NCBI GenBank assembly: GCA_035252155.1
Contig: DATFDL010000224.1
Location: 2,984-66,983 of the forward strand
Source of the DNA: Pirellulales bacterium
GTDB taxonomy: Bacteria; Planctomycetota; Planctomycetia; Pirellulales; JAICIG01
DNA length: 64,000 bases
Direction of reading: 5' to 3'
Shown here: one piece after another, positions 1 through 64,000 of the stretch
How the letters are laid out: each line of letters starts with the position of its first letter
How positions within the stretch are numbered: position 1 is the first letter of the stretch
Position numbers and translations under genes: made by a program
The notes under the pieces: model-generated
Seen by the model: only the letters and a program-made list of their open reading frames with translations
Database searches by the model: none
Told to the model about the DNA's origin: nothing

Positions 1-269
1 GCCACGCGAAACACTTCGTCGGTCTCGGCCGCGCCCGCCCCGCCGGTAACGACCAACTCCTTGGGCGAGAATTGCTGCAAGTGCCTCAGCACTGCCCGGA
101 GCGTGTCGGGCTGCGTGACGCCGGTGGTGTCGTCCTTCGAGGCCCAGGTGTCGTTGGGTTTGACAGCTACCCGCTTGCCCCGCGCGATTTTTTCGAGATC
201 CAGGTGAGCGAGCGCCTGTTCGATGGCGCGCTCGATGTCGGCATGCTGGGTGATTGCGACCTTAGCCAT
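1..269 (-). CDS. DUF362 domain-containing protein, N-terminal part (rest lies outside the window)
   Basis: Absent from the ORF track because it runs off the left edge. Reverse-strand ATG at 267-269. Translation MAKVAITQHADIERAIEQALAHLDLEKIARGKRVAVKPNDTWASKDDTTGV... resembles DUF362 N-termini. Confidence 0.55.
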   Translation of the reverse strand, partial: MAKVAITQHADIERAIEQALAHLDLEKIARGKRVAVKPNDTWASKDDTTGVTQPDTLRAVLRHLQQFSPKELVVTGGAGAAETDEVFRV

Positions 270-375
270 ATGGTTCGACTCCGGGCGTATGTTTAATCGA
301 CAACCGCCCGGAGCAAGTCGCGCGCCTTTGGCGTTCAGTTGAGACGGATGGCGCCGGCGCATTACAATCGTTCCC

Positions 376-558
376 ATGCACGATGGTTCTGTCCCAGGTT
401 CTCGGCAAGCAACCGCTCCCCAGTTCTCGCTGGCAACTTTGCTCATTCTGGTGACCTTGGCGGCGATGGTCGCCGCCGCGATCAGCGAGCTGCCCGAATG
501 GATCGGAGCGCCGCTGCTGGCCTTGATCGCGACGACGGCCGGCGTGGGACGCCCATGA
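376..558 (+). CDS. small hypothetical membrane protein
   Basis: 60-aa ORF with one hydrophobic helix (FSLATLLILVTLAAMVAAAI). No family recognised. Confidence 0.25.
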   Translation: MHDGSVPGSRQATAPQFSLATLLILVTLAAMVAAAISELPEWIGAPLLALIATTAGVGRP

Positions 559-712
559 CGGCAGCGCTGTCCCGCCGAGCGGCAAGCTCGTGCAAGCACC
601 GAGCAACCTGACTGCGGGCGATCGTGTGCCGGCCATTCCTTAAAAAAACGCACGGTTGCTCGACGAGACTGCCAAAAGTACCCACAGATTCAAAAGCAAA
701 AGGGCCCGGGTG

Positions 713-2344
713 CTACGGCTTGACCACCGTCAGCCATAGATCGCTGGTGCGGGCGCCGAGAGAAAGCGGGGTTTCGGCGAGATGGCGGCGGCTCGTTGGC
801 TCGGTGGCCGTGCCGACAATCTGAATCGGCCCGGAAAAGACAGCCGAGCCGGTGAAGGTCAGTTTCACCGTCTTGGCGGTGTCGCCCTGGGCCAGCGATT
901 TAACGGGCGAGCACGTCACACCGTCTGGCAAGCCAACAACCGCGACTTCGATCTCGCCCGAAAAATTTTGCCGACGGTCGATCGTCACGGGCAGCTCCAG
1001 CGTTTTGCCGAGCCCAACCGCGTAGGCATGTTGCGCGACGCTGAGCGAAAAGTCGGGTCCGAGCGGTTCCAACGAGAGGCGATAAAAATAACGCCCGCCG
1101 CTGTGCTCATAGAGGTCGGACAGCTCCAGCGTGTAGTTGCCGTCGGCGGGCGCCGTGAAATTGAGTTCGGCGTCGATGTTTTTTCCCGCATCGTCGGAGG
1201 TGGCCAATACTTTGCCGGAACCATCGACGAGACGCAGCACCGAATCGAGCGGATAACCCAGCGCGCGGCTATCGACCTTGAATCGCCAGGTTGTTCCTTT
1301 GGCCAGATGCACGCGAAACGCGTCTCGATCGCCGTCTTCGGCGATACGGCCGCTGACGCTGGCTGGCAGCTCGATGGCTTGCGGATGCGCCAGGTCGTTC
1401 GGTTCCGTTTCGCACAGCGCCGGCGTGTCGACCACCGGCAGCGAGATCGCTCCGGCCCATTGCGGTAAAAACAGATCAACGGCGGTTTGATCGGCCGACG
1501 GCGCTAGAGTGAGCCGCTTGTCGGTATCTGAAATATTCCAGCCGAACGCTTCGATCGTGCTTGGCGCGCGAGAAGCGGCCAGCGGCAGCGCGGCGTCCAG
1601 AAAGCCGCCGGTGGTCACGGTCAGGCGATAAACGAACGTTTCACCGCCGGCCAGCGAGATCGAAGCGTCGGGCGTGGCGGGAAACGCGAAGATCCGCACC
1701 AGATACAGGCCGTCGGCCGGCGCGGCGAAGGTCACCAGCGGATCGAGGCCGCGCTCGTCGTCGCTCTGGGCCAGCACGCTTCCTCGCGGCGAAACGATTT
1801 GCAGCACCGCGTCCATCGGCGAGCCGAGCGTCTCGTGCGCGGCGACGGCGGCCACCAGCATTTGACCCTTGACGAGCGGCACGGCGAAGGTATCGACGTC
1901 GCCGCGTTTTTCCAAGCGGCCGTTGACGGTGCGGTTCGAACTAGCGAGCGACTGCGGTTTGGCCGGGCTGTCGTTGGGCTCTTCTTCGTTAGCTTCGCTC
2001 AGCGTGCCGACGATAAACGGCAGCGGCGCGGCCGCGCCTTCGGCGTTGTAAATGCGCAGCCAATAGACGCCGGGCGGCGCGTCGGCCGCGACCGTGACGG
2101 CAAACTTACCTTGCTCCTCGGCGGCGGCAATCTGAATTCCGGGCCGATCGACCCAAACTTGCGCGGGCCAGCCGCCGGGATTGCCTCCCACGGTCACTTG
2201 CACCGCCGCTCCGCGAGCGGCTCCGGCGGGGAATACGTATTTTATGTCTGGCGCGGCGGCCCACGTGACCGAGTTCAACAGCCAAAGTAAGCCGATCGCA
2301 GGCAGCTTCTGCCCCAGCCACCGTGAAGTAGCAACCAGGCTCAC
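713..2344 (-). CDS. secreted protein with two pre-peptidase C-terminal (PPC) domains
   Basis: Two EPND...GR(L/I)...D(V/R)D.F motifs typical of PPC domains. The track ORF extends to 2545, but a GTG at 2342-2344 overlaps the upstream TGA (GTGA), and the residues before it look like out-of-frame text. Confidence 0.7.
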   Translation of the reverse strand: MSLVATSRWLGQKLPAIGLLWLLNSVTWAAAPDIKYVFPAGAARGAAVQVTVGGNPGGWPAQVWVDRPGIQIAAAEEQGKFAVTVAADAPPGVYWLRIYNAEGAAAPLPFIVGTLSEANEEEPNDSPAKPQSLASSNRTVNGRLEKRGDVDTFAVPLVKGQMLVAAVAAHETLGSPMDAVLQIVSPRGSVLAQSDDERGLDPLVTFAAPADGLYLVRIFAFPATPDASISLAGGETFVYRLTVTTGGFLDAALPLAASRAPSTIEAFGWNISDTDKRLTLAPSADQTAVDLFLPQWAGAISLPVVDTPALCETEPNDLAHPQAIELPASVSGRIAEDGDRDAFRVHLAKGTTWRFKVDSRALGYPLDSVLRLVDGSGKVLATSDDAGKNIDAELNFTAPADGNYTLELSDLYEHSGGRYFYRLSLEPLGPDFSLSVAQHAYAVGLGKTLELPVTIDRRQNFSGEIEVAVVGLPDGVTCSPVKSLAQGDTAKTVKLTFTGSAVFSGPIQIVGTATEPTSRRHLAETPLSLGARTSDLWLTVVKP

Positions 2345-3684
2345 CCCATCAACTCCGCGATCGGCGTGGGGTCGCTCACCAAGTGCGTCGGGCGGCCTTG
2401 CGGCGTGTAATAAATCTTGCCCGGCTCGATGCCGAGTTTGAGATAGACGGTCGACACGAAATTTTCGGGCGAAAGCACGCGCTCGACGGCCGAATGGCCG
2501 TTGCGGTCGGTGGCGCCCACCACCACGCCGCCCGGTGTGCCGCAACCGGCAAACAGAATCGACATGGCGTTCGACCAGTGATCGCGGCCGGGTTTCGACT
2601 GCCCGGATAACGTCGAAATTTTCGGGGTGCGCCCGAATTCGCCCAGCGCCACGACGAGCGTGGTTTCGAGCAGCCCGCGGTGTTCCAGATCTTCGATCAA
2701 CGCGGCGATCGAGTTTTCGAACGGCGGCATGCGTTTGCGGAAGCCACCAAAGATGTCGCTGTGATGGTCCCAGCCGCCGTCGTAAAGCGTGACGAATGGC
2801 ACGCCCGCCTCGACCAAACGCCGCGCCAGCAGCGCCCGTTGGCCAAAGCCGTTGCGGCCATAGGCCGCGCGTACGTCGCCGGGTTCTTTCTGAATTTCGA
2901 AGGCCCGCTGAGCCTCAGGGCTGGTCACCAGGTTGTAGCCCTGCCGGTAGTATTCGTCGACCGCGGTCACGGGGTCACCGGCGGCTTTGTCGGCCATGCG
3001 CCGCAGCCGGTCGACTTGCGATCGCAATTCACGGCGTTTGAGAAAGCGGTCGTCGGCCAGCCCCTGCGGCAGGTTCACGTCGCGGACGCGAAAGTTCGGG
3101 TTTTCGGGATTATCGGAGACGACGAACGGCGCGTACTTGGCCCCCAGAAAATTCGGCCCGCCGGAGCGCGACATGCTGGGCATCGAGAAATAAGCCGGCA
3201 AACCGTTGGGCGCGCCCCGCTCGTAAGCCGCCACCGAACCCAGGCTGGGATGAAAGCTGACGAACGCGCCGCATCCCACCGGAATGCGCGGCGGGGCGCC
3301 GGTCATCATGTAATGGTTGCCCGCCCCGTGGTTGCCCTGATCGTGCCTCACCGACCGCACCACCGCAAACTTGTCGGCGATTGAAGCCAACCGCGGCAGA
3401 CACTCCGCGAACTGCACGCCGGGTATCTTGGTGTCGATGGCGTCCAGCTCGCCGCGGATTTCGACCGGAGCTTCGGGCTTGGGATCGAAGCTTTCGAAGT
3501 GCGACGGGCCGCCGTCCATCCAGATCAAAATGCAGGCGGTCGGCCGCCGGGCCGCCGCGCTTGCTTCCGCCGCCTGGCTTTGCAGCCGCAGCAAGTCGGC
3601 CAGGCCGCCCAGCCCCATCGCTGCCAGGCCAAAGTGCAGAGCGTCGCGGCGCGTGATCCCTTCGCAATTGCGGTACAAGCTCAT
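2341..3684 (-). CDS. DUF1501 domain-containing protein (sulfatase-like, Tat signal)
   Basis: N-terminal RRDALHFGLAAMGLGG twin-arginine signal. DGGWDHH and GEFGRTP motifs characteristic of DUF1501. Confidence 0.9.
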   Translation of the reverse strand: MSLYRNCEGITRRDALHFGLAAMGLGGLADLLRLQSQAAEASAAARRPTACILIWMDGGPSHFESFDPKPEAPVEIRGELDAIDTKIPGVQFAECLPRLASIADKFAVVRSVRHDQGNHGAGNHYMMTGAPPRIPVGCGAFVSFHPSLGSVAAYERGAPNGLPAYFSMPSMSRSGGPNFLGAKYAPFVVSDNPENPNFRVRDVNLPQGLADDRFLKRRELRSQVDRLRRMADKAAGDPVTAVDEYYRQGYNLVTSPEAQRAFEIQKEPGDVRAAYGRNGFGQRALLARRLVEAGVPFVTLYDGGWDHHSDIFGGFRKRMPPFENSIAALIEDLEHRGLLETTLVVALGEFGRTPKISTLSGQSKPGRDHWSNAMSILFAGCGTPGGVVVGATDRNGHSAVERVLSPENFVSTVYLKLGIEPGKIYYTPQGRPTHLVSDPTPIAELMG

Positions 3685-3686
3685 CG

Positions 3687-5885
3687 TCAGTCCTTAAACA
3701 AGAACTCAGGGGTGTTCAACAACGCCCACAGCAAGTCTTCGGTCGCCTGCCGACGGTTGGCCGCCGAGGCGAACCACTCGCCGCCGACCTGCCGCTCTTC
3801 AGCGTCCGGCCACCGAGAATATACCAAAAGATACAGCTCTTCCACGATTTTATCGGCCGGCTGGTCGCTGGCGGCCAGCCGGGCCGCTCGTCCGTCGTCG
3901 CTGGTCACTTTGCGGTGTACGTTCGGCGCATTCATCAAGTGCAAGGTTTGCACCATCGTGGTTTCGGGCGTGCGCTCGCAGGGTGGATCCTGATTTGGAT
4001 CGGGCCGCCCAAAGGCGTCGAGAAACAGCGACTCCACCCGGTGCGACCAGATTTGCGTGGCCCGCGACCCGCCCGGCAACGCCGAAAACGTCTCGGGCAC
4101 TTCGGTAATGTCGCTAACGGCGTCGAGCAGCACCTCGGCCCGCAACCGCTGCCGATAGTGGCGAGAGTAGCTGCGCGTGTCGGCCACGTTGCGGTCGTTG
4201 GCCAGCGACGACAGACCGTAGACGTGCGAAGTCATGATTGTCCGCAAGAGGCGCTTCATGTCGAAGCCCATCTCACGGAAATGTTTGGTCAGCGCCGAGA
4301 GCAGCGCTTCGTTCGAGGCGGGGTTGGTCACGCGCAGGTCGTCGACCGGATCGACCAGCCCGCGGCCCATCAGCTCGGCCCACACGCGATTGACGGCCAC
4401 CTTGGCGAAATACGGATTGTCGGGCGAAAGCATCCAGTCGGCCAGCGCCTCGCGCAGGTCTTCTTCACCTTCGGTCGTGCGGGCCGAACCGAACAGCGGC
4501 TTGGGCGGCACCGGCTGTCCGCTGGTCGGATGCGTCACCGTGCCCTTGGCCGCGGCAAACACCATCTCTTCGCCACCAGAGATGGGCGGCGACAGACCGG
4601 TGCCCTTACGCCCGACGTGCGAAAACCAGGCGGCGAAGCCGTAGAAATCGTCCTGTCCCCAGGCCTCGAACGGATGATGATGGCACTTGGCGCACTCCAG
4701 CCGAATGCCGAGAAACAGTTGGCTGACCGCCGTGGCGATTTCGGGCGGCTCGCGACGGTCGCGAAACAGCGTGACGGCGCCGTTGCGCCAGGTGCTGCCG
4801 CGGGCCGTCACCAGCTCGCGCACAAATTGGTCGTAAGGCAGGTTGCGGCGGAAGGCGTCGCGCAGCCAGGCGTCGAGGCTGAACGTCGCTTTGACGCCCA
4901 CGCGATAGGCGTTGGGCCGCAACAGATCGGCCCACTTGTTGGCCCAGAAATCGGCGTACTCCTCGCGGGCCAACAGCGCGTCGATCAGCCGCTCGCGCTT
5001 CGAGGGCGATTGATCGGCCAGAAACGCGCGGGTTTCGTCGGGCGTGGGCAGCCGGCCGATCGCGTCGAGATACGCCCGTCGCAGAAACGCGCTGTCGGTC
5101 GCCGGTTCGCTGGGGGTGACGCCCAGCTCTTGCAGCTTCGCCCAAACATGTTCGTCGATGAAATTCTTGCGCGGCAGGGCGGCATAAACGGCCGCCTCGA
5201 CCGGCTCGGCCAGCGGGATGAGCGTGTTCCAAGTGGCGATGTGGCTCATATAGCGGGCCATGATCGCGGTTTCGCCCGGCAGGATGCCGGCCTTCACCAA
5301 CCCGTGTCGATCGACGGCGACGATCGCGCTTTCGTTTGATTGAAACGTGCTGCCGCGCGTCACGTCGCGCGTCGAGCCATCGGAGTAGTGGGCGGTGACG
5401 GTGAGTTGCTCGCTTTGGCCAGCGGCCAGCTTATGCTCGTCGGGCGACAGCGAGATGCGCACCAACTCGGGGTCGCTGGGCAAGCGTCGTGGCATGCCTT
5501 GTTCGATCCAGCGCCGCACCAGTTCGTATTCTTCGCTTCCTTTTTGCAATCGTTCGCCGCCGCCGTGCGGCAATTCGGCCGACGCTTTTCGCAGCAGCAG
5601 GCTGCGCTCGGCGGCGGCCGGAAACAGCCGCCGTCCCCGAGCGTCTTTTACGATCCGCGCGTAGTCAAACTCGGCGTCGAAGCCCAGCAGCGAGAGTTGA
5701 AACCCGTTTTGCCCGCGTGCCTTGCCATGGCAAGCGCCCTGATTGCAGCCCGCCGCCGTCAGTACCGGCAGCACATCCAACTCAAACACCACCCGCGTCG
5801 CCGTCGGTTCGGCAGCCAGCGCCGGCCGTGCGGCCAGTAAGACGACCAAAGCGCACCACATTAGCAGCAGCGTACGGTGGACCAC
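3687..5885 (-). CDS. DUF1549/DUF1553 domain-containing protein with Ig-like (Big_2) domain
   Basis: Signal peptide, CNQGACHG, FWANKWADLLR, CAKCHHHPFE and NRVWAELMGRGLVDPVDD motifs. Forms an operon with the DUF1501 gene 3 nt downstream. Confidence 0.9.
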   Translation of the reverse strand: MVHRTLLLMWCALVVLLAARPALAAEPTATRVVFELDVLPVLTAAGCNQGACHGKARGQNGFQLSLLGFDAEFDYARIVKDARGRRLFPAAAERSLLLRKASAELPHGGGERLQKGSEEYELVRRWIEQGMPRRLPSDPELVRISLSPDEHKLAAGQSEQLTVTAHYSDGSTRDVTRGSTFQSNESAIVAVDRHGLVKAGILPGETAIMARYMSHIATWNTLIPLAEPVEAAVYAALPRKNFIDEHVWAKLQELGVTPSEPATDSAFLRRAYLDAIGRLPTPDETRAFLADQSPSKRERLIDALLAREEYADFWANKWADLLRPNAYRVGVKATFSLDAWLRDAFRRNLPYDQFVRELVTARGSTWRNGAVTLFRDRREPPEIATAVSQLFLGIRLECAKCHHHPFEAWGQDDFYGFAAWFSHVGRKGTGLSPPISGGEEMVFAAAKGTVTHPTSGQPVPPKPLFGSARTTEGEEDLREALADWMLSPDNPYFAKVAVNRVWAELMGRGLVDPVDDLRVTNPASNEALLSALTKHFREMGFDMKRLLRTIMTSHVYGLSSLANDRNVADTRSYSRHYRQRLRAEVLLDAVSDITEVPETFSALPGGSRATQIWSHRVESLFLDAFGRPDPNQDPPCERTPETTMVQTLHLMNAPNVHRKVTSDDGRAARLAASDQPADKIVEELYLLVYSRWPDAEERQVGGEWFASAANRRQATEDLLWALLNTPEFLFKD

Positions 5886-6005
5886 GGCGGGCTTTTTGGG
5901 TAGGCGGGAAACACGATCGGCGGGACGTCTAGCATAACCTATTGCCGCCGTGCGGGCAACGAAAGCGGCGGTGTCTTAGTAGTGTGTTGCCCCTGCGCAG
6001 ACTGA

Positions 6006-6069
6006 CACTAACCCGAAGCGTAAGCGAAGCAGAATCACCGTATTTCCTCGCTTACGCTTCGGGTTAGTG
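6006..6069. repeat. perfect 22-bp inverted repeat (long hairpin) in a divergent intergenic region
   Basis: CACTAACCCGAAGCGTAAGCGA (6006-6027) is the exact reverse complement of 6048-6069. Outer imperfect arms GTGTGTTGC / GCAACACAC extend the palindrome to about 5975-6095. Confidence 0.85.
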
Positions 6070-6176
6070 TGGAAAGCAACACACAATTAAGACACTGCCA
6101 CGAAAGCCATTTAGTTTACCGTTCATGCCGCTATGGTTACAATGTCGTGAAATTCGCCCCTGAAGAGGTTGCCACC

Positions 6177-7457
6177 ATGCGCTGCGCAGAATTCAAGAGC
6201 CCTCGACGACTGGCGCGAGTCGCCGGCTTAGGGGCCGTTGCCCTATTCTTGGTTGGAATGGTGACGGCTGGCGCCGCGGAACCTGCGACGGACGTAACTG
6301 ACCTCTCGTGGGTCGACCAGCGCATCGCAGACTGGGAGCTGACTGACGAAGAGCGCCGCTTTGATGAGATCGGCTGGGCCGGCGGCCTGGACGAGGCCGC
6401 GCGCCTGGCCCGCCAGTGGCAACGGCCATTGTTCGTATTCACTTACTCCGGATCAGCGACCGAGGCCAATGCCATCGCCTTGCGGCGTTGTTGAGGCGGG
6501 GCCAACAGCATGAGAGCGGGTCCGCTCTCCAACGAAACCGTCATCTCGTTGCTCAATAGCAGTTTCGTGCCGGTCTACGTCGACGGGGTCTACCTCTCGC
6601 ACAACGAGGCTGCCTCCGCCGACGAAAAAGCGGCCTATCGGCGGCTGTTTGAAGAATTCTCGCGATTCAATCGAGAGGCCGAAGCCAAGGGCGGGGCGCA
6701 GACGTCGATCGGCAGTGTGCATGCCTACATCCTCACCGCCGACGGCCGGGCCTTCGATTCGTTGCACGTCGCCGAAGCCAAAGCGAGTCGCGTGATCGAG
6801 ATGCTGCGCCGCGCGATCGAGCAACTGAAGCCCGCCGCCGGTGGACCGGCGACCAAGCCGGCGGCCCAGTCGTCGGCGCCGCAAGCGCCGCCTGGCTCGT
6901 TGGTTCTGCACCTGACTGCCCGCTATCTGCATGTGAAGCCCGGCGAGAAAGAGGCGCCCGAGGAATTTGTGCCCGTCCACACGAACGCCTTGGGGACCGA
7001 CCGCGCCGGCAACTGGTCGGACCTGCCCTCGGAGAACTGGATTGTGCTTGAGCCTGCCGAGGGGCAAAAGTTCGTGCCGGCCGGCGACCTGACCGTTGGA
7101 CGGTCGTGGGAAATCGACCGCGAGCTGGCGACCAAGATTTACTTGCGGTTCTACCCGGACACCGAGTCCAACGACTTTGCCGACAACCGGATCGACCGCC
7201 AGTCGCTCCGGGCGAAAGTCGTTTCCGTGGCCGACGGCCTGGCTCGGGTGCAGTTGGAGGGCGAGTTGAAGATGAAGCACCCCTTTTATCCGCACCGCGA
7301 AGACGACCACTTCGTCGACGCGACAGTGGCGGGTTATCTCGATTATGAAATCGGTCCGCGTCGGATTCGTTCGCTCCGGCTCGTGACCGACGAAGCCACC
7401 TACGGCAGTCCGCGGCAAACGCAGCATATTGGCGTCGCACTGCGGTCGATGCCGTGA
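6177..7457 (+). CDS. secreted thioredoxin-fold protein with an in-frame TGA at 6492-6494 (candidate selenoprotein, otherwise a nonsense pseudogene)
   Basis: Track ORFs 6069-6494 and 6510-7457 are in the same frame, separated only by TGA plus 5 sense codons. The signal peptide starts at the ATG at 6177. The pattern LFVFTYSG...RRC-TGA-GG...ETVISLLNSSFVPVYVDG spans the stop and resembles Thioredoxin_7/DUF255-type domains. Confidence 0.6.
6512..6529 (+). promoter_or_regulatory. SECIS-like stem-loop downstream of the in-frame TGA
   Basis: GAGAGCG-GGTC-CGCTCTC forms a perfect 7-bp stem with a GGUC loop starting 17 nt after the TGA. A possible lower stem pairs CGTTG (6486-6490) with CAACG (6530-6534). 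Confidence 0.5.
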
Positions 7458-7533
7458 GGGCGATTGACCCGATCGGGATCATCGGTAAATCGGACGACAA
7501 ACACTGCACCGGACTCGGGCTATTGATGAAGCG

Positions 7534-9054
7534 CTAATGCGATGCTTCGCCTTCGACAAACCGAGAACGCGATTTTGCCGGGTCTGCCGTCGTCTCGATG
7601 TCGAACAAGGCACGCACGCCGAACAGCGAGACCAACTGCGATAGTTTGGGCTGTGGAAAATTGATCTTCACGTGCAGAAACCGCTTGTCGCCGTTCTGCT
7701 CCACGGCCCACACCAGCCGGTGCTCGGCAACATCACCGCCCATTTTTAGTTCGCGCAACTGCACGGACGATACATTCCGCTCGCCCAGAGGCACCACCGC
7801 CAGCACCCGTAGTGCCTGCGAATTCTCGTCCCACATCGCCAGCGGATCGGAACATTCGAGGAAGAGCTGCCGAGGATCGGTCGAGACGGCCACGCGCAGG
7901 CCATCTTCGACCGTTTCGATCTTCGTCTCCGTCGGTATCTCCTCGGGCCGCGCGGCGAAGGGCGTGAATATGGGATCGCCGAACACGATCCCGCCGGTCG
8001 CCATGTCGAGCAGAAGATCGCGAATCAGATCGCGCAGCGGTTGAATCGGCTGCCCGTCGGCTTCATGGATGATTTTCAGCCGGTCGAACCCCGCGGCCAA
8101 ACAAGCCAAAACGACGCGGTTGTAATCGCGGCGGCGGACCTCGCCGACACTTAGCCCCTCGGCCGCCAGCGCGGCAAAGTCGCCAAACAGTTCCGGGCCG
8201 GCAGGTCTCGGGCAGGTATACGCCACATAGGCCGCGGCCCCCGTCTTGAGCATTGCCAGGCAAAAGCTCTCGTCGCGGGGCACCGTGCGTTGCCGCTTGA
8301 CGCCCGCCTGCCAGTCTTCTTCAAACCAGCGGTTCGTCACTCCGGTCAGGCAGGCGATGTTCAGCACCACCGCGCCGTCGAATCGTAAACCATCAAGGTT
8401 TTTCCAGGTTGGTCCGCCCACAACCTCGCGCGGATAGCCGTGCCCGGCGAAGAGCACCAGCGACTTTCCCGCAAGCTGCGGCATGAGGTTTTGGATGAAT
8501 TGAGCATCGCGGCCCTCGGTGAAATTCTCTCCGCCGGCAATCTGCCCCCAAAGCTGCGGCAGCGTCGCCTTTCGCAGTGGGAACTGCTGTTGGCTGACGG
8601 CCGATCGCGTGACGGCCTTTTCGCCCACGCCCGCCACGGCGATTGTCGGCTCGCGGCGGTTTTGCTCGGCATCAAAACCACGCCGGGCCAGAGACAACGC
8701 AGTCTCGGGCGTATCGCCGGTGATGAATCCATAAGCAAAATCGACAAACGGATCGTCGTCGACTTCGGTGGACAATTTCAGAAAGCTCCGAGCAAGATTG
8801 ACATCCAAATCGTCGGGCCGCACGACGATGGCCACGTATTGCGGCTGCTTAGCGCGGAGTGTCTCCAGCAAATCCGAGAAATGCTGTACATCGCTTGAAA
8901 CAACTTCACCGCCGCGCAGCTTTGCCAAGCATTCCGCGGCGGCGTAATACGGGTCTTTGGGGCCGACCAGATCGACGACGATGTAGTCGCTGCCAACAGC
9001 GACCGAAGTGGCCGCAATCAACAAGACGAACAGCGCGCGTGGGAAATGAAGCAT
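7534..9054 (-). CDS. hypothetical secreted protein (possible clan-CD-like His/Cys dyad)
   Basis: 506-aa ORF with a signal peptide. LVLFAGHGYP ... LNIACLTG is reminiscent of caspase/gingipain-fold H-G and A-C motifs. This assignment is weak. Confidence 0.6.
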   Translation of the reverse strand: MLHFPRALFVLLIAATSVAVGSDYIVVDLVGPKDPYYAAAECLAKLRGGEVVSSDVQHFSDLLETLRAKQPQYVAIVVRPDDLDVNLARSFLKLSTEVDDDPFVDFAYGFITGDTPETALSLARRGFDAEQNRREPTIAVAGVGEKAVTRSAVSQQQFPLRKATLPQLWGQIAGGENFTEGRDAQFIQNLMPQLAGKSLVLFAGHGYPREVVGGPTWKNLDGLRFDGAVVLNIACLTGVTNRWFEEDWQAGVKRQRTVPRDESFCLAMLKTGAAAYVAYTCPRPAGPELFGDFAALAAEGLSVGEVRRRDYNRVVLACLAAGFDRLKIIHEADGQPIQPLRDLIRDLLLDMATGGIVFGDPIFTPFAARPEEIPTETKIETVEDGLRVAVSTDPRQLFLECSDPLAMWDENSQALRVLAVVPLGERNVSSVQLRELKMGGDVAEHRLVWAVEQNGDKRFLHVKINFPQPKLSQLVSLFGVRALFDIETTADPAKSRSRFVEGEASH

Positions 9055-9350
9055 CAGTTAACCATCAAAGCTCGCTCGGACGATTCCGGCATTTTAGCCG
9101 CTTGGTTCGCCAATGGAACCGAGATGATCCCAAATTCGTCGTCATACGCGGCGGCGATGATCAGGAATTGCAAAGGAAGCGTGAACAATAGGCCCACGTA
9201 GCAAAAATAAACGCCCATCATGCCAATGATCATCGCCAGAAAGCTCACCAGCAGCCTTTCCAGCAGCCGTACTCGCGTGGCGCGCCAGCTTTCGCCGATC
9301 GCCGTGGCAAAATCGTAGCCGCGATCGGCCACCAAGGGCATGACGAACAT
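9054..9350 (-). CDS. small membrane protein, possibly a remnant
   Basis: 98-aa ORF with two hydrophobic helices. A stop codon lies 12 codons upstream of the ATG, so it cannot be extended. Confidence 0.35.
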   Translation of the reverse strand: MFVMPLVADRGYDFATAIGESWRATRVRLLERLLVSFLAMIIGMMGVYFCYVGLLFTLPLQFLIIAAAYDDEFGIISVPLANQAAKMPESSERALMVN

Positions 9351-9560
9351 GGTGCGCGCGTTAATCCATAGGGTCCCGCTGGATCAGCCCCGCTTGCCAC
9401 GACTGTATTTCTACGCATCGAGCGGGCTCGTTTCAAGGCAAGCGGCTCGGGCGGTTTGAAGGGACGGTTAATTCTTGCCAGCCGGTACGGTTCTCTTCGC
9501 GTCAGGCGAAACGTCGATCGCGTTTTTCGCCCCATCTATGTTTAAGCGATCAAGCCCCGC

Positions 9561-10463
9561 ATGAGTATCTACGTCGAAACGCGAATCCAGGCTCCCATGG
9601 CAGACTTGTGGCAGAAGTCGCAAGACCCTCAATTGCACCAACGCTGGGACGCCCGGTTTTCCTCGATTACGTATCGCCCTCGCCTCCACGAGTCGCAGCC
9701 ACAGAAGTTTCATTACGCAACTAGACTCGGTCTCGGACTCACCATCGCTGGCGAAGGTGAGACGATCGGCCAGCGCGACGATCTCGACCGGTGCACATCT
9801 TCTCTACGGTTTTGGTCGGATGATCCGAAATCGCTGATCTGCGAAGGGGCCGGATATTGGCAGTATGTAGCGACAGACGCCGGCATCCGATTCATCACGG
9901 CGTATGACTACAAGACACGCTTCGGTTGGGTTGGCCAGGCCGTCGATCGGCTTGCGTTTCGGCCCTTTTTGGGGTGGGCAACCGCCTGGAGCTTCGACCG
10001 CTTGCGGTTATGGCTGGAGCGGGGAATCGATCCGGCCTTGTCGCTGCAGCGAACGCTGATCCATGCGATCTGCCGCGTCGCGCTCGCTTTTGTCTGGATT
10101 TATCACGGTCTGGTTCCCAAGCTGATCGCCAGAGATCCGGACGAGCTGCGGCTATTGGGCGAGACGGGCATCAGCGAGATGAGCTTGCCGGCGGCGCTGA
10201 CGGTCATCGGTATTGCGGAAATGTGCCTCGGTGTTTGCGTCCTGGTTTTTTTCCGCAGCCGCTGGCCGCTGGCGATCACAGCCGTCTTGATGCTCCTGGC
10301 CACCATTGCCATCGCCTTCAATTCGCCACGCTATTTGAGTGCCGCCTTCAATCCGGTCAGTCTCAACTTTCTGCTGACGTTGGTTTCGCTCATCGGGCTC
10401 GTGACGATGAACGACCTGCCGTCCGCCCTACGATGTCTTCGCCAGAAACCGAGGAACGAATAA
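9561..10463 (+). CDS. SRPBCC-domain / DoxX-like membrane fusion protein
   Basis: N-terminal polyketide-cyclase-like region (YVETRIQAPMADLWQKSQDP) followed by about four C-terminal TM helices typical of the DoxX-like family. Confidence 0.65.
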   Translation: MSIYVETRIQAPMADLWQKSQDPQLHQRWDARFSSITYRPRLHESQPQKFHYATRLGLGLTIAGEGETIGQRDDLDRCTSSLRFWSDDPKSLICEGAGYWQYVATDAGIRFITAYDYKTRFGWVGQAVDRLAFRPFLGWATAWSFDRLRLWLERGIDPALSLQRTLIHAICRVALAFVWIYHGLVPKLIARDPDELRLLGETGISEMSLPAALTVIGIAEMCLGVCVLVFFRSRWPLAITAVLMLLATIAIAFNSPRYLSAAFNPVSLNFLLTLVSLIGLVTMNDLPSALRCLRQKPRNE

Positions 10464-11140
10464 TGCCATCGATCTACCAGCGCGCTCTTGGCTCCGATTT
10501 TCAGAAGCTTCATCCAAAGATTCAGCAGCGCTTCGGATTTTCGAGCGACGACGGGGTGGCGTCGATCGGCTCAGGAATCATGGAAGAAATCTGGCGAGGC
10601 GGCTTCTACACCGTCCCCTTCTTGTACCTTGGCGCCGTGAGGCGGATTATGTTTCCCGAGCGGGGCCGCCACGTTCCATTCACCGTCGAAAACTATGCCT
10701 ATCGCGATCGCTTCGGTCGGGATACGGTCACTTGGATTCGGACCTTTGAAGGTCGCAAACGACGCCGCTTCGATGCCTACATGGTCTTTAGCGAATCCCG
10801 CGGCGGTGTGGTTGATTATCTAGGATCGCACCAGCATCTCGCCGTTGACCTTGACCTATCAGTCGACGAGCGGGGCGGACTCCGAATTCGCTCCAGCGCG
10901 CAACGGTTCTATGAAGGGCACGTCGCCTTCGACTTTCCAATGTCCTTGTCTGGAATTGCCGACGTTTGCGAGTGGTACGACGACGACCAGCAGGCATATC
11001 GTATCCAGGTCGAGGTCACCAACGGCAGGTGGGGGCGTCTCTTCGGGTACCGGGGCTGGTTTACGGCGAAGTGGCAGAAGGTGGATCCCTGCAAAATTCC
11101 GGATAAAGTTCGGCCGATGAGGGAGGAGCGTCGCGAATAG
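10463..11140 (+). CDS. DUF4166 domain-containing protein
   Basis: The ATG overlaps the upstream TAA (TAATG). MPSIYQRALGSDFQKLHPKIQQRF is a typical DUF4166 N-terminus. The track ORF start at 9926 is an overlap artefact. Confidence 0.7.
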   Translation: MPSIYQRALGSDFQKLHPKIQQRFGFSSDDGVASIGSGIMEEIWRGGFYTVPFLYLGAVRRIMFPERGRHVPFTVENYAYRDRFGRDTVTWIRTFEGRKRRRFDAYMVFSESRGGVVDYLGSHQHLAVDLDLSVDERGGLRIRSSAQRFYEGHVAFDFPMSLSGIADVCEWYDDDQQAYRIQVEVTNGRWGRLFGYRGWFTAKWQKVDPCKIPDKVRPMREERRE

Positions 11141-11273
11141 CACAAGCATCGACGCGATTACGGCTTGCCTTCGCTATCAGGACGACGGCTTGATCGCCAC
11201 GGTGGAAATCGAGCGAGCAAGCGACGACAAAAACGGGAATTGATCTGACTAGTAAATACTCGTCACCGCAGAC

Positions 11274-12299
11274 TCAGTAACAAACGTCGCAGACCACCAT
11301 GCGGTGATCGGAGTGCCGCGTTTTTGAACTGTACACGTCGGTGGCTCGCAATTGCGGCGAAAGCCAAATCTGGTCGATCCGCGAGAAGGGTGCAGTGTTG
11401 ATCGCGGTATTGCCCCAACCGCGGCCGGCTTCGCCGAACGCGTCGTGAAGGGACGATTGCAGCGAATCGAACACCGCGTCGCCGGGCGGAGCATTGAAAT
11501 CGCCGCCGATAATGATTGGCAATCCCGCGGAGGAATTGCCGAGTGCTGTGATGATTCGCTGCAACTGTTTGCGCCTCCGCTGGCGATTCGCGGTTTGCGC
11601 TCGCCAGCAGTCAGGTGACCACAGGTCGACGCGCACCACCGGCGCTTCCAGCCGTAAACTGATGACTTCGATTTCAGATCCCTGCCGGAGGCGTATTCGG
11701 GCATGAACAGCATTCGTCGTGATATCTTCCGGCACTGGTAGGCGGATGATTTTGCCATGCGCAATGATCGAGGCGTCGACGCCCGATAACACTTCGCCCT
11801 CATCGCCGAATAGATCGCGGGCGAATGATACGAGCGGTTCGCGACCCGGCGATTCCTGCACGAGCACGATATCTGGGCGCAGGGCGGCCAGTTCGCACAA
11901 TGCCTCGCTGCTCCCCGCGCAGTTGAGTGAAACGAGCCTGATGCCCTCGCCGCGCTCGTCGGCTGAAAACCTCAGCAGGCTTCGCGGATGGTCCGAGAAA
12001 ACGAGAAGCAACACGCACCAGGCCAGTATCCCACCAATTAACCAACGCCTGGTAAATTGCCTTCGTGCCGCGGCAACAAGTATGAGGCCAGCCAGCACCC
12101 AAACCCACACTGGGAAGACGGTAACCGCGGCCCACGCATCGAGCCTCCAGGCATAGCAGATTGCGATCGCCAAGCACAATAGTAGCGAACAGCCATAGGC
12201 GGTTCGGCTTAAATGCTTCTTAAATGCGAGCGCCCGCGATGATGTCCGCTTCAAGGATGCATCGCGCACTTCCATGGACCCTCGCGACCCTAGTTCCAT
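11274..12299 (-). CDS. endonuclease/exonuclease/phosphatase (EEP) family protein with N-terminal TM helices
   Basis: LVSLNCAG..., IVLVQES, GGDFNAPPGD and SDHRMVVCDV motifs. Start choice is uncertain among 12374, 12299 and 12275. Confidence 0.75.
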   Translation of the reverse strand: MELGSRGSMEVRDASLKRTSSRALAFKKHLSRTAYGCSLLLCLAIAICYAWRLDAWAAVTVFPVWVWVLAGLILVAAARRQFTRRWLIGGILAWCVLLLVFSDHPRSLLRFSADERGEGIRLVSLNCAGSSEALCELAALRPDIVLVQESPGREPLVSFARDLFGDEGEVLSGVDASIIAHGKIIRLPVPEDITTNAVHARIRLRQGSEIEVISLRLEAPVVRVDLWSPDCWRAQTANRQRRRKQLQRIITALGNSSAGLPIIIGGDFNAPPGDAVFDSLQSSLHDAFGEAGRGWGNTAINTAPFSRIDQIWLSPQLRATDVYSSKTRHSDHRMVVCDVCY

Positions 12300-12307
12300 A
12301 GTGCGGC

Positions 12308-12625
12308 TTACAGATGGACGGCGATCCAACGTTCCTGTTCGCCGGGCACCGGCTTCGCAGAGGATTCGGCCCACGGGATCGACTGGCCGGCGGCGCGGTA
12401 TCGCGAGACGGCAGTTTTGAACGCCGCAACCAGCGCAGCCAGCGCCTCACGTTGGCTTTTGCCGCGGGCAACCACTTCGGGCAGGTTGCACGAGCGCGCC
12501 GAAATCCATCCCTCGGCGTCCGGAGGCGAGAGAAACGCATGGCAATTGTAAACCGGCACGCTCGCGGCCGAATTGCCGTCTTCGCTGGCGGCGTGAGGGG
12601 CCGATTCGTTCAATTCGTTATTCAT
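12308..12625 (-). CDS. HicB-like (UPF0150-fold) small protein, orphan
   Basis: An internal ATG at 12625 gives 105 aa. ...GWISARSCNLPEVVARGKSQREALAALVAAFKTAVSRYRAAGQSIPW matches the HicB antitoxin pattern. No HicA gene is adjacent. Confidence 0.4.
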   Translation of the reverse strand: MNNELNESAPHAASEDGNSAASVPVYNCHAFLSPPDAEGWISARSCNLPEVVARGKSQREALAALVAAFKTAVSRYRAAGQSIPWAESSAKPVPGEQERWIAVHL

Positions 12626-12734
12626 TTCACTGGGCGGGAGCGGGTTTTCACGCAGTCTGGCGCCTTCTCCACGGTTTGTCACGTCCGAATGCCGCGACCC
12701 TCCGCTGCCGCGGACCGTCTGCGTAAATCTTTTT

Positions 12735-14786
12735 CTAAACCGAAGGCGGTACGTCCAGAACTGGGTTACGATCGAAGAATCCATCCGGCTTGAGCGAGAA
12801 GCCCAGGGATGCCACCGGCATGACCGGCCAATCTTCGATGCGCGGCACGTGCGTGTGGCCGAAGACGTACCAAACCACCAGCGGCGTATTTTCGATGGAA
12901 CGATCGGCGGCGGTCCAAATCGGCAGACCGTCGCCCGTGGGGTGCTGGTTGGGAAAATCGCCCGCGGCGAAGCGCTGGTTGGCATCGTAGGGCGTAACCC
13001 AGAGCTGGTGATTGATGAAGCCTGCCCGCTTCACCACGGCTGCGTCGGGCTGCACGAGCGGCGGAGAATTTTCGCCCGGAACAAGTCGATAGGCTGCCGG
13101 TCTGCCCAGGTAGTTCTTGCGCTGCGGATTCAGAATCCGCCAGAAGCGCGACGAGGCGCTGTTGACCGAGCGCCGCGCGGCCAGTTCGCTCGCAAGCCGC
13201 GTCGCTTCGGCTCGGAAGGCGTTGCCGTGCGGATTCTCGGGGCCGCGGGGCACCGAGACCGTGTTGACTTCCTCCACCGAGTTGGCGTCGCCATCGACCG
13301 CCACGTCAAGCCGGGCGGCAAAAATGTGCTGGTGGAACGGCGCATTTAAGCGCGGGGCGACTTCGCTGCCAAACCGCGATTGTTCCCCAGGTTTGAGCGC
13401 CGTGGTGTTGACGATGCCCGTCAGCTTCACCTCGCACTGAATCGTCCCGTCCAGATAAAAGTGCCAATAGAACCCGTAGTCGTAGTTGCCGACGGTGGCG
13501 ATGAACGACACCACCAGCCGCCGGTTGCGGCGCGTTTCGGTTTGGCCGGTGCGCCAATCGGTGTGCTTCCAGAGCAGGCCGGCGTCTTCCTCATGTAGGC
13601 AGACGGCGTTCTTGAGGGTGACCGGCCGGCCGCGGCTGTCGCAAACGTGGACATCAAAGTACCGTACCGTTCCCAAGCAATCGCAGCCCAGGACCAGCGA
13701 GTTGGCCATTGTGCCGATGCCAAATTCGCCGATGTCGAAAGCGTTCTTGCGATAGCTGCTTTCATCAGGATCGCCATAAGGCACTACCATCTCGCCGATG
13801 CTCGCGCGGTAAAGAACCGGCCGTTCGCGGCCCTGGTCTTCATAACGAATCGTGTACAGCACGAGTCCTTCGCGAGGCGTGAAGCCGATGCGGAATTTCC
13901 ACCTCTGCCAGCTCACTTCCTGGCCGTCGACGGTGAAGCTTGGTCCGTCGGGCTGCGATACTTCGAGTGGCTTCAGGCCGCCCCGCATCTCGGGAAGATA
14001 ATCGCGCGACCAGTTGCCGCTGGCTGGCGGCAGCGGCACGGTGCCAAAATCTTCGATCCGCAGCACTTTCATCTTGTGCAGGTCGACGACGGCCACGATT
14101 CCTTCCAGCGGCCGGGCGTAGCCATTATCGCCCGGCTCGCTGCGGAGCCAGCAGAGTGCCCGCGACAACCGTCTGCCCTGGTCTTCCGGCAATTCCGTCC
14201 CATACATGCCCGCCGACCAGGCGTCGACCATCACCAGATCGACATCGCCCACGCCGCGCTTAGCCAGCGCCGCGCGAAACTCGGGCGAGCTTTTGACAGC
14301 AGCCTCGCAGTCGGCGAATTCCTCGAGCACAATGGGCGGTTGCAAGCCCGCGGCCAGCGGTTCGAACTTCGTAACCTGAGTGGTGGTCAAATCGACTTGG
14401 GCCTCGAACGCCTGTCCTTTCGCGGTGTCCATCACCAGCACGGCTGCCATCCGCGCAAGACCAGCTTGCGGCAGCGAGGCCACGGCGTTCAGGCGGCTCG
14501 GCTCGGCCAAAGTGACACTGACGAACCGCCAGGATTCGCTGAGTGATTTTTGCTGGCGGAGGGCGGCCACAGCCCGTTCGATCTCTCCGGCGGTGAGGGG
14601 ATCGAGCGGATGAGCGGCGAGTGTGGCAATCTGGTGATCGTCGGAATGCCGCTCCGTTGCTTGAGCGGCTTCGACGCACAGCCACCGTCCGGCTGCCACG
14701 AGGCCCGTCGCCGCGGCCGACGCGCCAAGAAAGGTCCTTCGTGAAGCTAAACTACCAGCCGGGACATGTTCAGGGGTGTCTGCCAT
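12735..14786 (-). CDS. copper-containing primary-amine oxidase (TPQ cofactor)
   Basis: TVGNYDYGFYWHFYLDG contains the N-Y-(D/E)-Y TPQ consensus. The Tat-type signal MADTPEHVPAGSLASRRTFLGASAAA starts at the ATG at 14786, and the track's longer N-terminus looks non-coding. Confidence 0.9.
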   Translation of the reverse strand: MADTPEHVPAGSLASRRTFLGASAAATGLVAAGRWLCVEAAQATERHSDDHQIATLAAHPLDPLTAGEIERAVAALRQQKSLSESWRFVSVTLAEPSRLNAVASLPQAGLARMAAVLVMDTAKGQAFEAQVDLTTTQVTKFEPLAAGLQPPIVLEEFADCEAAVKSSPEFRAALAKRGVGDVDLVMVDAWSAGMYGTELPEDQGRRLSRALCWLRSEPGDNGYARPLEGIVAVVDLHKMKVLRIEDFGTVPLPPASGNWSRDYLPEMRGGLKPLEVSQPDGPSFTVDGQEVSWQRWKFRIGFTPREGLVLYTIRYEDQGRERPVLYRASIGEMVVPYGDPDESSYRKNAFDIGEFGIGTMANSLVLGCDCLGTVRYFDVHVCDSRGRPVTLKNAVCLHEEDAGLLWKHTDWRTGQTETRRNRRLVVSFIATVGNYDYGFYWHFYLDGTIQCEVKLTGIVNTTALKPGEQSRFGSEVAPRLNAPFHQHIFAARLDVAVDGDANSVEEVNTVSVPRGPENPHGNAFRAEATRLASELAARRSVNSASSRFWRILNPQRKNYLGRPAAYRLVPGENSPPLVQPDAAVVKRAGFINHQLWVTPYDANQRFAAGDFPNQHPTGDGLPIWTAADRSIENTPLVVWYVFGHTHVPRIEDWPVMPVASLGFSLKPDGFFDRNPVLDVPPSV

Positions 14787-14935
14787 AGGAGCGGTCCTTG
14801 AAAACCTGCCATGAGGGGCAAACTTATCCAGCGGGCTGCCGGCGCCAAATAGATTCAATTCTCCGTCAGCAAGCCGCAATACTGTATTACAGGATCTAAG
14901 AACCACCAACCCCCCGCGTCTGGTAGAATGAGTGG

Positions 14936-15820
14936 ATGAAACGAAATCCTCCTCGGACGCACCTGAGCATTCTCCCCGCACTTTGCTGCCTTGCCATCTA
15001 CAGCCATTGCGCCTTCCTGGCGGAAGCGGCTCCTTCGGGCGCGGCGCCACAGAGCATCATGGCGGAGCGGCCTGAAGACCAGGCCAATGACGAAGTCGGC
15101 CGCATCACGTTGAAACGGCCGGGTGAGCGGGACTTCATTGTCGATCTGGCCGACCTCGTCTCTTCGTCCGATGAGCAGCGCATCCGAGACATTGCCACCA
15201 AGCTGCTCAACCACAAGGCGACGCCCATCATCGTCGTGACGATCGAGTCGATGGCCAAGTACGGCGGTGCCGGCATGCGTATCGAGACGTTTGCCCACCT
15301 ATTGTTCGATCAGTGGGCGATTGGCCAGGCCAAGGTCAAGGGCCAGCTTTGGAACACGGGCATTCTGCTGTTGGTGTCGCGAGACGATCGCAAGGCTCGG
15401 ATCGAACTCGGTGCCGGCTGGAAGCATGAGCAAGATTCGCTCGCTCAGCAAATCATGGACGAGCAGATTGTTCCGCGGTTCCGCCAGGGCGATTTTTCGG
15501 GCGGCATCGTGGCCGGGGTTGAGGCACTCGACAAGATGGCCCGCGGGCTTGAGCTGCCGCGGCCTCCGACTCCGTGGTGGCTGCCGGTGCTGATGGCCGT
15601 CGCGATCGGGTTGATGATTTTCACCATCGTGTCGCTCATCCGGCGCGGGGCCAGCGGTTGGGCTTGGCTGTTCTGGGGCGCTGTCTTTTCGCTCATCGGA
15701 TACCTGCTTTACTCGTTCTTAAGAAGCTCCATGAGTTCGGGCGGGGGTGGGGGCGGGTTCTCGGGCGGCTCGTTTGGCGGCGGCTATTCCGGCGGCGGTG
15801 GCGCAACCGGCTCATGGTAG
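14936..15820 (+). CDS. TPM domain-containing protein (YgcG-like)
   Basis: Signal peptide, TPM-phosphatase-like core (IIVVTIESM..., ILLLVSRDDRKARIELGAGW), a TM helix and a Gly-rich tail GGGGGGFSGGSFGGGYSGGGG. Confidence 0.8.
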   Translation: MKRNPPRTHLSILPALCCLAIYSHCAFLAEAAPSGAAPQSIMAERPEDQANDEVGRITLKRPGERDFIVDLADLVSSSDEQRIRDIATKLLNHKATPIIVVTIESMAKYGGAGMRIETFAHLLFDQWAIGQAKVKGQLWNTGILLLVSRDDRKARIELGAGWKHEQDSLAQQIMDEQIVPRFRQGDFSGGIVAGVEALDKMARGLELPRPPTPWWLPVLMAVAIGLMIFTIVSLIRRGASGWAWLFWGAVFSLIGYLLYSFLRSSMSSGGGGGGFSGGSFGGGYSGGGGATGSW

Positions 15821-15831
15821 CGAGGTAAAAC

Positions 15832-16515
15832 ATGGCAAGCGCCAACAAGAAGCTCACGGCCGACGACAAGAAGCGGATCAATGACGCCGTGGCCTCGGCG
15901 GAAGCGAAAACTTCTGCGGAGATAGTGCCCGTCATCGCGACGGTTTCCGGTCGCTACGATCGCCCGGAAGACATCGTGGGGCTCTGGATGGCGCTGTTGG
16001 CACTAGCCGTCACCTGGTGCGTTTTGCCCGAACATGCGAGATCGGGAGACTGGGGAGCGATGCCGGCTTGGGCGCACCTGCTTCTGTTGGCCGTCAGCGT
16101 CGTCGTCGGCTTCGTCATCGGGGCGTTGGTCGGCGCTCACGTTAATCCGCTTCGGCACCTTTTCACCCCTTCGCAGCAGATGCGCGATGAGGTTCTGCTG
16201 CGATCGCGGCAGGTGTTCTTTGACAGCCGCGTGCATCACACCGCCGGCCGGACGGGCATCTTGATCTATGTCTCGTTGTTCGAGCGGATGGCCGCCGTTC
16301 TCGCGGACGACGCCGTAATCGAGAAGCTGGGGCAGGCTGCCTTGGACGAGATGCGTGACCATCTTGCCGCCTCGTTAAGCAGCCAGTCACTCGCCGACGC
16401 AGTCTGCGGCACGATCGCCGCCGCGGCCCCTAAGCTGGCGGCGGCGCTGCCCAGGGCCGAGGGTGACGTCAACGAGTTGCCCGATGCCCTCATCGTTCTT
16501 GATCGGCCCGTTTAG
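15832..16515 (+). CDS. TPM domain-containing membrane protein
   Basis: DDKKRINDAVASAEAKTSAEIVPVI... is the TPM N-terminal pattern. The gene is paired with the preceding TPM gene. Confidence 0.7.
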   Translation: MASANKKLTADDKKRINDAVASAEAKTSAEIVPVIATVSGRYDRPEDIVGLWMALLALAVTWCVLPEHARSGDWGAMPAWAHLLLLAVSVVVGFVIGALVGAHVNPLRHLFTPSQQMRDEVLLRSRQVFFDSRVHHTAGRTGILIYVSLFERMAAVLADDAVIEKLGQAALDEMRDHLAASLSSQSLADAVCGTIAAAAPKLAAALPRAEGDVNELPDALIVLDRPV

Positions 16516-16619
16516 CCGTGGGATCGTCGCATGAAGGACTTCTCTATATGAACGCCGCGTCCGGCAGCTCAACGAAAAAATTCTTGTGAACCTCGCGAAA
16601 CTTCCGGCGTCTAACAGGG

Positions 16620-16625
16620 TATAAT
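16620..16625 (+). promoter_or_regulatory. perfect TATAAT hexamer (candidate -10 box)
   Basis: GGGTATAATG lies in a 375-nt gene-free stretch. I found no convincing -35 element. Confidence 0.25.
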
Positions 16626-16631
16626 GTATCA

Positions 16632-16669
16632 GGCACGACCACTCACGCGATCAGGTCGTGCCGGTTTTA
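16632..16669 (+). terminator. hairpin plus short U-run (terminator or attenuator-like)
   Basis: GGCACGACC / GGTCGTGCC forms a 9-bp stem followed by GGTTTT. Confidence 0.4.
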
Positions 16670-16838
16670 ACGACTGCCCCCGGCGGGCCAGCGAGACTTT
16701 CCCATGATGTCCATACGGCCCAGCATCACCAACGAACGCAAAGGGACGGGCTTATTTGCCGGTCAACCGGCGAATTCGCTCCCCGCGCATCCGTTGCGCT
16801 TGTGACGCTCGGCCATCAAGCAAGCAAGGCTCTTCAAA

Positions 16839-16870
16839 GGCCCGGTGTCACGAGACACCGGGCCTTTTTT
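16839..16870 (+). terminator. rho-independent terminator
   Basis: GGCCCGGTGTC-ACGA-GACACCGGGCC forms a perfect 11-bp stem followed by TTTTTT. It sits 21 nt before the first tRNA. Confidence 0.85.
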
Positions 16871-16891
16871 CGTTGGCAACCAGAAACACAC

Positions 16892-16964
16892 GGCTCGTTC
16901 GTCTAGCGGCTCAGGATGCCGGCCCTTCAAGCCGGAGGCCGGGGTTCGACTCCCCGACGAGCTA
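16892..16964 (+). tRNA. tRNA-Glu(TTC)-like
   Basis: Acceptor GGCTCGT/ACGAGCT (G1-U72), Glu-type D arm GTCTAGCGGCTCAGGA, anticodon stem CCGGC/GCCGG with loop CCTTCAA (C rather than U at 33), T arm CGGGG-TTCGACT-CCCCG. Confidence 0.7.
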
Positions 16965-16973
16965 CTTGAAAAG

Positions 16974-17046
16974 CAGAACGTAGGAGAGCGGCCACTCCGC
17001 CTGGTCGGGGGCCAGGAGACCGCCGGTTCGAGTCCGGCCGTTCTGA
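16974..17046 (+). tRNA. tRNA-Pro(GGG)-like
   Basis: C1-G72 and A73, D stem GGAG/CTCC, anticodon stem CCTGG/CCAGG with loop TCGGGGG (C at 33), T arm GCCGG-TTCGAGT-CCGGC. Confidence 0.7.
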
Positions 17047-17065
17047 CAGACTGAACGAAGAATCA

Positions 17066-17137
17066 CGGGATGTAGGGTAGCGGTGGCCCGCGTGCCTTGG
17101 GAGCACGAGCAAGTGGGTTCAACTCCCACCGTCCCGA
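17066..17137 (+). tRNA. tRNA-Pro(TGG)
   Basis: Canonical cloverleaf: CGGGATG/CGTCCCG, anticodon stem CGTGC/GCACG with loop CTTGGGA, T arm GTGGG-TTCAACT-CCCAC, A73. Confidence 0.9.
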
Positions 17138-17148
17138 CTCGTAATCAT

Positions 17149-17237
17149 AGTCCGGTGTTGTAACGGAAGCATGGCGATCTGATACGTCGCCGGCGACCAC
17201 GCTGCGCGCGGTGCCCGTTCGACTCCACCCCGGACTA
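17149..17237 (+). tRNA. tRNA-Ile(GAT)-like carrying a 21-nt hairpin insert
   Basis: Acceptor AGTCCGG/CCGGACT, anticodon arm GCGAT-CTGATAC-GTCGC, A73. The T stem GGCG..G/CCACC closes only if 17196-17216 (ACCACGCTGCGCGCGGTGCCC) is looped out. Confidence 0.5.
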
Positions 17238-17309
17238 CTTCGCCAAAACAAGGAGAACCACAATGCGGCAGCGACAGCGGCTCAAACGCATACGCCAGAC
17301 CGACAACAT

Positions 17310-17380
17310 GGGGTCGTGGCGTAACGGTAGCGCATCCGCCTTTTAAGCGGAAGGGTGAGGGTTCGACTCCGGCTGGGTGC
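17310..17380 (+). tRNA. tRNA-Lys(TTT)-like, probably defective
   Basis: The 5' two-thirds fold well (GGGGTCG, D stem GCG/CGC, anticodon arm TCCGC-CTTTTAA-GCGGA) and a GGTTCGACTCC T-loop is present. I could not find a 3' strand that closes the T stem or acceptor stem. Confidence 0.35.
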
Positions 17381-17388
17381 TTATAGAG

Positions 17389-17484
17389 CGGCGTGTGGGA
17401 AAGCCTGGAATTCCGCGTGCTTCGGGAGCACGAAACCGACCAACGCTGCGCGTCGGTGCCCGGGTTCAAATCCGGCCACGCCGA
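17389..17484 (+). tRNA. tRNA-Pro(CGG)-like carrying a 23-25 nt hairpin insert
   Basis: Acceptor CGGCGTG/CACGCCG (C1-G72, A73), D stem GGAA/TTCC, anticodon arm CGTGC-TTCGGGA-GCACG (same stem as the TGG isoacceptor). Insert at 17439-17461 lies just 5' of GGTTCAAATCC. Confidence 0.5.
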
Positions 17485-17490
17485 CTCGAT

Positions 17491-17565
17491 TGCGGTGGGA
17501 CCCGTGCTGGTACGGGTAGGCGGCTGTTAACCGCCCTGACGCAGGTTCGATTCCTGGCGCCGCAG
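17491..17565 (+). tRNA. tRNA-Asn(GTT)
   Basis: U1-A72 and G73, D stem ACCC/GGGT, anticodon arm GGCGG-CTGTTAA-CCGCC, T arm GCAGG-TTCGATT-CCTGG. Confidence 0.85.
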
Positions 17566-17579
17566 CTCACGATGAAAAC

Positions 17580-17664
17580 GGAACGGCAAGCCAACGGGCG
17601 ATGGCAGCCGCCTCGAAAGCGGTCGAGCAGCAATGCCTTGGGAGTTCGACTCTCCCTCCTTCCG
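17580..17664 (+). tRNA. tRNA-Ser(CGA), class II
   Basis: Acceptor GGAACGG/TCCTTCC (one C-C mismatch), anticodon arm GCCGC-CTCGAAA-GCGGT, long variable arm, T arm GGGAG-TTCGACT-CTCCC, G73. Confidence 0.8.
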
Positions 17665-17671
17665 CCTTCAC

Positions 17672-17763
17672 GTGCCCTTGGCCGAGCGGCAAAGGCTCCA
17701 GCCTTCCAAGCTGGCGCGACCAACGCTGCGCGTCGGTGCCCGGTTCGACTCTCGCAGGGCACT
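17672..17763 (+). tRNA. tRNA-Gly(TCC)-like carrying a 23-nt hairpin insert
   Basis: Acceptor GTGCCCT/AGGGCAC, U73, anticodon arm CCAGC-CTTCCAA-GCTGG. The T stem GCG..GG/CTCGC closes only if 17719-17741 is looped out. Confidence 0.5.
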
Positions 17764-17773
17764 CTTTCAATGA

Positions 17774-17844
17774 TCGGGGATCGGCTAACGGTAGGCTCCC
17801 TGGCTTTGAACCAGGAGATGGAGGTTCAAGTCCTTCTCCCCGAA
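17774..17844 (+). tRNA. tRNA-Gln(TTG)
   Basis: Acceptor TCGGGGA/TCCCCGA (U1-A72), anticodon arm CCTGG-CTTTGAA-CCAGG, T arm GGAGG-TTCAAGT-CCTTC. Confidence 0.8.
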
Positions 17845-17880
17845 CTTCGGTCGCGATGGCCGTGTCCCAAGAATACATGA

Positions 17881-17974
17881 TCCGGGGCAGTTGCTGCTGG
17901 TAGTAACGCCTGGCTCCGGGCACCGTGCGCAGCATGGTCGCAGGAAGCCATTGGTTCGATTCCAACCCCCGGAA
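17881..17974 (+). tRNA. tRNA-Arg(CCG)-like carrying the hairpin insert in inverted orientation
   Basis: Acceptor TCCGGGG/CCCCGGA, D stem GTTG/TAAC, T arm ATTGG-TTCGATT-CCAAC. The anticodon stem 5' strand CCTGG and loop CTCCGGG are followed by a ~19-nt hairpin (the 17918-17938 element) before the 3' strand GCAGG. Confidence 0.45.
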
Positions 17975-17986
17975 CTTTAGACATAC

Positions 17987-18071
17987 GGAGGTCATCCGGC
18001 CGGATGAGGAGCCTGTCTTGAAAACAGGTGGCGGCGCAAGTCGCTTGTGAGTTCGAGTCTCACGGCCTCCG
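17987..18071 (+). tRNA. tRNA-Ser(TGA), class II
   Basis: Acceptor GGAGGTC/GGCCTCC, anticodon arm CCTGT-CTTGAAA-ACAGG, long variable arm, T arm GTGAG-TTCGAGT-CTCAC, G73. Confidence 0.8.
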
Positions 18072-18085
18072 CCTCTGGTGAAACA

Positions 18086-18158
18086 CGTCCCGTGGCCTAG
18101 TAGCGAAGGCAGCGCCTCCACACGGCGAAGATCGACAGTGCGAGTCTGTCCGGGACTA
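18086..18158 (+). tRNA. tRNA-Val(CAC)-like
   Basis: D stem GCC/GGC, anticodon stem CGCC/GGCG with loop TCCACAC (C at 33), T arm GACAG-TGCGAGT-CTGTC (G at 55), C1-U72 mismatch, A73. Confidence 0.55.
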
Positions 18159-18159
18159 C

Positions 18160-18234
18160 GTCCTCGTGGAGCAGCCAGGAGTGCTCGCCTGCTTGTCAGG
18201 CAGGAGGTCGCGGGTTCAAGTCCCGCCGGGGACG
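18160..18234 (+). tRNA. tRNA-Asp(GTC)
   Basis: Canonical: GTCCTCG/CGGGGAC, D stem GAGC/GCTC, anticodon arm CCTGC-TTGTCAG-GCAGG, T arm GCGGG-TTCAAGT-CCCGC, G73. Confidence 0.9.
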
Positions 18235-18248
18235 CTTTCATAAAGCAC

Positions 18249-18323
18249 GGCGCGGTACGCAAACAGGCAAAGCGGCCAAGCTCAAACCTTGGTGACCTGT
18301 CGGTTCGATTCCGACCTGCGCCA
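18249..18323 (+). tRNA. tRNA with anticodon CAA (Leu) on a short-variable-loop (class I) body
   Basis: Acceptor GGCGCGG/CTGCGCC, D stem CGC/GCG, anticodon arm CCAAG-CTCAAAC-CTTGG, ~6-nt variable loop, T arm GTCGG-TTCGATT-CCGAC, A73. Confidence 0.6.
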
Positions 18324-18459
18324 CTCGCACAACGAGCAACATGCGTCGGTTGAGCATTCGGATACAAAATCAGCGTCTATTGAGTGAACAGTGCTGGCCG
18401 GCGTTAACCGTGCGACGGCAATACGATCGAGTCCTGAACCCCGAACCTTGAACCCTCCC

Positions 18460-19050
18460 ATGGCCAAGATGCTCAACAGGCCGGCGCTGGTGCTCAACCG
18501 CAACTGGCAGCCGGTGAACGTCGCCACCGTCGCTCGCGCGCTGGTCATGCTCTTCAATGAGGCGGCCCGCGTCGTCGATCCGGCTGACTACCAGCTCTAC
18601 ACCTGGGCTGACTGGTCAGGGCTGGCTCCGCGCGACGGCGAGCCGTTCATCCAGGCGGTGAGCATGCGGTTGCGCGTACCGGAGGTGATCGTGCTGGCGG
18701 GCTACGATCGGCTGCCCGAAGCGGCCGTGGCGTTCAGCCGGCGGAACATCTTCAAGCGCGACCACTACACTTGCCAGTATTGCGGCGTACAGCCGGGCGT
18801 CGAGGAGCTGTCGATCGACCACGTAATTCCGCGGTCGCAAGGCGGCATCTCGACCTGGGACAACTGCGTGCTGGCGTGCGTGGAGTGCAACAAGCGCAAG
18901 GCCAACCGCACGCCGGCTGAGGCGGGCATGAAGCTGCGCAAGCAACCTTGCCGCCCGCAGTGGAAGCCGCTCTATGCTGCGCACAGCGTGCGTGTCGAGA
19001 GCTGGTCGAAGTTTGTCAGCGAGGCTTATTGGAGCGTCGAACTCCGCTGA
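18460..19050 (+). CDS. HNH endonuclease
   Basis: DHYTCQYCGVQPGVEELSIDHVIPRSQGGISTWDNCVLACVECNKRKANRTP is an HNH motif with two CxxC pairs. The likely start is the ATG at 18460 (MAKMLNRPALVLNRNWQPVN). Confidence 0.9.
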   Translation: MAKMLNRPALVLNRNWQPVNVATVARALVMLFNEAARVVDPADYQLYTWADWSGLAPRDGEPFIQAVSMRLRVPEVIVLAGYDRLPEAAVAFSRRNIFKRDHYTCQYCGVQPGVEELSIDHVIPRSQGGISTWDNCVLACVECNKRKANRTPAEAGMKLRKQPCRPQWKPLYAAHSVRVESWSKFVSEAYWSVELR

Positions 19051-19066
19051 GCCGCAGTTGAAGCAA

Positions 19067-19096
19067 GCCGATCCAAGCGGGGCAGCTTGGATCGGC
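19067..19096 (+). terminator. 12-bp perfect hairpin after the HNH gene
   Basis: GCCGATCCAAGC-GGGGCA-GCTTGGATCGGC. No U-run follows, so it could be a processing or terminator element. Confidence 0.4.
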
Positions 19097-19101
19097 CTTA
19101 C

Positions 19102-19171
19102 AGGATCGTGCTCCTGGGAGAGCCAGCGGTCTCCAAAGCCGCTTTACGGGGTTCGACTCCTCGCGATCCTG
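19102..19171 (+). tRNA. tRNA-Trp(CCA)-like
   Basis: Acceptor AGGATCG/CGATCCT, anticodon arm GCGGT-CTCCAAA-GCCGC, T arm CGGGG-TTCGACT-CCTCG, G73. The D arm is unusually small (CTC-CTGG-GAG). Confidence 0.65.
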
Positions 19172-19174
19172 CTT

Positions 19175-19245
19175 GTCCTGCGAGTGTGATGGAAGCACGG
19201 CAATCTTCGGAACTGTAAGACGGGGTCCGATTCCTCGGCGGGGTG
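19175..19245 (+). tRNA. tRNA-Arg(TCG)-like
   Basis: Acceptor GTCCTGC/GCGGGGT (three G-U pairs), D stem GTGT/GCAC, anticodon arm GCAAT-CTTCGGA-ACTGT (one mismatch), T arm CGGGG-TCCGATT-CCTCG (C at 55). Confidence 0.55.
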
Positions 19246-19264
19246 CTGCTGGTCATAACAACTT

Positions 19265-19337
19265 GTCCTCGGAGTGTGCCGGATTCGCACTCGAGCCCGC
19301 GAAGCTCGTAGACCAGGTTCGATTCCTGGCGAGGACG
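19265..19337 (+). tRNA. tRNA-Arg(GCG)-like
   Basis: Acceptor GTCCTCG/CGAGGAC, D stem GTGT/GCAC, anticodon stem CGAGC/GCTCG with loop CCGCGAA (C at 33), T arm CCAGG-TTCGATT-CCTGG. Confidence 0.7.
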
Positions 19338-19349
19338 CTTGAACAACCC

Positions 19350-19422
19350 GACGCTGGAGCCAGACGGCACGGCAACCGCCTGCAGAGCGGTTTCAAGCGG
19401 GTTCGACTCCCGCCGGCGTTTC
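19350..19422 (+). tRNA. tRNA-Cys(GCA)
   Basis: Acceptor GACGCTG/CGGCGTT, D stem GCC/GGC, anticodon arm ACCGC-CTGCAGA-GCGGT, T arm GCGGG-TTCGACT-CCCGC, U73. Confidence 0.85.
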
Positions 19423-19451
19423 TCACTGTCCAACTGCGGGTTCAGACTAGC

Positions 19452-20660
19452 TCAACGCGGCAGCCAACGGGGATGATCGACGCCCCGGTTTTCGATCCCC
19501 TTGGTGACACTCCGTGCGTTGCTGCCGTCGGCGTTCATCACCCAGGCGGTCGGCGAGTCTCCCGTCGCCGCACGGCAAAAGACAACCAGACGGCCGTCGG
19601 GCGATTCGCTGGCGCGGAAATCCCAAACGCCGGGCTGGCCAGATAAGTCGCTGATGCGCCCTGATCGAGGGTCGAGCCGGCTGATCCCGACTCCGCCGCG
19701 CGCTTCATCGGGCTTGTATTCGCGATTGAAATGATCGAGATCCGGTTTGCCGACTCGGTATTGCCACGGCGTCTTCGTACCGGGCAGCCGGCGCGGGAAT
19801 AAGATTGTGCCGTCGCGGCTCCACGCAGGCAGATTCGAGCCGCCGCCATGGGCATCTGCGGGACCATACGTGGCGGCGAACCACATGGCTCCGTCTTTCG
19901 TTAGAACGCGGTGTTCGGAGCCGTCGGGACGCCCGATGCACACGTCAGCCCAGTCGTGACCCGGGTCAGCACCCGGCAGGCAGTCGACGTAGAGCACCCA
20001 GTCTCCGGTGGGCGACCAGCTTGTGCCGAAGTAAAGGTGTCCCGGCTTGGCTGCGACCGTGACGCGGTTGCCGCCATCGATGTTGCTGGTGAAGACCCGA
20101 TAGCCCGCCGGCCCGGCCAGATGGAAGGCCACTCGCGTGCCGTCGGGGCTGAGGCTGAAGCCATAGGGCACACCTTCGCCAGCCCTGGTAAAGTCACGAG
20201 CGTCTGAACCGTCGAGCTGCATGCTCACCACCCGGGCGATCTTGTCCTTGACGACCTGAACGAGCAGCCGCTCGTCGTTCACTAGGAGAGCCGGCGTCTC
20301 GAACGGGGCAATGCGGCCCTTGGTGCAGATTTCGTCAAGCGAGCCGCCTTCCAAGTCGTGCAACCAGATGTGCGTGGGCGTCTGCGTATAAAACTCCTCG
20401 AACGGCCGGCCAGGGCCGTCGCGGCGAGGTTCCATGCTGAGGAATACCAGGCGCCGGCCATCTGAAAAGAACGGGCCAGGTTGCCAGGTTGCCTGATTGG
20501 GAACGTTGAAATCAAAGTAGCTGAGACCTGTGCCGTCGGCCCGGATGATGCCCGTCTTGCCTTGCGACGTGAACATGAATGTCGCCGTCCGCAACGGCGC
20601 CGCATCGGGCGAGCTGGCCGGAAGAACAACCAGAATTGCGGCGAAGCTCAAAAAGTGCAT
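19452..20660 (-). CDS. TolB-like (PD40/WD40-like) beta-propeller secreted protein
   Basis: Signal peptide and repeated SPDG/DGS...VF motifs (FSLSPDGTRVAF, ASESPDGRLVVF, MNADGSNARSVT). Confidence 0.75.
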   Translation of the reverse strand: MHFLSFAAILVVLPASSPDAAPLRTATFMFTSQGKTGIIRADGTGLSYFDFNVPNQATWQPGPFFSDGRRLVFLSMEPRRDGPGRPFEEFYTQTPTHIWLHDLEGGSLDEICTKGRIAPFETPALLVNDERLLVQVVKDKIARVVSMQLDGSDARDFTRAGEGVPYGFSLSPDGTRVAFHLAGPAGYRVFTSNIDGGNRVTVAAKPGHLYFGTSWSPTGDWVLYVDCLPGADPGHDWADVCIGRPDGSEHRVLTKDGAMWFAATYGPADAHGGGSNLPAWSRDGTILFPRRLPGTKTPWQYRVGKPDLDHFNREYKPDEARGGVGISRLDPRSGRISDLSGQPGVWDFRASESPDGRLVVFCRAATGDSPTAWVMNADGSNARSVTKGIENRGVDHPRWLPR

Positions 20661-20884
20661 GCGCCATCAATGCGGTGAAACCAGCCGGACGCTACGTTCG
20701 TCGTGGGTCTCGGCTATCATGTATCATGGCCGCGTATTTGAGCAATTCTATTTCGCCCGCCCTGTCGGCCTCAATCATAGCGCAGCCGTGGAGTTCATCA
20801 AGTGGGCAGAGCCCGAATCGAAAGGCGGCCCTGTTGGGAAGTTGGTGTCTTTGAATCCAATTCCTAGATAGAACCTATCCGTGT

Positions 20885-20914
20885 TTGAGGAGCAGTCACC
20901 AGCGACGGTATAAT
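20885..20914 (+). promoter_or_regulatory. candidate sigma70-type promoter giving a leaderless mRNA
   Basis: TTGAGG-N18-TATAAT, with the -10 box ending 7 nt before the ATG at 20922. Confidence 0.3.
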
Positions 20915-20921
20915 CACGACC

Positions 20922-23900
20922 ATGTATCGGGCATTCAAAATCCGAGTCCTTTCGACCGCCATCGCACTCGGCCTTGCATCTTTGCTGCCTGGTTCCAAGT
21001 TATGCGCGGAGCCAGCTACGGGCAAGTTCGAGTGCCGCTGGGCGGATGGCGAGATCGTCATCGACGGCAAGCCCGACGATGCCCCTTGGAGCAAAGCGGC
21101 ATTCATCGAAGGCTTTTCGTTACCCTGGCTGGGCGAGGCGGCTCGGCCTGCAAAAACCACTACCAAAGCGCGGCTGCTTTGGGACCGCGAGAACCTCTAT
21201 TTCTTCGCGGACATGGACGACTCCGATCTCTTTGCCGACGTCAACGAGCACGACGGCGTCACCTGGGAAAACGACGTCTTCGAGCTTTTTTTGAAACCCG
21301 CCGACGATAAGCCGGGCTACTACGAATTTCAGGTCAACGCGGCCGGCGCCGTCATGGACATGTTCCTCCCGCACAGGGGGAGCGGCGGCTACCGGCGGTT
21401 CAAGAGCGACGCCGTCTTTCATGTGGAAGCCAAGGTATCGCTCAGGGGCACGTTGAATCGCTGGCAAGATCGCGATGCGGGCTGGTCGGTCGAAGGCCGC
21501 ATACCCTGGATCGACTTCTTGCGCACAGGCGGCCGCCCCGGCGACGGCGAGACCTGGAAGTTTGCGCTCTGCCGCTACGATTACTCCGTCGACTTCGAAG
21601 GCCCGGAACTTTCGACCTGCGCGCTGCTGAAGTCGCAACCGCCCGACTTTCATCACTACGAAGACTACGCCACGCTCATCTTCAAGGGGCCGAGCGAGCA
21701 GACAACCTTGCGGCCGCACGGCCTCGAGACGTACACACCGGTTACGACTTCCCGCCTGATCGGCTCGCCCGATCCGCCGCTGCCTTACCGCGCCCGACGC
21801 ACGCTGCCGGAACTGCAGCTTTCGTTCCCCGTGTTTATGATCGCCGAGCCGGGCAGCGGCAAGTTGTGGATCATCGACCAGCCCGCGGCCTATGGCCCGA
21901 CGCGGATCGCACGCGCCACCGGCAAACCCGACGAAGCCAGCCTGGAAACGCTGTTGCAAATGGAAGAGGGGCTCGCCTACTCAATCGTCTTCCATCCCGA
22001 TTTCCGCCAGAACGGCTTCGTTTATGTCGGCGCGAATACGAAGGCCGGCACCAAACGGCGGTCGACGCGGATTACCAGATATTCGGTCAGCCGTGAACCT
22101 CCCTACGCGCTCGATCCGGCGTCAGCCTTGGTGATAATCGAGTGGCCTTCGGAGGGACACGACGGCGCGGCCCTCGCGTTCGGCCTCGATCGCATGCTTT
22201 ACATTACCTCCGGTGACGGTACTTCCGATTCCGACACCGACATCGTGGGCCAAGACCTGAGCCTGCTCACCGCCAAGGTGCTGCGGATCGACGTCGACCA
22301 TCCTCAGGCCGACCAACCTTATTCAGTTCCGGCCGACAATCCCTTTGTGAGTGTGGCCGGCGCGCGGCCCGAGACCTGGGCCATTGGCTTGCGAAATCCG
22401 TGGCGGATGACGACCGATCCCGCCACCGGGCAAATCTGGGTCGGCAGCAACGGCCAAGACCTGTGGGAGCACGTCTTTTTGCTCCAGCGCGGCGCTAACT
22501 ACGGTTGGAGCATTTTCGAGGGGAGCCATCCGTTCTACCTCGAGCGCAAACTGGCCGACGTTCCGCACACGCCGCCTACCGCCGAGCACCCGCATTCGGA
22601 AGCAAGATCGCTCACGGGCGGCGTGGTCTATCACGGGGCGAAGCTGCCCGAGCTGCGCGGGGCCTATATCTACGGCGATTATTCGACCGGCAAGATCTGG
22701 GGCTTGAGGCACGATGGCGAGCGGGTGGTTTGGCACAAGGAGCTGGCCGATACGAGCCTGGCTATCACGGCCTTTGCCCTCGACGCCGACGGAGAACTGC
22801 TCATCGCCGACCATCGTGGTGGCGGCCAAGGCGGTTTTTATACTCTGGAGCCGAACATGGGCGATGATACGCAGGCTGCCTTTCCGCGGCGGCTCAGCGA
22901 AACGGGCCTTTTTCGATCCGTCGCCAGGCATGAGATGCAACCGGGCGCAATCCCCTACGATGTGAATGCGCCGCTCTGGTCCGACGGCGCCTACAAAGCA
23001 CGTTGGCTCATCTTGCCGCCCACGATGGCCGAGGACGGCCGTGATGTGCCCGTGCAAATTTCGTTGAGCGGCGATCGCTCGTGGGACTTGCCCGAGCGGA
23101 CTGTGCTGGTGAAGTCGTTTGCGCTGGAACGACAAGAGGGCAAGCCGGAAACGCGGCGCTGGGTCGAAACCCGCTTGCTCACACGCCAGCAGGGCGAATG
23201 GGTCGGCTACTCCTATCGCTGGAACGACGAGCAAACCGATGCCGTTCTGGTCGACGCCCAGGGGGCCGACCAGGAGTTTTCGATCGGCATGGCGGGCGGC
23301 GAGCGGCGGCAAACATGGCGCTATCCGAGCCGCGGCGAGTGCATGGTTTGTCATAGCCGCGCGGCCAACTTTGTGCTCGGCATCTCCACGCCGCAATTGA
23401 ACCGAGATTTCGACTACGGCGGTGTTGTCGATAATCAGTTGCGCGTGTTCGAGCATCTGGGGCTACTGCGGGTCGATTATCCGTTGGACGCGCGGGAGTA
23501 CCTGCAAGAACAGCTTCGCGCCGCGGGAGTTTCGGCCGACGAAGCGGCGGAGCGGGTGGCCGCAGCGACTGCGTCTCGCGGACAGCGGTCGCCCGTGGCT
23601 TCGGCGCTGCTCGCCCGGTCGCCGCAGCATTATCCGCGGCTCGCGGATCCCGCTGACGAGCGAGAGTCGATCGAGCGCCGGGCACGAGCGTATCTGCACG
23701 CCAATTGTGCCCAATGCCATGTGGAAGCCGGCGGCGGCAACGCTCAGATCGACCTGCGTTTTTCGACCGCCGGCGACAAAATGCGGCTCGTCGGCATTGA
23801 GCCGCTTCATGACCGTTTTGGGATCGAAGGGGCGAAGTTAGTGGCTCCAGGTGAGCCCGAGCGCTCCGTGCTTCTACGCCGCATCAGCATTCGCGGCCGC

Positions 23901-23993
23901 GGGCAGATGCCCCAGCTTGCGACTTCTTTAGTCGATCAACAGGCCGTGGAGCTGATCCGAGAGTGGATCAAAGGTATGGCTAAATCGAATTGA
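20922..23993 (+). CDS. multidomain secreted protein: CBM9/DOMON-like N-terminus, PQQ-dependent sugar dehydrogenase-like beta-propeller, C-terminal di-haem (two CxxCH) domain
   Basis: GLRNPWRM and DGMLYITSGDG-type propeller motifs. CMVCH and CAQCH haem-binding motifs in the C-terminal third. Confidence 0.8.
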   Translation: MYRAFKIRVLSTAIALGLASLLPGSKLCAEPATGKFECRWADGEIVIDGKPDDAPWSKAAFIEGFSLPWLGEAARPAKTTTKARLLWDRENLYFFADMDDSDLFADVNEHDGVTWENDVFELFLKPADDKPGYYEFQVNAAGAVMDMFLPHRGSGGYRRFKSDAVFHVEAKVSLRGTLNRWQDRDAGWSVEGRIPWIDFLRTGGRPGDGETWKFALCRYDYSVDFEGPELSTCALLKSQPPDFHHYEDYATLIFKGPSEQTTLRPHGLETYTPVTTSRLIGSPDPPLPYRARRTLPELQLSFPVFMIAEPGSGKLWIIDQPAAYGPTRIARATGKPDEASLETLLQMEEGLAYSIVFHPDFRQNGFVYVGANTKAGTKRRSTRITRYSVSREPPYALDPASALVIIEWPSEGHDGAALAFGLDRMLYITSGDGTSDSDTDIVGQDLSLLTAKVLRIDVDHPQADQPYSVPADNPFVSVAGARPETWAIGLRNPWRMTTDPATGQIWVGSNGQDLWEHVFLLQRGANYGWSIFEGSHPFYLERKLADVPHTPPTAEHPHSEARSLTGGVVYHGAKLPELRGAYIYGDYSTGKIWGLRHDGERVVWHKELADTSLAITAFALDADGELLIADHRGGGQGGFYTLEPNMGDDTQAAFPRRLSETGLFRSVARHEMQPGAIPYDVNAPLWSDGAYKARWLILPPTMAEDGRDVPVQISLSGDRSWDLPERTVLVKSFALERQEGKPETRRWVETRLLTRQQGEWVGYSYRWNDEQTDAVLVDAQGADQEFSIGMAGGERRQTWRYPSRGECMVCHSRAANFVLGISTPQLNRDFDYGGVVDNQLRVFEHLGLLRVDYPLDAREYLQEQLRAAGVSADEAAERVAAATASRGQRSPVASALLARSPQHYPRLADPADERESIERRARAYLHANCAQCHVEAGGGNAQIDLRFSTAGDKMRLVGIEPLHDRFGIEGAKLVAPGEPERSVLLRRISIRGRGQMPQLATSLVDQQAVELIREWIKGMAKSN

Positions 23994-24030
23994 CTGTCTA
24001 CGAACGCTCATCATCTAGGAGATTCTTTCC

Positions 24031-24882
24031 ATGTTTCTAACCACTTTGGCGCTCGCTATGGCCGCGATGGGCCAAGGCCAATCGAATTGGCACGAACCAT
24101 TCCCGGCGCATCGGGTCGTCGGCAACGTTTACTACGTCGGCTCCAAAGATTTAGCGACCTTTCTGATAACCACCCCTGACGGGCACATTCTCATCAACAG
24201 TGGCTTTGAGCGCACCGTTCCCTTGATTCAAAGATCGATGGAGTCGCTCCGCTTCAAGCTTACCGATGTCAAGATTCTGCTGGCGAGCCATGCCCACTCA
24301 GACCACGTTGCCGGGCACGCATTGCTGCAAAAGTTGACCGGCGCGAAGGTCTATGTAATGCGGGGCGACGACGAGGTCATCGCTTCGGGCGGCAAGGGCC
24401 AATACTTGTACACGACCGACCGCTGGGAGCCGTGCAGGGTCGACCGCGTTCTGGAAGATCGCGACGAAGTCAAATTGGGGGGCGTCACATTGGTTGCTCG
24501 TCGGACACCTGGCCATACTCGCGGCTGCACGACCTGGACTTGGCGCGCGGCGGACGGCGGCAAGCAATATGACATCGTGGTCATTGGCAGCCCCAACGTG
24601 AATCCGGGGTTTCAGCTCATCAACAACCAAGATTACCCCGAAATAGCCGCGGACTTCGCCAAGACGTTCGAGGTTCTCAAGAGCTTGCCCTGCGACGTGT
24701 TTCTCGGTGCGCATGGCGGCTATTACGGCATGGTGGAACGATACGATCTCCTCACGAAGGGGCAGGCGGATGTTTTCGTGAATCCCGAAGGCTACAAGAA
24801 GTACGTCGCACAAAAAGAGCAGGCATTCCGCCAGACGCTCGCCATGCAGCAGAGCAAGGCGGACCTGCAAACGGCGCCATAA
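24031..24882 (+). CDS. subclass B3-like metallo-beta-lactamase fold hydrolase
   Basis: SHAHSDH (HxHxDH) zinc motif, TPGHTRGC, and NVYYVGSKDLATFLITTPDGHILINSG. Confidence 0.75.
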   Translation: MFLTTLALAMAAMGQGQSNWHEPFPAHRVVGNVYYVGSKDLATFLITTPDGHILINSGFERTVPLIQRSMESLRFKLTDVKILLASHAHSDHVAGHALLQKLTGAKVYVMRGDDEVIASGGKGQYLYTTDRWEPCRVDRVLEDRDEVKLGGVTLVARRTPGHTRGCTTWTWRAADGGKQYDIVVIGSPNVNPGFQLINNQDYPEIAADFAKTFEVLKSLPCDVFLGAHGGYYGMVERYDLLTKGQADVFVNPEGYKKYVAQKEQAFRQTLAMQQSKADLQTAP

Positions 24883-24943
24883 GTCACGCCGCCTGCCGCC
24901 TTTCGCAATCAGCACGTGTCGGCCGAATTACCTGCGCTGACGG

Positions 24944-26998
24944 CTATGGTGCCGGCTCGCCGCCATGCTCGGCGAACCAGGCCAGCACGCGGCGAAGAAC
25001 GTCGGCCTGATGGCGCGGCTGGCGAATGCCGTGGCCTTCGTCGGGATAAATCACCATCGCCGTCGACACGCCGCGCGACACGAGTGATTGATAGAACATC
25101 CGCCCCATCGGCAACGGGCAGCGGCGGTCGTCACGGGAATGCAAGATCAAGGTCGGTGTTGTGACGCGGTCGGCGTAGCTGATGGGGCTGTGGCGCTGCA
25201 TGGCCTCGGCAATCTCCCACGGCGGGCCGCCCAACTCCCACTCGGTCCAGCTCTGGATGTCGCTGGTGCCCCACATGACGTTCAAGTCGGTGACGGCGTT
25301 TTGAGCGACAGCGGCGGAGAACTGCCGCGTGTGGCCGACGAGCCAACAGGTCATGTAGCCCCCGTAACTGATGCCATAGACAAACTGCCGGGCGGGATCG
25401 ACGAGATCGTCGGCAATCAATGAGTCGATGCCGGTCAGTATGTCGCGCATGTCGCCGCCGCCGAAGTCGCGGCGGTCGGCATCGAGAAACTGCTTGTCGT
25501 AGCCGGCCGAGCCGCGAAAATTCGGTTGAAACACAAGGTAGCCGTGCGCCGCCAGGATTTGAGCGGTAAAGCTGAAGCCAGCAGTCGAGCGGCTATGCGG
25601 CCCGCCATGCGGATAAACGACCAGCGGATACGGCGGCTTGCCTTTCGGCGGAATGGTAAGAATGCCTTCCAGCCGCAGTTGGTCGTTCGTCCATTCGACC
25701 ACGCGCTCTTCAGCCATCTGCCGCGACTTGAAGAGCGGGTCACCTGGCGGAGTGAGCCGTTGCCGCACCGAATGCCGTTGAGCCAACGGGCTGTCGCCGC
25801 CGTTTACCTGCTTGTCGATAGGGGTGCCTTCTCCGGTTCCCAGCGCAACGGACACGGTGGCGGTCTGTGTACCGTTGAAATTCGTGTACCAGAATGCGTC
25901 TTCGCCGCCCCAGCATTCGTCGGGCAGTGGAAACGACGGCACCGCATGTGGCGGCCTTCCCGTCGAGGCATGATGATCAAAGAGCACGTGGGGCGCGGAC
26001 CTCTCGCCATCGAGCGGCACCATCAGCAGATTATAGATGTCGGCGTGCGGGCCTTTTCGCGGCGAGCTGAGGCAAACCAAGCGAGAACCGTCGGGCGAAA
26101 CGCGCGGCGAGACCTCGGGGCCGGGGCCATGCGTCAATTGCCGCTGTTCGCCGCTGGCGACGTCGATTGCCCAAATATCAAAGTTCTTGTTGATGCTGTG
26201 GCGGACCGCCTCGACGTCGCCAGACTTATTGGCATGGCAATACAGCATACGGCCGTCGGGCGACCATTGCGGGTCGCCGTACCAAATTTCGTCGTCGGTC
26301 AGCCGCCAGATGCTTTTGGCCGCGCAATTTTCTTGTTCGGGTTCGAGATCGGCCACCCAGACTTGCGCCGTGCCGTAGCCGGTATAGCCCTCGCCCTGAT
26401 CGGGCCGCACCAGGTAAACGTCGGCGGCAATCTCGTCGGGCGTGCGTTGCTCTCGTCCATCGTCGGCGATCAACGCCAGCCGGCGGCCATCGGGCGAGAA
26501 CGCTACGCGGCCATAGAACTGATCGTTGAAGACGCGGCCATAGGGTTTGTCTCGGCCCGCAAGCGGCATCGTGCGACGACCGTCTGAGGAGACAAGCCAG
26601 ATGTCGGTCGCCGCCTCCGATTGTATTGGCACGCTCGGCGTTTGCGGCCAGCCCTGCGGACCTGGGCGAGTCGAGCGGATAGCGATCCACTGCCCGTCGG
26701 GCGAATAGACCGGCGAGCGAGCGTCGGGCTGCCCGAGTTCCAAGGGATGAGAGGCCGTGCCGTCAAACGTCCAGAGCGAAAAACGTTCGATCCGTGATGG
26801 GCCATCGATCCAGCGGCGAATGTAGGCCGTGCTTTTGCCATCGGGCGACAGAACCACCGATTGCGGGCCGTCCATGCGGAACAGGTCGTCGATCGACCAA
26901 GGCACCTTCGCCGGTTGCTGCGCGGCCGCCGAAAACGGACCGATGCCAATCAACAATAAGGCTACGGCCGGCCAATAGCGGCCTCGCCTGGTTCTCAT
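24944..26998 (-). CDS. S9 family serine peptidase (prolyl oligopeptidase/DPP type) with N-terminal beta-propeller
   Basis: GISYGGYM nucleophile motif, C-terminal D...H (YPDEGHGI), and PD40-like repeats. The start is taken at the ATG at 26998 (MRTRRGRYWPAVALLLIG signal). Confidence 0.85.
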   Translation of the reverse strand: MRTRRGRYWPAVALLLIGIGPFSAAAQQPAKVPWSIDDLFRMDGPQSVVLSPDGKSTAYIRRWIDGPSRIERFSLWTFDGTASHPLELGQPDARSPVYSPDGQWIAIRSTRPGPQGWPQTPSVPIQSEAATDIWLVSSDGRRTMPLAGRDKPYGRVFNDQFYGRVAFSPDGRRLALIADDGREQRTPDEIAADVYLVRPDQGEGYTGYGTAQVWVADLEPEQENCAAKSIWRLTDDEIWYGDPQWSPDGRMLYCHANKSGDVEAVRHSINKNFDIWAIDVASGEQRQLTHGPGPEVSPRVSPDGSRLVCLSSPRKGPHADIYNLLMVPLDGERSAPHVLFDHHASTGRPPHAVPSFPLPDECWGGEDAFWYTNFNGTQTATVSVALGTGEGTPIDKQVNGGDSPLAQRHSVRQRLTPPGDPLFKSRQMAEERVVEWTNDQLRLEGILTIPPKGKPPYPLVVYPHGGPHSRSTAGFSFTAQILAAHGYLVFQPNFRGSAGYDKQFLDADRRDFGGGDMRDILTGIDSLIADDLVDPARQFVYGISYGGYMTCWLVGHTRQFSAAVAQNAVTDLNVMWGTSDIQSWTEWELGGPPWEIAEAMQRHSPISYADRVTTPTLILHSRDDRRCPLPMGRMFYQSLVSRGVSTAMVIYPDEGHGIRQPRHQADVLRRVLAWFAEHGGEPAP

Positions 26999-27291
26999 AG
27001 AGCACCTTTTCGAGAGCGTCATGGATGCGTTGCTCGCTTGCGGCCTGGACCAACGCCAGTCGTGTTTATAACAATGGCGGAAAGCCGCGTCGGTCGGAGT
27101 ATAACCCAGCCAGCGCTCGCCGTCACCGATGGAGAGCACGAACGCGTCGGACGCCATACGTTGGGCTATCGATTGGTAGCCGACGAAGGCCTTGCCCGAA
27201 AGGAGGGCGATCTTTTGCCCCGACCCAAATCGACACACGGCTGGCCGACATTCTACGAATCACCAGCCGGCGTCGGGGACAGCATCAGCAT

Positions 27292-27570
27292 TCACCGGGC
27301 GGCCGACGAAGAGGCCCTCCCGCCTCTCCCCATGAGCAGGTAGATGAATGCCCCGATGAAATGCAGGAAGAAGATCACCAGAAACCAGAGGATCTTGCGC
27401 TCGGTCGTCGGCTCGTTGGTCAGCGCATCGATCATCATCCACAGCCAGAAGACCGTGGCCGCGATTCCCACGATCCAGAAGAGCACGACCAGCACCATGG
27501 CGCCGCCGAATAATCCGGCGGCGTTATTAACGTCAGGAGCGGCTTGAGCGAACAATGTGGATGGGTTCAT
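27292..27570 (-). CDS. PLDc_N-like small membrane protein
   Basis: FWLWMMIDALTNEP...KILWFLVIFFLHFIGAFIYLLMGR matches the PLD-nuclease N-terminal membrane domain pattern. Confidence 0.65.
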   Translation of the reverse strand: MNPSTLFAQAAPDVNNAAGLFGGAMVLVVLFWIVGIAATVFWLWMMIDALTNEPTTERKILWFLVIFFLHFIGAFIYLLMGRGGRASSSAAR

Positions 27571-27666
27571 CGTTTACCTCACCTTGCGATGCATTAGGAT
27601 AAGCAGTAGATGACAACAATGAGGAGCATTTCGCGTACCGCTGGTTTAAGTTGAAGTGTGCTGTTG

Positions 27667-29463
27667 ATGGCCATCCTGACCCTGCGTGAAGTCAGTCTCG
27701 ATTTCGGCGGACCGCCGCTGCTTGATCGTGTCGATTGGACCGTCGATCGCGGCGAACGCATCTGCCTGTTGGGCCGTAACGGCGAGGGCAAGAGCACGCT
27801 GCTCAAATTGATCGACGGCGAGCTTTCGCCCGACGGCGGCGAGATCGTTCGACAGCAAGGGCTGCGCGTGGCACGGCTACCCCAAGAAGTGCCGCAAGAA
27901 GTATCACAACGCACGGGCGGCTCCATCTTCGCTGAAGTTGCCGATGGCCTGTGCGCGGCCGGACACGAGCTGCCGGGCGCCGAACACCGCGTTGAGGCCG
28001 TCCTCTCACGCATGGAGCTGTCGCCCTATGCGATGTTTTCGTCGCTCTCCGCGGGCATGAAACGCCGAGTCTTGCTGGCGAAGGCCATTGTCGGCGAGCC
28101 CGACATCCTGCTGCTCGACGAGCCGACCAACCATCTCGACATCGATGCCATTCGCTGGCTGGAAGGCTTTTTGCTTCGTTTCGGAGGCACATTGATTTTT
28201 GTGACGCACGACCGGGCCTTGCTCGAACAGCTCGCCACGCGGATTGTCGAGCTCGATCGCGGGCGGCTGTTCGATTGGCGGTGTGATTATCCGACGTTTC
28301 TTGAGCGAAAGGAAGCGGCCCTCGCCGCCGAGGCCCGGCAGAACGAGCTGTTCGACAAGCGACTGGCGCAGGAAGAAGTTTGGATACGAAAAGGGATTGA
28401 GGCCCGCCGCACCCGCAACGAGGGCCGCGTGCGGGCGTTGAAGGCGATGCGCGAAGAGCGGCGACGACGGCGAGACGTGCAGGGCGTGGCGCGGATCGAG
28501 GCCCAGCAAGCCGAAGCGTCGGGGCGATTGGTGATCGAGGCCAAGGGCGCGAGTTTCGCTTACGGCGCGCGCCCGGTCATTCAAAACCTGACCACGTCGA
28601 TCATGCGCGGCGACAAGGTGGGCATTATTGGACCCAACGGCTCGGGCAAAACCACACTTTTGCGGCTGTTGTTGGGCGACCTGCCACCGCTTCAGGGGAC
28701 GGTACGTCATGGCACGCGGCTCGAAGTCGCGTATTTCGATCAATTAAAGGCCACCCTGCACGAAGAGCAGACGGTCCAAGAGAACGTCACCGATTACGAG
28801 ACGATTACGTTCAACGGGCAGTCGCGGCACATTCTCGGTTACCTGCAAGACTTCCTCTTTACGCCCGAACGTTCGCGGACCCTGGTCAAGTTTCTGTCGG
28901 GCGGCGAACGCAGCCGGCTGTTGCTGGCGCGGCTGTTCACAAAACCATCGAACGTGCTGGTGTTCGATGAGCCGACCAATGACCTTGATCTCGAAACCTT
29001 GGAACTCTTGGCGAGCCTGCTGGCCGAATATCAAGGGACCGTGCTGCTGGTGAGCCATGATCGAGCCTTCTTGAACGATGTGGCGACAAGCATGCTGGCG
29101 ATCGAGGCGGGCGGAACCATTCACGAATATGCGGGCGGCTACGACGACTATCTGCTCCAGCGGCCCGCGACCTCCGCACCGATATGCTTGCCGGCGTCGG
29201 TCGCACGCAAGGCGGCCCGGCCGCAACAGGAGCGTCGGGCGAGGCTGACCTATCAGGAAAAGCAAGAGCTCGCGGCGCTGCCGCAGCGAATCGAGACTCT
29301 GGAAGCTCGGCGACGCGATTTGCACAACGCGATGTCGGATCCGGCATTTTATCAGCGCCCTGGCGCCGAGATCGCCCAAGACAACGCCAGGCTCTCCGCG
29401 CTGGAGCAGGAACTGGTCGCAGCCTACGACCGCTGGGAATCGCTGGAATCGTTGGCCGATTAA
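27667..29463 (+). CDS. ABC-F family ATPase (Uup-like)
   Basis: Two Walker A sites (GRNGEGKST, GPNGSGKTT), two LSGG signatures (LSAGMKRR, LSGGERSR) and a C-terminal coiled coil. ATG at 27667, and the track start at 27658 is a GTG. Confidence 0.9.
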   Translation: MAILTLREVSLDFGGPPLLDRVDWTVDRGERICLLGRNGEGKSTLLKLIDGELSPDGGEIVRQQGLRVARLPQEVPQEVSQRTGGSIFAEVADGLCAAGHELPGAEHRVEAVLSRMELSPYAMFSSLSAGMKRRVLLAKAIVGEPDILLLDEPTNHLDIDAIRWLEGFLLRFGGTLIFVTHDRALLEQLATRIVELDRGRLFDWRCDYPTFLERKEAALAAEARQNELFDKRLAQEEVWIRKGIEARRTRNEGRVRALKAMREERRRRRDVQGVARIEAQQAEASGRLVIEAKGASFAYGARPVIQNLTTSIMRGDKVGIIGPNGSGKTTLLRLLLGDLPPLQGTVRHGTRLEVAYFDQLKATLHEEQTVQENVTDYETITFNGQSRHILGYLQDFLFTPERSRTLVKFLSGGERSRLLLARLFTKPSNVLVFDEPTNDLDLETLELLASLLAEYQGTVLLVSHDRAFLNDVATSMLAIEAGGTIHEYAGGYDDYLLQRPATSAPICLPASVARKAARPQQERRARLTYQEKQELAALPQRIETLEARRRDLHNAMSDPAFYQRPGAEIAQDNARLSALEQELVAAYDRWESLESLAD

Positions 29464-29821
29464 GGTCTACCTGTTCTTCACAGCCCGACAGTCTTGCCAG
29501 GCTCTTGGCTCATCAGACGTTGTGGTTTGGACTATGTGATTGCAAACGGCAACGGCTGAGGCGATGTCTTCGACCGGCCGCTCATCGTGCGGTGGTGGCA
29601 TCGACGCTGGCACGATGCGGTCAAATCTGCGGGGGCGCCGCCCGTTGGCAAACCAGCACCGACTCGGTCTTCGGGATGCCTGCTCCCATACCTTCTGGCG
29701 CTTAGGGCGGCGCTCCCGTGAGGGCTCAACCGCATCACGATATAGGTCGAACGTCCATTTCATCGGACGGCGCGCCTAGAAGGGGTCTCGGTACATCACC
29801 TATCAGAAATTCCGCGAAAAG

Positions 29822-30112
29822 ATGAAAGGGGTTCTTGATGAATTCACGGGCAAGGCATTTCGCGACGAAGTGAAGATTGACCTCAATGGCAGCGTGCTAA
29901 ACACGGATGACATGATGAACAAATGGTTGAACGGCTATGAGTACCACCACGCGCAGCAAGCCTTGGAGGTGTTTAAGGCAGTTCTGCCGGAGGAATGGCA
30001 GCGAGGTATTTTCATCAATATGATGATTGACAAGGTAAAGCAGGTGGCAAAGATCTATGCCTTCGTCGCCTGGCTCCATCGTCGGCAAAAAGGGGCAACG
30101 TTTCACATTTAA
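29822..30112 (+). CDS. hypothetical protein in an AT-richer patch
   Basis: 96-aa ORF with no recognisable family. Local composition is visibly AT-richer than the flanks. Confidence 0.35.
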   Translation: MKGVLDEFTGKAFRDEVKIDLNGSVLNTDDMMNKWLNGYEYHHAQQALEVFKAVLPEEWQRGIFINMMIDKVKQVAKIYAFVAWLHRRQKGATFHI

Positions 30113-30260
30113 TGAACCAGCCCCCGCCATCTCAGGGAGCGCCCGCATCGCCTAGTCGAGTTCCTGCGATGCCGGCTGGTGAAAAACCGGAAGTCGAAGC
30201 CATGCGCCGGCGGGATTGATGCACTGTCGAGCAGATGCTAAACTTGGTTTAAGAATACTT

Positions 30261-30318
30261 GAGGCCTGGGAGTGCTTCGGCACGTTAGGGCTAAACCCTT
30301 CCCGGGCCTCTTTTTTTT
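30261..30318 (+). terminator. rho-independent terminator (long stem plus T8)
   Basis: GAGGCCTGGGAG ... CTTCCCGGGCCTC followed by TTTTTTTT. Confidence 0.75.
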
Positions 30319-30324
30319 CCGCCG

Positions 30325-31362
30325 ATGTACCTGCTTTACGTTGACGCCTCCGGGACTCCTGAACCGCAGGACAGCAATAGCCGACATTATGTCCTGGTTG
30401 GTCTTTGCGTTCACGAAGGAACGTGGTTCGCGCTCGACAAGCGGTTGAACGGGTTAAAAGCGGCCTATTGCCCGCCTGGACGGGACTTTGAGCTCCACGC
30501 CGCTCAGTTCGCAGGCTCTATTCGAGAGCAGGATGAGATACCGGCGTTCGCTGGCATGTCGTGGACGGATCGGCGTGCCCGCGTCACGGCGCTTCAGCAG
30601 GCGAAAATCGCCGCTGCCCCTACCGCGCCCGAGAGGCGAAACCGAGCCAAGAAATACAAGCGCACGGAGCCGTTCATCCATTTGACGCGCCAAGAACGCT
30701 CGCAACTTCTCGAAGATGCGCTTGACCTGGTAGGGGCACACAGGGGAATCAGCTTGTTTGGAGAAGCCATCCGCAAAGCTCATCCGGCAGTGACGTCGGG
30801 CAACGTCGACCCTGTTCACCAAGCCTTCGAGCAAGTCGTTTCGCGGTTCGATTCGTTTCTGAAGCGGCTGGACGACTGGAAGCACCAAAAAAGTCCGCGT
30901 CGATTGATCGACAATGGTCTGCTGGTTCTCGATCAGGACTACACGACCGAAGCGACTATTCTCAGCCAATTTCGCGACTATCGGAGAAAGGGTCATCCGT
31001 GGGGGCGAATGAGGCACGTCATCGACGTACCTTTTTTCGCATCCAGCGAACGAGTTTGCGGGCTTCAACTTGTCGATATCTGCGCCTAGGCGTTACGTCG
31101 GTACCTTGACACCAATGCCGTGAGCGGCAGCCATGAAGAGCGGAATTTTCAGCGGATTTACCACCGATTCGATCGGGACAATCTTGGCAGGTTGCACGGA
31201 TTGAGACACTACACCCCTCCCGGCACGTGCGACTGTCTTGTCTGTCGAGAACGCGGTCACGCAACTCAAGCGGCCGCCTCGCCGCCTGTCGTTTTGCCAA
31301 CAGAGCCGCAGCAGTCGGGACGGGACGATTCGAATCCTGCTGTCAACGAACCGTCGAGCTAA
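30325..31362 (+). pseudogene. DUF3800 domain protein interrupted by an in-frame TAG at 31087-31089
   Basis: MYLLYVDASGTP is a DUF3800 N-terminus. ORFs 30325-31089 and 31120-31362 share a frame. The stop falls in GLQLVDICA-TAG-ALRRY, where the family normally has LQ.AD..AYA, so this is a TAC/TAT to TAG change. Confidence 0.65.
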
Positions 31363-31515
31363 CCTGCCCAGTGCTTCCGGGCCACTCGACGCGGTTTCGA
31401 TCACGAACCCCGCCCGGCAGCACCGCGCAATCGCTCTGGTCGTTCGCTTTAGCGCAAGCTCAGCGAGCGTTTTCCTACATAGGTGGCATCGACCGCTTGG
31501 GCGGACCGCGCACAA

Positions 31516-32967
31516 TCACGCCAGAACCGCGTTCACCACGCGTGCCGGCTGGCCATTCGTGAGCTGCTGTTGGCGGCCGTTGCTGTGGTAGACAAGCTTG
31601 TTGTGGTCCAAGCCAAATTGATGCAGAAGGGTCGCTTGGTAATCGTTGGGAGTGACGATGTCGACGGCCGCCTTGTGGCCGACTTCGTCGGTCTGGCCGA
31701 AAGCCATGCCGGGCTTGATGCCGCCGCCCGCCAGCCAGATCGAGAAGCCTTGGCCATTGTGGTCGCGGCCCACCTGGTCGTTCAATTCGCCCTCGCAGAC
31801 GGGCAGCCGGCCGATTTCGCCGCCCCAATGCACGATCGTCGAAGCGAGCAGGCCCCGCTGCTTGAGATCAGTTACCAGGGCGGCCGACGGTTGGTCGGTG
31901 CGGCGGCAGATTGCCGGCAGCGTAGTGCGCAGGTTGTTGTGGTTGTCCCAGGGCTGCCCGCCTAGAAACAACTGCACGAAACGCACTCCCCGCTCCACCA
32001 GTCGCCGGGCGATCAAGCAACGCGTGCCGTACTCGCGGGTCTCGTCCCGGTCTAGCCCGTAGAGCGTGTGGATGTATGCGGGCTCTCGGCCGATGTCGAG
32101 CGCCTCCTTGGCTTCGACCTGCATGGCCGCGGCCAATTCATAGCTGGCGATGCGGGTCTCCAGGTCGGCCTCGCCGGGGTGCACCGCCAGATGGCGGCGG
32201 TTCAGTCGTTCCAGAAAGCTCAAATTCTGCCGTTGCAATTCGCCGCGCAACTGCGGCGGCGGGTCGAGATTCAGGATCCGCGGTTCTTGGGGCCGCAATA
32301 CGGTGCCCTGATAAAGCGGCGGCATAAAGCCGTTCGACCAGTTGTGGGTGCCGTCGACGGGATGTCCTGCCGGGTCGGAAAGCACCATGTAGGCGGGCAG
32401 GTTCTGCGATTCGCTTCCCAGCGCGTAGACCAGCCAACTGCCCATCGTCGGACGGCCGGTCACGCCGGCGATGCCGCCATGAAAAAAGCGGATCGAAACC
32501 TCGTGGCCATTATGGCCGGTATGCATCGATCGAACGACGCAAAGGTCATCGACGATACCGGCCGTATGCGGCAACAGTTCGGAGACGTCGGCGCCACACT
32601 GGCCGTGTTTGGCAAACTTGAAGGGACTGCCGAGCAGCTTCTTGCTGGCCCGGTTGACGAAACTGTAGTGGACATCGCCGCCGTAATCTTTGCCGTTGAG
32701 CGCCGTTAGCTCCGGCTTCGGGTCGAACAGATCGACGTGCGAAGGGCCGCCGTGCATGAACAGCGAAATCATGGCGGTGGCTTTGGGCGAGAAGTGCGGC
32801 TGCCGCGGCTTCAGGTCGAGCGGCAAATTCTCACCGGGCTTGCCCGGCGTTTCCACGGCAAGCAAACGATCGTCGTTCAGCAGGTGCGCCAGGGCGAAGC
32901 TGCCGATGCCAAAAGCCGACTGGGCCAGGAATTCACGCCGGCTGCGAAAGCGAGGGTCAATCCACAT
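31516..32967 (-). CDS. DUF1501 domain-containing protein
   Basis: Tat-like N-terminus RSRREFLAQSAFGIGSFA, plus GGQPWDNH and GGEIGRLP motifs. Confidence 0.9.
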   Translation of the reverse strand: MWIDPRFRSRREFLAQSAFGIGSFALAHLLNDDRLLAVETPGKPGENLPLDLKPRQPHFSPKATAMISLFMHGGPSHVDLFDPKPELTALNGKDYGGDVHYSFVNRASKKLLGSPFKFAKHGQCGADVSELLPHTAGIVDDLCVVRSMHTGHNGHEVSIRFFHGGIAGVTGRPTMGSWLVYALGSESQNLPAYMVLSDPAGHPVDGTHNWSNGFMPPLYQGTVLRPQEPRILNLDPPPQLRGELQRQNLSFLERLNRRHLAVHPGEADLETRIASYELAAAMQVEAKEALDIGREPAYIHTLYGLDRDETREYGTRCLIARRLVERGVRFVQLFLGGQPWDNHNNLRTTLPAICRRTDQPSAALVTDLKQRGLLASTIVHWGGEIGRLPVCEGELNDQVGRDHNGQGFSIWLAGGGIKPGMAFGQTDEVGHKAAVDIVTPNDYQATLLHQFGLDHNKLVYHSNGRQQQLTNGQPARVVNAVLA

Positions 32968-35900
32968 ACAAAAACTCGTTCGAGCTGAGAAGTTGCTGGC
33001 AAAGGCTCGTCAGCGCCAGCAGTTCATGGTCCGTTTTGTCGGTGCTGCTGCGCAGGGCGGCGAACTGCCCGGCGATAAACTGACAGGCAGATTCCAGTTC
33101 TTCGAGCGTGGCTGCGCGTTGGTAAGCGATCTGCCAGGCATAGGCAATCTGCTGCGGCAGAGAAACCGTGAGCGGTCCGTGAAAATCGGTGGAAGAGTTC
33201 CATGCGTCGAGCTCGCGATTTTCGGAGTCGCATAGCTTGAGCGTGACATTCCAGGCAAACGAATCGGAATTTACATCGCCAAAACAATCAACGGCAAAGT
33301 CGAAGGTATCGCCGGCTTGCACTTCGGCCGGTAACATGTCGGTAGCCGTCTCGCCCGTCTTCACGAGCCACTCGGCCGACAAGCCGGCGCGACTCGACAC
33401 GATACGGCCGCGCACGCCGTCGCCATTTTCGGAGGGATGGTGCAGCTTGCCCGAAATCGAGACGGACCCGCTCCGCGGCGCCGTCCAACGGCGGATGGCC
33501 GCATGTTGCGAGTCGTTGCCGGCATGACCGCCCGCGGCGGTCAGCAGCACCCACCCCAGGTTGGCGTCGGGCAAGGTCGGGCCTCCCTGCCACGCCGATC
33601 CCGTGAAGTGCGGTAATGCGCTAAACTGTGTCACCCGCTTCTCGGCCTCATCGAACGTGCCGTAACCGAATTGCCAGCCTTCGACGCGCCGCGGATATTT
33701 TGCGATCAGCGGTTGCAATGCGGGCAAGCCAAAATCCGCGGGCGTCTCTGACCGCACTCGCTGGGCGAACAGCCCGGCCTGCTTGAGCACGAACTCGCTG
33801 TTCATCAGCATCAGCGACTGCGGCGCGCCGGTGCTCGGCGCACGCCGCTCGCAGTTCAATGTCATGACCGGCGCGTCGAACGCGGTCAAAAACGAGACGG
33901 GCTTCGACCGCCGAACTTCCAAGTAGACGCTGCGGCGAGGCAACCCGTCTTTGACGACGACCTGGCCGACAAAATCGTCGACCACCGGCACCGCCGGACC
34001 AAACGGCTTGCGGTCGAGCTGGCCGCTGGCCATGAGCATGCGGTCTCGCAACGTCTCTGCTTCCAGCCGCCGTACCGGATAGTGCCAGTAATACGAATTA
34101 TTTCCGTCCACCACTCGGGGATTCGTCTCGCCGTTTTTCAACGGCCGGGGCAGCGACGACTGCCGGTAAACCGTCGAGAGCATCAGGAGTTTGTGCATCC
34201 GCTTCATGCTCCAGCCCTGGCGAGCGAACTCGTCGGCCAGCCAGTCGAGTAGCTCGGGATGGGTCGGCCGCACACCGAGCACGCCGAAGTCGCCGGCCGT
34301 ATCGACCAGCCCGCGACCGAAATGATTGAGCCAGATGCGATTCACCAGCACGCGGCCGGTTAGCGGATGCTGGCCGCTGGTCAGATGCCTGGCCAGAGCA
34401 AGTCGCCGGCCCGAGGTTGGCAGTAGCGGATCGTCGCCGGGAATCTCGAAGCGATGCCCCTCGGCAGCCGCGATGGTCAAATCGCCGGGCGATACTTCCT
34501 GCTGCGGCTGGCGATAATCGCCGCGGTAAAAAACGTGCGTCGGAGGCAGCGTGCCAGCCACTTCATTGACGACGCTCACAAAATCTTCGACAGGTTTTTC
34601 CGCCCGCTTGGCGGCGATCTTGGCCTGGTCGGCCTTCAGTTCGTCGGCGGCCGCCTGATTGTATTGATAGAGCACACCGGCCGAGATGTTCACCTTGGGA
34701 TTCGCGGCCAGCAGTTGCTTTTGCTCTTCCGATCGCTTGTCGGCGGCAGTGTTATAGGCGTCACGCAGCTTGCCGCGGAGCTCCTCGGGGAATTTTTCCA
34801 GTTCCTTCTCCAGGGCATCGCTGAGGAACTTCGCTTGTTTCGCGTTGTAGGCGTCTTGCAGAACTTTCGCCTCGGCTTCGACCGCCGCCGCTTTGGCGCG
34901 GTCTTGGTCCGTATAGAGCGACACCAGCCGCTGCGCCGGCCGCCGCCAATGTGCCGGATCGAGGGCTGGCTCAAATACTGCCCGACGCCGGTAATAATCG
35001 TTCTGTGGAATCGGATCATAGCGGTGATCGTGGCATTGGGCACAGCCAACGGTCAGTCCCAGCAGCGACGAACCGACGATCTTCAGCGTGTCGGCCAGTT
35101 TTTGGTTGGCGCCTTCCGCCGTGTCGCCGCTGGTTGTCGTGGGGTCGGCCGCTGTTTGCAGGAAGCCCGTGGCGGCCAGCGTTTCGATCTGTTCGGGCGT
35201 GAGGTTGCTCCACGGTTGCGGCACCAGCTCATCGCCCGCAAGCTGTTCGATGAGGAACTGGTCGAACGGCTTGTCGAGGTTGAACGAGCGAATCACGTAG
35301 TCGCGGTACTTATAGGCGTACGGGCGTGGCGTGTCATCGCTGCCGTTTCCTTCCGAATCGGCATAGCCGGCGACGTCGAGCCAGTGTCGTCCCCAACGCT
35401 CGCCATAGTGCGGCGAGGCGAGCAGGCGATCCAAGAGCCGCCCGTACGCCAGTTCGCTTTTGTCGGCGAGAAACTCGGCGATTTCCTGCGCAGTAGGCGG
35501 CAGGCCGACCAGGTCGAACGAGGCCCGGCGGATGAATGTCAGCCGGTCGGCATCGGCGGCGAAGCGAAGTCCGTTCTCGCGCAGCTTGGCCAGCACGAAG
35601 GCATCGATCGGGGAGCGCACGATATCGGCACCGGGCTGCGCAGCGAGCGATACCTCATCACGAACCACATTGGCCAGCGGCGGCGGTTCGCTACGGCGAA
35701 TCGGCTGGAAGGCCCAATAGGCCCTTTCTTCGGGCGTGATGTCGATGCCCTGCGGCAGTTGCTCGGGTTCATCTCGCAGCGTCGGCGCCCCCGCGGCGAT
35801 CCACCGCTCGATGGCGGCAAGCTGCTCCGGCGGCACCTTCTTTTCGCCCGGCGGCATCTCGCCGGCCTTGGCGCGGTTCAGGAGCAGACTGGCGGCGGCG

Positions 35901-36187
35901 TTACTTGGTGCGATGGCCGGCCCGCTCTCGCCTCCGCGAACGATGAACCGCCTCAACCGCAGGTCGAGGCCGCCTTCGATCTTCTCGCCACCACCGTGGC
36001 AGTCGAAGCAATACGCCTTGAACACCGGCCGCGCATCATGCTCAAAGCTTGGCGCTTCGTCGGCATGTGCAGCGGAACGAATCACCGCCAGCGCCAGCGC
36101 AGACTGAATCAGCAAACGCCAACTACCTCGATCCATTAACAATGACAGACGCAACGAGGTACGCACTTCTTTCAATGGTCCGGACAA
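32957..36187 (-). CDS. PSCyt1/DUF1549/DUF1553 domain-containing protein
   Basis: CFDCHGG (planctomycete cytochrome c domain), CAQCHDHRYDPI and NRIWLNHFGRGLV. It overlaps the downstream DUF1501 gene by 11 nt. Confidence 0.9.
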   Translation of the reverse strand: MSGPLKEVRTSLRLSLLMDRGSWRLLIQSALALAVIRSAAHADEAPSFEHDARPVFKAYCFDCHGGGEKIEGGLDLRLRRFIVRGGESGPAIAPSNAAASLLLNRAKAGEMPPGEKKVPPEQLAAIERWIAAGAPTLRDEPEQLPQGIDITPEERAYWAFQPIRRSEPPPLANVVRDEVSLAAQPGADIVRSPIDAFVLAKLRENGLRFAADADRLTFIRRASFDLVGLPPTAQEIAEFLADKSELAYGRLLDRLLASPHYGERWGRHWLDVAGYADSEGNGSDDTPRPYAYKYRDYVIRSFNLDKPFDQFLIEQLAGDELVPQPWSNLTPEQIETLAATGFLQTAADPTTTSGDTAEGANQKLADTLKIVGSSLLGLTVGCAQCHDHRYDPIPQNDYYRRRAVFEPALDPAHWRRPAQRLVSLYTDQDRAKAAAVEAEAKVLQDAYNAKQAKFLSDALEKELEKFPEELRGKLRDAYNTAADKRSEEQKQLLAANPKVNISAGVLYQYNQAAADELKADQAKIAAKRAEKPVEDFVSVVNEVAGTLPPTHVFYRGDYRQPQQEVSPGDLTIAAAEGHRFEIPGDDPLLPTSGRRLALARHLTSGQHPLTGRVLVNRIWLNHFGRGLVDTAGDFGVLGVRPTHPELLDWLADEFARQGWSMKRMHKLLMLSTVYRQSSLPRPLKNGETNPRVVDGNNSYYWHYPVRRLEAETLRDRMLMASGQLDRKPFGPAVPVVDDFVGQVVVKDGLPRRSVYLEVRRSKPVSFLTAFDAPVMTLNCERRAPSTGAPQSLMLMNSEFVLKQAGLFAQRVRSETPADFGLPALQPLIAKYPRRVEGWQFGYGTFDEAEKRVTQFSALPHFTGSAWQGGPTLPDANLGWVLLTAAGGHAGNDSQHAAIRRWTAPRSGSVSISGKLHHPSENGDGVRGRIVSSRAGLSAEWLVKTGETATDMLPAEVQAGDTFDFAVDCFGDVNSDSFAWNVTLKLCDSENRELDAWNSSTDFHGPLTVSLPQQIAYAWQIAYQRAATLEELESACQFIAGQFAALRSSTDKTDHELLALTSLCQQLLSSNEFLYVD

Positions 36188-36198
36188 CGGGGGGAATT

Positions 36199-36300
36199 AG
36201 AAACGGACGAAAAATAACTTCGGCATACAGATTCCTCTCCCTCCGGGAGAGGTTAGGTGAGGGCCGACATAATTGCCGACGTTACTTTTTCGTCCGCTCC
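36199..36300. repeat. ~100-nt palindromic REP/MITE-like element
   Basis: Outer arms AACGGACGAAAAATAACTTCGGCA / TGCCGACGTTACTTTTTCGTCCGC enclose a CCTCTCCC-TCCG-GGAGAGG hairpin plus GGTGAGGGC. Related copies lie at 38101-38130, 51026-51054 and 51070-51100. Confidence 0.7.
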
Positions 36301-36860
36301 TTTGGGAAGCGAATCGGACGGCGGGCTACAACTATGAATCTAACGCGATCCCCTCGGAGCATCAACCTGAGGGGCTTGAATCACCCGCGCCTGGTGAAGC
36401 AGAGTCAGGCTCTGCGGGCGAGGCACCGGGCAAGGGAGAACTAAGCCCACGGGCGACTCAATGACGCCTGGCTGCCTTGTCAGAGCGCTCTGCCAAGACG
36501 GCTTATTTTTTCTCTCCCATTGAACGCCCTAGCCATGCCGCTAATCGTGGTCACCGTAGAGTTCGGTGCGCGAGAAAGTGCCCTCGGCGATGGGCCGGTG
36601 GAAGCTTCCTGGTAGACCAATCGGTCAAGCTCGTCCGGAGTAATCGTGCGCATTGCGGTGCAAGTTTCAGCCAGTGAAATCTTCTCCAAATAAGCCTGCA
36701 CCAAATCCTGAATCCCGCCCCGCGCTCCCCGCCCAAGCCTCCTGCCCCCAGCCGCGACCCACGCCCGACGCTCCCCGTCCCTCGCCCCTCGCTCCACACC
36801 TCACGGCCCCGCCCCCCGGTAATCTGTTCGCCGACGCGAGAGCGAGAGGGTATTATTGGA

Positions 36861-37262
36861 ATGGTTCATTCCGGCCGCGAGCGAGATGTGCCCCACCGCC
36901 GCCGCGGTCGAGGTAAGGGTAATCCAGTGCCAAAACTCGCTGAAAGCAACCTGCCAACCTTGATTCAGCGCATCACGTCGCGGATCTTGAAGCGGTTTCA
37001 CCCGGACAAGGTGATCCTATTTGGTTCTCAGGCGCGCGGAAACACAACCGCGGACAGCGACTTGGATTTGCTGGTGGTGATGGATTTTGAGGGGTCGAAG
37101 CTCGACAAGATGGTCGAGGTACGCGAGGTGCTGAGGGGGATCAGGATCCCGACGGACATTCTCATCACGACGCCCGACGACTTCGCCTGGCGCAAGGACG
37201 TGGTGGGCACCATTGAATGGCCGGCTTTCCATGAAGGCCAAGTCCTTTATGCCCGCGCCTAG
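36861..37262 (+). CDS. nucleotidyltransferase (MNT-type antitoxin)
   Basis: KVILFGSQARGNTTADSDLDLLVV is the NTase GS...D.D motif. The true start may be the GTG at 36927. Confidence 0.75.
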   Translation: MVHSGRERDVPHRRRGRGKGNPVPKLAESNLPTLIQRITSRILKRFHPDKVILFGSQARGNTTADSDLDLLVVMDFEGSKLDKMVEVREVLRGIRIPTDILITTPDDFAWRKDVVGTIEWPAFHEGQVLYARA

Positions 37263-37673
37263 CAATCCGCAGTTAGCCGTTCTGCGTCAATGGGTCGAGA
37301 AGGCCGAACACGACCTGACGGCCGCCAGACAGATTCAAAAGCTCGGCAAGGCCGCGCCGACGGATACGATTTGTTTTCACGCGCAGCAATGCGTCGAGAA
37401 GTATCTTAAGGCCGCTCTGGTCAACCTAGGGATTCCCTTCGCAAAGACCCACGACATCGAAGTGCTGATGAAGCTGATTCCGCCTAAGCACCGGCCAGCC
37501 ATGACGCCGACGGAGCAGAATTATTCACCAGTTATGCGGTCGTGGTTCGATATCCGCAAGCCGGACTGGCGATTCCTCTGCGCGAATCGCGCAGGGCGGT
37601 GGCCATCGCGCGGCGCATTCGCCGCGAAGTGCGCCGCTCGTTGCCCAGGTCGGCGGTACGGCGCACCAAGTGA
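37249..37673 (+). pseudogene. HEPN domain protein (toxin partner of MNT) with a frameshift near 37500-37515
   Basis: The N-terminal half is in the 37249 frame (LRQWVEKAEHDLTAARQI...HAQQCVEKYLKA). The C-terminal half AELFTSYAVVVRYPQAGLAIPLRESRRAVAIARRIRREV, with an HEPN-like YAV..RYP motif, is in another frame ending at TGA 37671-37673. The 277-aa track ORF is readthrough into repeats. Confidence 0.6.
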
Positions 37674-37884
37674 GCACGATTCTTCCGATCAGTCGGCCCC
37701 TAGTTCTCGAGCCTCCAGCGCCCAGTCCCCAATCCCAAGCCTCCGTCCCCAGTCCCTCCGCTCCACGCCCCACGCCTCCCGCCCCACGGCTACCAATCCA
37801 GCCTGGGCCAGTTGCTGCACAGCGCGGTTTACCTCGGCGGCTTTTGGCTTCCCCGACCTCCGAATCGGGACCGCGTCGCCTCGT

Positions 37885-37936
37885 CATTTTGCATTTTACT
37901 TTTGCATTTTGCATTTCGGTCTTTGCAAATTTGCAC
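37885..37936. repeat. AT-rich cluster of five TTTGCA hexamers
   Basis: CATTTTGCATTTTACTTTTGCATTTTGCATTTCGGTCTTTGCAAATTTGCAC. Confidence 0.8.
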
Positions 37937-38201
37937 TCACCGTGCGCGGCGAAGCGCGGAAAAACCACTTACGGCGATCTACGAGAGAGGCCAGAGGTCG
38001 GAGGTCGGAGACCGGGGCAGGAGAAAAAAGCCAACGGGCTAACTAAAGGGTGCGCTGCCACCCCCTGACCCCCGACCTCTGAATCCCCACCCATTTCCTC
38101 GGCCCTCACCCAGCCTCTCCCGGAGGGGGCTTTGCACCGCAACCTCGCCAAAAACGGAGGTTGTTGGGCAGCCGCCAAGGTTGTTGTGCAGTGACCTCGG
38201 C

Positions 38202-38495
38202 TCAATTCTCGTCGCCCCCATTCAAGGGCAGCACAAACTCAACACCGATTTCCATTTGATTCTGGAGCGCCAGCAGACCATTGGCGAACTGGCGAAGGTC
38301 TTTATCGACGTTGGGTCGCTGTCGTAGATCCTTGCCACAAATCGGGCAGATCAACGCTCCATTGACCAACCCAGAGACCGGCACTTCGGCGTAGGCATCG
38401 CCACATTGCATGCACTTGATTCGCACTCGCTCCAATTCCTTGGCTGGAAACCGAATCAGCTTTTCCATGACCGTTCCCTTGGTTTTTCGCTTCAT
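38202..38495 (-). CDS. small zinc-ribbon protein
   Basis: CMQCG ... CPICG double CxxC motif. The start could be the internal MEKLIRF. Confidence 0.45.
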   Translation of the reverse strand: MKRKTKGTVMEKLIRFPAKELERVRIKCMQCGDAYAEVPVSGLVNGALICPICGKDLRQRPNVDKDLRQFANGLLALQNQMEIGVEFVLPLNGGDEN

Positions 38496-38502
38496 TCGCC
38501 CC

Positions 38503-38871
38503 CTAGTTACTCTGCTGGCTCAATTGCTCCCGCAGATCGTCTTCGTCTTCGGCATTGCCGTGGAACATCATCCCCGGCTCGCTTATGCCGATCTTGTGAG
38601 CCAAGTAGCCCATCCTGAAAAACTGATCTGCAAAATCCGGGTTCTCTGGCTCGTCGGCATGCTCAACCTCTCGGCAGAACCAAAGCCGATCACGGTCATC
38701 TTTGAGCAAAAAGCAACCTTCCTCTTGAACTTCGGCTTCTGAGCCAGCCCTGAAACAGCAACGGTAAAGCGGCATGTCATTTCTCCGCTGGAGAATGGTT
38801 GTGGTTGGCTCGCCGTTGATGGATCGAACCTCGACGGCGAAGTATCGCTTGATGATAGGGCTGGTCTGCAT
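38503..38871 (-). CDS. hypothetical acidic protein
   Basis: 122-aa ORF located 30 nt downstream of acr3, with island-like composition. No family recognised. Confidence 0.4.
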   Translation of the reverse strand: MQTSPIIKRYFAVEVRSINGEPTTTILQRRNDMPLYRCCFRAGSEAEVQEEGCFLLKDDRDRLWFCREVEHADEPENPDFADQFFRMGYLAHKIGISEPGMMFHGNAEDEDDLREQLSQQSN

Positions 38872-38901
38872 GATTTAGAAGAGTGTGCGGCAGCCGTTTT
38901 T

Positions 38902-39981
38902 TCATTCGGCAGATGGCACAGCGGATCGACCGACCGACCAGCCAAAATACCGCCGCTGGAAGTAGAGCGAAACGCTTACCAATCCAATCAAGACCGGCAC
39001 TTCCACCAGTGGACCAATCACTGCGGCAAACGCTTCGCCCGAATTGATCCCAAACACGGCGACAGCAACGGCGATAGCTAACTCAAAGTTGTTGCTGGCT
39101 GCCGTGAAAGAGACCGTCGCCGATTTGGAGTAGTCAGCACCGATCAACCGACCCATCCAAAAGCTGACCAAGAACATCACGACAAAGTAGATCAGCAACG
39201 GCACTGCGATGCGGATCACGTCGAAGGGAATCTGCACGATCAAGCTTCCCTTCAAGCTGAACATGACGAGGATTGTGAACAAGAGCGAGACCAAAGTAAT
39301 GGGGCTGATTGCAGGGATGAAGCGGCGATCGTACCATTCCTTGCCTTTCAGCCTGAGCAGCACGAAGCGAGAGATGATGCCTGCCAAGAAGGGGATGCCC
39401 AGGTAGATGAGAACGCTTTGAGCGATTTCAGCCATGCTGACTTGCACGACGCTGCCTGAAACGCCGAACAACGGCGGCAGTACGGTGATAAAGAACCAAG
39501 CGTAGGCGCTGTAAAAGAGGACTTGGAAAACGCTGTTGAACGCCACCAGCCCCGCAGCGTATTCGCTGTCCCCCTTGGCTAGCTCGTTCCAGACAATGAC
39601 CATCGCAATGCACCGAGCCAAGCCAATCATTATCAGCCCGACCATGTAGTCGGGCTGCTCTTGGAGGAACAGAAGCGCCAAACCGAACATGAGCACTGGA
39701 CCGATGAGCCAGTTCTGGACGAGCGATAACCCGAGAATCTTCCAGTCCCGAAACACCTCGCCCATTTCCTCGTAGCGGACTTTCGCCAGCGGCGGGTACA
39801 TCATCAGAATCAAGCCGATGGCAATAAGCACGTTCGTCGTGCCGATCTGAAACTGGTTGATGATCGTCTCGACGCTCGGAATAAAATGCCCGATAGCAAC
39901 TCCCGCAGCCATCGCCAAAAATATCCAGAGCGTCAGATACCGATCTAAGAACGCCAAGCGTTTTGTAGTTCCGTTACTCAT
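38902..39981 (-). CDS. acr3: ACR3 family arsenite efflux transporter
   Basis: [25 protein letters not shown]...[13 protein letters not shown] plus about 10 TM helices. Confidence 0.9.
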
Positions 39982-40411
39982 TTGTTTTCCTTTCTAGGTT
40001 GTCGGGCAGATGCTCGACGAATGTTTTGATTTCATCCCGGATTCGGCGGTAATGGTTCAGAGCTTCTTCATCCGTTTTGGCGTCTCTCGCTAGCCGTGGC
40101 GGGTCATCGAAGCCGACGTGAACGATTCGAGCGCCGGGCAAGACAGGGCAGCTTTCGTGGGCGTGATCGCAAACGGTTACGACATAATCGAAGGTAATGT
40201 CTGCTAGTTCATCCACGTGCTTTGAGTGCTGGTTTGAGATGTCTATGCCGGACTCAGCCATAACTTGGATGGCTCGCTCGTTCATGCCATGAGGATCGAC
40301 ACCCGCCGAGTACGCCTCGATGCAATCAGCCTTGAGTGCCTTTGCCCAACCCTCAGCCATCTGGCTTCGGCAGGAATTTCCGGTGCATAAAAAGAGGATT
40401 CTTGTTTTCAT
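39974..40411 (-). CDS. arsC: arsenate reductase, LMW-PTPase (thioredoxin-coupled) type
   Basis: [18 protein letters not shown]-loop (CX5R). Overlaps the acr3 start by 8 nt. Confidence 0.9.
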
Positions 40412-40428
40412 ATTTGCTTAGGCGAATG

Positions 40429-40441
40429 TTCGTTTGACGAA
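40429..40441. promoter_or_regulatory. palindrome TTCGTTTGACGAA upstream of arsC (ArsR-operator-like)
   Basis: Inverted half-sites TTCGT/ACGAA lie 18 nt upstream of the arsC ATG. Same motif as 40825-40840. Confidence 0.35.
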
Positions 40442-40467
40442 TAGAATGTCCTTGGTCGCAGTAGGGT

Positions 40468-40824
40468 TTAGTCGCAGCAACCAGTTTTGCCGCAGAGCTT
40501 CAGTTTCTCGGCGTCTCGACTAAACTGAGGCAAGTCCTCATCGCAGGCTGCCAAACAATCGAGCAGCTTGGATCGCAGAGGCGACGGATTGCTTGCCAAG
40601 CGGTAATACGCCCAGTGCCCCTCTTTGCGTGCCTGCACCAGACCCGCTCGTCGCAGGTAAGCCAAATGGCGTGAGACCTTCGGTTGTGGCACATTCAGGA
40701 CAGCGACCAGATCGCAAACACAAACCTCGCCGCTTCGCAGCAGATTGAGGATGCGCAACCGAGTGCGGTCAGCCATCGCTCTAAAGACCAACTCGACGGG
40801 TCGCTGTTTTGCCTTCGTTTTCAT
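40468..40824 (-). CDS. arsR: ArsR/SmtB family transcriptional repressor
   Basis: FRAMADRTRLRILNLLRSGEVCVCDLVAVLNVPQPKVSRHLAYLRRAGLV (HTH with a CVC metal site) and a C-terminal CGKTGCC. Confidence 0.9.
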   Translation of the reverse strand: MKTKAKQRPVELVFRAMADRTRLRILNLLRSGEVCVCDLVAVLNVPQPKVSRHLAYLRRAGLVQARKEGHWAYYRLASNPSPLRSKLLDCLAACDEDLPQFSRDAEKLKLCGKTGCCD

Positions 40825-40840
40825 ATTCGTTTAGACGAAT
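40825..40840. promoter_or_regulatory. palindrome ATTCGTTTAGACGAAT abutting the arsR start (ArsR-operator-like)
   Basis: Inverted half-sites ATTCGT/ACGAAT sit immediately upstream of the arsR ATG. Confidence 0.35.
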
Positions 40841-40863
40841 GTTAGCAGAACCGACAGAACCCG

Positions 40864-42129
40864 TCAACCATCTGACGAAAATGTTTGCGGAGCTTCAGAC
40901 TCCTTCTCGTGAAAGAATTCGGGCTCGATGCCCAATTCATACATTTCCTGTATCAAGACACAGATGTTGTGGCATAGCAGCTTGCACAGAACCTCGTTCA
41001 CCATCGCCACGTCGGTCTTGCTCCGAATGTGGTCACGGAACTTGGTCTTAATCATCATGAAGGTGCTCTCAACATTGCTCCGCTGATGGTAATGCTTAAG
41101 AAACTCCTCTCGCTTAAACTTAAAGTAATGATACATCTTTGCCCATAGACCACCGCCTTTTCCCGTGTGAATCGCCTTGAAGCAGATGTAGGGCACTGCT
41201 CCATAAGCGGCGACCGTGTTCGTGTTCTTAATGCTGGCATAGCCCTTGTCTGCGCAAACTTCCTCCATCGTAAAGTTCTCGGCGGTTGTTTTAACCAGAT
41301 CGGGCAACAACTTGGTGTCGCTGGCATCCTTGTCCCGGATCTCGACCGCCGTTACAACATTTGTTTTGACGCCGCACATGATATGGACCTTCACCCACTC
41401 ATGCTGGCGGCGCTCGACCCCGTTCCGGTGATCGAGCCACTTAATGAACCTTGAAGTCGTGAAGCCAGTGCTGTCGGCAGCGAACACCGTCTCGACTTCC
41501 TTAAGTGGCAGGCTCGCCATGACGATCAAATCCCGCAGAACTGGCGTGATTTCAGGGTTTTGCAGATAGTTAAAGATCGAGTTGAAGTGGGGCACTCGGC
41601 TGATATAGCCTTTCTCTTTGGCTTCCCGCAGGTCGGTCATAAAGCGCCGACCACTGACCGTGCTGTAAATCTTAAATGTTGCAGCGAAGATGGCATCACC
41701 GAGCGGCAAGAACGGTCGCCCGCCCTTGGGCTGCTCCCGCTTGGGTTCATCAATCGTCCCGCATAGATCCGCCAGAAGTTGTTGGAACTTGGCTTTCTCG
41801 TTGGTTTGGGCAGCATTATATGCCCTCCAAACTTGCGGATAGGTCTTGCGTTCCTTGATCTCGACCGAGTTCGTCACGATCTCGCTCCCATCCGGGCTTT
41901 TTTCCCGCTTGATGAGGAACTCGACGGCGAAGATGTGCTTGCACTTACCGCCCCGAGTCTCGTGGTCTGGACAGGTGCAATGTGGGTTGCTGGGGTCGGG
42001 GCAGACTGTATACCTGCCCTTGCCCGATTGCGACGGGACGAGGTAAACGCCGCCCTTCTGCTCAATCCTGCACATCGCAGCGATGCGGAGTCCCCGTTGT
42101 TCCCGAACGTCCAGATTGGCTGTTTCCAT
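40864..42129 (-). CDS. DDE transposase (IS5/IS4-like) with N-terminal SWIM zinc finger
   Basis: CTCPDHETRGGKCKHIFA (SWIM). FAADSTGF, CADKGY and YHQRSNVESTFMMIKTKF match DDE_Tnp_1-type motifs. I could not identify terminal inverted repeats for a discrete IS. Confidence 0.8.
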   Translation of the reverse strand: METANLDVREQRGLRIAAMCRIEQKGGVYLVPSQSGKGRYTVCPDPSNPHCTCPDHETRGGKCKHIFAVEFLIKREKSPDGSEIVTNSVEIKERKTYPQVWRAYNAAQTNEKAKFQQLLADLCGTIDEPKREQPKGGRPFLPLGDAIFAATFKIYSTVSGRRFMTDLREAKEKGYISRVPHFNSIFNYLQNPEITPVLRDLIVMASLPLKEVETVFAADSTGFTTSRFIKWLDHRNGVERRQHEWVKVHIMCGVKTNVVTAVEIRDKDASDTKLLPDLVKTTAENFTMEEVCADKGYASIKNTNTVAAYGAVPYICFKAIHTGKGGGLWAKMYHYFKFKREEFLKHYHQRSNVESTFMMIKTKFRDHIRSKTDVAMVNEVLCKLLCHNICVLIQEMYELGIEPEFFHEKESEAPQTFSSDG

Positions 42130-42251
42130 TGGGTTGAACCTCTTACCTTGTAGTATATACCTACAAGTAATATACGGCTCGGTTTACCCAGTGTAAAGCA
42201 CTTCGACGGTTTTACTGGACGGAATATGCCGCCAGTAATATACTGTGAGGT

Positions 42252-42404
42252 ATGGCGAAAAAGATCCAACTCTGGGGCTGGTCGTGCCTCCGCTGTGGGC
42301 ATACATGGCTGCCTCGTAACAAGGACGAACAGCCGAGGGTCTGCCCAAAATGCAAGAGTCCCTACTGGGATCGCCCCAGAGAGTCGGAGAAGCGCAAAGA
42401 TTGA
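42252..42404 (+). CDS. 50-aa zinc-ribbon protein
   Basis: MAKKIQLWGWSCLRCGHTWLPRNKDEQPRVCPKCKSPYWDRPRESEKRKD. It is below the track length cut-off and has two CxxC pairs. Confidence 0.45.
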   Translation: MAKKIQLWGWSCLRCGHTWLPRNKDEQPRVCPKCKSPYWDRPRESEKRKD

Positions 42405-42520
42405 TGGCGCAAACCTTTGGCTATCAATGGCTTGCGACAGGCACAAAAATTCCGGTGCGGCTCGTTGACTTTGTCGAGCCAGTCGTCTAAGTTAACCCAT
42501 AGTTGATTGCTCAAAAGACG

Positions 42521-42593
42521 TTGCGGGGGAGGGAATTGAACCCTCATTCGACGCTTTAAAGGCGTTCGTCCTACCCAATTAGACGACCCCGCA
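42521..42593 (-). tRNA. tRNA with anticodon TTA (reads UAA; ochre-suppressor type)
   Basis: Reverse strand: TGCGGGG TC GTC-TAATTGGGTAG-GAC G AACGC-CTTTAAA-GCGTC GAAT GAGGG-TTCAATT-CCCTC CCCCGCA A. It has a perfect 7-bp acceptor (U1-A72), a perfect T arm, U33, A36-A37-A38 and A73. Confidence 0.75.
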
Positions 42594-42740
42594 AGCCTTT
42601 TGAAAAAACAGCAACCAGAGCCGGGGAAGCGCACAGCGACCCCGCAGGCAAAATGCCTGACTTTGCCAGAGCGCTCCGGTGGCTAAGGCAAAGGCTCGGT
42701 GGGATTTCCAAGGTCCGTCTACCGAGCCTTTTTTATGCGC

Positions 42741-43148
42741 TCATTTTCGTTTTGAGTAGATCGTCGCTCTCCTCCCTTTGCCGAGTTCGACCATAGTAAT
42801 CGTGCCCTCGCTGGACAGCTTCTTCAAGTGCCCCGATAGCGCCGGTTGATCGACTTCGCCGCCGTGCTCCTCGATGAACTTCTGCACCTCCCTGATGGTG
42901 AAGTGCTCGTCGCTGGGGAGCTTGGCGATGGCCTGCATGACCATATCCCGCCAGCCACGTATCACGCCTTGGGCACTGGCGTGCCCGTTAATCATTTGTG
43001 GCGGGGGCATGTTCTTGTTGAACAGCGCCCAAGTAGTATCGAGAGCCTCGATCTTACGCTGGCTTTCTTCTTCGATGACTTGTCGGGCCTTCAAATAATC
43101 CTGCCGGGTCATATTGGCATGATAGGACTTATGCCGACGAGCCGTCAA
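42741..43148 (-). CDS. hypothetical protein with a possible C-terminal winged-helix
   Basis: 135-aa ORF with island-like composition. The C-terminus LSGHLKKLSSEGTITMVELGKGRRATIYSK is wHTH-like. Confidence 0.45.
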   Translation of the reverse strand: MTARRHKSYHANMTRQDYLKARQVIEEESQRKIEALDTTWALFNKNMPPPQMINGHASAQGVIRGWRDMVMQAIAKLPSDEHFTIREVQKFIEEHGGEVDQPALSGHLKKLSSEGTITMVELGKGRRATIYSKRK

Positions 43149-43677
43149 GTAGCCCCAGAAGAATTTTCTTGGGAGGTAGTTGTGGGGCAGAATACTAGCT
43201 TATTGGGCAGGACGAGGTTGCTGTGCAAAGCCCCCGGAGGGAGAGGAGACGAGGCGAAGGGGCGACACGGCGACACGGCGAGGGGGCGACAAGGCGATGC
43301 TCCCTGACTGCCGAATCCTGAATGCCGAATCCTTGAACCAGCGCTTGCGTAAGCGGTGATTGATATTTTGCAAGGTCGCCCTAAACGTGCATGGTGCAGC
43401 AGCTTGCGAGTGCAGAGCAGCCGCGGGTGGCCCTGTTCTTCGCAAGCAAATCGATGCGGCCGGGCACGATGAACGAAATCGGAGTGACAGCCGCAACGCA
43501 ATCGCAGTGCGATTGGCTCATCGCTTGACCGGCCGGTGGTCGCGGCATCTATTAACGCTTGTTGACGCGCCGATCATGCGATCGTGACTAAGTGCCTAAC
43601 CGACAACCGGCAGGCAGTCCTGACGCCCGCACCAGAACGCCGGTTCTCGAATAGGCTCGAAGTATGAGGAGCTCAAA

Positions 43678-45069
43678 TTGAAATTCAGCCGGCGGAATCT
43701 GATCGAGATCGGCTTCTCCTCGGCGTTGGGAGCGGCAATGACTACCTGGCCGCAACGAGCTGGCGCCGCTACGGAGCAGGTGGGCGTGGCCGGTCCGCCA
43801 CCGCCGCGGGCCAAGTCGGTGCTGTTTCTGTTCCTCTTCGGCGGTCCTAGCCATCTCGACACATTTGATCCGAAACCCCATGCGCCCGACGAAGTCCGCG
43901 GGGAATTTCAGACCATTGCCACCGCGATCAGCGGCTTGCGGATCTGCGAACATCTGCCGTTGTTCGCCCAGCGCATGAACCGCTGGGCACTGGTTCGCTC
44001 GATGACCTGCAACCCGAGTTTTGGCGACCACCGGCTGGCGGTCCACGGCCTTTTGGGTGGCATCGACGAGCTGCCCGCCGGCGCAGGACTGGCCGCCTCG
44101 CGGCGCGATTGGCCCTCGTGGTGTGCGGGCGTCGAGTATGCGCGGGGCGGAGGCGATACCTTTCCCGCCAGCGTCATGCTGCCTGGCGAAGTGGTCGATC
44201 CGGGCACGGGTCTCTATCCGGGACAAAACGGCGGGTTGCTCGGCTCGCAATGCGATCCTTATCAGGTTCGCGATAACCCGGCTGATCCCAAATACCTGGT
44301 CGATGCGAGCCTGCGGATGCCGCCCGGGATTACGATCGAACGTTTGGCGTCGAAACACGCCCTGTTGGTCGATCTCGAACGGCAACAAACCCGCTTAGGG
44401 GCCGCGGACGCCGGCTCGTACGATGACCGTCGCCGCGAAGCATTCCGAGTGTTGACCAGTGGGCGATTGTCACAGGCACTCGATGTGGCGCAGGAACCGC
44501 AAGCGGTCCGCGACCGCTATGGCCGGCACATGTTCGGTCAGTCGATGCTCATGGCGCGGCGGCTCATCGAGGCCGGCGTGCCGATCGTGCAGGCCAATGT
44601 CAGCTATCAAGCCCTTTGGGACACGCATTACAACAATTTCGTCGCTTTACGCGACCTGTTGCCGCACCTCGACCGCGCGGTATCGAATTTGACCGACGAT
44701 ATGCAAGCCAGCGGCCTGCTCGATGAAACGCTGATTGTGATGATGGGCGAGTTCGGTCGCACGCCCAAACTGGCGATGCCCAACGGCTCGGTCCCCTACT
44801 TTACCAGCCCGGGCCGCGATCACTGGATGACATGCTTCTTTGGCCTCTTTGCCGGGGCAGGGGTGCGCGGCGGCCAGGTTATCGGTCGGTCGGATGCGAT
44901 CGGCGCCCACCCGGTGACGCGGTGCTACAGGCATTCCGACGTTGCCGCTACCGTCTACTCAGCATTGGGAATCGATCCGGCGATGGAAATTCACGATGCA
45001 CTCGGGCGCCCTTTGCGGCTCAACAGCGGCCAGGCGATCGAGGCGTTGTACACCGGCCACGAGGCATGA
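43678..45069 (+). CDS. DUF1501 domain-containing protein (no DUF1549/1553 partner)
   Basis: TTG start after GAGGA, Tat-like RRNLIEIGFSSALGAA, plus ALWDTHYNNF and GEFGRTPK motifs. Confidence 0.9.
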   Translation: MKFSRRNLIEIGFSSALGAAMTTWPQRAGAATEQVGVAGPPPPRAKSVLFLFLFGGPSHLDTFDPKPHAPDEVRGEFQTIATAISGLRICEHLPLFAQRMNRWALVRSMTCNPSFGDHRLAVHGLLGGIDELPAGAGLAASRRDWPSWCAGVEYARGGGDTFPASVMLPGEVVDPGTGLYPGQNGGLLGSQCDPYQVRDNPADPKYLVDASLRMPPGITIERLASKHALLVDLERQQTRLGAADAGSYDDRRREAFRVLTSGRLSQALDVAQEPQAVRDRYGRHMFGQSMLMARRLIEAGVPIVQANVSYQALWDTHYNNFVALRDLLPHLDRAVSNLTDDMQASGLLDETLIVMMGEFGRTPKLAMPNGSVPYFTSPGRDHWMTCFFGLFAGAGVRGGQVIGRSDAIGAHPVTRCYRHSDVAATVYSALGIDPAMEIHDALGRPLRLNSGQAIEALYTGHEA

Positions 45070-45108
45070 GGTAGCAGGAACGCTTGTCAACGAGCGGAGG
45101 ATCTTGCT

Positions 45109-46521
45109 TTGAGACGCGAATCACTGCCAGCGGCCCTGCTGCTCGTCGCGATCTGGGCCTTGCCGATTCGCGCGGAAGAAAGCAAGGAGGTGAATCAACC
45201 GCCACGGACGACCGGCAAGGCGGAGCAATCCAATCGATGGCCGCAGTTTCGCGGCCCCAACGCGCGGGGCGTTGGCGAAGGTACGAATCTGCCCGATCGC
45301 TGGTCGGCGGTGGAAAACGTGGCCTGGAAACGCGACATTCCCGGCCGGGGCTGGTCGTCTCCGATCGTCTGGGGAAGCCGCGTGTTCTTGACGACGGTCA
45401 TCAATACGGGCGAGTCGGAAGAACCGACCAAAGGACTCTACCTCGGCGGCGAGCGACTGATCCCGCCGACGTCGGTCCATCGTTGGATGGTGTATTGCCT
45501 CGATCTCGATTCGGGAAATGTTGTCTGGGAGCGGCAAGTCCATCAAGGGGAACCGGCGACGGCCATCCACATTAAAAACAGCTACGCCTCGGAGACGCCC
45601 GTAACCGACGGTGAGCGAGTCTACTGTTACTTCGGCAATCTGGGCATTGTCGCCTTCGACTTCGACGGTCGGGAAGTCTGGAAGGTCGCCCTACCGCCGC
45701 ATGCGACCCGTTTTGGCTGGGGAATGGCGGCGTCGCCGGTGCTGTACCGCGATCGGATTTACCTGGTCAATGACAACGAAGAGGATTCCTATCTGCTCGC
45801 CTTGGATGCCAAGACCAGCAACGAAGTCTGGCGAATCGCCCGTGACGAAAAAAGCAACTGGGCCACGCCGTTTGTTTGGGAGAACAGCGGACGCACGGAG
45901 ATCGTTACACCGGGCACGGGCCTCGTGCGGTCTTATGATCTGGGCGGCAACTTGCTCTGGTCGATGAAAGGCATGTCGAGCATCACCATCGCGACGCCAT
46001 ATCAGCACGAACGCTTGCTCATGGTCAGCTCCGGTTACGTCAATGACCTCTTCCGGCCGATCTACGCCATTCGGCCCGGAGCCGACGGCGACATCTCGTT
46101 GCTGCCCGGGCAGACGTCGAACGATTTCATCGCCTGGTGCAATCCCACGGCCGGTCCCTATAACCCGACCACGCTGGTTTATGATGACCGAATGTACGTC
46201 CTCCACGATCGCGGATTCCTCGCCTGCTTCGATCCTCGCAACGGCGAAGAGATCTATGGCATGCAACGGCTGCCGAATGGCCGAGGGTTTACGTCATCGC
46301 CCTGGGCCTACGATGGTAAGGTATTCTGCATCAACGAAGATGGCGTGACGTTCGTGCTCAAAGCCGGCGATGAGTTCGAGCTGCTGCACACGAATACGTT
46401 GGCCGACGACGACATGGCGATGGCGACTCCGGCCATGGTTGGAGACCGGCTGTTGATTCGGACGTCGGCGCGGCTCTACTGCATTAGCAAAGCCGCGAAG
46501 CTCAGCCGTCGGCGACGATGA
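45109..46521 (+). CDS. PQQ-like (BamB-type) beta-propeller repeat protein
   Basis: TTG start after GGAGG and a signal peptide. WPQFRGPNARG...WKRDIPGRGWSSPIVWGSRVFLTT is typical of PQQ-like repeat proteins. Confidence 0.8.
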   Translation: MRRESLPAALLLVAIWALPIRAEESKEVNQPPRTTGKAEQSNRWPQFRGPNARGVGEGTNLPDRWSAVENVAWKRDIPGRGWSSPIVWGSRVFLTTVINTGESEEPTKGLYLGGERLIPPTSVHRWMVYCLDLDSGNVVWERQVHQGEPATAIHIKNSYASETPVTDGERVYCYFGNLGIVAFDFDGREVWKVALPPHATRFGWGMAASPVLYRDRIYLVNDNEEDSYLLALDAKTSNEVWRIARDEKSNWATPFVWENSGRTEIVTPGTGLVRSYDLGGNLLWSMKGMSSITIATPYQHERLLMVSSGYVNDLFRPIYAIRPGADGDISLLPGQTSNDFIAWCNPTAGPYNPTTLVYDDRMYVLHDRGFLACFDPRNGEEIYGMQRLPNGRGFTSSPWAYDGKVFCINEDGVTFVLKAGDEFELLHTNTLADDDMAMATPAMVGDRLLIRTSARLYCISKAAKLSRRRR

Positions 46522-46583
46522 GGGCTGCGAGACCCAGTCGTGATTGTTCGGCAGTAGTTCTAACCAGCAGGAGAAAAAAACCA

Positions 46584-47753
46584 ATGCTCAATAGGCGGCG
46601 TCTTTCATTATGCGCTTCTACGATTCTGCTCGCCGTCATGTCATCGGTGAGAGCCGCGGAGAACCTCGATTCGTCGCGGGCAACCGCTTCCGCCGACGGC
46701 GCGGTTCTCTGGTATGACTTCACCGAGTTGGGCATCGAGGGAAAGGGCTGGGCCGACACGAAGGCCGCCTACGACCGATTGCCGGCGAAGGCGGAAAACA
46801 TGGTCCGCGGACCGGTGTGGAATCTCAGTCGCCAGTCGGCCGGCCTCTGTGGGCGATTTGTGACCGACGCCCCCATGGTTTCCGTACGATGGTCGCTTTC
46901 GTCGGCAAACCTGGCGATGCCCCACATGGCCGCGACCGGCGTCAGCGGTGTCGATCTCTATGTGAAATCCGAGCCAGGCTGGCGTTGGCTCGCCTGCGGT
47001 TTTCCCAAGGCACAAAGCAACGAGGCGGTGTTGGTCCAAGGTCTGCCCGCTGCCGAACGCGAGTACCTGCTTTACCTGCCGCTCTATAACGGCGTCACGA
47101 AGGTCGAGGTCGGCATTCCCAAACAGCACGCCCTCGCTAAAGCACCCCCACGGTCGGCGGAACGCGCCCAGCCGATCGTCTTCTATGGCACCTCGATCAC
47201 CCAGGGCGGCTGTGCCTCTCGTCCCGGCATGGTTCACACCGCTATCTTGGGCCGCCGGTTTGACCGGACGGTAATCAACCTGGGCTTTTCGGGCAACGGC
47301 AAGATGGAGCCGGAGTTGGCATCGCTTTTGGCCGAACTTGATCCCGCCGCCTACGTGCTCGACTGCTTGCCGAATATGTCGCCGCAGGAAGTCAGCGAGC
47401 GTGTCGAACCCTTTGTGCGCACGCTTCGAGCGGCGCGACCTGCCACTCCGATCGTGCTGGTGGAAGACCGCAACTATACCGATGGCTTTTTGATTGCGTC
47501 GAAACGAGAACGAAATGAGGCGAGCCATCGAGCGTTGCGCGCGGCGTTCGATCGGCTGGCCGCCGACGGCGTCAAGGATATGTACTACCTACCCGGGCAA
47601 GACTTGCTGGGCGACGACGGCGAAGCCACGGTGGACAGCTCGCACCCTACCGATCTCGGTTTTGTGCGCCAAGCCGCGGCTTTTCAAAGCGTGCTCGCGA
47701 AGGCCCTCGAACAGCCGCTCAACGATCCGGGGATCGGGCCAGGAGTACCATGA
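46584..47753 (+). CDS. SGNH/GDSL hydrolase family protein
   Basis: AGGAG Shine-Dalgarno before the ATG at 46584, a signal peptide, FYGTSITQGG (block I Ser), GFSGNG, and DSSHPTDLG (block V D..H). Confidence 0.8.
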   Translation: MLNRRRLSLCASTILLAVMSSVRAAENLDSSRATASADGAVLWYDFTELGIEGKGWADTKAAYDRLPAKAENMVRGPVWNLSRQSAGLCGRFVTDAPMVSVRWSLSSANLAMPHMAATGVSGVDLYVKSEPGWRWLACGFPKAQSNEAVLVQGLPAAEREYLLYLPLYNGVTKVEVGIPKQHALAKAPPRSAERAQPIVFYGTSITQGGCASRPGMVHTAILGRRFDRTVINLGFSGNGKMEPELASLLAELDPAAYVLDCLPNMSPQEVSERVEPFVRTLRAARPATPIVLVEDRNYTDGFLIASKRERNEASHRALRAAFDRLAADGVKDMYYLPGQDLLGDDGEATVDSSHPTDLGFVRQAAAFQSVLAKALEQPLNDPGIGPGVP

Positions 47754-47826
47754 CTACCGCGAACACCACTGCACCTGAACCCTTGGAGGCAGTCCACCAC
47801 CACGGCATTGCCGCGGCCAAGCCCGC

Positions 47827-48273
47827 TTAAAAGCCGAACTCTTCTTCGCCGATCAGTTGCGAAATGCGCTGATTGATGATGGTATCGGCGTCCTTCGCGC
47901 GGCGTTCGACGGCGCCTCGGAGCCGTTCGAGCTGAGCCTGGAGACGTTTGACTTCGAGTTCTCGCCGCTCCTGCCGCGCCTTGAAGTGCTGCTTGACCGT
48001 CTCTTGCAGCTTGGCGCCGAGTTCGTCGCGGGGCCGGCCTTCGGGCGCCCGGCGGTACTGCTCGGCTAATTCATGGCTTTCACGGTCGAGCCGCCGGTCG
48101 TTCTGTTCCAGCTCAAACATTTCGGGGTCGGTCTCACGAAGACGTTCCAGCGAAGGCATCCCCTCCATGTCCATGCCCGGACCCATCATCATGCCGGGCA
48201 TGCGTCCGCCGGGCATCCTTGGCATCGCGCCGGGCATCCCTGGCATCGCGCCTGGCCCTGGCATCCGCGGCAT
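47827..48273 (-). CDS. coiled-coil protein with MPG-rich N-terminus (Spy/CpxP-like?), probably 5'-incomplete as drawn
   Basis: MPGMPGAMPRMPG repeats then charged heptads. The same frame stays open about 170 codons upstream with no ATG/GTG/TTG. Confidence 0.5.
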   Translation of the reverse strand: MPRMPGPGAMPGMPGAMPRMPGGRMPGMMMGPGMDMEGMPSLERLRETDPEMFELEQNDRRLDRESHELAEQYRRAPEGRPRDELGAKLQETVKQHFKARQERRELEVKRLQAQLERLRGAVERRAKDADTIINQRISQLIGEEEFGF

Positions 48274-49022
48274 CGCCGCTCGGTCTCTGGCACGGCCCCG
48301 CCGAACGCCCTCCGGCTCCGGTCGACCTCGATCGCGATCCGCCTGTTCGCGACGCCGCTCGCCTTCGACCCTCTCGACATCGCGGCGTCCCTCCTGCCGG
48401 CCTGCTTCCCGCTCGGCTCGTCCCTCACGATCGGCCGCCGCGGCATCTCGCCGTTGCTCCGCTGTGTCGGCTGTATCGGCCTCCCGTTTGAGACGCGGGT
48501 CTTCCGCGGCCGCAGGGCCGACAGGCCGCGGCGGTTGTGACTCAGGACCGTGTTCAAGGGAATGCCGAGCTGCTCGGCGATTTCGTGGAATCCCAAATTG
48601 CCGTAATACCGCAACAGCAGCGTGCGCCGCTGGGGTTCGCTCAAGGCGCCAAGCGCCGCCGCCAGCAGCCGTTCGTTTTCGACCTGGGCCATGCGCTGCC
48701 AGGGCGCATCTTCGCGGCCGGCGCGTTCGACCGGTTGTGCTCCGGTGGCTTCCAGCGGCCCTTCGCGCTTTCGTCGGCGGACGTGGTCACAAGCCAGCCG
48801 ATCGGCAATCCGCAGCAGATAGGCGCGTTCGCGACCCGTATCGCGATAGCGGCCTCGTGCCTGCCAGGCCCGGCAAAAGACTTCTTGCATCAGGTCTTCA
48901 GCCAGCGCGCGGTCGCGCACCATGCCGGTAAGAAAGCCGAGTATTGCCGCCCCATGTCGGCGAACCCACACGGTCAAACGCTCTTGCTCTTCGTTGGTCC
49001 GTTCGGTGTCGCTCATGGCCAC
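48189..49022 (-). CDS. ECF-type RNA polymerase sigma factor (3' end doubtful)
   Basis: Region 2 (DLMQEVFCRAWQ) and region 4 (LSEPQRRTLLLRYYGNLGFHEIAEQLGIPLNTVLSHNRRGLSAL). The last ~95 codons form an implausible basic tail overlapping the downstream gene frame. Confidence 0.75.
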   Translation of the reverse strand: MAMSDTERTNEEQERLTVWVRRHGAAILGFLTGMVRDRALAEDLMQEVFCRAWQARGRYRDTGRERAYLLRIADRLACDHVRRRKREGPLEATGAQPVERAGREDAPWQRMAQVENERLLAAALGALSEPQRRTLLLRYYGNLGFHEIAEQLGIPLNTVLSHNRRGLSALRPRKTRVSNGRPIQPTQRSNGEMPRRPIVRDEPSGKQAGRRDAAMSRGSKASGVANRRIAIEVDRSRRAFGGAVPETERRCRGCQGQARCQGCPARCQGCPADACPA

Positions 49023-49339
49023 ACCCTAACTAAACGCCGGCAATGGGGAAATATTGCAGCAGCGGAAAAGAATTCGAGGTTGTCCGGCATCGAGACCTCC
49101 GGCACGGCGAGGTGGCCGGTGAGAATTCGGTGGATCGTGATCTCGACCAGCTTTTGGGCGACGACCGCCGCTTTCTGGGAGCGGGTCTTGAGAGACCGCT
49201 TGAATTCTTACGCGTGAAAGCGGAAGCGGACGACGTAGATGCCGCCCTTGGTGCCGCGGTTGGCCATGTTGCAGGAGCAGGCACCGGCGCCTAATTATAG
49301 GGATCGGCGGAGGCAAGCAATTGACGTAAGTCCTTGCAG

Positions 49340-49421
<82 letters not shown>

Positions 49422-49479
49422 AAGGAATTCAGCCACTCAAGTTTGGGGCATCGCCAGCGAGGCGTCAACTGCTCGCATT

Positions 49480-50667
49480 TCATCGGGCCGGCAACTCGAT
49501 TTCTCGTGATTGAGGGTCGGGCTGGCGCTTGAGCAATTTGCTGAACTGAAACGCGTAGTACTTTTGCGTGGCGGCGGGCTGACCGTCGGGCGAGGCGTTG
49601 GCCACCCAGAGACGAGTCGATTGCGGCTCGAAGAGCACGTTGTGCAAATTCGATTTCATCGCCACCGGGCAATCCATCAGGTGCAGGGCGCTGGCGGCAT
49701 CGAGCGAACCGGCCTGCTCACGCACCCGTCGGGCAAGCTCGTGATAACGCTGCCCGGCCGAGAGCAACACCGTGTCGGGCGTCGGTTCGGGCAGCCGTGG
49801 GTGCGATTCGCCGGGCTTCACCACTTCGAAGGTGTTCCAGTGCGCCGCCAGGCCGACCGCTTGCTTTTCGTCGCCATCGGCCACCACATAATAATATTCG
49901 CAAGTGCGCGGCGTATCGCGGAAGATCGCCACCGCTTCGTCGAGCGTGTGGGCCTCCTCGAGCACGCGCCGCACCAAGAAGGCCATGGGTGTGCCGCCCC
50001 AATGGCCGCGCCCGCCGCCGCCCATCTCGCCTACCGAGACGTGCTCGGCGTTCATGCCCGTCACCGAGCCAATGAAGCCGGCATACGTCACGTTGACAAA
50101 GGGAACGTGCCCCTCCGGCTCGGCCACAATCAACACGGCATGTTCTTGCAGCTTCCAGTCGATCGAGTAATCGAGGACGCGGCCGTGATAGAGCGTGCCG
50201 TCGCGCGTGGCGCTGTTCATCACCGCGAAGCCGCTGCAATGAAACAGTTCAGGAATGAAGTTGGCCGTCAAGGCGTCGTCGAGCGAACACTCGGCCCCGT
50301 CGGCCAGCCCTTGCAGTTCTTCCAAAAAGCGCGGGGGTATGTGGCGGCGCTGGATGGCCACGATGAGCGATATCACCTGCTTGGGATCGATCCGCACGCC
50401 CAAAAACTCGAGCCGCGAATTCTTGGCCTTCACCTCGAACAGATAGTGCAAGTTTTCTTGAATATGTTCTTTCAAGAGCGCGCCGTGCTGATAACCCATG
50501 TCGTAGGGCGCGCCTTTGAGATGGAGCACCCGGTACCCATCGATCTCTTCCAAGAATCCGTCGCCGCAACGGGCCACGGTTTGGGCCTCGGCGGGGCGGA
50601 GGGCCAACAAGATGACGGCCGCCACGGCAAGGTGGCCCAGCACGACGGCAAAACGATGCGACCGCAT
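49480..50667 (-). CDS. C45 family peptidase / acyl-CoA:6-APA acyltransferase-like Ntn hydrolase
   Basis: Signal peptide. ELFHCSGFAV carries the putative autoprocessing Cys nucleophile. Confidence 0.65.
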   Translation of the reverse strand: MRSHRFAVVLGHLAVAAVILLALRPAEAQTVARCGDGFLEEIDGYRVLHLKGAPYDMGYQHGALLKEHIQENLHYLFEVKAKNSRLEFLGVRIDPKQVISLIVAIQRRHIPPRFLEELQGLADGAECSLDDALTANFIPELFHCSGFAVMNSATRDGTLYHGRVLDYSIDWKLQEHAVLIVAEPEGHVPFVNVTYAGFIGSVTGMNAEHVSVGEMGGGGRGHWGGTPMAFLVRRVLEEAHTLDEAVAIFRDTPRTCEYYYVVADGDEKQAVGLAAHWNTFEVVKPGESHPRLPEPTPDTVLLSAGQRYHELARRVREQAGSLDAASALHLMDCPVAMKSNLHNVLFEPQSTRLWVANASPDGQPAATQKYYAFQFSKLLKRQPDPQSREIELPAR

Positions 50668-50821
50668 GAGACGGCTCCTGGTCAGGGCGGGTGGAACTCG
50701 ACAACGATTATAGCGGAGAAGCGGCCCGCGGCCCTAGAGCGCCGCCACGATCGACGACCTAGGAAGGTTGTCCTACGGGCCGTTAGAATAGGGGCTTCCC
50801 CTAAACTCTCGTTGCAACGCT

Positions 50822-51004
50822 GTGTCGCAAAACCGACTCATCTTGATCATCATGGCCGCGGTGGTTGCCTGGGGCGGCTTTTTGGCCCTCGGCAACTACT
50901 TAGCCGGCCATAATTGGCGCGGACCGGCAATGGTGATGGGATGCGTCGTCGCCTTCCTGGTATTTTGGGGGCTGATGCTCGCCTCGCGCCGCCGGCGCGG
51001 ATAA
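50822..51004 (+). CDS. small two-TM membrane protein
   Basis: 60-aa ORF with a GTG start and two hydrophobic helices. Confidence 0.3.
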   Translation: MSQNRLILIIMAAVVAWGGFLALGNYLAGHNWRGPAMVMGCVVAFLVFWGLMLASRRRRG

Positions 51005-51025
51005 CAACGGACGAAAAATTTTAGC

Positions 51026-51100
51026 GCCCTCACCTGGCCTCTCCCAGAGGGAGAAGCAAAGATAGATCAGCCCTCACTTGGCCTTTCCCAGCGGGAGAGG
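51026..51100. repeat. two tandem REP-like hairpin elements
   Basis: CCCTCACCTGGCCTCTCCCAGAGGGAGA and CCCTCACTTGGCCTTTCCCAGCGGGAGAGG. The flank AACGGACGAAAAAT (51007-51020) also occurs at 36202-36215. Confidence 0.7.
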
Positions 51101-51112
51101 AATGCTTCCACC

Positions 51113-52231
51113 ATGAAGATCGTCGAAGTTCGCACCATCGCCCTTGGCGGCGCCACGCACGACCACGGCTGGCCCGGCGGCACCGATCCCAATGTGCAGT
51201 ACAACACGCTCGTCGAGGTCGTCACCGATGAGGGCTTCACCGGCCTGGGAAGTTGCTACACCACGCGGGCGCTGGTCGAAGGCTCGCTGGAGCTACTGCG
51301 GCCGCATCTGATCGGCGAGACGGCCCTGGAAGCCGAACGGGTGAGCGAGAAACTGCGGCAGTCGATGTTCTGGCTCGGCCGCGGCGGCTCGGTCGAGCAC
51401 ACGATCAGCGGCATCGACATCGCGCTGTGGGACCTGCTGGGCAAGGCTGTGGGCCAGCCCGTCTCGCGGTTGCTGGGCGGCGATTATCGCGACCGGATCA
51501 AGCCTTACGCGTCGATGCTGTTTGAAGAGCCGGGCCTGCTGCGCGACAAGCTGGCCGAGCAAGTGTCGCGGGGCTTTCGGGCCATCAAGCTCGGCTGGCG
51601 ACCGTTCGGTCGCGTCAGCCGGCAGTACGACGAGCTGTTGGTGCGCACGGCCCGCGACACCGTGGGCGACGAGGTTGAACTGATGGTCGATGCCGGCGGC
51701 AGCGAGCAGTTTTGGCCGCACGGCGTAAGCTGGGCCCGCGAGACGGCCAAAATGCTCGGCCAGTATGGCGTGGTCTGGTTCGAAGAAGCGCTCAAACCGG
51801 ACGATGTCGAGGGTTTCCTCGAGCTGCGCCAAACCTCGCCGGTGTTGATCGCGACGGGCGAAGTGCTCACTCGCCGGCAATCGTTTCAGCCGTTCATCGA
51901 AAATCGCGCGGTCGACATCATTCAGCCCGATCTGACCAAGTGCGGCGGCTTGAGCGAAGGCCGACGGCTGGGCTGGGCGGCTTACGATCATGGTGTGTTG
52001 TTGGTGCCTCATGGTTGGAACACGGGCGTGGGCGTCGCGGCCGATTTGGCGCTTTCGGCGGCGATGCCGGTAGCCCGCTGGATCGAATTTCAGACCGGCG
52101 TGCCGTACATCGAGGAAATCATTTCGCCGCGGTTCAAGCTCGATGCCGAAGGCATGTTGCACGTGCCGACAGGGCCGGGCTTGGGCATCGAGCTCAATCT
52201 TGATGCGGTGGAAAGATACTCCCGCCGATGA
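51113..52231 (+). CDS. enolase-superfamily enzyme (mandelate racemase/muconate lactonizing family, sugar-acid dehydratase-like)
   Basis: MKIVEVRTIALGG..., ISGIDIALWDLLGK, LMVDAGG, WFEE and IQPDLTKCGG motifs. Confidence 0.85.
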   Translation: MKIVEVRTIALGGATHDHGWPGGTDPNVQYNTLVEVVTDEGFTGLGSCYTTRALVEGSLELLRPHLIGETALEAERVSEKLRQSMFWLGRGGSVEHTISGIDIALWDLLGKAVGQPVSRLLGGDYRDRIKPYASMLFEEPGLLRDKLAEQVSRGFRAIKLGWRPFGRVSRQYDELLVRTARDTVGDEVELMVDAGGSEQFWPHGVSWARETAKMLGQYGVVWFEEALKPDDVEGFLELRQTSPVLIATGEVLTRRQSFQPFIENRAVDIIQPDLTKCGGLSEGRRLGWAAYDHGVLLVPHGWNTGVGVAADLALSAAMPVARWIEFQTGVPYIEEIISPRFKLDAEGMLHVPTGPGLGIELNLDAVERYSRR

Positions 52232-52453
52232 CCGGGCATAATGACATCACGTGCTGTTATCGGTGGCCGGGGCAGAAGCTGGCCGCATTCGATATGGCAA
52301 TCAGAAAACGCTTGTCCGGGCCAGCGATGCCCCGGTGGTAGACCTGCCGGGGCATCGCCGCGATTAACCTCCGCCGTGAATTTCGTCGTTTAGATCGCGG
52401 CTCTGCCCCAGCCGCCTCTTTAGCCGGCCCAAATTCTCACAAGACGCGGGTTG

Positions 52454-53671
52454 TCACTCGATCGCGTCGAGCCCTTCGGCCAGCGCGGCCTGCACCCATT
52501 CGGACGATTCGATGCCCACGGAGAGGCGAATGGTGCCGTGAGTGATGCCCAGGGCCTCGCGCGCCGCATCGGGCATTGATCGATGACTTGTCGAGGCCGG
52601 ATGACTGAGCGTAGTGCTCAGGTCACCAAGAGACGGGCAAAAGGCAATCTGACGGGCGCCGGCGATCAACCGCTCGGCGGCGTCGCGGCCGCCCTTCAAA
52701 GTGAATGTGACCATATTGCCGAATCGCCCCTCGAATTGCCGCGCGGCCAACGCGTGATTGGGGTGAGCGGCAAGGCCGGGATAATCGACTTGCGCGACTT
52801 CATCGCGGGCTTGCAAAAATTGCGATGCCGCCAGGGCATTGGCGCCCGCCCGTTCGGCTCGCAGGGACAATGTACCCAGGCCACGCAACGCCAGCCAGCA
52901 ATCGAAGGGACTGGTTGACCAACCCCACGTCGATTGCGTGGAAACAACGCGCTGCCAATCGGCTGCGCGGCCGCAGAGCAAGCCGAGCAAGACGTCGCTA
53001 TGACCGCTCATCAACTTGGTCAGGCTTTCGACCACCAGGTCGGCTCCAAGCTCCAGCGGCCGGCAAAGCACCGGCGTAGCAAACGTGTTGTCAACCAGCA
53101 AGCGAGCACCGCGCTCACGCGCCAGTTTCGCCAGCGCCGCGATGTCTGAAACACGCAGACGGGGATTGGTGATCGTCTCGACCACCAGCAGCCGCGTGTG
53201 CGGGCGGAACGCCGCCGCCGTGGCGGCCGGGTCGCAGGTATCGACCACGGTCGATTCGATACCGAGCCGCGGCAACTCGGCGGCGAAAAGCTGTGAGCTA
53301 CGGCCATAGAGCTGATTGCTGACCACAACATGCTGGCCCGGCTCAAGGTGAGCAATGGCGGCCAAGGCCAGGGCGGCCATGCCCGAACTACAGACGGTGG
53401 CCCGCTCGGCGCGGTGCAGGTCGCGGCATTTTTCGGCGAGCAGGTCGGCATTGGGGTGGCCATCGCGGCTATAGACGTAGCCGGGCATCTCGCCGGAGAG
53501 CAGCCGGCTGGCGTCATCGGGCGAGCCACACCGATAGACTGACGCCAAGTAAATAGGCGGCGACGCCGGCTCGGTTGGTTGGGGCGGCAATGGAGATTGC
53601 CGGGGGCAAAGATCGTCGGGCGTGGGCGGCTGTCCGGCCGGCAATGAAGACCCTTGGTTCGGTGCGCCCAT
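52454..53671 (-). CDS. Cys/Met-metabolism PLP-dependent enzyme (cystathionine gamma-synthase/lyase family)
   Basis: VVESLTKLMSGHSD (PLP lysine), SGMAALA, and FTLAESLGG-like SLGDLSTTLSHPASTSH. Confidence 0.85.
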   Translation of the reverse strand: MGAPNQGSSLPAGQPPTPDDLCPRQSPLPPQPTEPASPPIYLASVYRCGSPDDASRLLSGEMPGYVYSRDGHPNADLLAEKCRDLHRAERATVCSSGMAALALAAIAHLEPGQHVVVSNQLYGRSSQLFAAELPRLGIESTVVDTCDPAATAAAFRPHTRLLVVETITNPRLRVSDIAALAKLARERGARLLVDNTFATPVLCRPLELGADLVVESLTKLMSGHSDVLLGLLCGRAADWQRVVSTQSTWGWSTSPFDCWLALRGLGTLSLRAERAGANALAASQFLQARDEVAQVDYPGLAAHPNHALAARQFEGRFGNMVTFTLKGGRDAAERLIAGARQIAFCPSLGDLSTTLSHPASTSHRSMPDAAREALGITHGTIRLSVGIESSEWVQAALAEGLDAIE

Positions 53672-53681
53672 GAGCTAGATT

Positions 53682-53900
53682 CTAAGCCGATGCGCTAGCC
53701 AGGCAACTTGGCTTCGCCGGCTTCGCTTGCGCGTCGGAGCGGCGTGTATCGCTTTCTTCCAGTTCGGCGCGCACAATGGCTAGGTGCGGCGGAGCATCGA
53801 TTCCGATCCGTACTACTCCCGGCGAAATGCGGACCACGGTGATCGTCACTTCGTCACCGACCCGGATACGTTCATCAACCTTGCGAGACAATACCAGCAT
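53682..53900 (-). CDS. csrA: carbon storage regulator CsrA
   Basis: MLVLSRKVDERIRVGDEVTITVVRISPGVVRIGIDAPPHLAIVRAEL. Confidence 0.92.
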   Translation of the reverse strand: MLVLSRKVDERIRVGDEVTITVVRISPGVVRIGIDAPPHLAIVRAELEESDTRRSDAQAKPAKPSCLASASA

Positions 53901-53987
53901 AATCGGCCTCCGTGCAAAGAGGGTTTTTGGCTTAAAGTGCTTGCAGCTTGGGTGCTAGCATAGTGATGCTAGCACGGCCGTGCAAGC

Positions 53988-55031
53988 TTGGTCCAAAAAG
54001 TACCGCAAAGCCTTGTGAAGACAGACGTTATTGCTATCGACCCGACTCGTCCGGACGGCCAGTTGCTGACCCGGGCGGGCCAAATACTTGGCCGAGGCGG
54101 CCTCGTGGCGTTTCCCACCGAGACCGTCTACGGCCTAGGCGCCAATGCCTTGGACACCGACGCCGTAGGGCGGATATTCACGGCCAAAGGGCGGCCGGCG
54201 ACGAACCCTCTGATCGTTCACATTGCGGAGGTTTCCGAGGTCAAGCAGGTTGCCGACGATTGGCCTAAGATTGCCGCTCAGTTGGCGCAGTCTTACTGGC
54301 CTGGGCCGCTGACACTTATCTTACCCAAGGCGGCCGCAGTGCCCGACGTGGTGACGGCTGGCGGCGCGACGGTGGCCATCCGCTTGCCGGCGCATCGAGT
54401 CGCGCGCGGTCTGATCCGCACCGCCGGAGTGCCCCTGGCAGCTCCGAGCGCCAATCGCTCGATGCGGATCAGTCCTACGCGCGCCGAGCATGTGATGGCC
54501 GGACTGGCCGGGCGAATCGACCTGGTGCTCGACGGCGGCCCCACGCCCGGAGGCCTGGAGTCGACCGTAATCGACCTGACAAGTTCGCCGCCGAGGCTGC
54601 TGCGCCCCGGGCTGGTTTCCCGCGACGAAATCGAAGCGGTGATCGGACCAATCCAGTTGCCGGAGTCAAACGCCGAGCGGCCACCTGCGTCTGGACCCGT
54701 GCGGTCACCGGGCATGATGCAGCGACATTATGCCCCGACGGCGCCGTTGGAATGCGTGGCTTCGGAAAGCTGGCGGCGCGTCGAAGAGCTCCATCGGCAC
54801 GGGGCGCGGATCGGTTGGCTGACATTCCACGGCGGGGCACCGATATCGCACTCGGGAGTGTCGGTGATCGAGCTGCCCGACGACCCAGCGGCCTACGCTG
54901 CCGGGCTGTATGCGGCGTTGCACGCGTTCGATGCCCAGGCCGTCGATCGGATTGTCGTCGAAATGCCGCCCGAGACCGACGCCTGGCTCGCCATCCGCGA
55001 TCGGCTCCGCCGAGCGGGTAGCTCGGCGTAG
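53988..55031 (+). CDS. tsaC: L-threonylcarbamoyladenylate synthase (Sua5/YwlC long form)
   Basis: GGLVAFPTETVYGLGANA, AKGRPATNPLIVH, SANRS, plus the Sua5 C-terminal domain. Confidence 0.9.
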   Translation: MVQKVPQSLVKTDVIAIDPTRPDGQLLTRAGQILGRGGLVAFPTETVYGLGANALDTDAVGRIFTAKGRPATNPLIVHIAEVSEVKQVADDWPKIAAQLAQSYWPGPLTLILPKAAAVPDVVTAGGATVAIRLPAHRVARGLIRTAGVPLAAPSANRSMRISPTRAEHVMAGLAGRIDLVLDGGPTPGGLESTVIDLTSSPPRLLRPGLVSRDEIEAVIGPIQLPESNAERPPASGPVRSPGMMQRHYAPTAPLECVASESWRRVEELHRHGARIGWLTFHGGAPISHSGVSVIELPDDPAAYAAGLYAALHAFDAQAVDRIVVEMPPETDAWLAIRDRLRRAGSSA

Positions 55032-55321
55032 GGCGTCGCTTGGTTGCGGCCGATTGGCAGGTGGGGCATTGGTCGGGTAAATTGTAGGGAACGCCCCCTG
55101 GCGGCGCGCCGGGAGAGGGCGTTCCCTAATCGGTTTTGACATTCAAAAACGGCATGTGGACCAGCCGCCCTCGGCTGGTTCCGCGACGCCGACTGGCGTC
55201 GGCGACACAGCCGAGGGCGGCTGTGCCACATGGCCGTTCCCACAATTATCGATTTTGAACGTCAAAACCGATCAGACGCTCGCGATCAAAACTTTATCTC
55301 CCTCAACCGGAGCAACATCCT

Positions 55322-56695
55322 TTGAACTTTGCAGACTCGCCGATCGTGGCCGAATATCGTCGCCGAACGCCGGGTTCGGCCGAATTGGCGCGGCAGGCCG
55401 CTTCGGTCTTTCCGGGCGGCGTTACCCACGATGGCCGCATCCTGGAGCCATACCCAATCTATGTCGATCGAGCAGCCGGTCCGCGCAAGTGGGACGTCGA
55501 CGGCAATGAATACGTCGATTACACCGGCGGCCACGGTGCGCTGCTGCTCGGACACAATCATCCGCAAGTGGTCGAAGCCGTGCATCGGCAACTCGACCGC
55601 GGCACGCATTTCGGGTCGTGCCATGCCTGGGAGGTCAGTTGGGGCCAGTGGGTCGAGCGGCTGGTGCCTTCGGCCGAGCGGGTGCGCTTCACTAGTTCGG
55701 GCACCGAAGCCACAATGATGGCCATGCGGCTGGCCCGCGCCTTTACGGGCAAGCCCAAGGTGATGCGGTTTTTGGGGCATTTTCACGGCTGGCACGATCA
55801 CGCGGCCTTTGGCGTCGGCTCGCATTTCGACGGCACGCCGACGCCCGGCGTGCTGGCCGAAGTGGCCGGCAACGTGGTGCTGGCTCCGCCGGGCGACCTG
55901 GCGGGCACACGTGCCGTGCTCGACGCACACCCCGACATCGCGGCAGCCATTATCGAACCGACCGGCGCGAGCTGGGGCCAGGTGCCGGTGCTGAAGGATT
56001 TTTTAGTGGGCCTGCGGGAGCTGACGGCCCAGCGTAGCGTGCAGTTGATCTTCGACGAAGTCATCAGCGGCTTTCGCTGCGCGCCGGGCGGAGCACAGCA
56101 GTGCTACGAGGTGCGCCCCGACCTGACCACGCTGGCCAAGATCCTGGCGGGCGGCTTGCCCGGCGGCGCAGTCGCGGGTCGCAAAGACATTCTCGATGCC
56201 CTCGATCTTGAGCGATCGGCCGCCAGCGGACGTGAAAAAGTGCCCCACCAGGGTACGTTCAATGCCAACCCACTTTCGGCCGTGGCCGGGGCGACCACGT
56301 TGGAGATCGTCGGCACGACCGACGTCTGTGAGCGGGCGAACGACTACGCCGCGCGGCTGCGCGAAGAGCTCAACCGCGTGTTGCGCGACGAGCGCGTACC
56401 CTGGGCCGTCTATGGCACGTACTCTGGCTTTCATGTTTTCACCAACCCGCAAAAGCTGGACATCACCGCCGCCGACATCGACGCCGGCAAGTATGATTAC
56501 CGCGTGCTCAAGGCCGCCGTGCCCCGTTCGTTGGCTACCAAACTGCGGCTGGGAATGATGATCCACGACGTCGAGATCTTTTCGTGGCCCGGCGGGCCGA
56601 CCTCGGCCGTGCATAGCATAGACGATCTGCAACAGACCGCCGATGCCTTCCGCCGCACGCTGAAGATGTTGCGGGCGGAGGGCGAAATAAGCTGA
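55322..56695 (+). CDS. class III aminotransferase (glutamate-1-semialdehyde aminomutase-like)
   Basis: SGTEATMMAMRLARAFTGK, FDEVISGFR and TLAKILAGGLPGGA (PLP lysine context). Confidence 0.85.
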   Translation: MNFADSPIVAEYRRRTPGSAELARQAASVFPGGVTHDGRILEPYPIYVDRAAGPRKWDVDGNEYVDYTGGHGALLLGHNHPQVVEAVHRQLDRGTHFGSCHAWEVSWGQWVERLVPSAERVRFTSSGTEATMMAMRLARAFTGKPKVMRFLGHFHGWHDHAAFGVGSHFDGTPTPGVLAEVAGNVVLAPPGDLAGTRAVLDAHPDIAAAIIEPTGASWGQVPVLKDFLVGLRELTAQRSVQLIFDEVISGFRCAPGGAQQCYEVRPDLTTLAKILAGGLPGGAVAGRKDILDALDLERSAASGREKVPHQGTFNANPLSAVAGATTLEIVGTTDVCERANDYAARLREELNRVLRDERVPWAVYGTYSGFHVFTNPQKLDITAADIDAGKYDYRVLKAAVPRSLATKLRLGMMIHDVEIFSWPGGPTSAVHSIDDLQQTADAFRRTLKMLRAEGEIS

Positions 56696-56768
56696 GTCGC
56701 TGTCCGTTCGTTGCCGCCTAACAAACAGGCAAAAAAATTGCGGGCAAAAAAATGGAATTAAGGGATGA

Positions 56769-57191
56769 TTATTCCCCGATCACCTTCACCAGCACGCGTT
56801 TGTCGCGGCGCCCGTCGAACTCTCCATAGAAGATCTGCTCCCAGGGGCCGAAGTCAAGTTTGCCCCCGGTGATTGCCACCACGACTTCGCGGCCCATCAC
56901 CTGCCGCTTCAGATGGGCGTCGGCATTGTCCTCGCCCGTGCGGTTGTGCTGATAGCGTGCCGGCGAGGCATCGAACGGCGCCAGCCCTTCGAGCCATTTC
57001 TTGTAGTCCTCGTGCAGGCCAGATTCATCGTCGTTGATAAAGACGCTGGCCGTGATGTGCATTGCGTTGACCAGGCAGAGCCCCTCGCGGACTTGGCTTT
57101 GGCGGACGATCTCTTCGACCCGCGGCGTAATGTTCAAAAACGCCATTCGGGCAGGCAGGTTGAACGTGAGATACGCAGTATGAGATTTCAT
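56769..57191 (-). CDS. yjbQ: YjbQ/UPF0047 family protein (secondary thiamine-phosphate synthase)
   Basis: [44 protein letters not shown]...NADAHLK. Confidence 0.88.
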
Positions 57192-57291
57192 AATGCTATA
57201 AGGTAATGCTATTCCGCCGGGTTCGCCCAGTCCCTTTGACCGTGCGATCTGCTACAATGAGGGCCGCACCGAGCCGTCTGGAGCGGCCATC

Positions 57292-57564
57292 GTGGGTGAT
57301 CCGACTCGGCGCTGCCATCTCAGACGAAAGAAACCGATGTCGCCCGCTGAACAAAAGGTACTCGCGATTTTCCGCATGTATCGCGTCTCGCCTTACCAGA
57401 TGTTGTGTCTAAATCGCGTCACCCAGGGCAATCTGGAGGCCCCGCTCCAGCGGCTGATCCAGCGGGGGCTGGTCGTCAAGGAACGCACCAAGGACGCCTA
57501 CCACCTGACGCCCGCCGGGTATGTGGCCGCGCAGTCAGAGACCGAGAGCCCAGTGGCGTCGTAA
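57292..57564 (+). CDS. hypothetical small winged-helix-like protein
   Basis: 90-aa ORF. The likely start is the internal MSPAEQKVLAIF (57337). LQRLIQRGLVVKERTKDAYHLTPAGY is wHTH-like. Confidence 0.4.
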   Translation: MGDPTRRCHLRRKKPMSPAEQKVLAIFRMYRVSPYQMLCLNRVTQGNLEAPLQRLIQRGLVVKERTKDAYHLTPAGYVAAQSETESPVAS

Positions 57565-57566
57565 CA

Positions 57567-57648
57567 CGGAATTCATTCCATTCCGTTCAAACACGGAGTG
57601 CATGCTTTTCTTCGAGAGGAATGGAATAAATTCCGTTCTACGAACGGG
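57567..57648. terminator. AT-rich inverted repeats between convergent genes (bidirectional terminator candidate)
   Basis: CGGAATTCATTCCATTCCG (57567-57585) pairs with AGGAATGGAATAAATTCCG (57618-57636) at 17 of 19 positions. A second hairpin follows, CCGTTC-TAC-GAACGG. Confidence 0.5.
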
Positions 57649-57669
57649 GTGCCAGTTGGCTCAGGCCGA

Positions 57670-58239
57670 TCACGCCGCCCGGCGGCGCGGGCGGCACTGC
57701 GCGGCGCGGCGGCGGATCTCGTCGTGCGCGAGCAACTCGAAGCGGGCCGGCGTCTGTTCCGAGCCGGGGCGCTCGATGAATACGCTCGTCGCGGCATGCA
57801 ACAGCCGCGGTACGTAGAACCAGGCCCGCTCGAGCGACTCGGTCGGCTGGTCCGAGGCAATCACGATCAAATCGCATGAACCAATTTCATTCGCCATTCG
57901 GGCCAGCGCCGTGAACGGGTCGCCTGGAATCAGCCGCACGCGCGCCGGCGTGGTCTTCAAGAGTGAGTGGATCTCTTTTAGTGAAAGGCCGTCGCTTTCG
58001 GCCGGCGGGCGCAACTCGAACAGGTCGATGCCGGCATAGTTTACCAGCTCATCCGTGCCGCGCGTGGCCGCCTCGATCATTCGCCGCGCCCGCTGCCCTG
58101 TACGCAAGCCGACTTCCAAAATCCTGCGCGCTCGGTTGCGCCGGATCGCCCGGTAGATGATCCGGTCGCCGGGCGGCTTGGAAAAATACGTAAGGTGCGC
58201 CAGCCGAATCGCGTCGAGCAATCTTCGCATGTTAATCAT
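57670..58239 (-). CDS. class I SAM-dependent methyltransferase-like protein
   Basis: RILEVGLRTGQRA resembles motif I. The size and layout resemble TylF/O-MT family 3 proteins. Confidence 0.5.
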   Translation of the reverse strand: MINMRRLLDAIRLAHLTYFSKPPGDRIIYRAIRRNRARRILEVGLRTGQRARRMIEAATRGTDELVNYAGIDLFELRPPAESDGLSLKEIHSLLKTTPARVRLIPGDPFTALARMANEIGSCDLIVIASDQPTESLERAWFYVPRLLHAATSVFIERPGSEQTPARFELLAHDEIRRRAAQCRPRRRAA

Positions 58240-58303
58240 CTTCGGCAGAAAAAGCGGTAAAGTCGAATGCAGACCCGTGATAGGGCGACTATACTAGACC
58301 CCC

Positions 58304-59368
<1,065 letters not shown>

Positions 59369-59376
59369 CACCTTCC

Positions 59377-60246
59377 ATGCACAAAGGCATCATCCTGGCC
59401 GGTGGCTCCGGCACGCGGCTTTACCCGATTACGCGGGCGGTCAGCAAGCAACTGCTGCCGATCTACGACAAGCCGATGATCTTCTACCCGCTGTCGACCC
59501 TGATGCTGGCGGGCATTCGCGACATTCTGCTCATCACCACGCCGGCTGACGTCGCGGCCTTCGAGCGGCTGCTGGGCGACGGCAGTTGGCTGGGCATCTC
59601 GGTCCATTACGCCGTGCAGCCGCGGCCCGAAGGGCTGGCCCAGGCGTTTTTGATCGGCCGCGAATTTGTCGGGCACGATCCGGTGGCGCTGATTCTGGGC
59701 GACAACCTATTTTATGGTCAGGGTTTTCAACCGATGTTGGCCGAGGCCGCCAGCCAGACGCGCGGCGCCACCGTGTTTGCCTACGCCGTGAAAGATCCCG
59801 AGCGTTACGGCGTGGTCGAATTCGACGACGCGGGCCAAGCCATTTCGATCGAAGAAAAACCTGCTCGGCCTAAGTCCCACTACGCCGTGACCGGCCTTTA
59901 CTTTTACGACAACCAGGTGCTCGACATCGCCGCGGCGCTGCGCCCCTCGGCCCGCGGCGAACTGGAAATCACCGACGTCAACCGCGAATATCTCGACCGC
60001 GGACAGCTTCACGTACAGTGCTTCACGCGAGGCTTCGCCTGGCTCGACACTGGCACCTTCGAGTCGCTCTTGCAGGCCTCGAACTTCATCGAGACGATCG
60101 AGCAGCGGCAGGGGCTGAAGGTGGCCTGCCTGGAAGAGGTCGCCTATCTGAAGAATTTCATTACCGCCTCGCAGCTCGAAGCGCTGGCGGCCTCACTCAA
60201 GAACAGTTACGGCGATTACTTGCGCGACCTGCTCGCACGCGAGTAG
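59377..60246 (+). CDS. rfbA: glucose-1-phosphate thymidylyltransferase
   Basis: [39 protein letters not shown], with the ATG at 59377. The track ORF start at 59233 overlaps rfbB. Confidence 0.93.
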
Positions 60247-60262
60247 GAGCGGCGAGTTTGGG

Positions 60263-60847
60263 CTACGAGTGTTCGCGCCAAACGTCGTCGGAATAGGTGC
60301 GTTCGACGATCCGCCCGTATTCCTCCAGCGAGCGGCGTTGCCCAACCGAATGCCAAGGATTCACCTCTTTCAGTTCGGGCATGATCTCCAAGATCTGATC
60401 GACCAGGGTGTCGGCCAGCCGTTGAATCGACGGGGTCTGGGCTTTTTCGCGGATGGCCGCCACGGTTTTCATGATGCGGACCAACCGCGCGCGTTGCAGC
60501 ACCGGGGTCGAAAGCGGCGCACCCGAATCGACTAGCAGTTCAGCAACCGGCACTTCGAGCGCCTGCTGCCACTGATAGAGCCGACTGAGCGGCAAATCGC
60601 TGGTTTTTTCCTCCTCACGGCGCAGTTCGCGAATGTCGGTGTGCAGAACTTGTCCGACTCGTCGGAGCGAAACGCCCTGCTGTTGACGTACTTCCTTGAT
60701 GCGGTGCAACGGTGGATCGGATCCCGCCGAGGCCGTCACCGCCGGCACGATGCGCAGCTCCTGCGCACCGATCTCCGAAAGACTCATGCAATGCTCTCCC
60801 TCGTTCGCTCCGTGGATGGGCCTCTCGGCAAGACGACTGCCGCTCAC
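60263..60847 (-). CDS. XRE-family helix-turn-helix protein
   Basis: RIKEVRQQQGVSLRRVGQVLHTDIRELRREEE...LSRLYQWQQALEVPVAELL. The start may be the internal MSLSEIG (60787). Confidence 0.55.
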   Translation of the reverse strand: MSGSRLAERPIHGANEGEHCMSLSEIGAQELRIVPAVTASAGSDPPLHRIKEVRQQQGVSLRRVGQVLHTDIRELRREEEKTSDLPLSRLYQWQQALEVPVAELLVDSGAPLSTPVLQRARLVRIMKTVAAIREKAQTPSIQRLADTLVDQILEIMPELKEVNPWHSVGQRRSLEEYGRIVERTYSDDVWREHS

Positions 60848-61222
60848 TCAAGCAACCCGCTGGCCCCGAGCAGCGATGAAACGCCGATCGGCCATTGGGA
60901 GCTGGATAATCGTCGCGGATCGGTCAGACCGCGACCATGAGCGCCGAAGCCGCGCTAGCTCGAAGATCGACTCATCTCCGTTCGTGGCCGACGTAGTGCG
61001 TCGGGGAACTTAGTGCAACGACAGACGAGATAGCACTATTTCCCGCGACGTTCTTGCCCGTTTACGTCGGCGGCCTGCTTACAGGCTGACCCCTGCCCTA
61101 CCTAAAGACTGCCCCTCCCCAAAGATTGCCCGTCCCCTTAGCTGCCCACGCCCCGTTTTTGCCACCGTCCGCCCCACGGGTCATCATAGGCGGGACATGA
61201 TAGCATGGCAAGTGGCAAAAAA

Positions 61223-61378
61223 GGGTTCAGGGTTTAGGGTTCAGCATTTTCGTTCGGGTCTGTTAGTTTGGCGCAGGCGGTCGGAGCCGCGATCGGTTTG
61301 GGGTACGTTGCGCGCCCGACGGGCTCGGCGCAAGCGATTTAGGGTCGAACAAAATGCTGAACCCTGAACCCTGAACCC
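61223..61378. repeat. 156-nt palindromic element whose arms are GGGTTCA/TGAACCC heptamer runs
   Basis: GGGTTCAGGGTTTAGGGTTCAGCATTTT (61223-61250) matches the reverse complement of AAAATGCTGAACCCTGAACCCTGAACCC (61351-61378) at 27 of 28 positions. It starts 2 nt after the GT2 stop. Confidence 0.8.
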
Positions 61379-61379
61379 T

Positions 61380-62105
61380 CTATTCGCCCCAGGCAAAGGC
61401 CTTGATCCGGTCGAGGTAGTTGGGACGCCGCGCGGCGGCACGGCCTTCAGCCGGGACCGGCTGCGCCGCGTGTCGAGGGGCGTTGGGCAGGCGAGCGGCC
61501 ACGCGTCCCTGCGGCTCGGCGCGCCAGGTTGACGAGCGAGCCTCGACCTCGTGCGACCGATAGCCGCGGTCTTGCAAATACCGCAGCCAATCACTTTCGG
61601 CACGTTGCCGCGCCCAGGACTCCAATAATCGCCGGCGGATCATTTGCCAGGCTGGCGCCTCGCTCGGCAAAACGGCGGGCGATGCCGGAATCGCGCCCAG
61701 CGAATGGTGGCCGCGCCCGGTCACCACCACGTCGGCCGATCGGGCGGCCTGCCACATTTCGGCCAGACACCGCGGACCCGTTTCGCTGCCTTCGCGGCGA
61801 TAGAGTATGACTTCGCCGGAACTATGCCGCAGACCGATCCGCATCACTTCGGCCGCGCTCGTGCGGGTCGGATTGGTGAGTAATTTTAACTGGGGATAGC
61901 AGACGACCAACTCGCCCAGGCTCTCGCGGGTGGCGTCGGTCGAGCCGTTGTCGATCACCAGCAACTCGAAACGGTGAGTCAGTTCCTCCGACGCTTCGAG
62001 CAGTCGGCCGATAAGCCCCTGGACCGTCGATTGGCAATTCAATACCGGAACGAAGACAGACAACAGATTCTTCAACGGACATATCCCCTTGTGGACAAGC
62101 TTCAA
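61380..62105 (-). CDS. family 2 glycosyltransferase
   Basis: LSVFVPVLNCQSTV...ELLVIDNGSTDATRE is a GT2 N-terminal DxD-type fold. Confidence 0.8.
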   Translation of the reverse strand: MKLVHKGICPLKNLLSVFVPVLNCQSTVQGLIGRLLEASEELTHRFELLVIDNGSTDATRESLGELVVCYPQLKLLTNPTRTSAAEVMRIGLRHSSGEVILYRREGSETGPRCLAEMWQAARSADVVVTGRGHHSLGAIPASPAVLPSEAPAWQMIRRRLLESWARQRAESDWLRYLQDRGYRSHEVEARSSTWRAEPQGRVAARLPNAPRHAAQPVPAEGRAAARRPNYLDRIKAFAWGE

Positions 62106-62411
62106 AACCCACCAGCTTTGGCATCGGCCGCCGGAAACAAGCGACTGAAGCCAGCCGGGGAAGTAGAGAAAGACACGGAGTGTGACGGTCTATCGGGCGG
62201 CAACGGCCGCCCGAGAAACTCCGCCAGCGCCGATTGTGCGGCGCGCGACGCCGACTGTGGTGAAGGCGTCGTGCTTGCGTCGGGACGGCCGAGACGACCG
62301 CATCAGCCAGGAGGAGACTGCCGTGTACCACACCTACTTGCAGCGCGCCCGCGGGTATGGCATATTCGGTTTCTTCAACTTCTGCCTCGGCCGAAGAGGG
62401 CTCCCGACGCG

Positions 62412-63167
62412 ATGCAGATCTGGCCGGCGATCGACCTGCTCGGCGCCAAGTGCGTCCGCTTGCAGCAGGGAGACTATCAACGCGAAACGGTCTTCGGCGA
62501 TGATCCGGCCGCCATGGCACGGCATTGGGTCTCGTTAGGCGCCCGCTGCCTGCACCTGGTCGATCTCGACGGGGCGCGCGATGGCCGGCCCGCCAACCTT
62601 GAGAGCGTCAAGGCCATCGTTAATGCCGTTGACGTGCCCTGCGAGCTGGGCGGCGGCATTCGCACCGAAGAAGACATCGTCCAGTTGCTCAAATTAGGTC
62701 TGGCGCGGCTCGTGGTAGGTACGCGCGCGCTCCGCGAGCCGGAATGGTTTTGCCGAATGTGCCGGCAATTCCCAGAGCGTCTGGTGTTGGGTATCGATGC
62801 CCGCGACGGCCGCGTGGCCACCGACGGCTGGCTGGCGACCAGTGATTTGCCGGCCACCGAGCTTGCCCGGCGATACGCGCGCGAACCGTTGGCCGCAATC
62901 ATCTATACCGACATCGCCACCGACGGCATGCTGGCCGGCCCGAACCTGGCGGCCATGGCCGAAATGTGCCAATCCGTGGACCTTCCGATTGTCGCCTCAG
63001 GCGGAATTGCCAGCGCCGCCGACGTGGCCGCGCTGGCGGCGCTGCCTCTGGCTGGCTGCATCATTGGCCGCGCCCTGTACGAGCGCGTACTCACCCTGCC
63101 CGACGCCTTAGCCGCCGCGGAACGTAGAGCGGGGGCCGGGCAGGTTACTCGGAAACCTGAGTCCTGA
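62412..63167 (+). CDS. hisA: ProFAR isomerase HisA
   Basis: MQIWPAIDLLGAKCVRLQQGDY...HLVDLDGA...GGGIR...ASGGIAS. The ATG is at 62412, and the track ORF start at 61974 is antisense overlap. Confidence 0.92.
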   Translation: MQIWPAIDLLGAKCVRLQQGDYQRETVFGDDPAAMARHWVSLGARCLHLVDLDGARDGRPANLESVKAIVNAVDVPCELGGGIRTEEDIVQLLKLGLARLVVGTRALREPEWFCRMCRQFPERLVLGIDARDGRVATDGWLATSDLPATELARRYAREPLAAIIYTDIATDGMLAGPNLAAMAEMCQSVDLPIVASGGIASAADVAALAALPLAGCIIGRALYERVLTLPDALAAAERRAGAGQVTRKPES

Positions 63168-63235
63168 GCGTACAGTAGGCATCACGCTCCGCGTGATGGT
63201 TCGCCTCACGCGGAGCGTGAGGACTACTATACGCC
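63168..63235. terminator. compound hairpin/REP-like element after hisA
   Basis: TCACGCTCCGCGTGA (63182-63196) is the exact reverse complement of TCACGCGGAGCGTGA (63206-63220). Outer arms GCGTACAGTAGG / ACTACTATACGC pair partly. Confidence 0.45.
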
Positions 63236-63243
63236 CGAAATAA

Positions 63244-63285
63244 ACTGAACCCTGAACCCTGAACCCTGAACCCTGAACCCTGAAC
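63244..63285 (+). repeat. six perfect tandem copies of the heptamer CTGAACC
   Basis: (CTGAACC)x6 followed by CTCTC and then the ATG at 63291. Confidence 0.95.
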
Positions 63286-63290
63286 CCTCT

Positions 63291-64000
63291 CATGGCCCAA
63301 CGCACCGTCGGAGACATCCGCAACATTGCTTTCTGCGGCCACGGATCGGCCGGTAAAACGACCCTTGTCGACAAGTTTTTGACCAAGACCGGAATGGTCA
63401 AGCACCCGGTCAACGTCGACGACGGCACCAGCGTCTGCGATTTCGACGAGGAAGAGAAACACCACAAATACACGATCGAAGCCAGCGTCGTGCATTTCGA
63501 GCATGCCGGCAAGCACTTCCAGGTCATCGACACGCCGGGCTATCCCGATTTCATCGGACAAACCATCGCCGCGTTGCGGGCCGTCGAGACGGCAGCCATT
63601 GTCATCAACGCGCACTCGGGCATCGAGGTCAACACCCGCCGCGTGTTCCGTGAGGCCGGCAATCGCGGTCTGGGGCGGATCATCGTCGTCAGCAAGATGG
63701 ATGGCGAGAACATCGACTTTCCCGGCTTGCTCCGCAAAATCAAAGAGCAGTTTGGCACGTGCTGCATTCCGCTCAACGTGCCGCTGGGCAGCGGCCACGA
63801 TTTTCGGGGCGTCGTCAGCACGCTCAAGCCGCCGGCCGACGCCAAAGGCGCGCTGGCCAATCCGTCTGAAATTACCACCTCGTTGATCGAGGCGATCATC
63901 GAGCACGACGAAGAGGCGACGGCCCGCTACTTCGACGGCCAGCAGCCGACCGACGAAGAGCTAAGCCGCCTGCTGCCCGAAGCCGTGGCCGAAGGCGGCC
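63291..64000 (+). CDS. elongation factor G family GTPase, N-terminal part (runs off the window)
   Basis: Not in the ORF track because there is no stop in the window. MAQRTVGDIRNIAFCGHGSAGKTTLVDK (G1), DTPGYPDF (G3) and SKMD (G4). Confidence 0.85.

Follow-up and report, generated by a model that had tools for sequence, protein, structure and literature searches.

Analysis of a 64,000-nucleotide stretch of DNA (the window) from a metagenome-assembled genome indicates, with a probability of roughly 90%, that positions 38128-43232 constitute a single 5105-bp unit transposon (i.e., an insertion sequence with passenger genes) from a large family that counts the IS903 group (IS5 family) among its distant relatives. 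The element encodes eight open reading frames (ORFs) and one tRNA. What an earlier note on this DNA had described as an arsenic resistance island would thereby become a precisely bounded transposon with known ends, duplication, and target, and would reveal a route by which arsenic resistance entered a Pirellulales chromosome.

Boundaries, Target Site, and Composition

The longest inverted repeat returned by a search of positions 35000-46000 was 34 nt in length (38114-38147 and 43213-43246; 88% complementary). The 36-nt arms proposed in the earlier note (38114-38149 and the reverse complement of 43211-43246) were read by hand, and the 31 of 36 matches claimed for them were upheld. These arms are composite: the inner 22 nt, GGCTTTGCAC(C/A)GCAACCTCG(C/T)C, are transposon ends, and the outer 14 nt of the two arms derive from a single REP hairpin that has been split in half. 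The suggestion that the arms incorporate a REP hairpin is thus correct for the outer 14 nt, but the arms are not one unit. The terminal repeat distal to the transposase start (GGCTTTGCACCGCAACCTCGCC; 38128-38149, plus strand) and the transposase-proximal repeat (GGCTTTGCACAGCAACCTCGTC; 43211-43232, minus strand) agree at 20 of 22 positions and are the only two copies in the window, with the same GGCTTTGCAC terminus recurring at more than 60 related loci. The inner 20-mer GGCTTTGCACNGCAACCTCG was found at two sites only in the 64 kb when three mismatches were permitted (0.03 expected).

A perfect 9-bp target-site duplication, CCCGGAGGG, was identified at 38119-38127 and 43233-43241 (9/9 identical) both by reading the sequence and with a duplication-scoring script, contrary to the earlier statement that no clear duplication was present. 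Because this stretch is a direct rather than an inverted repeat, the 36-nt repeat has three mismatches at its center (GGA versus TCC). Host DNA to the left retains the left portion of the REP target (GCCCTCACC-CAG-CCTCT...; 38099-38118), which is a 93% match to a REP copy at 36239-36267, and host DNA to the right retains the rest of the hairpin's 3' arm (AGAGG; 43242-43246, read from the sequence). In silico excision of the 5105 bp restores an intact REP, CCTCTCCC-GGA-GGGAGAGG, and the computationally joined flanks, CCTCTCCCGGAGGGAGAGG, equal the uninterrupted REP copies located elsewhere in the window (36234-36252, 51038-51056, and 51082-51100).

Additional copies of the terminal-repeat core were detected just inside the ends, with two at the left (AGGTTGTTGGGCAG and AGGTTGTTGTGCAG; 38158-38191, plus strand) and one at the right (43197-43210, plus strand). 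The core has seven matches in the window, four of them within 80 bp of the element ends, when 1.3 would be expected for the whole window. Judging from their position, the copies at 38158-38191 are probably extra transposase-binding sites.

The G+C content of the element is 0.536, as compared to 0.622 for the remaining window and 0.620 and 0.618 for the 5-kb flanks, and the step falls at the repeats. This G+C profile, which the earlier note had called for, substantiates its observation of an AT-richer interior with a change at the arms. A reading of the segment as a horizontally acquired, mobile island that is bounded by the repeats is supported.

The Transposase and Its Zinc-Ribbon Partner

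The 421-aa transposase (40864-42129, minus strand) comprises an N-terminal SWIM-type zinc finger and an IS5/IS903-like catalytic domain, as revealed by Pfam, NCBIfam, and an alignment of 48 family members. The Pfam match to DDE_Tnp_1 (PF01609) was strong (E 3e-20; 73 bits versus a cutoff of 23) and that to SWIM was weak. Residues of the zinc finger (C51, C53, C63, and H65; CxCx9CxH), the DDE triad (D219, D294, and E354), and the YREK motif (Y347, R350, E354, and K361; Y-x2-R-x3-E-x6-K) are all present in the window transposase and are conserved in at least 47 of the 48 aligned transposases. The best NCBIfam model was that of the IS903 group (NF033579; 109.6 bits, E 1.9e-31, profile positions 49-287 of 289), with a score below the model cutoff of 140; the IS903B transposase scores 356 bits with the same model. 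Given this sub-cutoff score and an identity of only 25% over 79 aa to the IS903B transposase, the relationship to IS903 is distant.

A gene for a 50-aa zinc-ribbon protein (42252-42404, plus strand) is conserved beside the transposase in relatives. The two genes are separated by a divergent control region (42130-42251) with one promoter-like site per strand (42197-42169 on the minus strand and 42216-42244 on the plus strand), both of which are consensus matches only. In about 42 of 76 family loci, a divergently oriented homolog of the zinc-ribbon gene (40-73% identity) lies upstream of the transposase at a distance of about 110-150 bp. The gene is therefore part of the conserved core with the transposase and not incidental cargo, and its position points to a putative role as a regulator or cofactor.

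Distribution and Target Preference of the Family

More than 7600 transposase homologs were scored. At 76 loci, distributed among many phyla, GGCTTTGCAC ends surround a homologous transposase. The family range includes Planctomycetota, Alphaproteobacteria, Verrucomicrobiota, Acidobacteriota, Chloroflexota, and some archaea. Members are labeled only as 'transposase' in NCBI annotation; the family is large and apparently unnamed. Elements are 2.1-7.6 kb in length and always carry extra genes, and perfect 9-bp duplications were identified in 43 of 64 scored elements, including that in the window.

Evidence that whole units move comes from two 4.68-kb copies (L027 and L029) that are 99.94% identical and occupy different sites in one genome; the homology between them ends precisely where the repeats end, and each has its own duplication. 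L003 and L031 likewise are almost identical copies of a whole unit that occupy different sites. For the element in the window, no second copy was detected in the collections searched, and its current activity is therefore unproven. No empty site in a relative was recovered in two metagenome scans.

The targets of family members fit a symmetric consensus (T-7, C-6, C-4 ... G+3, G+6, A+7). A hairpin whose stem spans 6 bp or more and whose loop is 3 nt is present at 7 of 43 targets as compared to 0.05% of random sites, and one duplicated 9-mer, CCCTCCGGG, is common to L031, L036, and L056. Many members nevertheless reside in non-REP sites, and the target preference is thus partial and fits a symmetric consensus more than strict REP recognition.

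The Arsenic Resistance Cassette and Other Cargo

The gene content listed in the earlier note was confirmed, comprising arsR-arsC-acr3, two small genes, a SWIM-DDE transposase, a 50-aa zinc ribbon, a tRNA(UUA), and a winged-helix protein. All genes of the cassette are on the minus strand. The arsR metalloregulator (40468-40824) was identified with NF033788 (101.5 bits versus a cutoff of 55) and Pfam HTH_5. The adjacent arsC (39974-40411) encodes a thioredoxin-type arsenate reductase of the low-molecular-weight phosphatase family (Pfam LMWPc, E 1.4e-18) that scores below the cutoff of TIGR02691 (144 versus 174 bits), and acr3 (38902-39981) encodes an arsenite efflux permease (TIGR00832; 457.5 bits versus a cutoff of 282.8). 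The nearest homologs of Acr3 are 82-90% identical; the best two (87-90%) are on short contigs, and those at 82-83% are from Gemmataceae and other Planctomycetota.

A direct-repeat search identified two copies of a 27-nt box that are 89% identical, one over the arsC start codon (40404-40430; palindrome CATTCG-N6-CGAAT) and one over the arsR start codon (40817-40843). Their positions suggest that the boxes are probably the ArsR operator.

The two small cargo genes are also on the minus strand. One, from the ORF list, encodes a 97-aa protein with a CxxC...CxxC zinc ribbon (38202-38495) that had no significant match in Pfam, NCBIfam, or PADLOC, no homolog in any other family element, and only weak PHROGs matches (E 5e-4 or worse) to families without known function. 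The other is a 122-aa ORF (38503-38871) from the same list that received no functional assignment from searches against Pfam, NCBIfam, PADLOC, PHROGs, and the family elements.

No ars genes were detected in other family elements, making arsR-arsC-acr3 unique to the window element among those searched. The cargo of relatives consists mostly of restriction-modification, defense, or toxin genes. Family elements move restriction-modification, defense, toxin, and resistance genes, as well as tRNA genes, from one soil bacterium or archaeon to another, often into REP-type hairpins.

A tRNA(UUA) and Winged-Helix Module

A tRNA gene with anticodon UUA (42520-42593, minus strand) was identified by ARAGORN and by Rfam RF00005 (59.9 bits versus a gathering score of 29). 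It folds as a canonical 7/5 cloverleaf, is closest to tRNA-Gln(UUG), and has the anticodon loop CUUUAAA, and from its anticodon it would be predicted to read the UAA (ochre) stop codon. Orthologs were identified in L001, L051, L080/L081, L086, L088, and L089. Comparison of four scored orthologs revealed an invariant anticodon and compensatory changes at three pairs of the acceptor stem and at every one of the five pairs of the anticodon stem; another two orthologs were inspected by eye. Separately, L022 carries a tRNA(UUA) with a long variable arm.

The tRNA co-occurs with a gene for a 123-aa winged-helix protein (42741-43112, minus strand; 135 aa with a TTG start at 43148). Homologs of this protein were detected with tblastn in L001 and L051; for L080, L081, L086, and L088 (counterparts of 123-126 aa) and for L089 (homology at the C-terminus), the assessment drew solely on gene calls and sequence. 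An AlphaFold2 model of the protein (pLDDT 69) had Fur/PadR/MarR-type winged helices as its top Foldseek matches. The winged-helix gene and tRNA(UUA) are thus a module conserved in the closest transposase subclade. A more speculative and doubtful reading is that this module works as a functional unit and is not junk. Given that the module fills a slot where relatives carry defense genes, it could be a regulated ochre-suppressor tRNA for host manipulation, abortive-infection-type defense, or transposon control. Retention by a transposon lineage of a tRNA that is predicted to read UAA, together with its compensatory evolution, is unexpected and is directly testable.

Proposed Mechanism and Alternative Explanations

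We propose that the DDE transposase binds the terminal inverted repeats of 22 bp, with the subterminal core copies as probable further binding sites, and that the whole unit would move as one piece, as it has in relatives. The transposase would then cut with a 9-bp stagger in the loop region of the host REP hairpin, and gap repair would account for the duplication of CCCGGAGGG that the sequence of both junctions shows. The family core comprises the transposase and the divergently transcribed zinc-ribbon protein, flanked by two cargo slots. The slot between the 3' end of the transposase and the left repeat holds the putatively ArsR-controlled arsR/arsC-acr3 cassette and two small genes. The other slot, which extends from the zinc-ribbon gene to the right repeat, holds the winged-helix gene and tRNA(UUA), which are inherited with the transposase in the closest subclade.

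It is improbable that the mobile unit consists of the transposase and zinc-ribbon core only, with ars genes that are resident or separately acquired and outer repeats that pair by accident or are a decayed relic. In 23 scored relatives, the repeat is only 21-87 bp past the transposase stop codon, whereas 2.7 kb intervene in the window element, and the confinement of ars genes to this element would also accord with such a scenario. However, no repeat-like sequence is present between the transposase stop (40864) and arsR, G+C is low in all parts of the element (0.51-0.57, ars included), and the perfect duplication and REP reconstruction require that all 5105 bp were inserted at once. Moreover, other members (e.g., L051, L048, L056, and L062) carry 1-4 kb in the downstream slot and have perfect duplications.

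Even less probable is a genomic island integrated or mobilized by recombination between dispersed REP copies (for instance, by homologous recombination or with a REP-associated tyrosine transposase), with the internal transposase being incidental; the earlier note had raised mobilization through such repeats. The REP identity of the outer 14 nt of each arm and the further REP copies in the window are compatible with such recombination, but the arms contain a single hairpin split in two, plus a direct repeat of 9 bp, rather than two full copies. The inner 22 nt, which are not REP sequence, have been conserved beside homologous transposases at more than 60 loci, many with non-REP targets, and the island encodes neither an integrase nor a REP-associated tyrosine transposase. 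The proposed link to REP thus stands with respect to insertion into a REP-like hairpin but not with respect to mobilization, given that the element has its own DDE transposase and GGCTTTGCAC ends found in more than 60 related elements. A chance repeat or a metagenome assembly artifact has a negligible probability. While the source is a metagenome-assembled genome and GGGGGCTTTGCAC by itself is no rarer than expected by chance with two mismatches permitted, the 20-mer expectation is 0.03 and the same architecture recurs at no fewer than 60 loci. Furthermore, the transposase has the same gene context in three assemblies (NCBI TPA, ENA, and Logan), and the right junction of the element is identical at the sequence level in the independent Logan assembly (L078).

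Beyond the interpretation of 38128-43232 as a unit transposon, a broader proposal, which we regard as doubtful, is that the island may represent an undescribed IS903-like cargo family. Such a family would be characterized by a SWIM-DDE transposase, a zinc-ribbon partner, a preference for REP-type loops, and defense, toxin, or resistance cargo, with the winged-helix and tRNA(UUA) genes of one subclade as a possible functional unit.

Comparison With Known Systems

IS903-group elements are described in ISfinder as being about 1 kb with a single transposase ORF. The window element, with 5105 bp, eight ORFs, and a tRNA, departs from this description, and the family as a whole (2.1-7.6 kb, always with extra genes) differs from the 1.06-kb, single-gene IS903. 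Hu and Derbyshire reportedly found in 1998 that IS903 prefers symmetric targets. Shared features include a DDE_Tnp_1 transposase with YREK, NF033579 as the best model for both, and terminal repeats that open with the same 7 nt, GGCTTTG. On real plasmid sequence, the ends of IS903B read GGCTTTGTTG... with GGCTTTGTTGAATAAATC at both ends, and both ends of the window element open with GGC (GGCTTTGCAC...), as expected of the IS903 group. In contrast, the window transposase is 421 aa rather than 307-322 aa, with an extra N-terminal SWIM-type zinc-finger region, and the family has a conserved divergent zinc-ribbon partner gene that IS903 lacks. Target duplications are 9 bp in both, including IS903B (PMC9769513).

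Like transporter insertion sequences and unit transposons, the element has one transposase and one repeat pair with passenger genes inside, and whole units are duplicated (L027 and L029). Only two repeat copies are present in the window, and the duplication encloses all genes. The element differs from these systems in its family identity, the two cargo slots flanking the core, and its cargo spectrum. A composite transposon was ruled out by the single transposase gene and the lack of internal repeat copies. An integrase-type genomic island was likewise ruled out, as the tRNA sits 618 bp inside the element rather than at its edge and no recombinase domain was identified in any ORF with Pfam or NCBIfam, in agreement with the earlier report of no integrase.

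Insertion into REP-type palindromes is known for IS1397 and ISKpn1 (IS3 family) and for REP-specific IS110-family elements of Pseudomonas. Insertion in the loop or center of such palindromes is shared with the window element, but the transposase families are unrelated and the REP preference is partial here. With respect to arsR-arsC-acr3 operons, the window genes are themselves ordinary: the full set is encoded, with a CVC motif in ArsR, the CTGNSCRS motif in the thioredoxin-type ArsC, and an Acr3 permease. What is unusual is that a transposon of this kind carries them and that an operator-like box is duplicated, with one copy at the start of arsR and the other at that of arsC.

Mukai et al. 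(2017; PMC5389517) described irregular and suppressor tRNAs of soil bacteria (allo-tRNAs), some with anticodon UUA, in the vicinity of toxin-antitoxin systems and of ORFs related to transposons. They resemble the window tRNA in being stop-codon-anticodon tRNA genes of soil bacteria that are associated with mobile or selfish DNA. However, the window tRNA has a canonical 7/5 structure rather than 8/4 or 9/3, resides within a defined transposon, and is conserved with that transposon.

Boundaries of the Arsenic Resistance Island

The segment comprising window positions 38128-43232 was confirmed to be a mobile island inserted in a REP hairpin, a small repeated hairpin of host DNA. Between roughly 38150 and 43250 the G+C content drops from ~0.61-0.64 to ~0.52-0.55, upholding the AT-richer interior described in an earlier note made from the sequence alone; the exact values are 0.536 for the element segment, 0.622 for the remaining window, and 0.620 and 0.618 for the two 5-kb flanks. 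The gene content listed in that note was borne out by ORF, tRNA, Pfam, NCBIfam, and Rfam matches. Likewise, its 36-nt arms, which match at 31 of 36 positions by hand count, correspond to the longest inverted repeat detected in 35000-46000 (38114-38147 and 43213-43246; 34 nt, 88% complementary).

The 36-nt arm is a composite of two joined parts, a transposon end and REP sequence. The left junction reads ...GCCCTCACCCAG CCTCT[CCCGGAGGG]GGCTTTGCACCGCAACCTCGCC... and the right junction reads ...GACGAGGTTGCTGTGCAAAGCC[CCCGGAGGG]AGAGG..., where the bracketed 9-mer occurs in the same orientation, without mismatch, at 38119-38127 and 43233-43241. These direct repeats constitute a perfect 9-bp target-site duplication, correcting the earlier note, in which no clear duplication was seen. 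Because this stretch is repeated in direct rather than inverted orientation, the 36-nt inverted repeat has three central mismatches (GGA vs. TCC). Only the inner 22 nt of each arm (38128-38149 and 43211-43232; identical at 20 of 22 positions) therefore constitute the true terminal repeats, yielding an element length of 5105 bp. The 20-mer GGCTTTGCACNGCAACCTCG had no other occurrence in the 64 kb when three mismatches were allowed (0.03 expected). The repeat core AGGTTGTTGNGCAG recurs just inside both ends, with four of its seven matches in the window located ≤80 bp from the ends; 1.3 matches are expected by chance in the whole window.

The REP-like hairpin has the form CCTCTCCC-NNN-GGGAGAGG and is intact at 36234-36252, 51038-51056, and 51082-51100; among these, the copies with flanks read have GCCCTCAC(C/T) three bases off one arm. 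Removal of 38128-43241 in silico generates GCCCTCACC-CAG-CCTCTCCC-GGA-GGGAGAGG, which is a full REP, and the empty site as reconstructed contains ...CACCCAGCCTCTCCCGGAGGGAGAGGAGACGAGG.... The island had been proposed to have inserted into such repeats or to be mobilized through them. Insertion into a REP hairpin is upheld; mobilization through REP copies is not, as the element has 22-nt ends and was moved by its own transposase.

The source genome is a metagenome-assembled genome from the Pirellulales. Neither an exact 34-mer of the reconstructed empty site nor a gapped pattern anchored on its unique flanks matched any contig of the metagenome collection searched (0 matches each). The exact transposase of the window was identified in only two other assemblies, with the same neighboring genes up to the limit of each contig, and this look-up in sequence collections revealed no second copy of the element. 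An independent Logan assembly matched the right junction at the sequence level, and an ENA assembly has the same gene neighborhood.

A DUF1501 gene flanks the element. Directly to the left of the island, at 36861-38046, is a nucleotidyltransferase (MNT)/HEPN pair of the toxin-antitoxin type. The HEPN match is limited to positions 2-65 of the 117-position profile, beyond which the ORF continues for ~150 aa into low-complexity, REP-like DNA; truncation or a frameshift of the HEPN gene is probable. Intergenic DNA around the island (36650-36830, 37670-38113, and 43242-43330) comprises C-rich or G-rich low-complexity repeats, including an 8-nt-period GGCGACAC run at 43245-43292, that give rise to long spurious ORFs on both strands.

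The Transposase and Its Family

The transposase (421 aa) contains a DDE_Tnp_1 domain and matches SWIM weakly. Alignment of 48 full-length transposases revealed the SWIM signature CxCx9CxH (C51, C53, C63, and H65) as well as conservation of D219, D294, and E354 together with Y347, R350, and K361. Each of these residues is shared by at least 47 of the 48 transposases, and the window protein has all of them. The protein family is very large, with at least 7671 members at E ≤0.001 among 8000 scored candidates; the top homologs are 65-76% identical, ~410-420 aa in length, and annotated at source only as "transposase."

A scan of one genome per species identified 76 loci with a related transposase, spanning Planctomycetota, Alphaproteobacteria, Verrucomicrobiota, Acidobacteriota, Chloroflexota, a Methanoperedens, and a Woesearchaeote. 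Inverted GGCTTTGCAC... termini bracket the transposase in nearly all of these loci, and perfect 9-bp duplications were identified in 43 of the 64 elements whose ends were paired. Family elements range from 2.1 to 7.6 kb and none consists of a transposase alone. The family is rare in viral contigs (three real matches).

Two elements in one metagenome-assembled genome, L027 (4684 bp) and L029 (4682 bp), are 99.94% identical, with homology that starts and stops exactly at the repeat tips and with different duplications (TCGGCGGGT vs. TTGCGCCGC). Similarly, a single genome encodes 3175-bp copies (L003 and L031) that are 99.7% identical and that are flanked by CCCTTGGGG and CCCTCCGGG, respectively. 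Collectively, these pairs are evidence that whole cargo-bearing units move.

A 50-aa zinc-ribbon gene (42252-42404) is a core gene of the family: divergently oriented homologs (40-73% identity) are located ~110-150 bp upstream of the transposase in ~42 of the 76 loci. On each strand of the intervening spacer is one promoter-like site, based on a consensus match only.

Target Choice

Empty sites were rebuilt for the 43 elements with perfect duplications. As judged by eye, ~15-19 of these targets are hairpins of the form (C)CTCTCC-CC NNN GG-GGAGAG(G), and at least six contiguous stem pairs surround a 3-nt loop in 7 of the 43, compared to 0.05% of positions drawn at random from these loci. Position counts yield a symmetric consensus (T-7, C-6, C-4 ... 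G+3, G+6, A+7). L031, L036, and L056 share the duplicated 9-mer of the window element (CCCTCCGGG on the transposase strand), and the targets of L082 and L088 are of the same kind. Other family members are inserted at unrelated 9-mers, some of them AT-rich, and the hairpin is therefore a preference rather than an absolute specificity. A near-identical (C)CTCTCCC-N3-4-GGGAGAG(G) is the target in L003, L011, L012, L031, L036, L056, L058, L060, L082, and L088, the hosts of which include Planctomycetota, Alphaproteobacteria, a deltaproteobacterium, Dehalococcoidia, and Acidobacteriota.

Arsenic Resistance Genes and the Cargo of Related Elements

The island is an ordinary kind of object, namely a unit transposon carrying arsenic resistance. 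Its Acr3 matches TIGR00832 at 457 bits (cutoff 283), ArsC is of the low-molecular-weight phosphatase type (motif CTGNSCRS), and ArsR has a CVC motif; as judged from these features, the cassette looks complete. A 27-nt direct repeat at 40404-40430 and 40817-40843 overlaps the start codons of arsC and arsR, respectively, the proteins of which both start with MKT. Each copy contains the palindrome CATTCG-N6-CGAAT, and the two boxes likely represent a putative pair of ArsR operators.

No other family element had homologs of the ars genes or of the two small ORFs of 97 and 122 aa, which are cargo specific to the window element. Neither these two small ORFs nor the 50-aa and winged-helix ORFs had an informative match in Pfam, NCBIfam, PADLOC, or PHROGs. 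Acr3 has its two best homologs (87-90%) on short contigs, and the named ones at 82-83% come from Gemmataceae and other Planctomycetota. The closest arsC-acr3 relatives (L094 and L095; 83% nucleotide identity) are also on short contigs, in which neither terminal repeats nor the two small ORFs were found.

Pfam screening of 111 ORFs of ≥120 aa from 45 related elements, in which 8 or 9 of the 9 duplicated bases match, revealed domains involved mostly in restriction-modification, defense, and toxin functions. These comprised N6_Mtase (10 ORFs); Eco57I, SDH_protease, and HTH_3 (four each); HSDR_N and Trypsin_2 (three each); Methylase_S, N6_N4_Mtase, Mrr_cat, and Peptidase_M78 (two each); and EcoRI methylase, C5 methylase, GmrSD_N, DarT, SocA_Panacea, Fic, and HNH (one each).

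A Conserved tRNA(UUA) Module

The one truly surprising feature of the element is its conserved tRNA(UUA) module. The tRNA gene (42520-42593, minus strand) scores 59.9 bits with the Rfam tRNA model (gathering score 29) and folds into a canonical cloverleaf, the anticodon loop of which is CUUUAAA. Of the 17 other tRNAs of the window, tRNA-Gln(UUG) is the most similar (54 of 74 positions, with a U1-A72 pair). A single base change converts the Gln anticodon UUG to UUA, as in classical glutamine ochre suppressors.

The elements with the closest transposases (69-76% identity) have orthologous tRNA(UUA) genes, each flanked by the upstream repeat and the transposase. ARAGORN located them in L001, L051, L080/L081, L086, and L089; that of L088 was located by eye because ARAGORN missed it. 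A winged-helix-like gene precedes the tRNA in L001, L051, L080/L081, L086, and L088, and a homologous C-terminus precedes it in L089, with homology tested by tblastn for L001 and L051 and judged from gene calls and sequence reading for the remaining loci. The protein belongs to a family of ~170 clusters of small proteins, and its structural model suggests a Fur/PadR/MarR-like DNA-binding domain (pLDDT 69; Foldseek E ~3e-3), a generic fold only.

Formal scoring of four distinct tRNA(UUA) sequences showed an invariant anticodon, compensatory changes in three acceptor-stem pairs and all five anticodon-stem pairs, and nearly constant D and T arms; two further sequences added two more anticodon-stem variants. 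This pattern points to a gene under selection for tRNA structure. When UAA was translated as sense in four elements, no gene proved to be consistently interrupted or extended. TAA is not avoided as a stop codon in the host, where it terminates 6 of 32 long ORFs. We speculate that the tRNA might act as a regulated suppressor for host manipulation or defense, solely because it occupies the cargo slot where relatives have defense genes.

The L080 region 4349-14257 (ENA ERZ17987536 NODE_42) looks phage-like, with 12 further tRNA genes and numerous small ORFs on one strand; within it lies a 73%-identical relative of the transposon that also has a tRNA(UUA). L081 is the same element with another left flank and the duplication ATGATGATG.

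Other tRNA genes were identified inside family elements just upstream of the transposase, including Leu(UAA) in L042 (3481-3577), Ser(GCU) in L044 (7277-7355), Asp in L012 (9410-9498), and a 94-nt Gly(GCC) in L088 (291-384). At 6928-7015 and 7576-7651, L022 encodes Ser(GCU) and a tRNA(UUA) whose variable arm is long. In L092, Leu(UAA) (5150-5236) is just upstream of the transposase, its placement being given relative to that gene rather than to element ends. Some of these tRNAs may be allo-tRNA-like and mistranslating. Elsewhere in the window, 16 tRNA genes form an array at 16892-19422 (plus strand) with the same G+C as the host. Three of these, Ile-gat (90 nt), Pro-cgg (97 nt), and Gly-tcc (93 nt), share a ~25-nt insert close to GACCAACGCTGCGCGTCGGTGCCCGG in the variable/T-arm region.

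Relationship to Known Systems

The best NCBIfam match of the transposase is NF033579 (E 1.9e-31; 109.6 bits, below the cutoff of 140), and other IS5-family models scored only 21-23 bits. The IS903B transposase of plasmid Rts1 scores 356 bits on NF033579, both ends of IS903B on that plasmid are GGCTTTGTTGAATAAATC, and IS903B makes 9-bp target repeats (PMC9769513). The window element therefore shares three features with IS903: the first seven end bases, the duplication length, and the best-matching profile. However, the two transposases are only 25% identical over 79 aa, and a tblastn search of 72,556 plasmids returned only IS5-family matches at 22-30% identity.

A description of the family was not found in literature on SWIM-DDE insertion sequences, the repeat sequence itself, or transposon-borne suppressor tRNAs. 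By comparison with this literature, the family is apparently a new variant of the IS903 type: its transposase has a SWIM domain and a zinc-ribbon partner, its elements always carry cargo, and hairpin loops are its preferred targets. The nearest published parallel to its tRNA(UUA) is among soil bacteria, in which irregular allo-tRNAs, some with the anticodon UUA, adjoin toxin-antitoxin systems and a transposon-related ORF (PMC5389517).

Follow-up and report, generated by a model that had tools for sequence, protein, structure and literature searches.

Locus and Gene Content

The window, a stretch of 64,000 nucleotides, contains a low-GC block which a repeat search shows to be bracketed by inverted repeats of 34 nt. 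This block, holding the ars genes and a tRNA gene, is a discrete transposon of 5,105 bp (positions 38128 to 43232). Its terminal inverted repeats measure 20 bp, with GGCTTTGCACCGCAACCTCG matching the reverse complement of the other end at 19 of 20 positions, and a 9-bp direct repeat, CCCGGAGGG, abuts both ends. Deletion of the element together with one copy of CCCGGAGGG restores the perfect palindrome CCTCTCCCGGAGGGAGAGG; the insertion point of the transposon lies within a palindromic repeat in the genome of an uncultured member of the Pirellulales. Motifs related to CCTCTCCCGGAGGGAGAGG are also found elsewhere in the window. The GC content is 53.6% within the transposon, compared to 62.2% outside, in agreement with the AT-richer surroundings of the tRNA described in the initial annotation, which also recorded TAA as the stop codon of both arsR and arsC. 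That annotation spoke of an ars/transposase island. The DNA is indeed mobile, but it forms a single unit transposon in which the tRNA is a core part, with the ars genes as recent cargo found only in this copy. The flanking genes are PSCyt/PSD1/DUF1501 sets typical of Planctomycetes. Read along the minus strand, the order is the 123-aa gene, a hairpin, the tRNA, an antisense 50-aa gene, the transposase, arsR, arsC, ACR3, the 90-aa gene, and the 88-aa CxxC gene. The features are as follows.

38119..38127, no strand: target-site duplication, left copy, CCCGGAGGG; identical 9 bp abut both ends
38128..38147, plus strand: left terminal inverted repeat, GGCTTTGCACCGCAACCTCG; 19/20 against the reverse complement of 43213-43232, with the core GGCTTTGCAC in the ends of relatives
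38202..38468, minus strand: ∼88-aa CxxC...CxxC protein, last core gene; 37 to 41% identity to the gene directly after the transposase in relatives L023, L025, and L027
38503..38775, minus strand: 90-aa hypothetical gene, cargo of this copy only; called in the near-identical contig L001
38902..39981, minus strand: ACR3-type arsenite efflux gene, cargo; Pfam SBF, 6.9e-60; absent from L023 to L027
39974..40411, minus strand: arsC, low-molecular-weight phosphatase type, cargo; Pfam LMWPc, 1.4e-18; stop TAA
40468..40824, minus strand: arsR repressor, cargo; Pfam HTH_5, 5e-18; stop TAA
40864..42129, minus strand: DDE transposase, 421 aa, distantly IS5-like; Pfam DDE_Tnp_1, 3.4e-20; intact ORF, stop TGA
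42252..42404, plus strand: 50-aa zinc-ribbon gene, optional member of the module; weak FmdB-type zinc-ribbon match
42521..42593, minus strand: tRNA with anticodon UUA; ARAGORN; Rfam, 59.9 bits; UUA/CUA tRNAs at the matching module position in four diverged relatives
42692..42729, minus strand: stem-loop aggctcggt...accgagcct, after the 123-aa gene and upstream of the tRNA
42741..43112, minus strand: 123-aa winged-helix DNA-binding protein, first core gene; family of 16 clusters; AlphaFold pLDDT of 85
43213..43232, minus strand: right terminal inverted repeat, CGAGGTTGCTGTGCAAAGCC; reverse complement of the left end with one mismatch
43233..43241, no strand: target-site duplication, right copy, CCCGGAGGG; 9 bp identical to the left copy

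The AlphaFold model of the 123-aa protein (pLDDT of 85) contains a winged-helix domain, and the best Foldseek matches are the DNA-binding domains of Fur, ArsR, and PadR proteins. On the basis of this model, the protein would most simply be a regulator or an end-binding factor, with no evident link to the tRNA. Between the stop codon of its gene and the tRNA lie an A-rich run and a GC hairpin, and an equivalent is present in every relative. The ∼88-aa CxxC protein shares 24 invariant columns with its homologues in L023, L025, and L027 and matches no Pfam or NCBIfam family. No family match and no homologue in the relatives examined were found for the 90-aa gene. The 50-aa zinc-ribbon gene shows the motif MAKK.QLWG..C.RC.H.W.PR...P.VCPKCKSPYW, which L026 and L032 conserve in the corresponding place and orientation; the gene is absent from L023 and L025.

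The transposon resembles IS903B of the IS5 family, the ends of which begin with GGCTTTG (IRL/IRR GGCTTTGTTGAATAAATC...) and which is flanked by a 9-bp direct repeat (PMC10569121). The element in the window likewise has ends reading GGCTTTGCAC..., starting with GGCTTTG, and 9-bp duplications. The window thus shows terminal inverted repeats (20 bp, 19/20) together with a target duplication of 9 bp, the length made by IS903, and a perfect 9-bp duplication is also present in L024. In contrast to IS903, the transposase is larger (402 to 421 aa in this family); its best NCBIfam match is an IS5-family model with 109.6 bits, below the cutoff of 140, while Pfam DDE_Tnp_1 is matched. Because the element contains three or four extra conserved genes, including the tRNA, and variable cargo, it is classed as a unit transposon and not as a simple insertion sequence.

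Identity and Fold of the tRNA

ARAGORN predicts a minus-strand tRNA with the anticodon tta at 42520-42593 and labels it "tRNA-Stop." The Rfam model RF00005 spans 42521-42593 on the same strand end to end with 59.9 bits (gathering score of 29; E value of 1.8e-10), which is among the two best tRNA scores in the window. The 73-nt tRNA reads UGCGGGG UC GUCU AAUUGGGUA GGAC G AACGC CUUUAAA GCGUC GAAU GAGGG UUCAAUU CCCUC CCCCGCA A, with the segmentation verified against the raw DNA. The 7-bp acceptor stem and the T arm are perfect, and the anticodon loop contains U33, the anticodon U34-U35-A36, and A37-A38. The sole irregular pair is A27.C43, a mismatch that tops the anticodon stem. The universal core is complete, comprising U8, A14, G18-G19, U33, G53-U54-U55-C56, A58, and C61. 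The minimum-free-energy fold retains the 7-nt anticodon loop CUUUAAA, and neither this fold nor ARAGORN or Rfam yields an alternative with a sense anticodon at positions 34 to 36.

The window therefore holds a genuine tRNA gene with a stop-reading anticodon: the cloverleaf and universal core expected of RF00005 are present, and a stop-complementary anticodon is displayed in the canonical 7-nt loop CUUUAAA, as in nonsense (ochre/amber) suppressor tRNAs. The initial annotation had described a 73-nt cloverleaf with an ochre-type UUA anticodon, a perfect acceptor stem and T arm, U33, and A37-A38, on a class I body with a Glu/Gln-like D arm and a U1-A72 pair, and each of these features is borne out by the sequence, the ARAGORN call, and the full-length Rfam match. 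It had also named two structural findings that would speak against this picture. An alternative fold exposing a sense anticodon was not obtained, as the fold, ARAGORN, and Rfam agree. Neither is the gene a decayed fragment used as an integration site, since it lies inside a transposon bounded by inverted repeats and its stems show compensatory changes across relatives; its location inside the mobile unit also means that the tRNA is not the integration target. The gene is solitary within the element, unlike the many dense tRNA genes of a tRNA array unit. An array of 16 tRNAs is present in the window, 23 kb away; a prophage origin of this array was considered and rejected, its neighbors being ordinary metabolic genes.

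Relatives and Mobility of the Transposon

The transposase has thousands of relatives, the nearest with ∼76% identity. The transposases of tRNA-bearing relatives are 73 to 76% identical to that of the window (73% for L023/L024 and 76% for L025), and the 123- to 126-aa winged-helix proteins of the same elements are 39 to 43% identical to their counterpart. In L023/L024 and L025, the gene order is the 123- to 126-aa protein, the tRNA (ARAGORN, "Stop (tta)"), the transposase, and a CxxC protein of ∼86 aa homologous to the 88-aa gene of the window. The 123-aa family is rare, with only 16 clusters among 5.8 billion proteins, and the sources that name an organism are Planctomycete metagenome-assembled genomes (MAGs). 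The tRNAs at the module position are as follows.

L023/L024: UUA
L025: UUA
Branch P0244, L026 to L030: UUA
Branch P0249, L033: CUA, amber-reading
Branch P0255, L032, the most distant: none

Thus, four of the five diverged relatives examined carry a tRNA at the matching position, three with UUA and one with CUA. A sense anticodon at this locus, which the sequence-based annotation had proposed to look for, occurs in none of the four. In the module of L032, no tRNA is detected by ARAGORN, Rfam, or a covariance model of the family. Since this most distant relative lacks the gene, the tRNA is dispensable for transposition as such. The public contigs L001 (99.96% identity to the window) and L002 (100%) originate from other samples; both contain the same tRNA and are too close to be informative on conservation.

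The cargo varies by copy, with the ars operon in the window, a GNAT acetyltransferase in L026, and a 415-aa protein of unknown function in L023. L024 is a copy of 4,201 bp between perfect 9-bp duplications, ATGATGATG. Two copies obtained from different samples, L026 and L027, show 100% identity from the terminal repeat inward, with differing flanks, and the flank of L027 is similar to the palindromic target in the window. The surroundings of L023 and L026 look phage-like, since they contain tRNA arrays, HNH nucleases, and numerous small ORFs. Orthologues of the flanking DUF1501 gene with 80 to 92% identity (L003 to L010) are not syntenic with the window and have no tRNA; these loci are uninformative on the history of the tRNA and consistent with insertion. 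Searches of plasmid, phage, and IMG/VR collections with the tRNA region, the 123-aa protein, and the transposase retrieved nothing related. A pattern scan of genome contigs found no family members in Planctomycetes; this negative result is weak because the scan required the loop CTTTAAA and misses members with the loops CTTTAAC and CTTTAGA.

Taken together, these comparisons indicate that the tRNA is a conserved core part of a family of IS5/IS903-like unit transposons, so far found only in Planctomycete metagenome sequences. The family unit deduced from them consists of a terminal repeat, the winged-helix gene, the hairpin, the tRNA (UUA or CUA), an optional antisense zinc-ribbon gene, the transposase, cargo, the ∼88-aa CxxC gene, and the second terminal repeat, and its insertion duplicates 9 bp of the target.

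Conservation and Defects of the Family tRNAs

Pairing was counted in five distinct tRNA sequences, which were segmented by hand and each verified against the raw DNA because the covariance model alignment misregisters L025 and L033. Standard pairs occupy 100 of the 105 stem cells. Double compensatory changes are seen in 9 of the 21 pairs, namely, acceptor pairs 3-70, 4-69, 6-67, and 7-66 and all five pairs of the anticodon stem; RNAalifold on a plain alignment finds 7 of 19 pairs to be compensatory. No variation is seen in the D arm (UCGUCUAA...GGAC), the T stem, or U35-A36, and the T arm as a whole is nearly invariant. All five tRNAs score above the Rfam gathering threshold, with 40.9 to 59.9 bits. 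The anticodon deviates in 1 of 15 cells, compared to 19 of 50 at the other unpaired nonuniversal positions (one-sided Fisher P value of ∼0.02, ignoring relatedness), and the only change, U34 to C, gives another stop anticodon. The comparison of these five independent sequences argues for selection on the family tRNA.

Several copies show defects. The A27.C43 mismatch of the window tRNA recurs in L023, and position 31-39 is mismatched in L023 and L026. The tRNA of L025 has an aberrant T loop (C54 and C58), and that of L033 combines G1.G72 with an anticodon loop of 8 nt (alternatively, an A.C mismatch). Given these imperfect anticodon stems, the altered T loop, and the irregular loop and end pair of L033, some copies may decode poorly. 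The discriminator base varies across the five tRNAs (A, U, G, A, and C), an unusual pattern for related tRNAs that share a single synthetase.

Glu/Gln-Type Body and Predicted Charging

The body of the tRNA points to the Glu/Gln group. A metagenome scan with the exact D arm and a free anticodon matched tRNA-Gln(UUG) and tRNA-Glu(CUC) genes. One of them, the tRNA-Gln(UUG) of L022, has the D arm of the window tRNA unchanged and CUUUGAA as its loop, and its acceptor stem deviates by one pair. The best nonmembers under the family covariance model are Gln(UUG) tRNAs with 70.5 and 63.7 bits, compared to 29 bits for the tRNA-Glu of the array in the window. The anticodon-free pattern of the family also matches tRNA-Glu genes with G1-C72 in phage arrays and, in IMG/VR, a small number of phage suppressors with CUA. 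The closest sense relative of the window tRNA is tRNA-Gln(UUG).

The GluRS identity of Escherichia coli resides in an augmented D helix (U11-A24, U13-G22..A46, and no residue 47), and U1-A72 is the identity mark for GatCAB. The GluRS-type D helix (U11-A24, U13-G22, A46, and no residue 47) is invariant across the family, and U1-A72 is present in the window tRNA and three of the four relatives. Because of these two features, the tRNA is most likely charged by an enzyme of the Glu/Gln route, with Gln as the likely end product. The window tRNA thus combines U1-A72 with a Glu/Gln-type D arm, as bacterial tRNA-Gln does, and it does not have a Gln anticodon (U/C34-U35-G36). Since position 36 is A in all five members, the family is filed as Gln derived or Gln-like and not as tRNA-Gln.

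Stop Codon Use and Possible Targets

The 38 confident host ORFs in the window have normal lengths and end with TGA (20 ORFs), TAG (11 ORFs), or TAA (7 ORFs). The host uses the standard code, with all three stop codons employed normally. As ∼47% of the host genes in the window terminate on TAA or TAG, strong suppression would be costly. The 123-aa, transposase, 88-aa, and cargo genes contain no internal stops in any family member, and the core genes show no conserved readthrough extension. No obligatory target of suppression is consequently known, and the idea that the genes of the element need suppression was dropped on these grounds. Likewise, in-frame stops requiring the suppressor, as expected of a stop codon-recoded mobile element, are missing from the genes of this element.

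Weak signs of adaptation to a suppressor may be seen in three features. The transposase gene ends with TGA, which a UUA tRNA cannot read, in four of four tRNA-bearing elements and with TAA in the tRNA-less L032; tandem stops occur in 3 of 15 core element genes; and the 123-aa gene directly upstream of the tRNA ends with TAA in four of five tRNA-bearing copies. An in-frame TAA or TAG also lies upstream of the transposase start in five of five elements, at distances of 15 to 201 nt. A transposase made as the readthrough extension of an upstream ORF was rejected, as these distances vary, conservation does not extend to the upstream frame, and L032, which has no tRNA, is no different.

A host gene for a DUF3800 protein, 7 kb away, has a TAG at codon 255 (31087-31089). 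The initial annotation placed this amber codon at a usual Tyr position of the family, and the in-frame TAG indeed aligns with a near-invariant Tyr, here within D-x-C-A-Y-A-x-R-R-Y, with ∼90 well-conserved codons downstream. Homologues of 300 to 330 aa read straight through this position, and the same TAG terminates the gene in L001, a second sample. The gene is a circumstantial, single-case candidate for a beneficiary of UAG reading. A Gln-type suppressor would not restore the Tyr.

Proposed Function and Alternative Explanations

The tRNA is probably a weak, Gln-inserting suppressor of UAA and UAG that is kept by selection on the transposon. It would be transcribed with or just after the winged-helix gene, freed by RNase P and 3' processing, and charged via the Glu/Gln route, most likely ending with Gln. 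It would then read UAA, as well as UAG by wobble, at low efficiency, since three of the five members have weak anticodon stems and so many host genes still terminate on these two codons. The most speculative part concerns the selection that keeps the tRNA: as the preferred guess, nonsense alleles of the host or of element copies would be rescued by low-level suppression, so that loss of the transposon would become costly; the amber-interrupted DUF3800 gene is a candidate example of such an allele. It is a more doubtful, tentative extension that the suppressor tRNA is an integral, selected strategy of the transposon and not passive cargo, with low-level readthrough of UAA and UAG securing the persistence of the element. 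Persistence might follow from host dependence, with nonsense alleles such as the DUF3800 TAG accumulating under the protection of the tRNA, or from feedback of the tRNA on the element's own regulator gene through its TAA stop, present in four of five tRNA-bearing copies.

The main rival, itself rather unlikely, holds that the tRNA-shaped gene acts mainly in cis as an RNase P/RNase Z processing site or a transcription insulator, in which case decoding would be irrelevant and the structure would separate the mRNA of the regulator from that of the transposase, thereby controlling transposase expression. The arrangement of the module agrees with this idea: the tRNA begins 40 to 47 nt past the stop of the 123-aa gene, right behind the hairpin (L023, L025, L026, and L033), which leaves no space for a promoter of its own, a T-run follows its 3' end, it always lies between regulator and transposase in the same orientation, and the anticodon stems are imperfect in several copies. 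Yet RNase P needs no particular anticodon, GluRS-type D helix, or U1-A72, which are the most conserved features, and the sole anticodon change swaps one stop anticodon for another; besides, a cis-acting and a decoding role are not mutually exclusive. A neutral hitchhiker is improbable. According to this explanation, a Glu/Gln tRNA captured from an array or a phage acquired an anticodon mutation and drifts as a nonfunctional passenger, in keeping with the same D and T arms being common in tRNA-Glu/Gln genes of phages and arrays, the sporadic UUA or CUA versions in unrelated arrays, the missing tRNA of L032, and the defects of some copies. The position of the tRNA, however, is kept while the neighboring protein has diverged to 39 to 43% identity, 9 of 21 pairs are compensatory with 95% of stem cells paired, and every copy scores above the Rfam threshold; a drifting pseudogene would not remain within stop anticodons.

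Two further explanations fare worse. Service to a recoded system, that is, a host, phage, or element using UAA or UAG as a sense codon, is very improbable, even though phage suppressor tRNAs with a like body signature and a CUA anticodon exist (L036 and L043) and L023 and L026 lie in regions with phage-like content. For the host, the stop usage in the window (20 TGA, 11 TAG, and 7 TAA, in ORFs of normal length) largely refutes recoding. The core genes of the element are free of in-frame stops, genes called with the standard code are densely packed around L023 and L026, and the 123-aa family has no relatives in IMG/VR or the phage and plasmid collections. Least credible of all is the integration of a genomic island at a chromosomal tRNA gene, the ars/transposase block having inserted beside the 3' end of that gene. 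The tRNA is indeed located toward one margin of the low-GC block, and its 3' end points to the ars genes, but the boundaries of the element refute such an island: the tRNA and the upstream 123-aa gene are both within the inverted repeats and the target duplication, there is no integrase, and the 3' end of the tRNA is not repeated. In addition, the tRNA accompanies the transposase into unrelated flanks, and orthologous DUF1501 loci in related Pirellulales are without a tRNA. Weak suppression by a selected, transposon-borne tRNA is retained as the probable function.

Relation to Known Suppressor tRNAs

Suppressor tRNAs are commonly viewed either as products of laboratory mutation or as instruments of code-rewriting phages. 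They are known from spontaneous suppressor alleles, from sporadic occurrences in standard-code genomes, and from phage recoding systems, and no natural transposon-borne suppressor tRNA was found reported in the literature searched. The transposon family described here would constitute a third setting besides mutants and phages, a selfish element with a tRNA predicted to read stop codons in a standard-code host. If the tRNA is active, it offers a tractable system for studying how cells tolerate chronic low-level readthrough and for testing whether mobile elements create host dependence by masking nonsense mutations. The family would also supply compact natural UAA/UAG suppressor scaffolds with diverged acceptor and anticodon stems, which may be useful for genetic code engineering. 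If the persistence strategy holds true, it would represent a previously undescribed link between transposition and translation termination.

Among the closest parallels are the Gln-inserting suppressors of E. coli, supB, an ochre suppressor in which the UUG anticodon of tRNA-Gln is changed to UUA, and supE, an amber suppressor with CUG changed to CUA. The family shares with them the Gln-type body, the base change at position 36 leading to UUA, the existence of a CUA version, and the expected reading of UAA and UAG or of UAG alone. Contrary to supB and supE, which are laboratory or spontaneous mutant alleles of chromosomal genes, the tRNA described here is a separate transposon gene conserved across diverged elements. 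Engineered transposons such as Tn5supF also carry a nonsense suppressor tRNA gene as payload; those are artificial constructs, whereas the present element is natural and its tRNA is conserved.

Among mobile elements, crAss-like and other gut phages are reported to encode suppressor tRNAs used for TAG-to-Gln recoding (PMC10879173 and PMC11210395). A Glx-type suppressor tRNA borne by a mobile element is common to both systems, and two IMG/VR contigs, L036 and L043, contain CUA tRNAs with the D-arm and T-arm signature of the family. The genes of those phages contain many in-frame stops, in contrast to this element, which has none, and its host, which shows no recoding. The carrier is also a different one, a DDE transposon of 4 to 5 kb with UUA and not CUA as the main anticodon. 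Sporadic suppressor tRNAs have been described for standard-code bacteria, in 0.3% of the genomes analyzed (PMC13092985), and tRNA array units are known as well (PMC4758250 and PMC8421152). The sporadic cases resemble the present one in having a stop-anticodon tRNA in an otherwise standard-code genome. They are isolated or, for the array units, part of large arrays, whereas the tRNA of the transposon is solitary, linked to a transposase, and conserved family-wide. For annotation, this means that "tRNA-Sup/Stop" calls in MAGs are not always artifacts. Glx-type UUA tRNAs also occur in the tRNA arrays of two Chloroflexi MAGs.

Insertion Sites and Flanks of the Transposon

Dispersed palindromic repeats of the form CCTCTCCC-N3-GGGAGAGG, often adjoined by GGTGAGGGC, occur in the window.

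Palindromic repeats of this type in the window
36233-36267, palindromic repeat
38099-38127, palindromic repeat
43233-43247, palindromic repeat
51038-51100, palindromic repeat

The transposon of the window is inserted into one of these repeats, and the insertion flank of a related copy (L027) is similar to them, hinting at a target preference. A nucleotidyltransferase/HEPN gene pair (36861-38046, forward strand), which resembles a toxin-antitoxin module, directly adjoins the left end of the transposon. Contigs L023 and L024, which carry related copies, match exactly from a point two bases outside the left end of the transposon onward, with differing left flanks and a target duplication that is perfect in L024 and missing from L023. 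These differences in the flanks and in the duplication suggest an element-mediated rearrangement beside a tRNA array.

Cargo Genes and Their Probable Control

In L026, another relative with the UUA tRNA, the GNAT acetyltransferase cargo gene (9180-9665) encodes the C terminus FWSEKKDAEVA, which almost duplicates that of the transposase (7887-9119), FWNDKKEVEVA. This near duplication suggests that cargo enters the element by recombination, with the 3' end of the transposase gene as its site. In the window, one 27-nt sequence is found in two copies (40404-40430 and 40817-40843) across the start codons of arsC and arsR. The repeat contains the imperfect palindrome ATTCG-N6-CGAAT and is probably an ArsR operator present in two copies.

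Partial Copies of the Suppressor tRNA

Directly downstream of the suppressor tRNA, L023 (5748-5800) and L026 (7500-7560) repeat its D arm and anticodon arm in incomplete, degenerate form, exemplified by GTCTAACAATCAGAAC...TCTTTAAC; this partial copy may be the remnant of a second, tandem tRNA. The window shows a 10-nt copy of the first ten bases of the tRNA, TGCGGGGTCG (42637-42646, reverse strand), ∼45 nt upstream of the tRNA in an extra ∼100 nt absent from the relatives. Just upstream of the tRNA-less module relative in L032, a match to a SymR-antitoxin-like RNA (6630-6707, reverse strand) scores 44 bits, short of the gathering score (61).

Stop-Anticodon tRNAs outside the Transposon Family

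Two of the six genome-wide pattern matches are true tRNAs, both Glx-type UUA tRNAs, unrelated and located within tRNA clusters of Chloroflexi metagenome-assembled genomes; one has a G1.U72 pair, and the other has U1-A72 and an encoded CCA. Amber-reading CUA tRNAs are found on viral contigs of IMG/VR.

Stop-anticodon tRNAs outside the transposon family
L013 1158-1230, UUA, Glx type, Chloroflexi
L016 6631-6704, UUA, Glx type, Chloroflexi
L036 2105-2180, CUA, IMG/VR contig
L043 7118-7189, CUA, IMG/VR contig
L043 7194-7267, CUA, IMG/VR contig

The tRNA of L036 and the first tRNA of L043 have the same signature in the D and T arms as the transposon tRNA; the second tRNA of L043, in tandem with the first, differs in both arms.

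tRNA Array and Interrupted DUF3800 Gene of the Window

ARAGORN calls a 16-gene tRNA array on the forward strand of the window (16892-19422), with only 11 of its tRNAs reaching the Rfam threshold. It has a tRNA-Gln(UUG) of its own, an unusual tRNA-Glu with C33 and a G1.U72 pair, and tRNAs of odd length (Ile-gat, 90 nt; Pro-cgg, 97 nt; Gly-tcc, 93 nt). Its neighbors are ordinary metabolic genes, not phage genes.

Genes of the window
18391-19050, HNH endonuclease gene embedded in the tRNA array
30325-31359, forward strand, DUF3800 gene with an in-frame TAG at 31087-31089

The TAG falls on a near-invariant tyrosine (Y in 10 of 11 homologues) and is also found in a second sample (L001). The ∼90 codons 3' of it are still conserved, including an invariant CxCxxC cluster.
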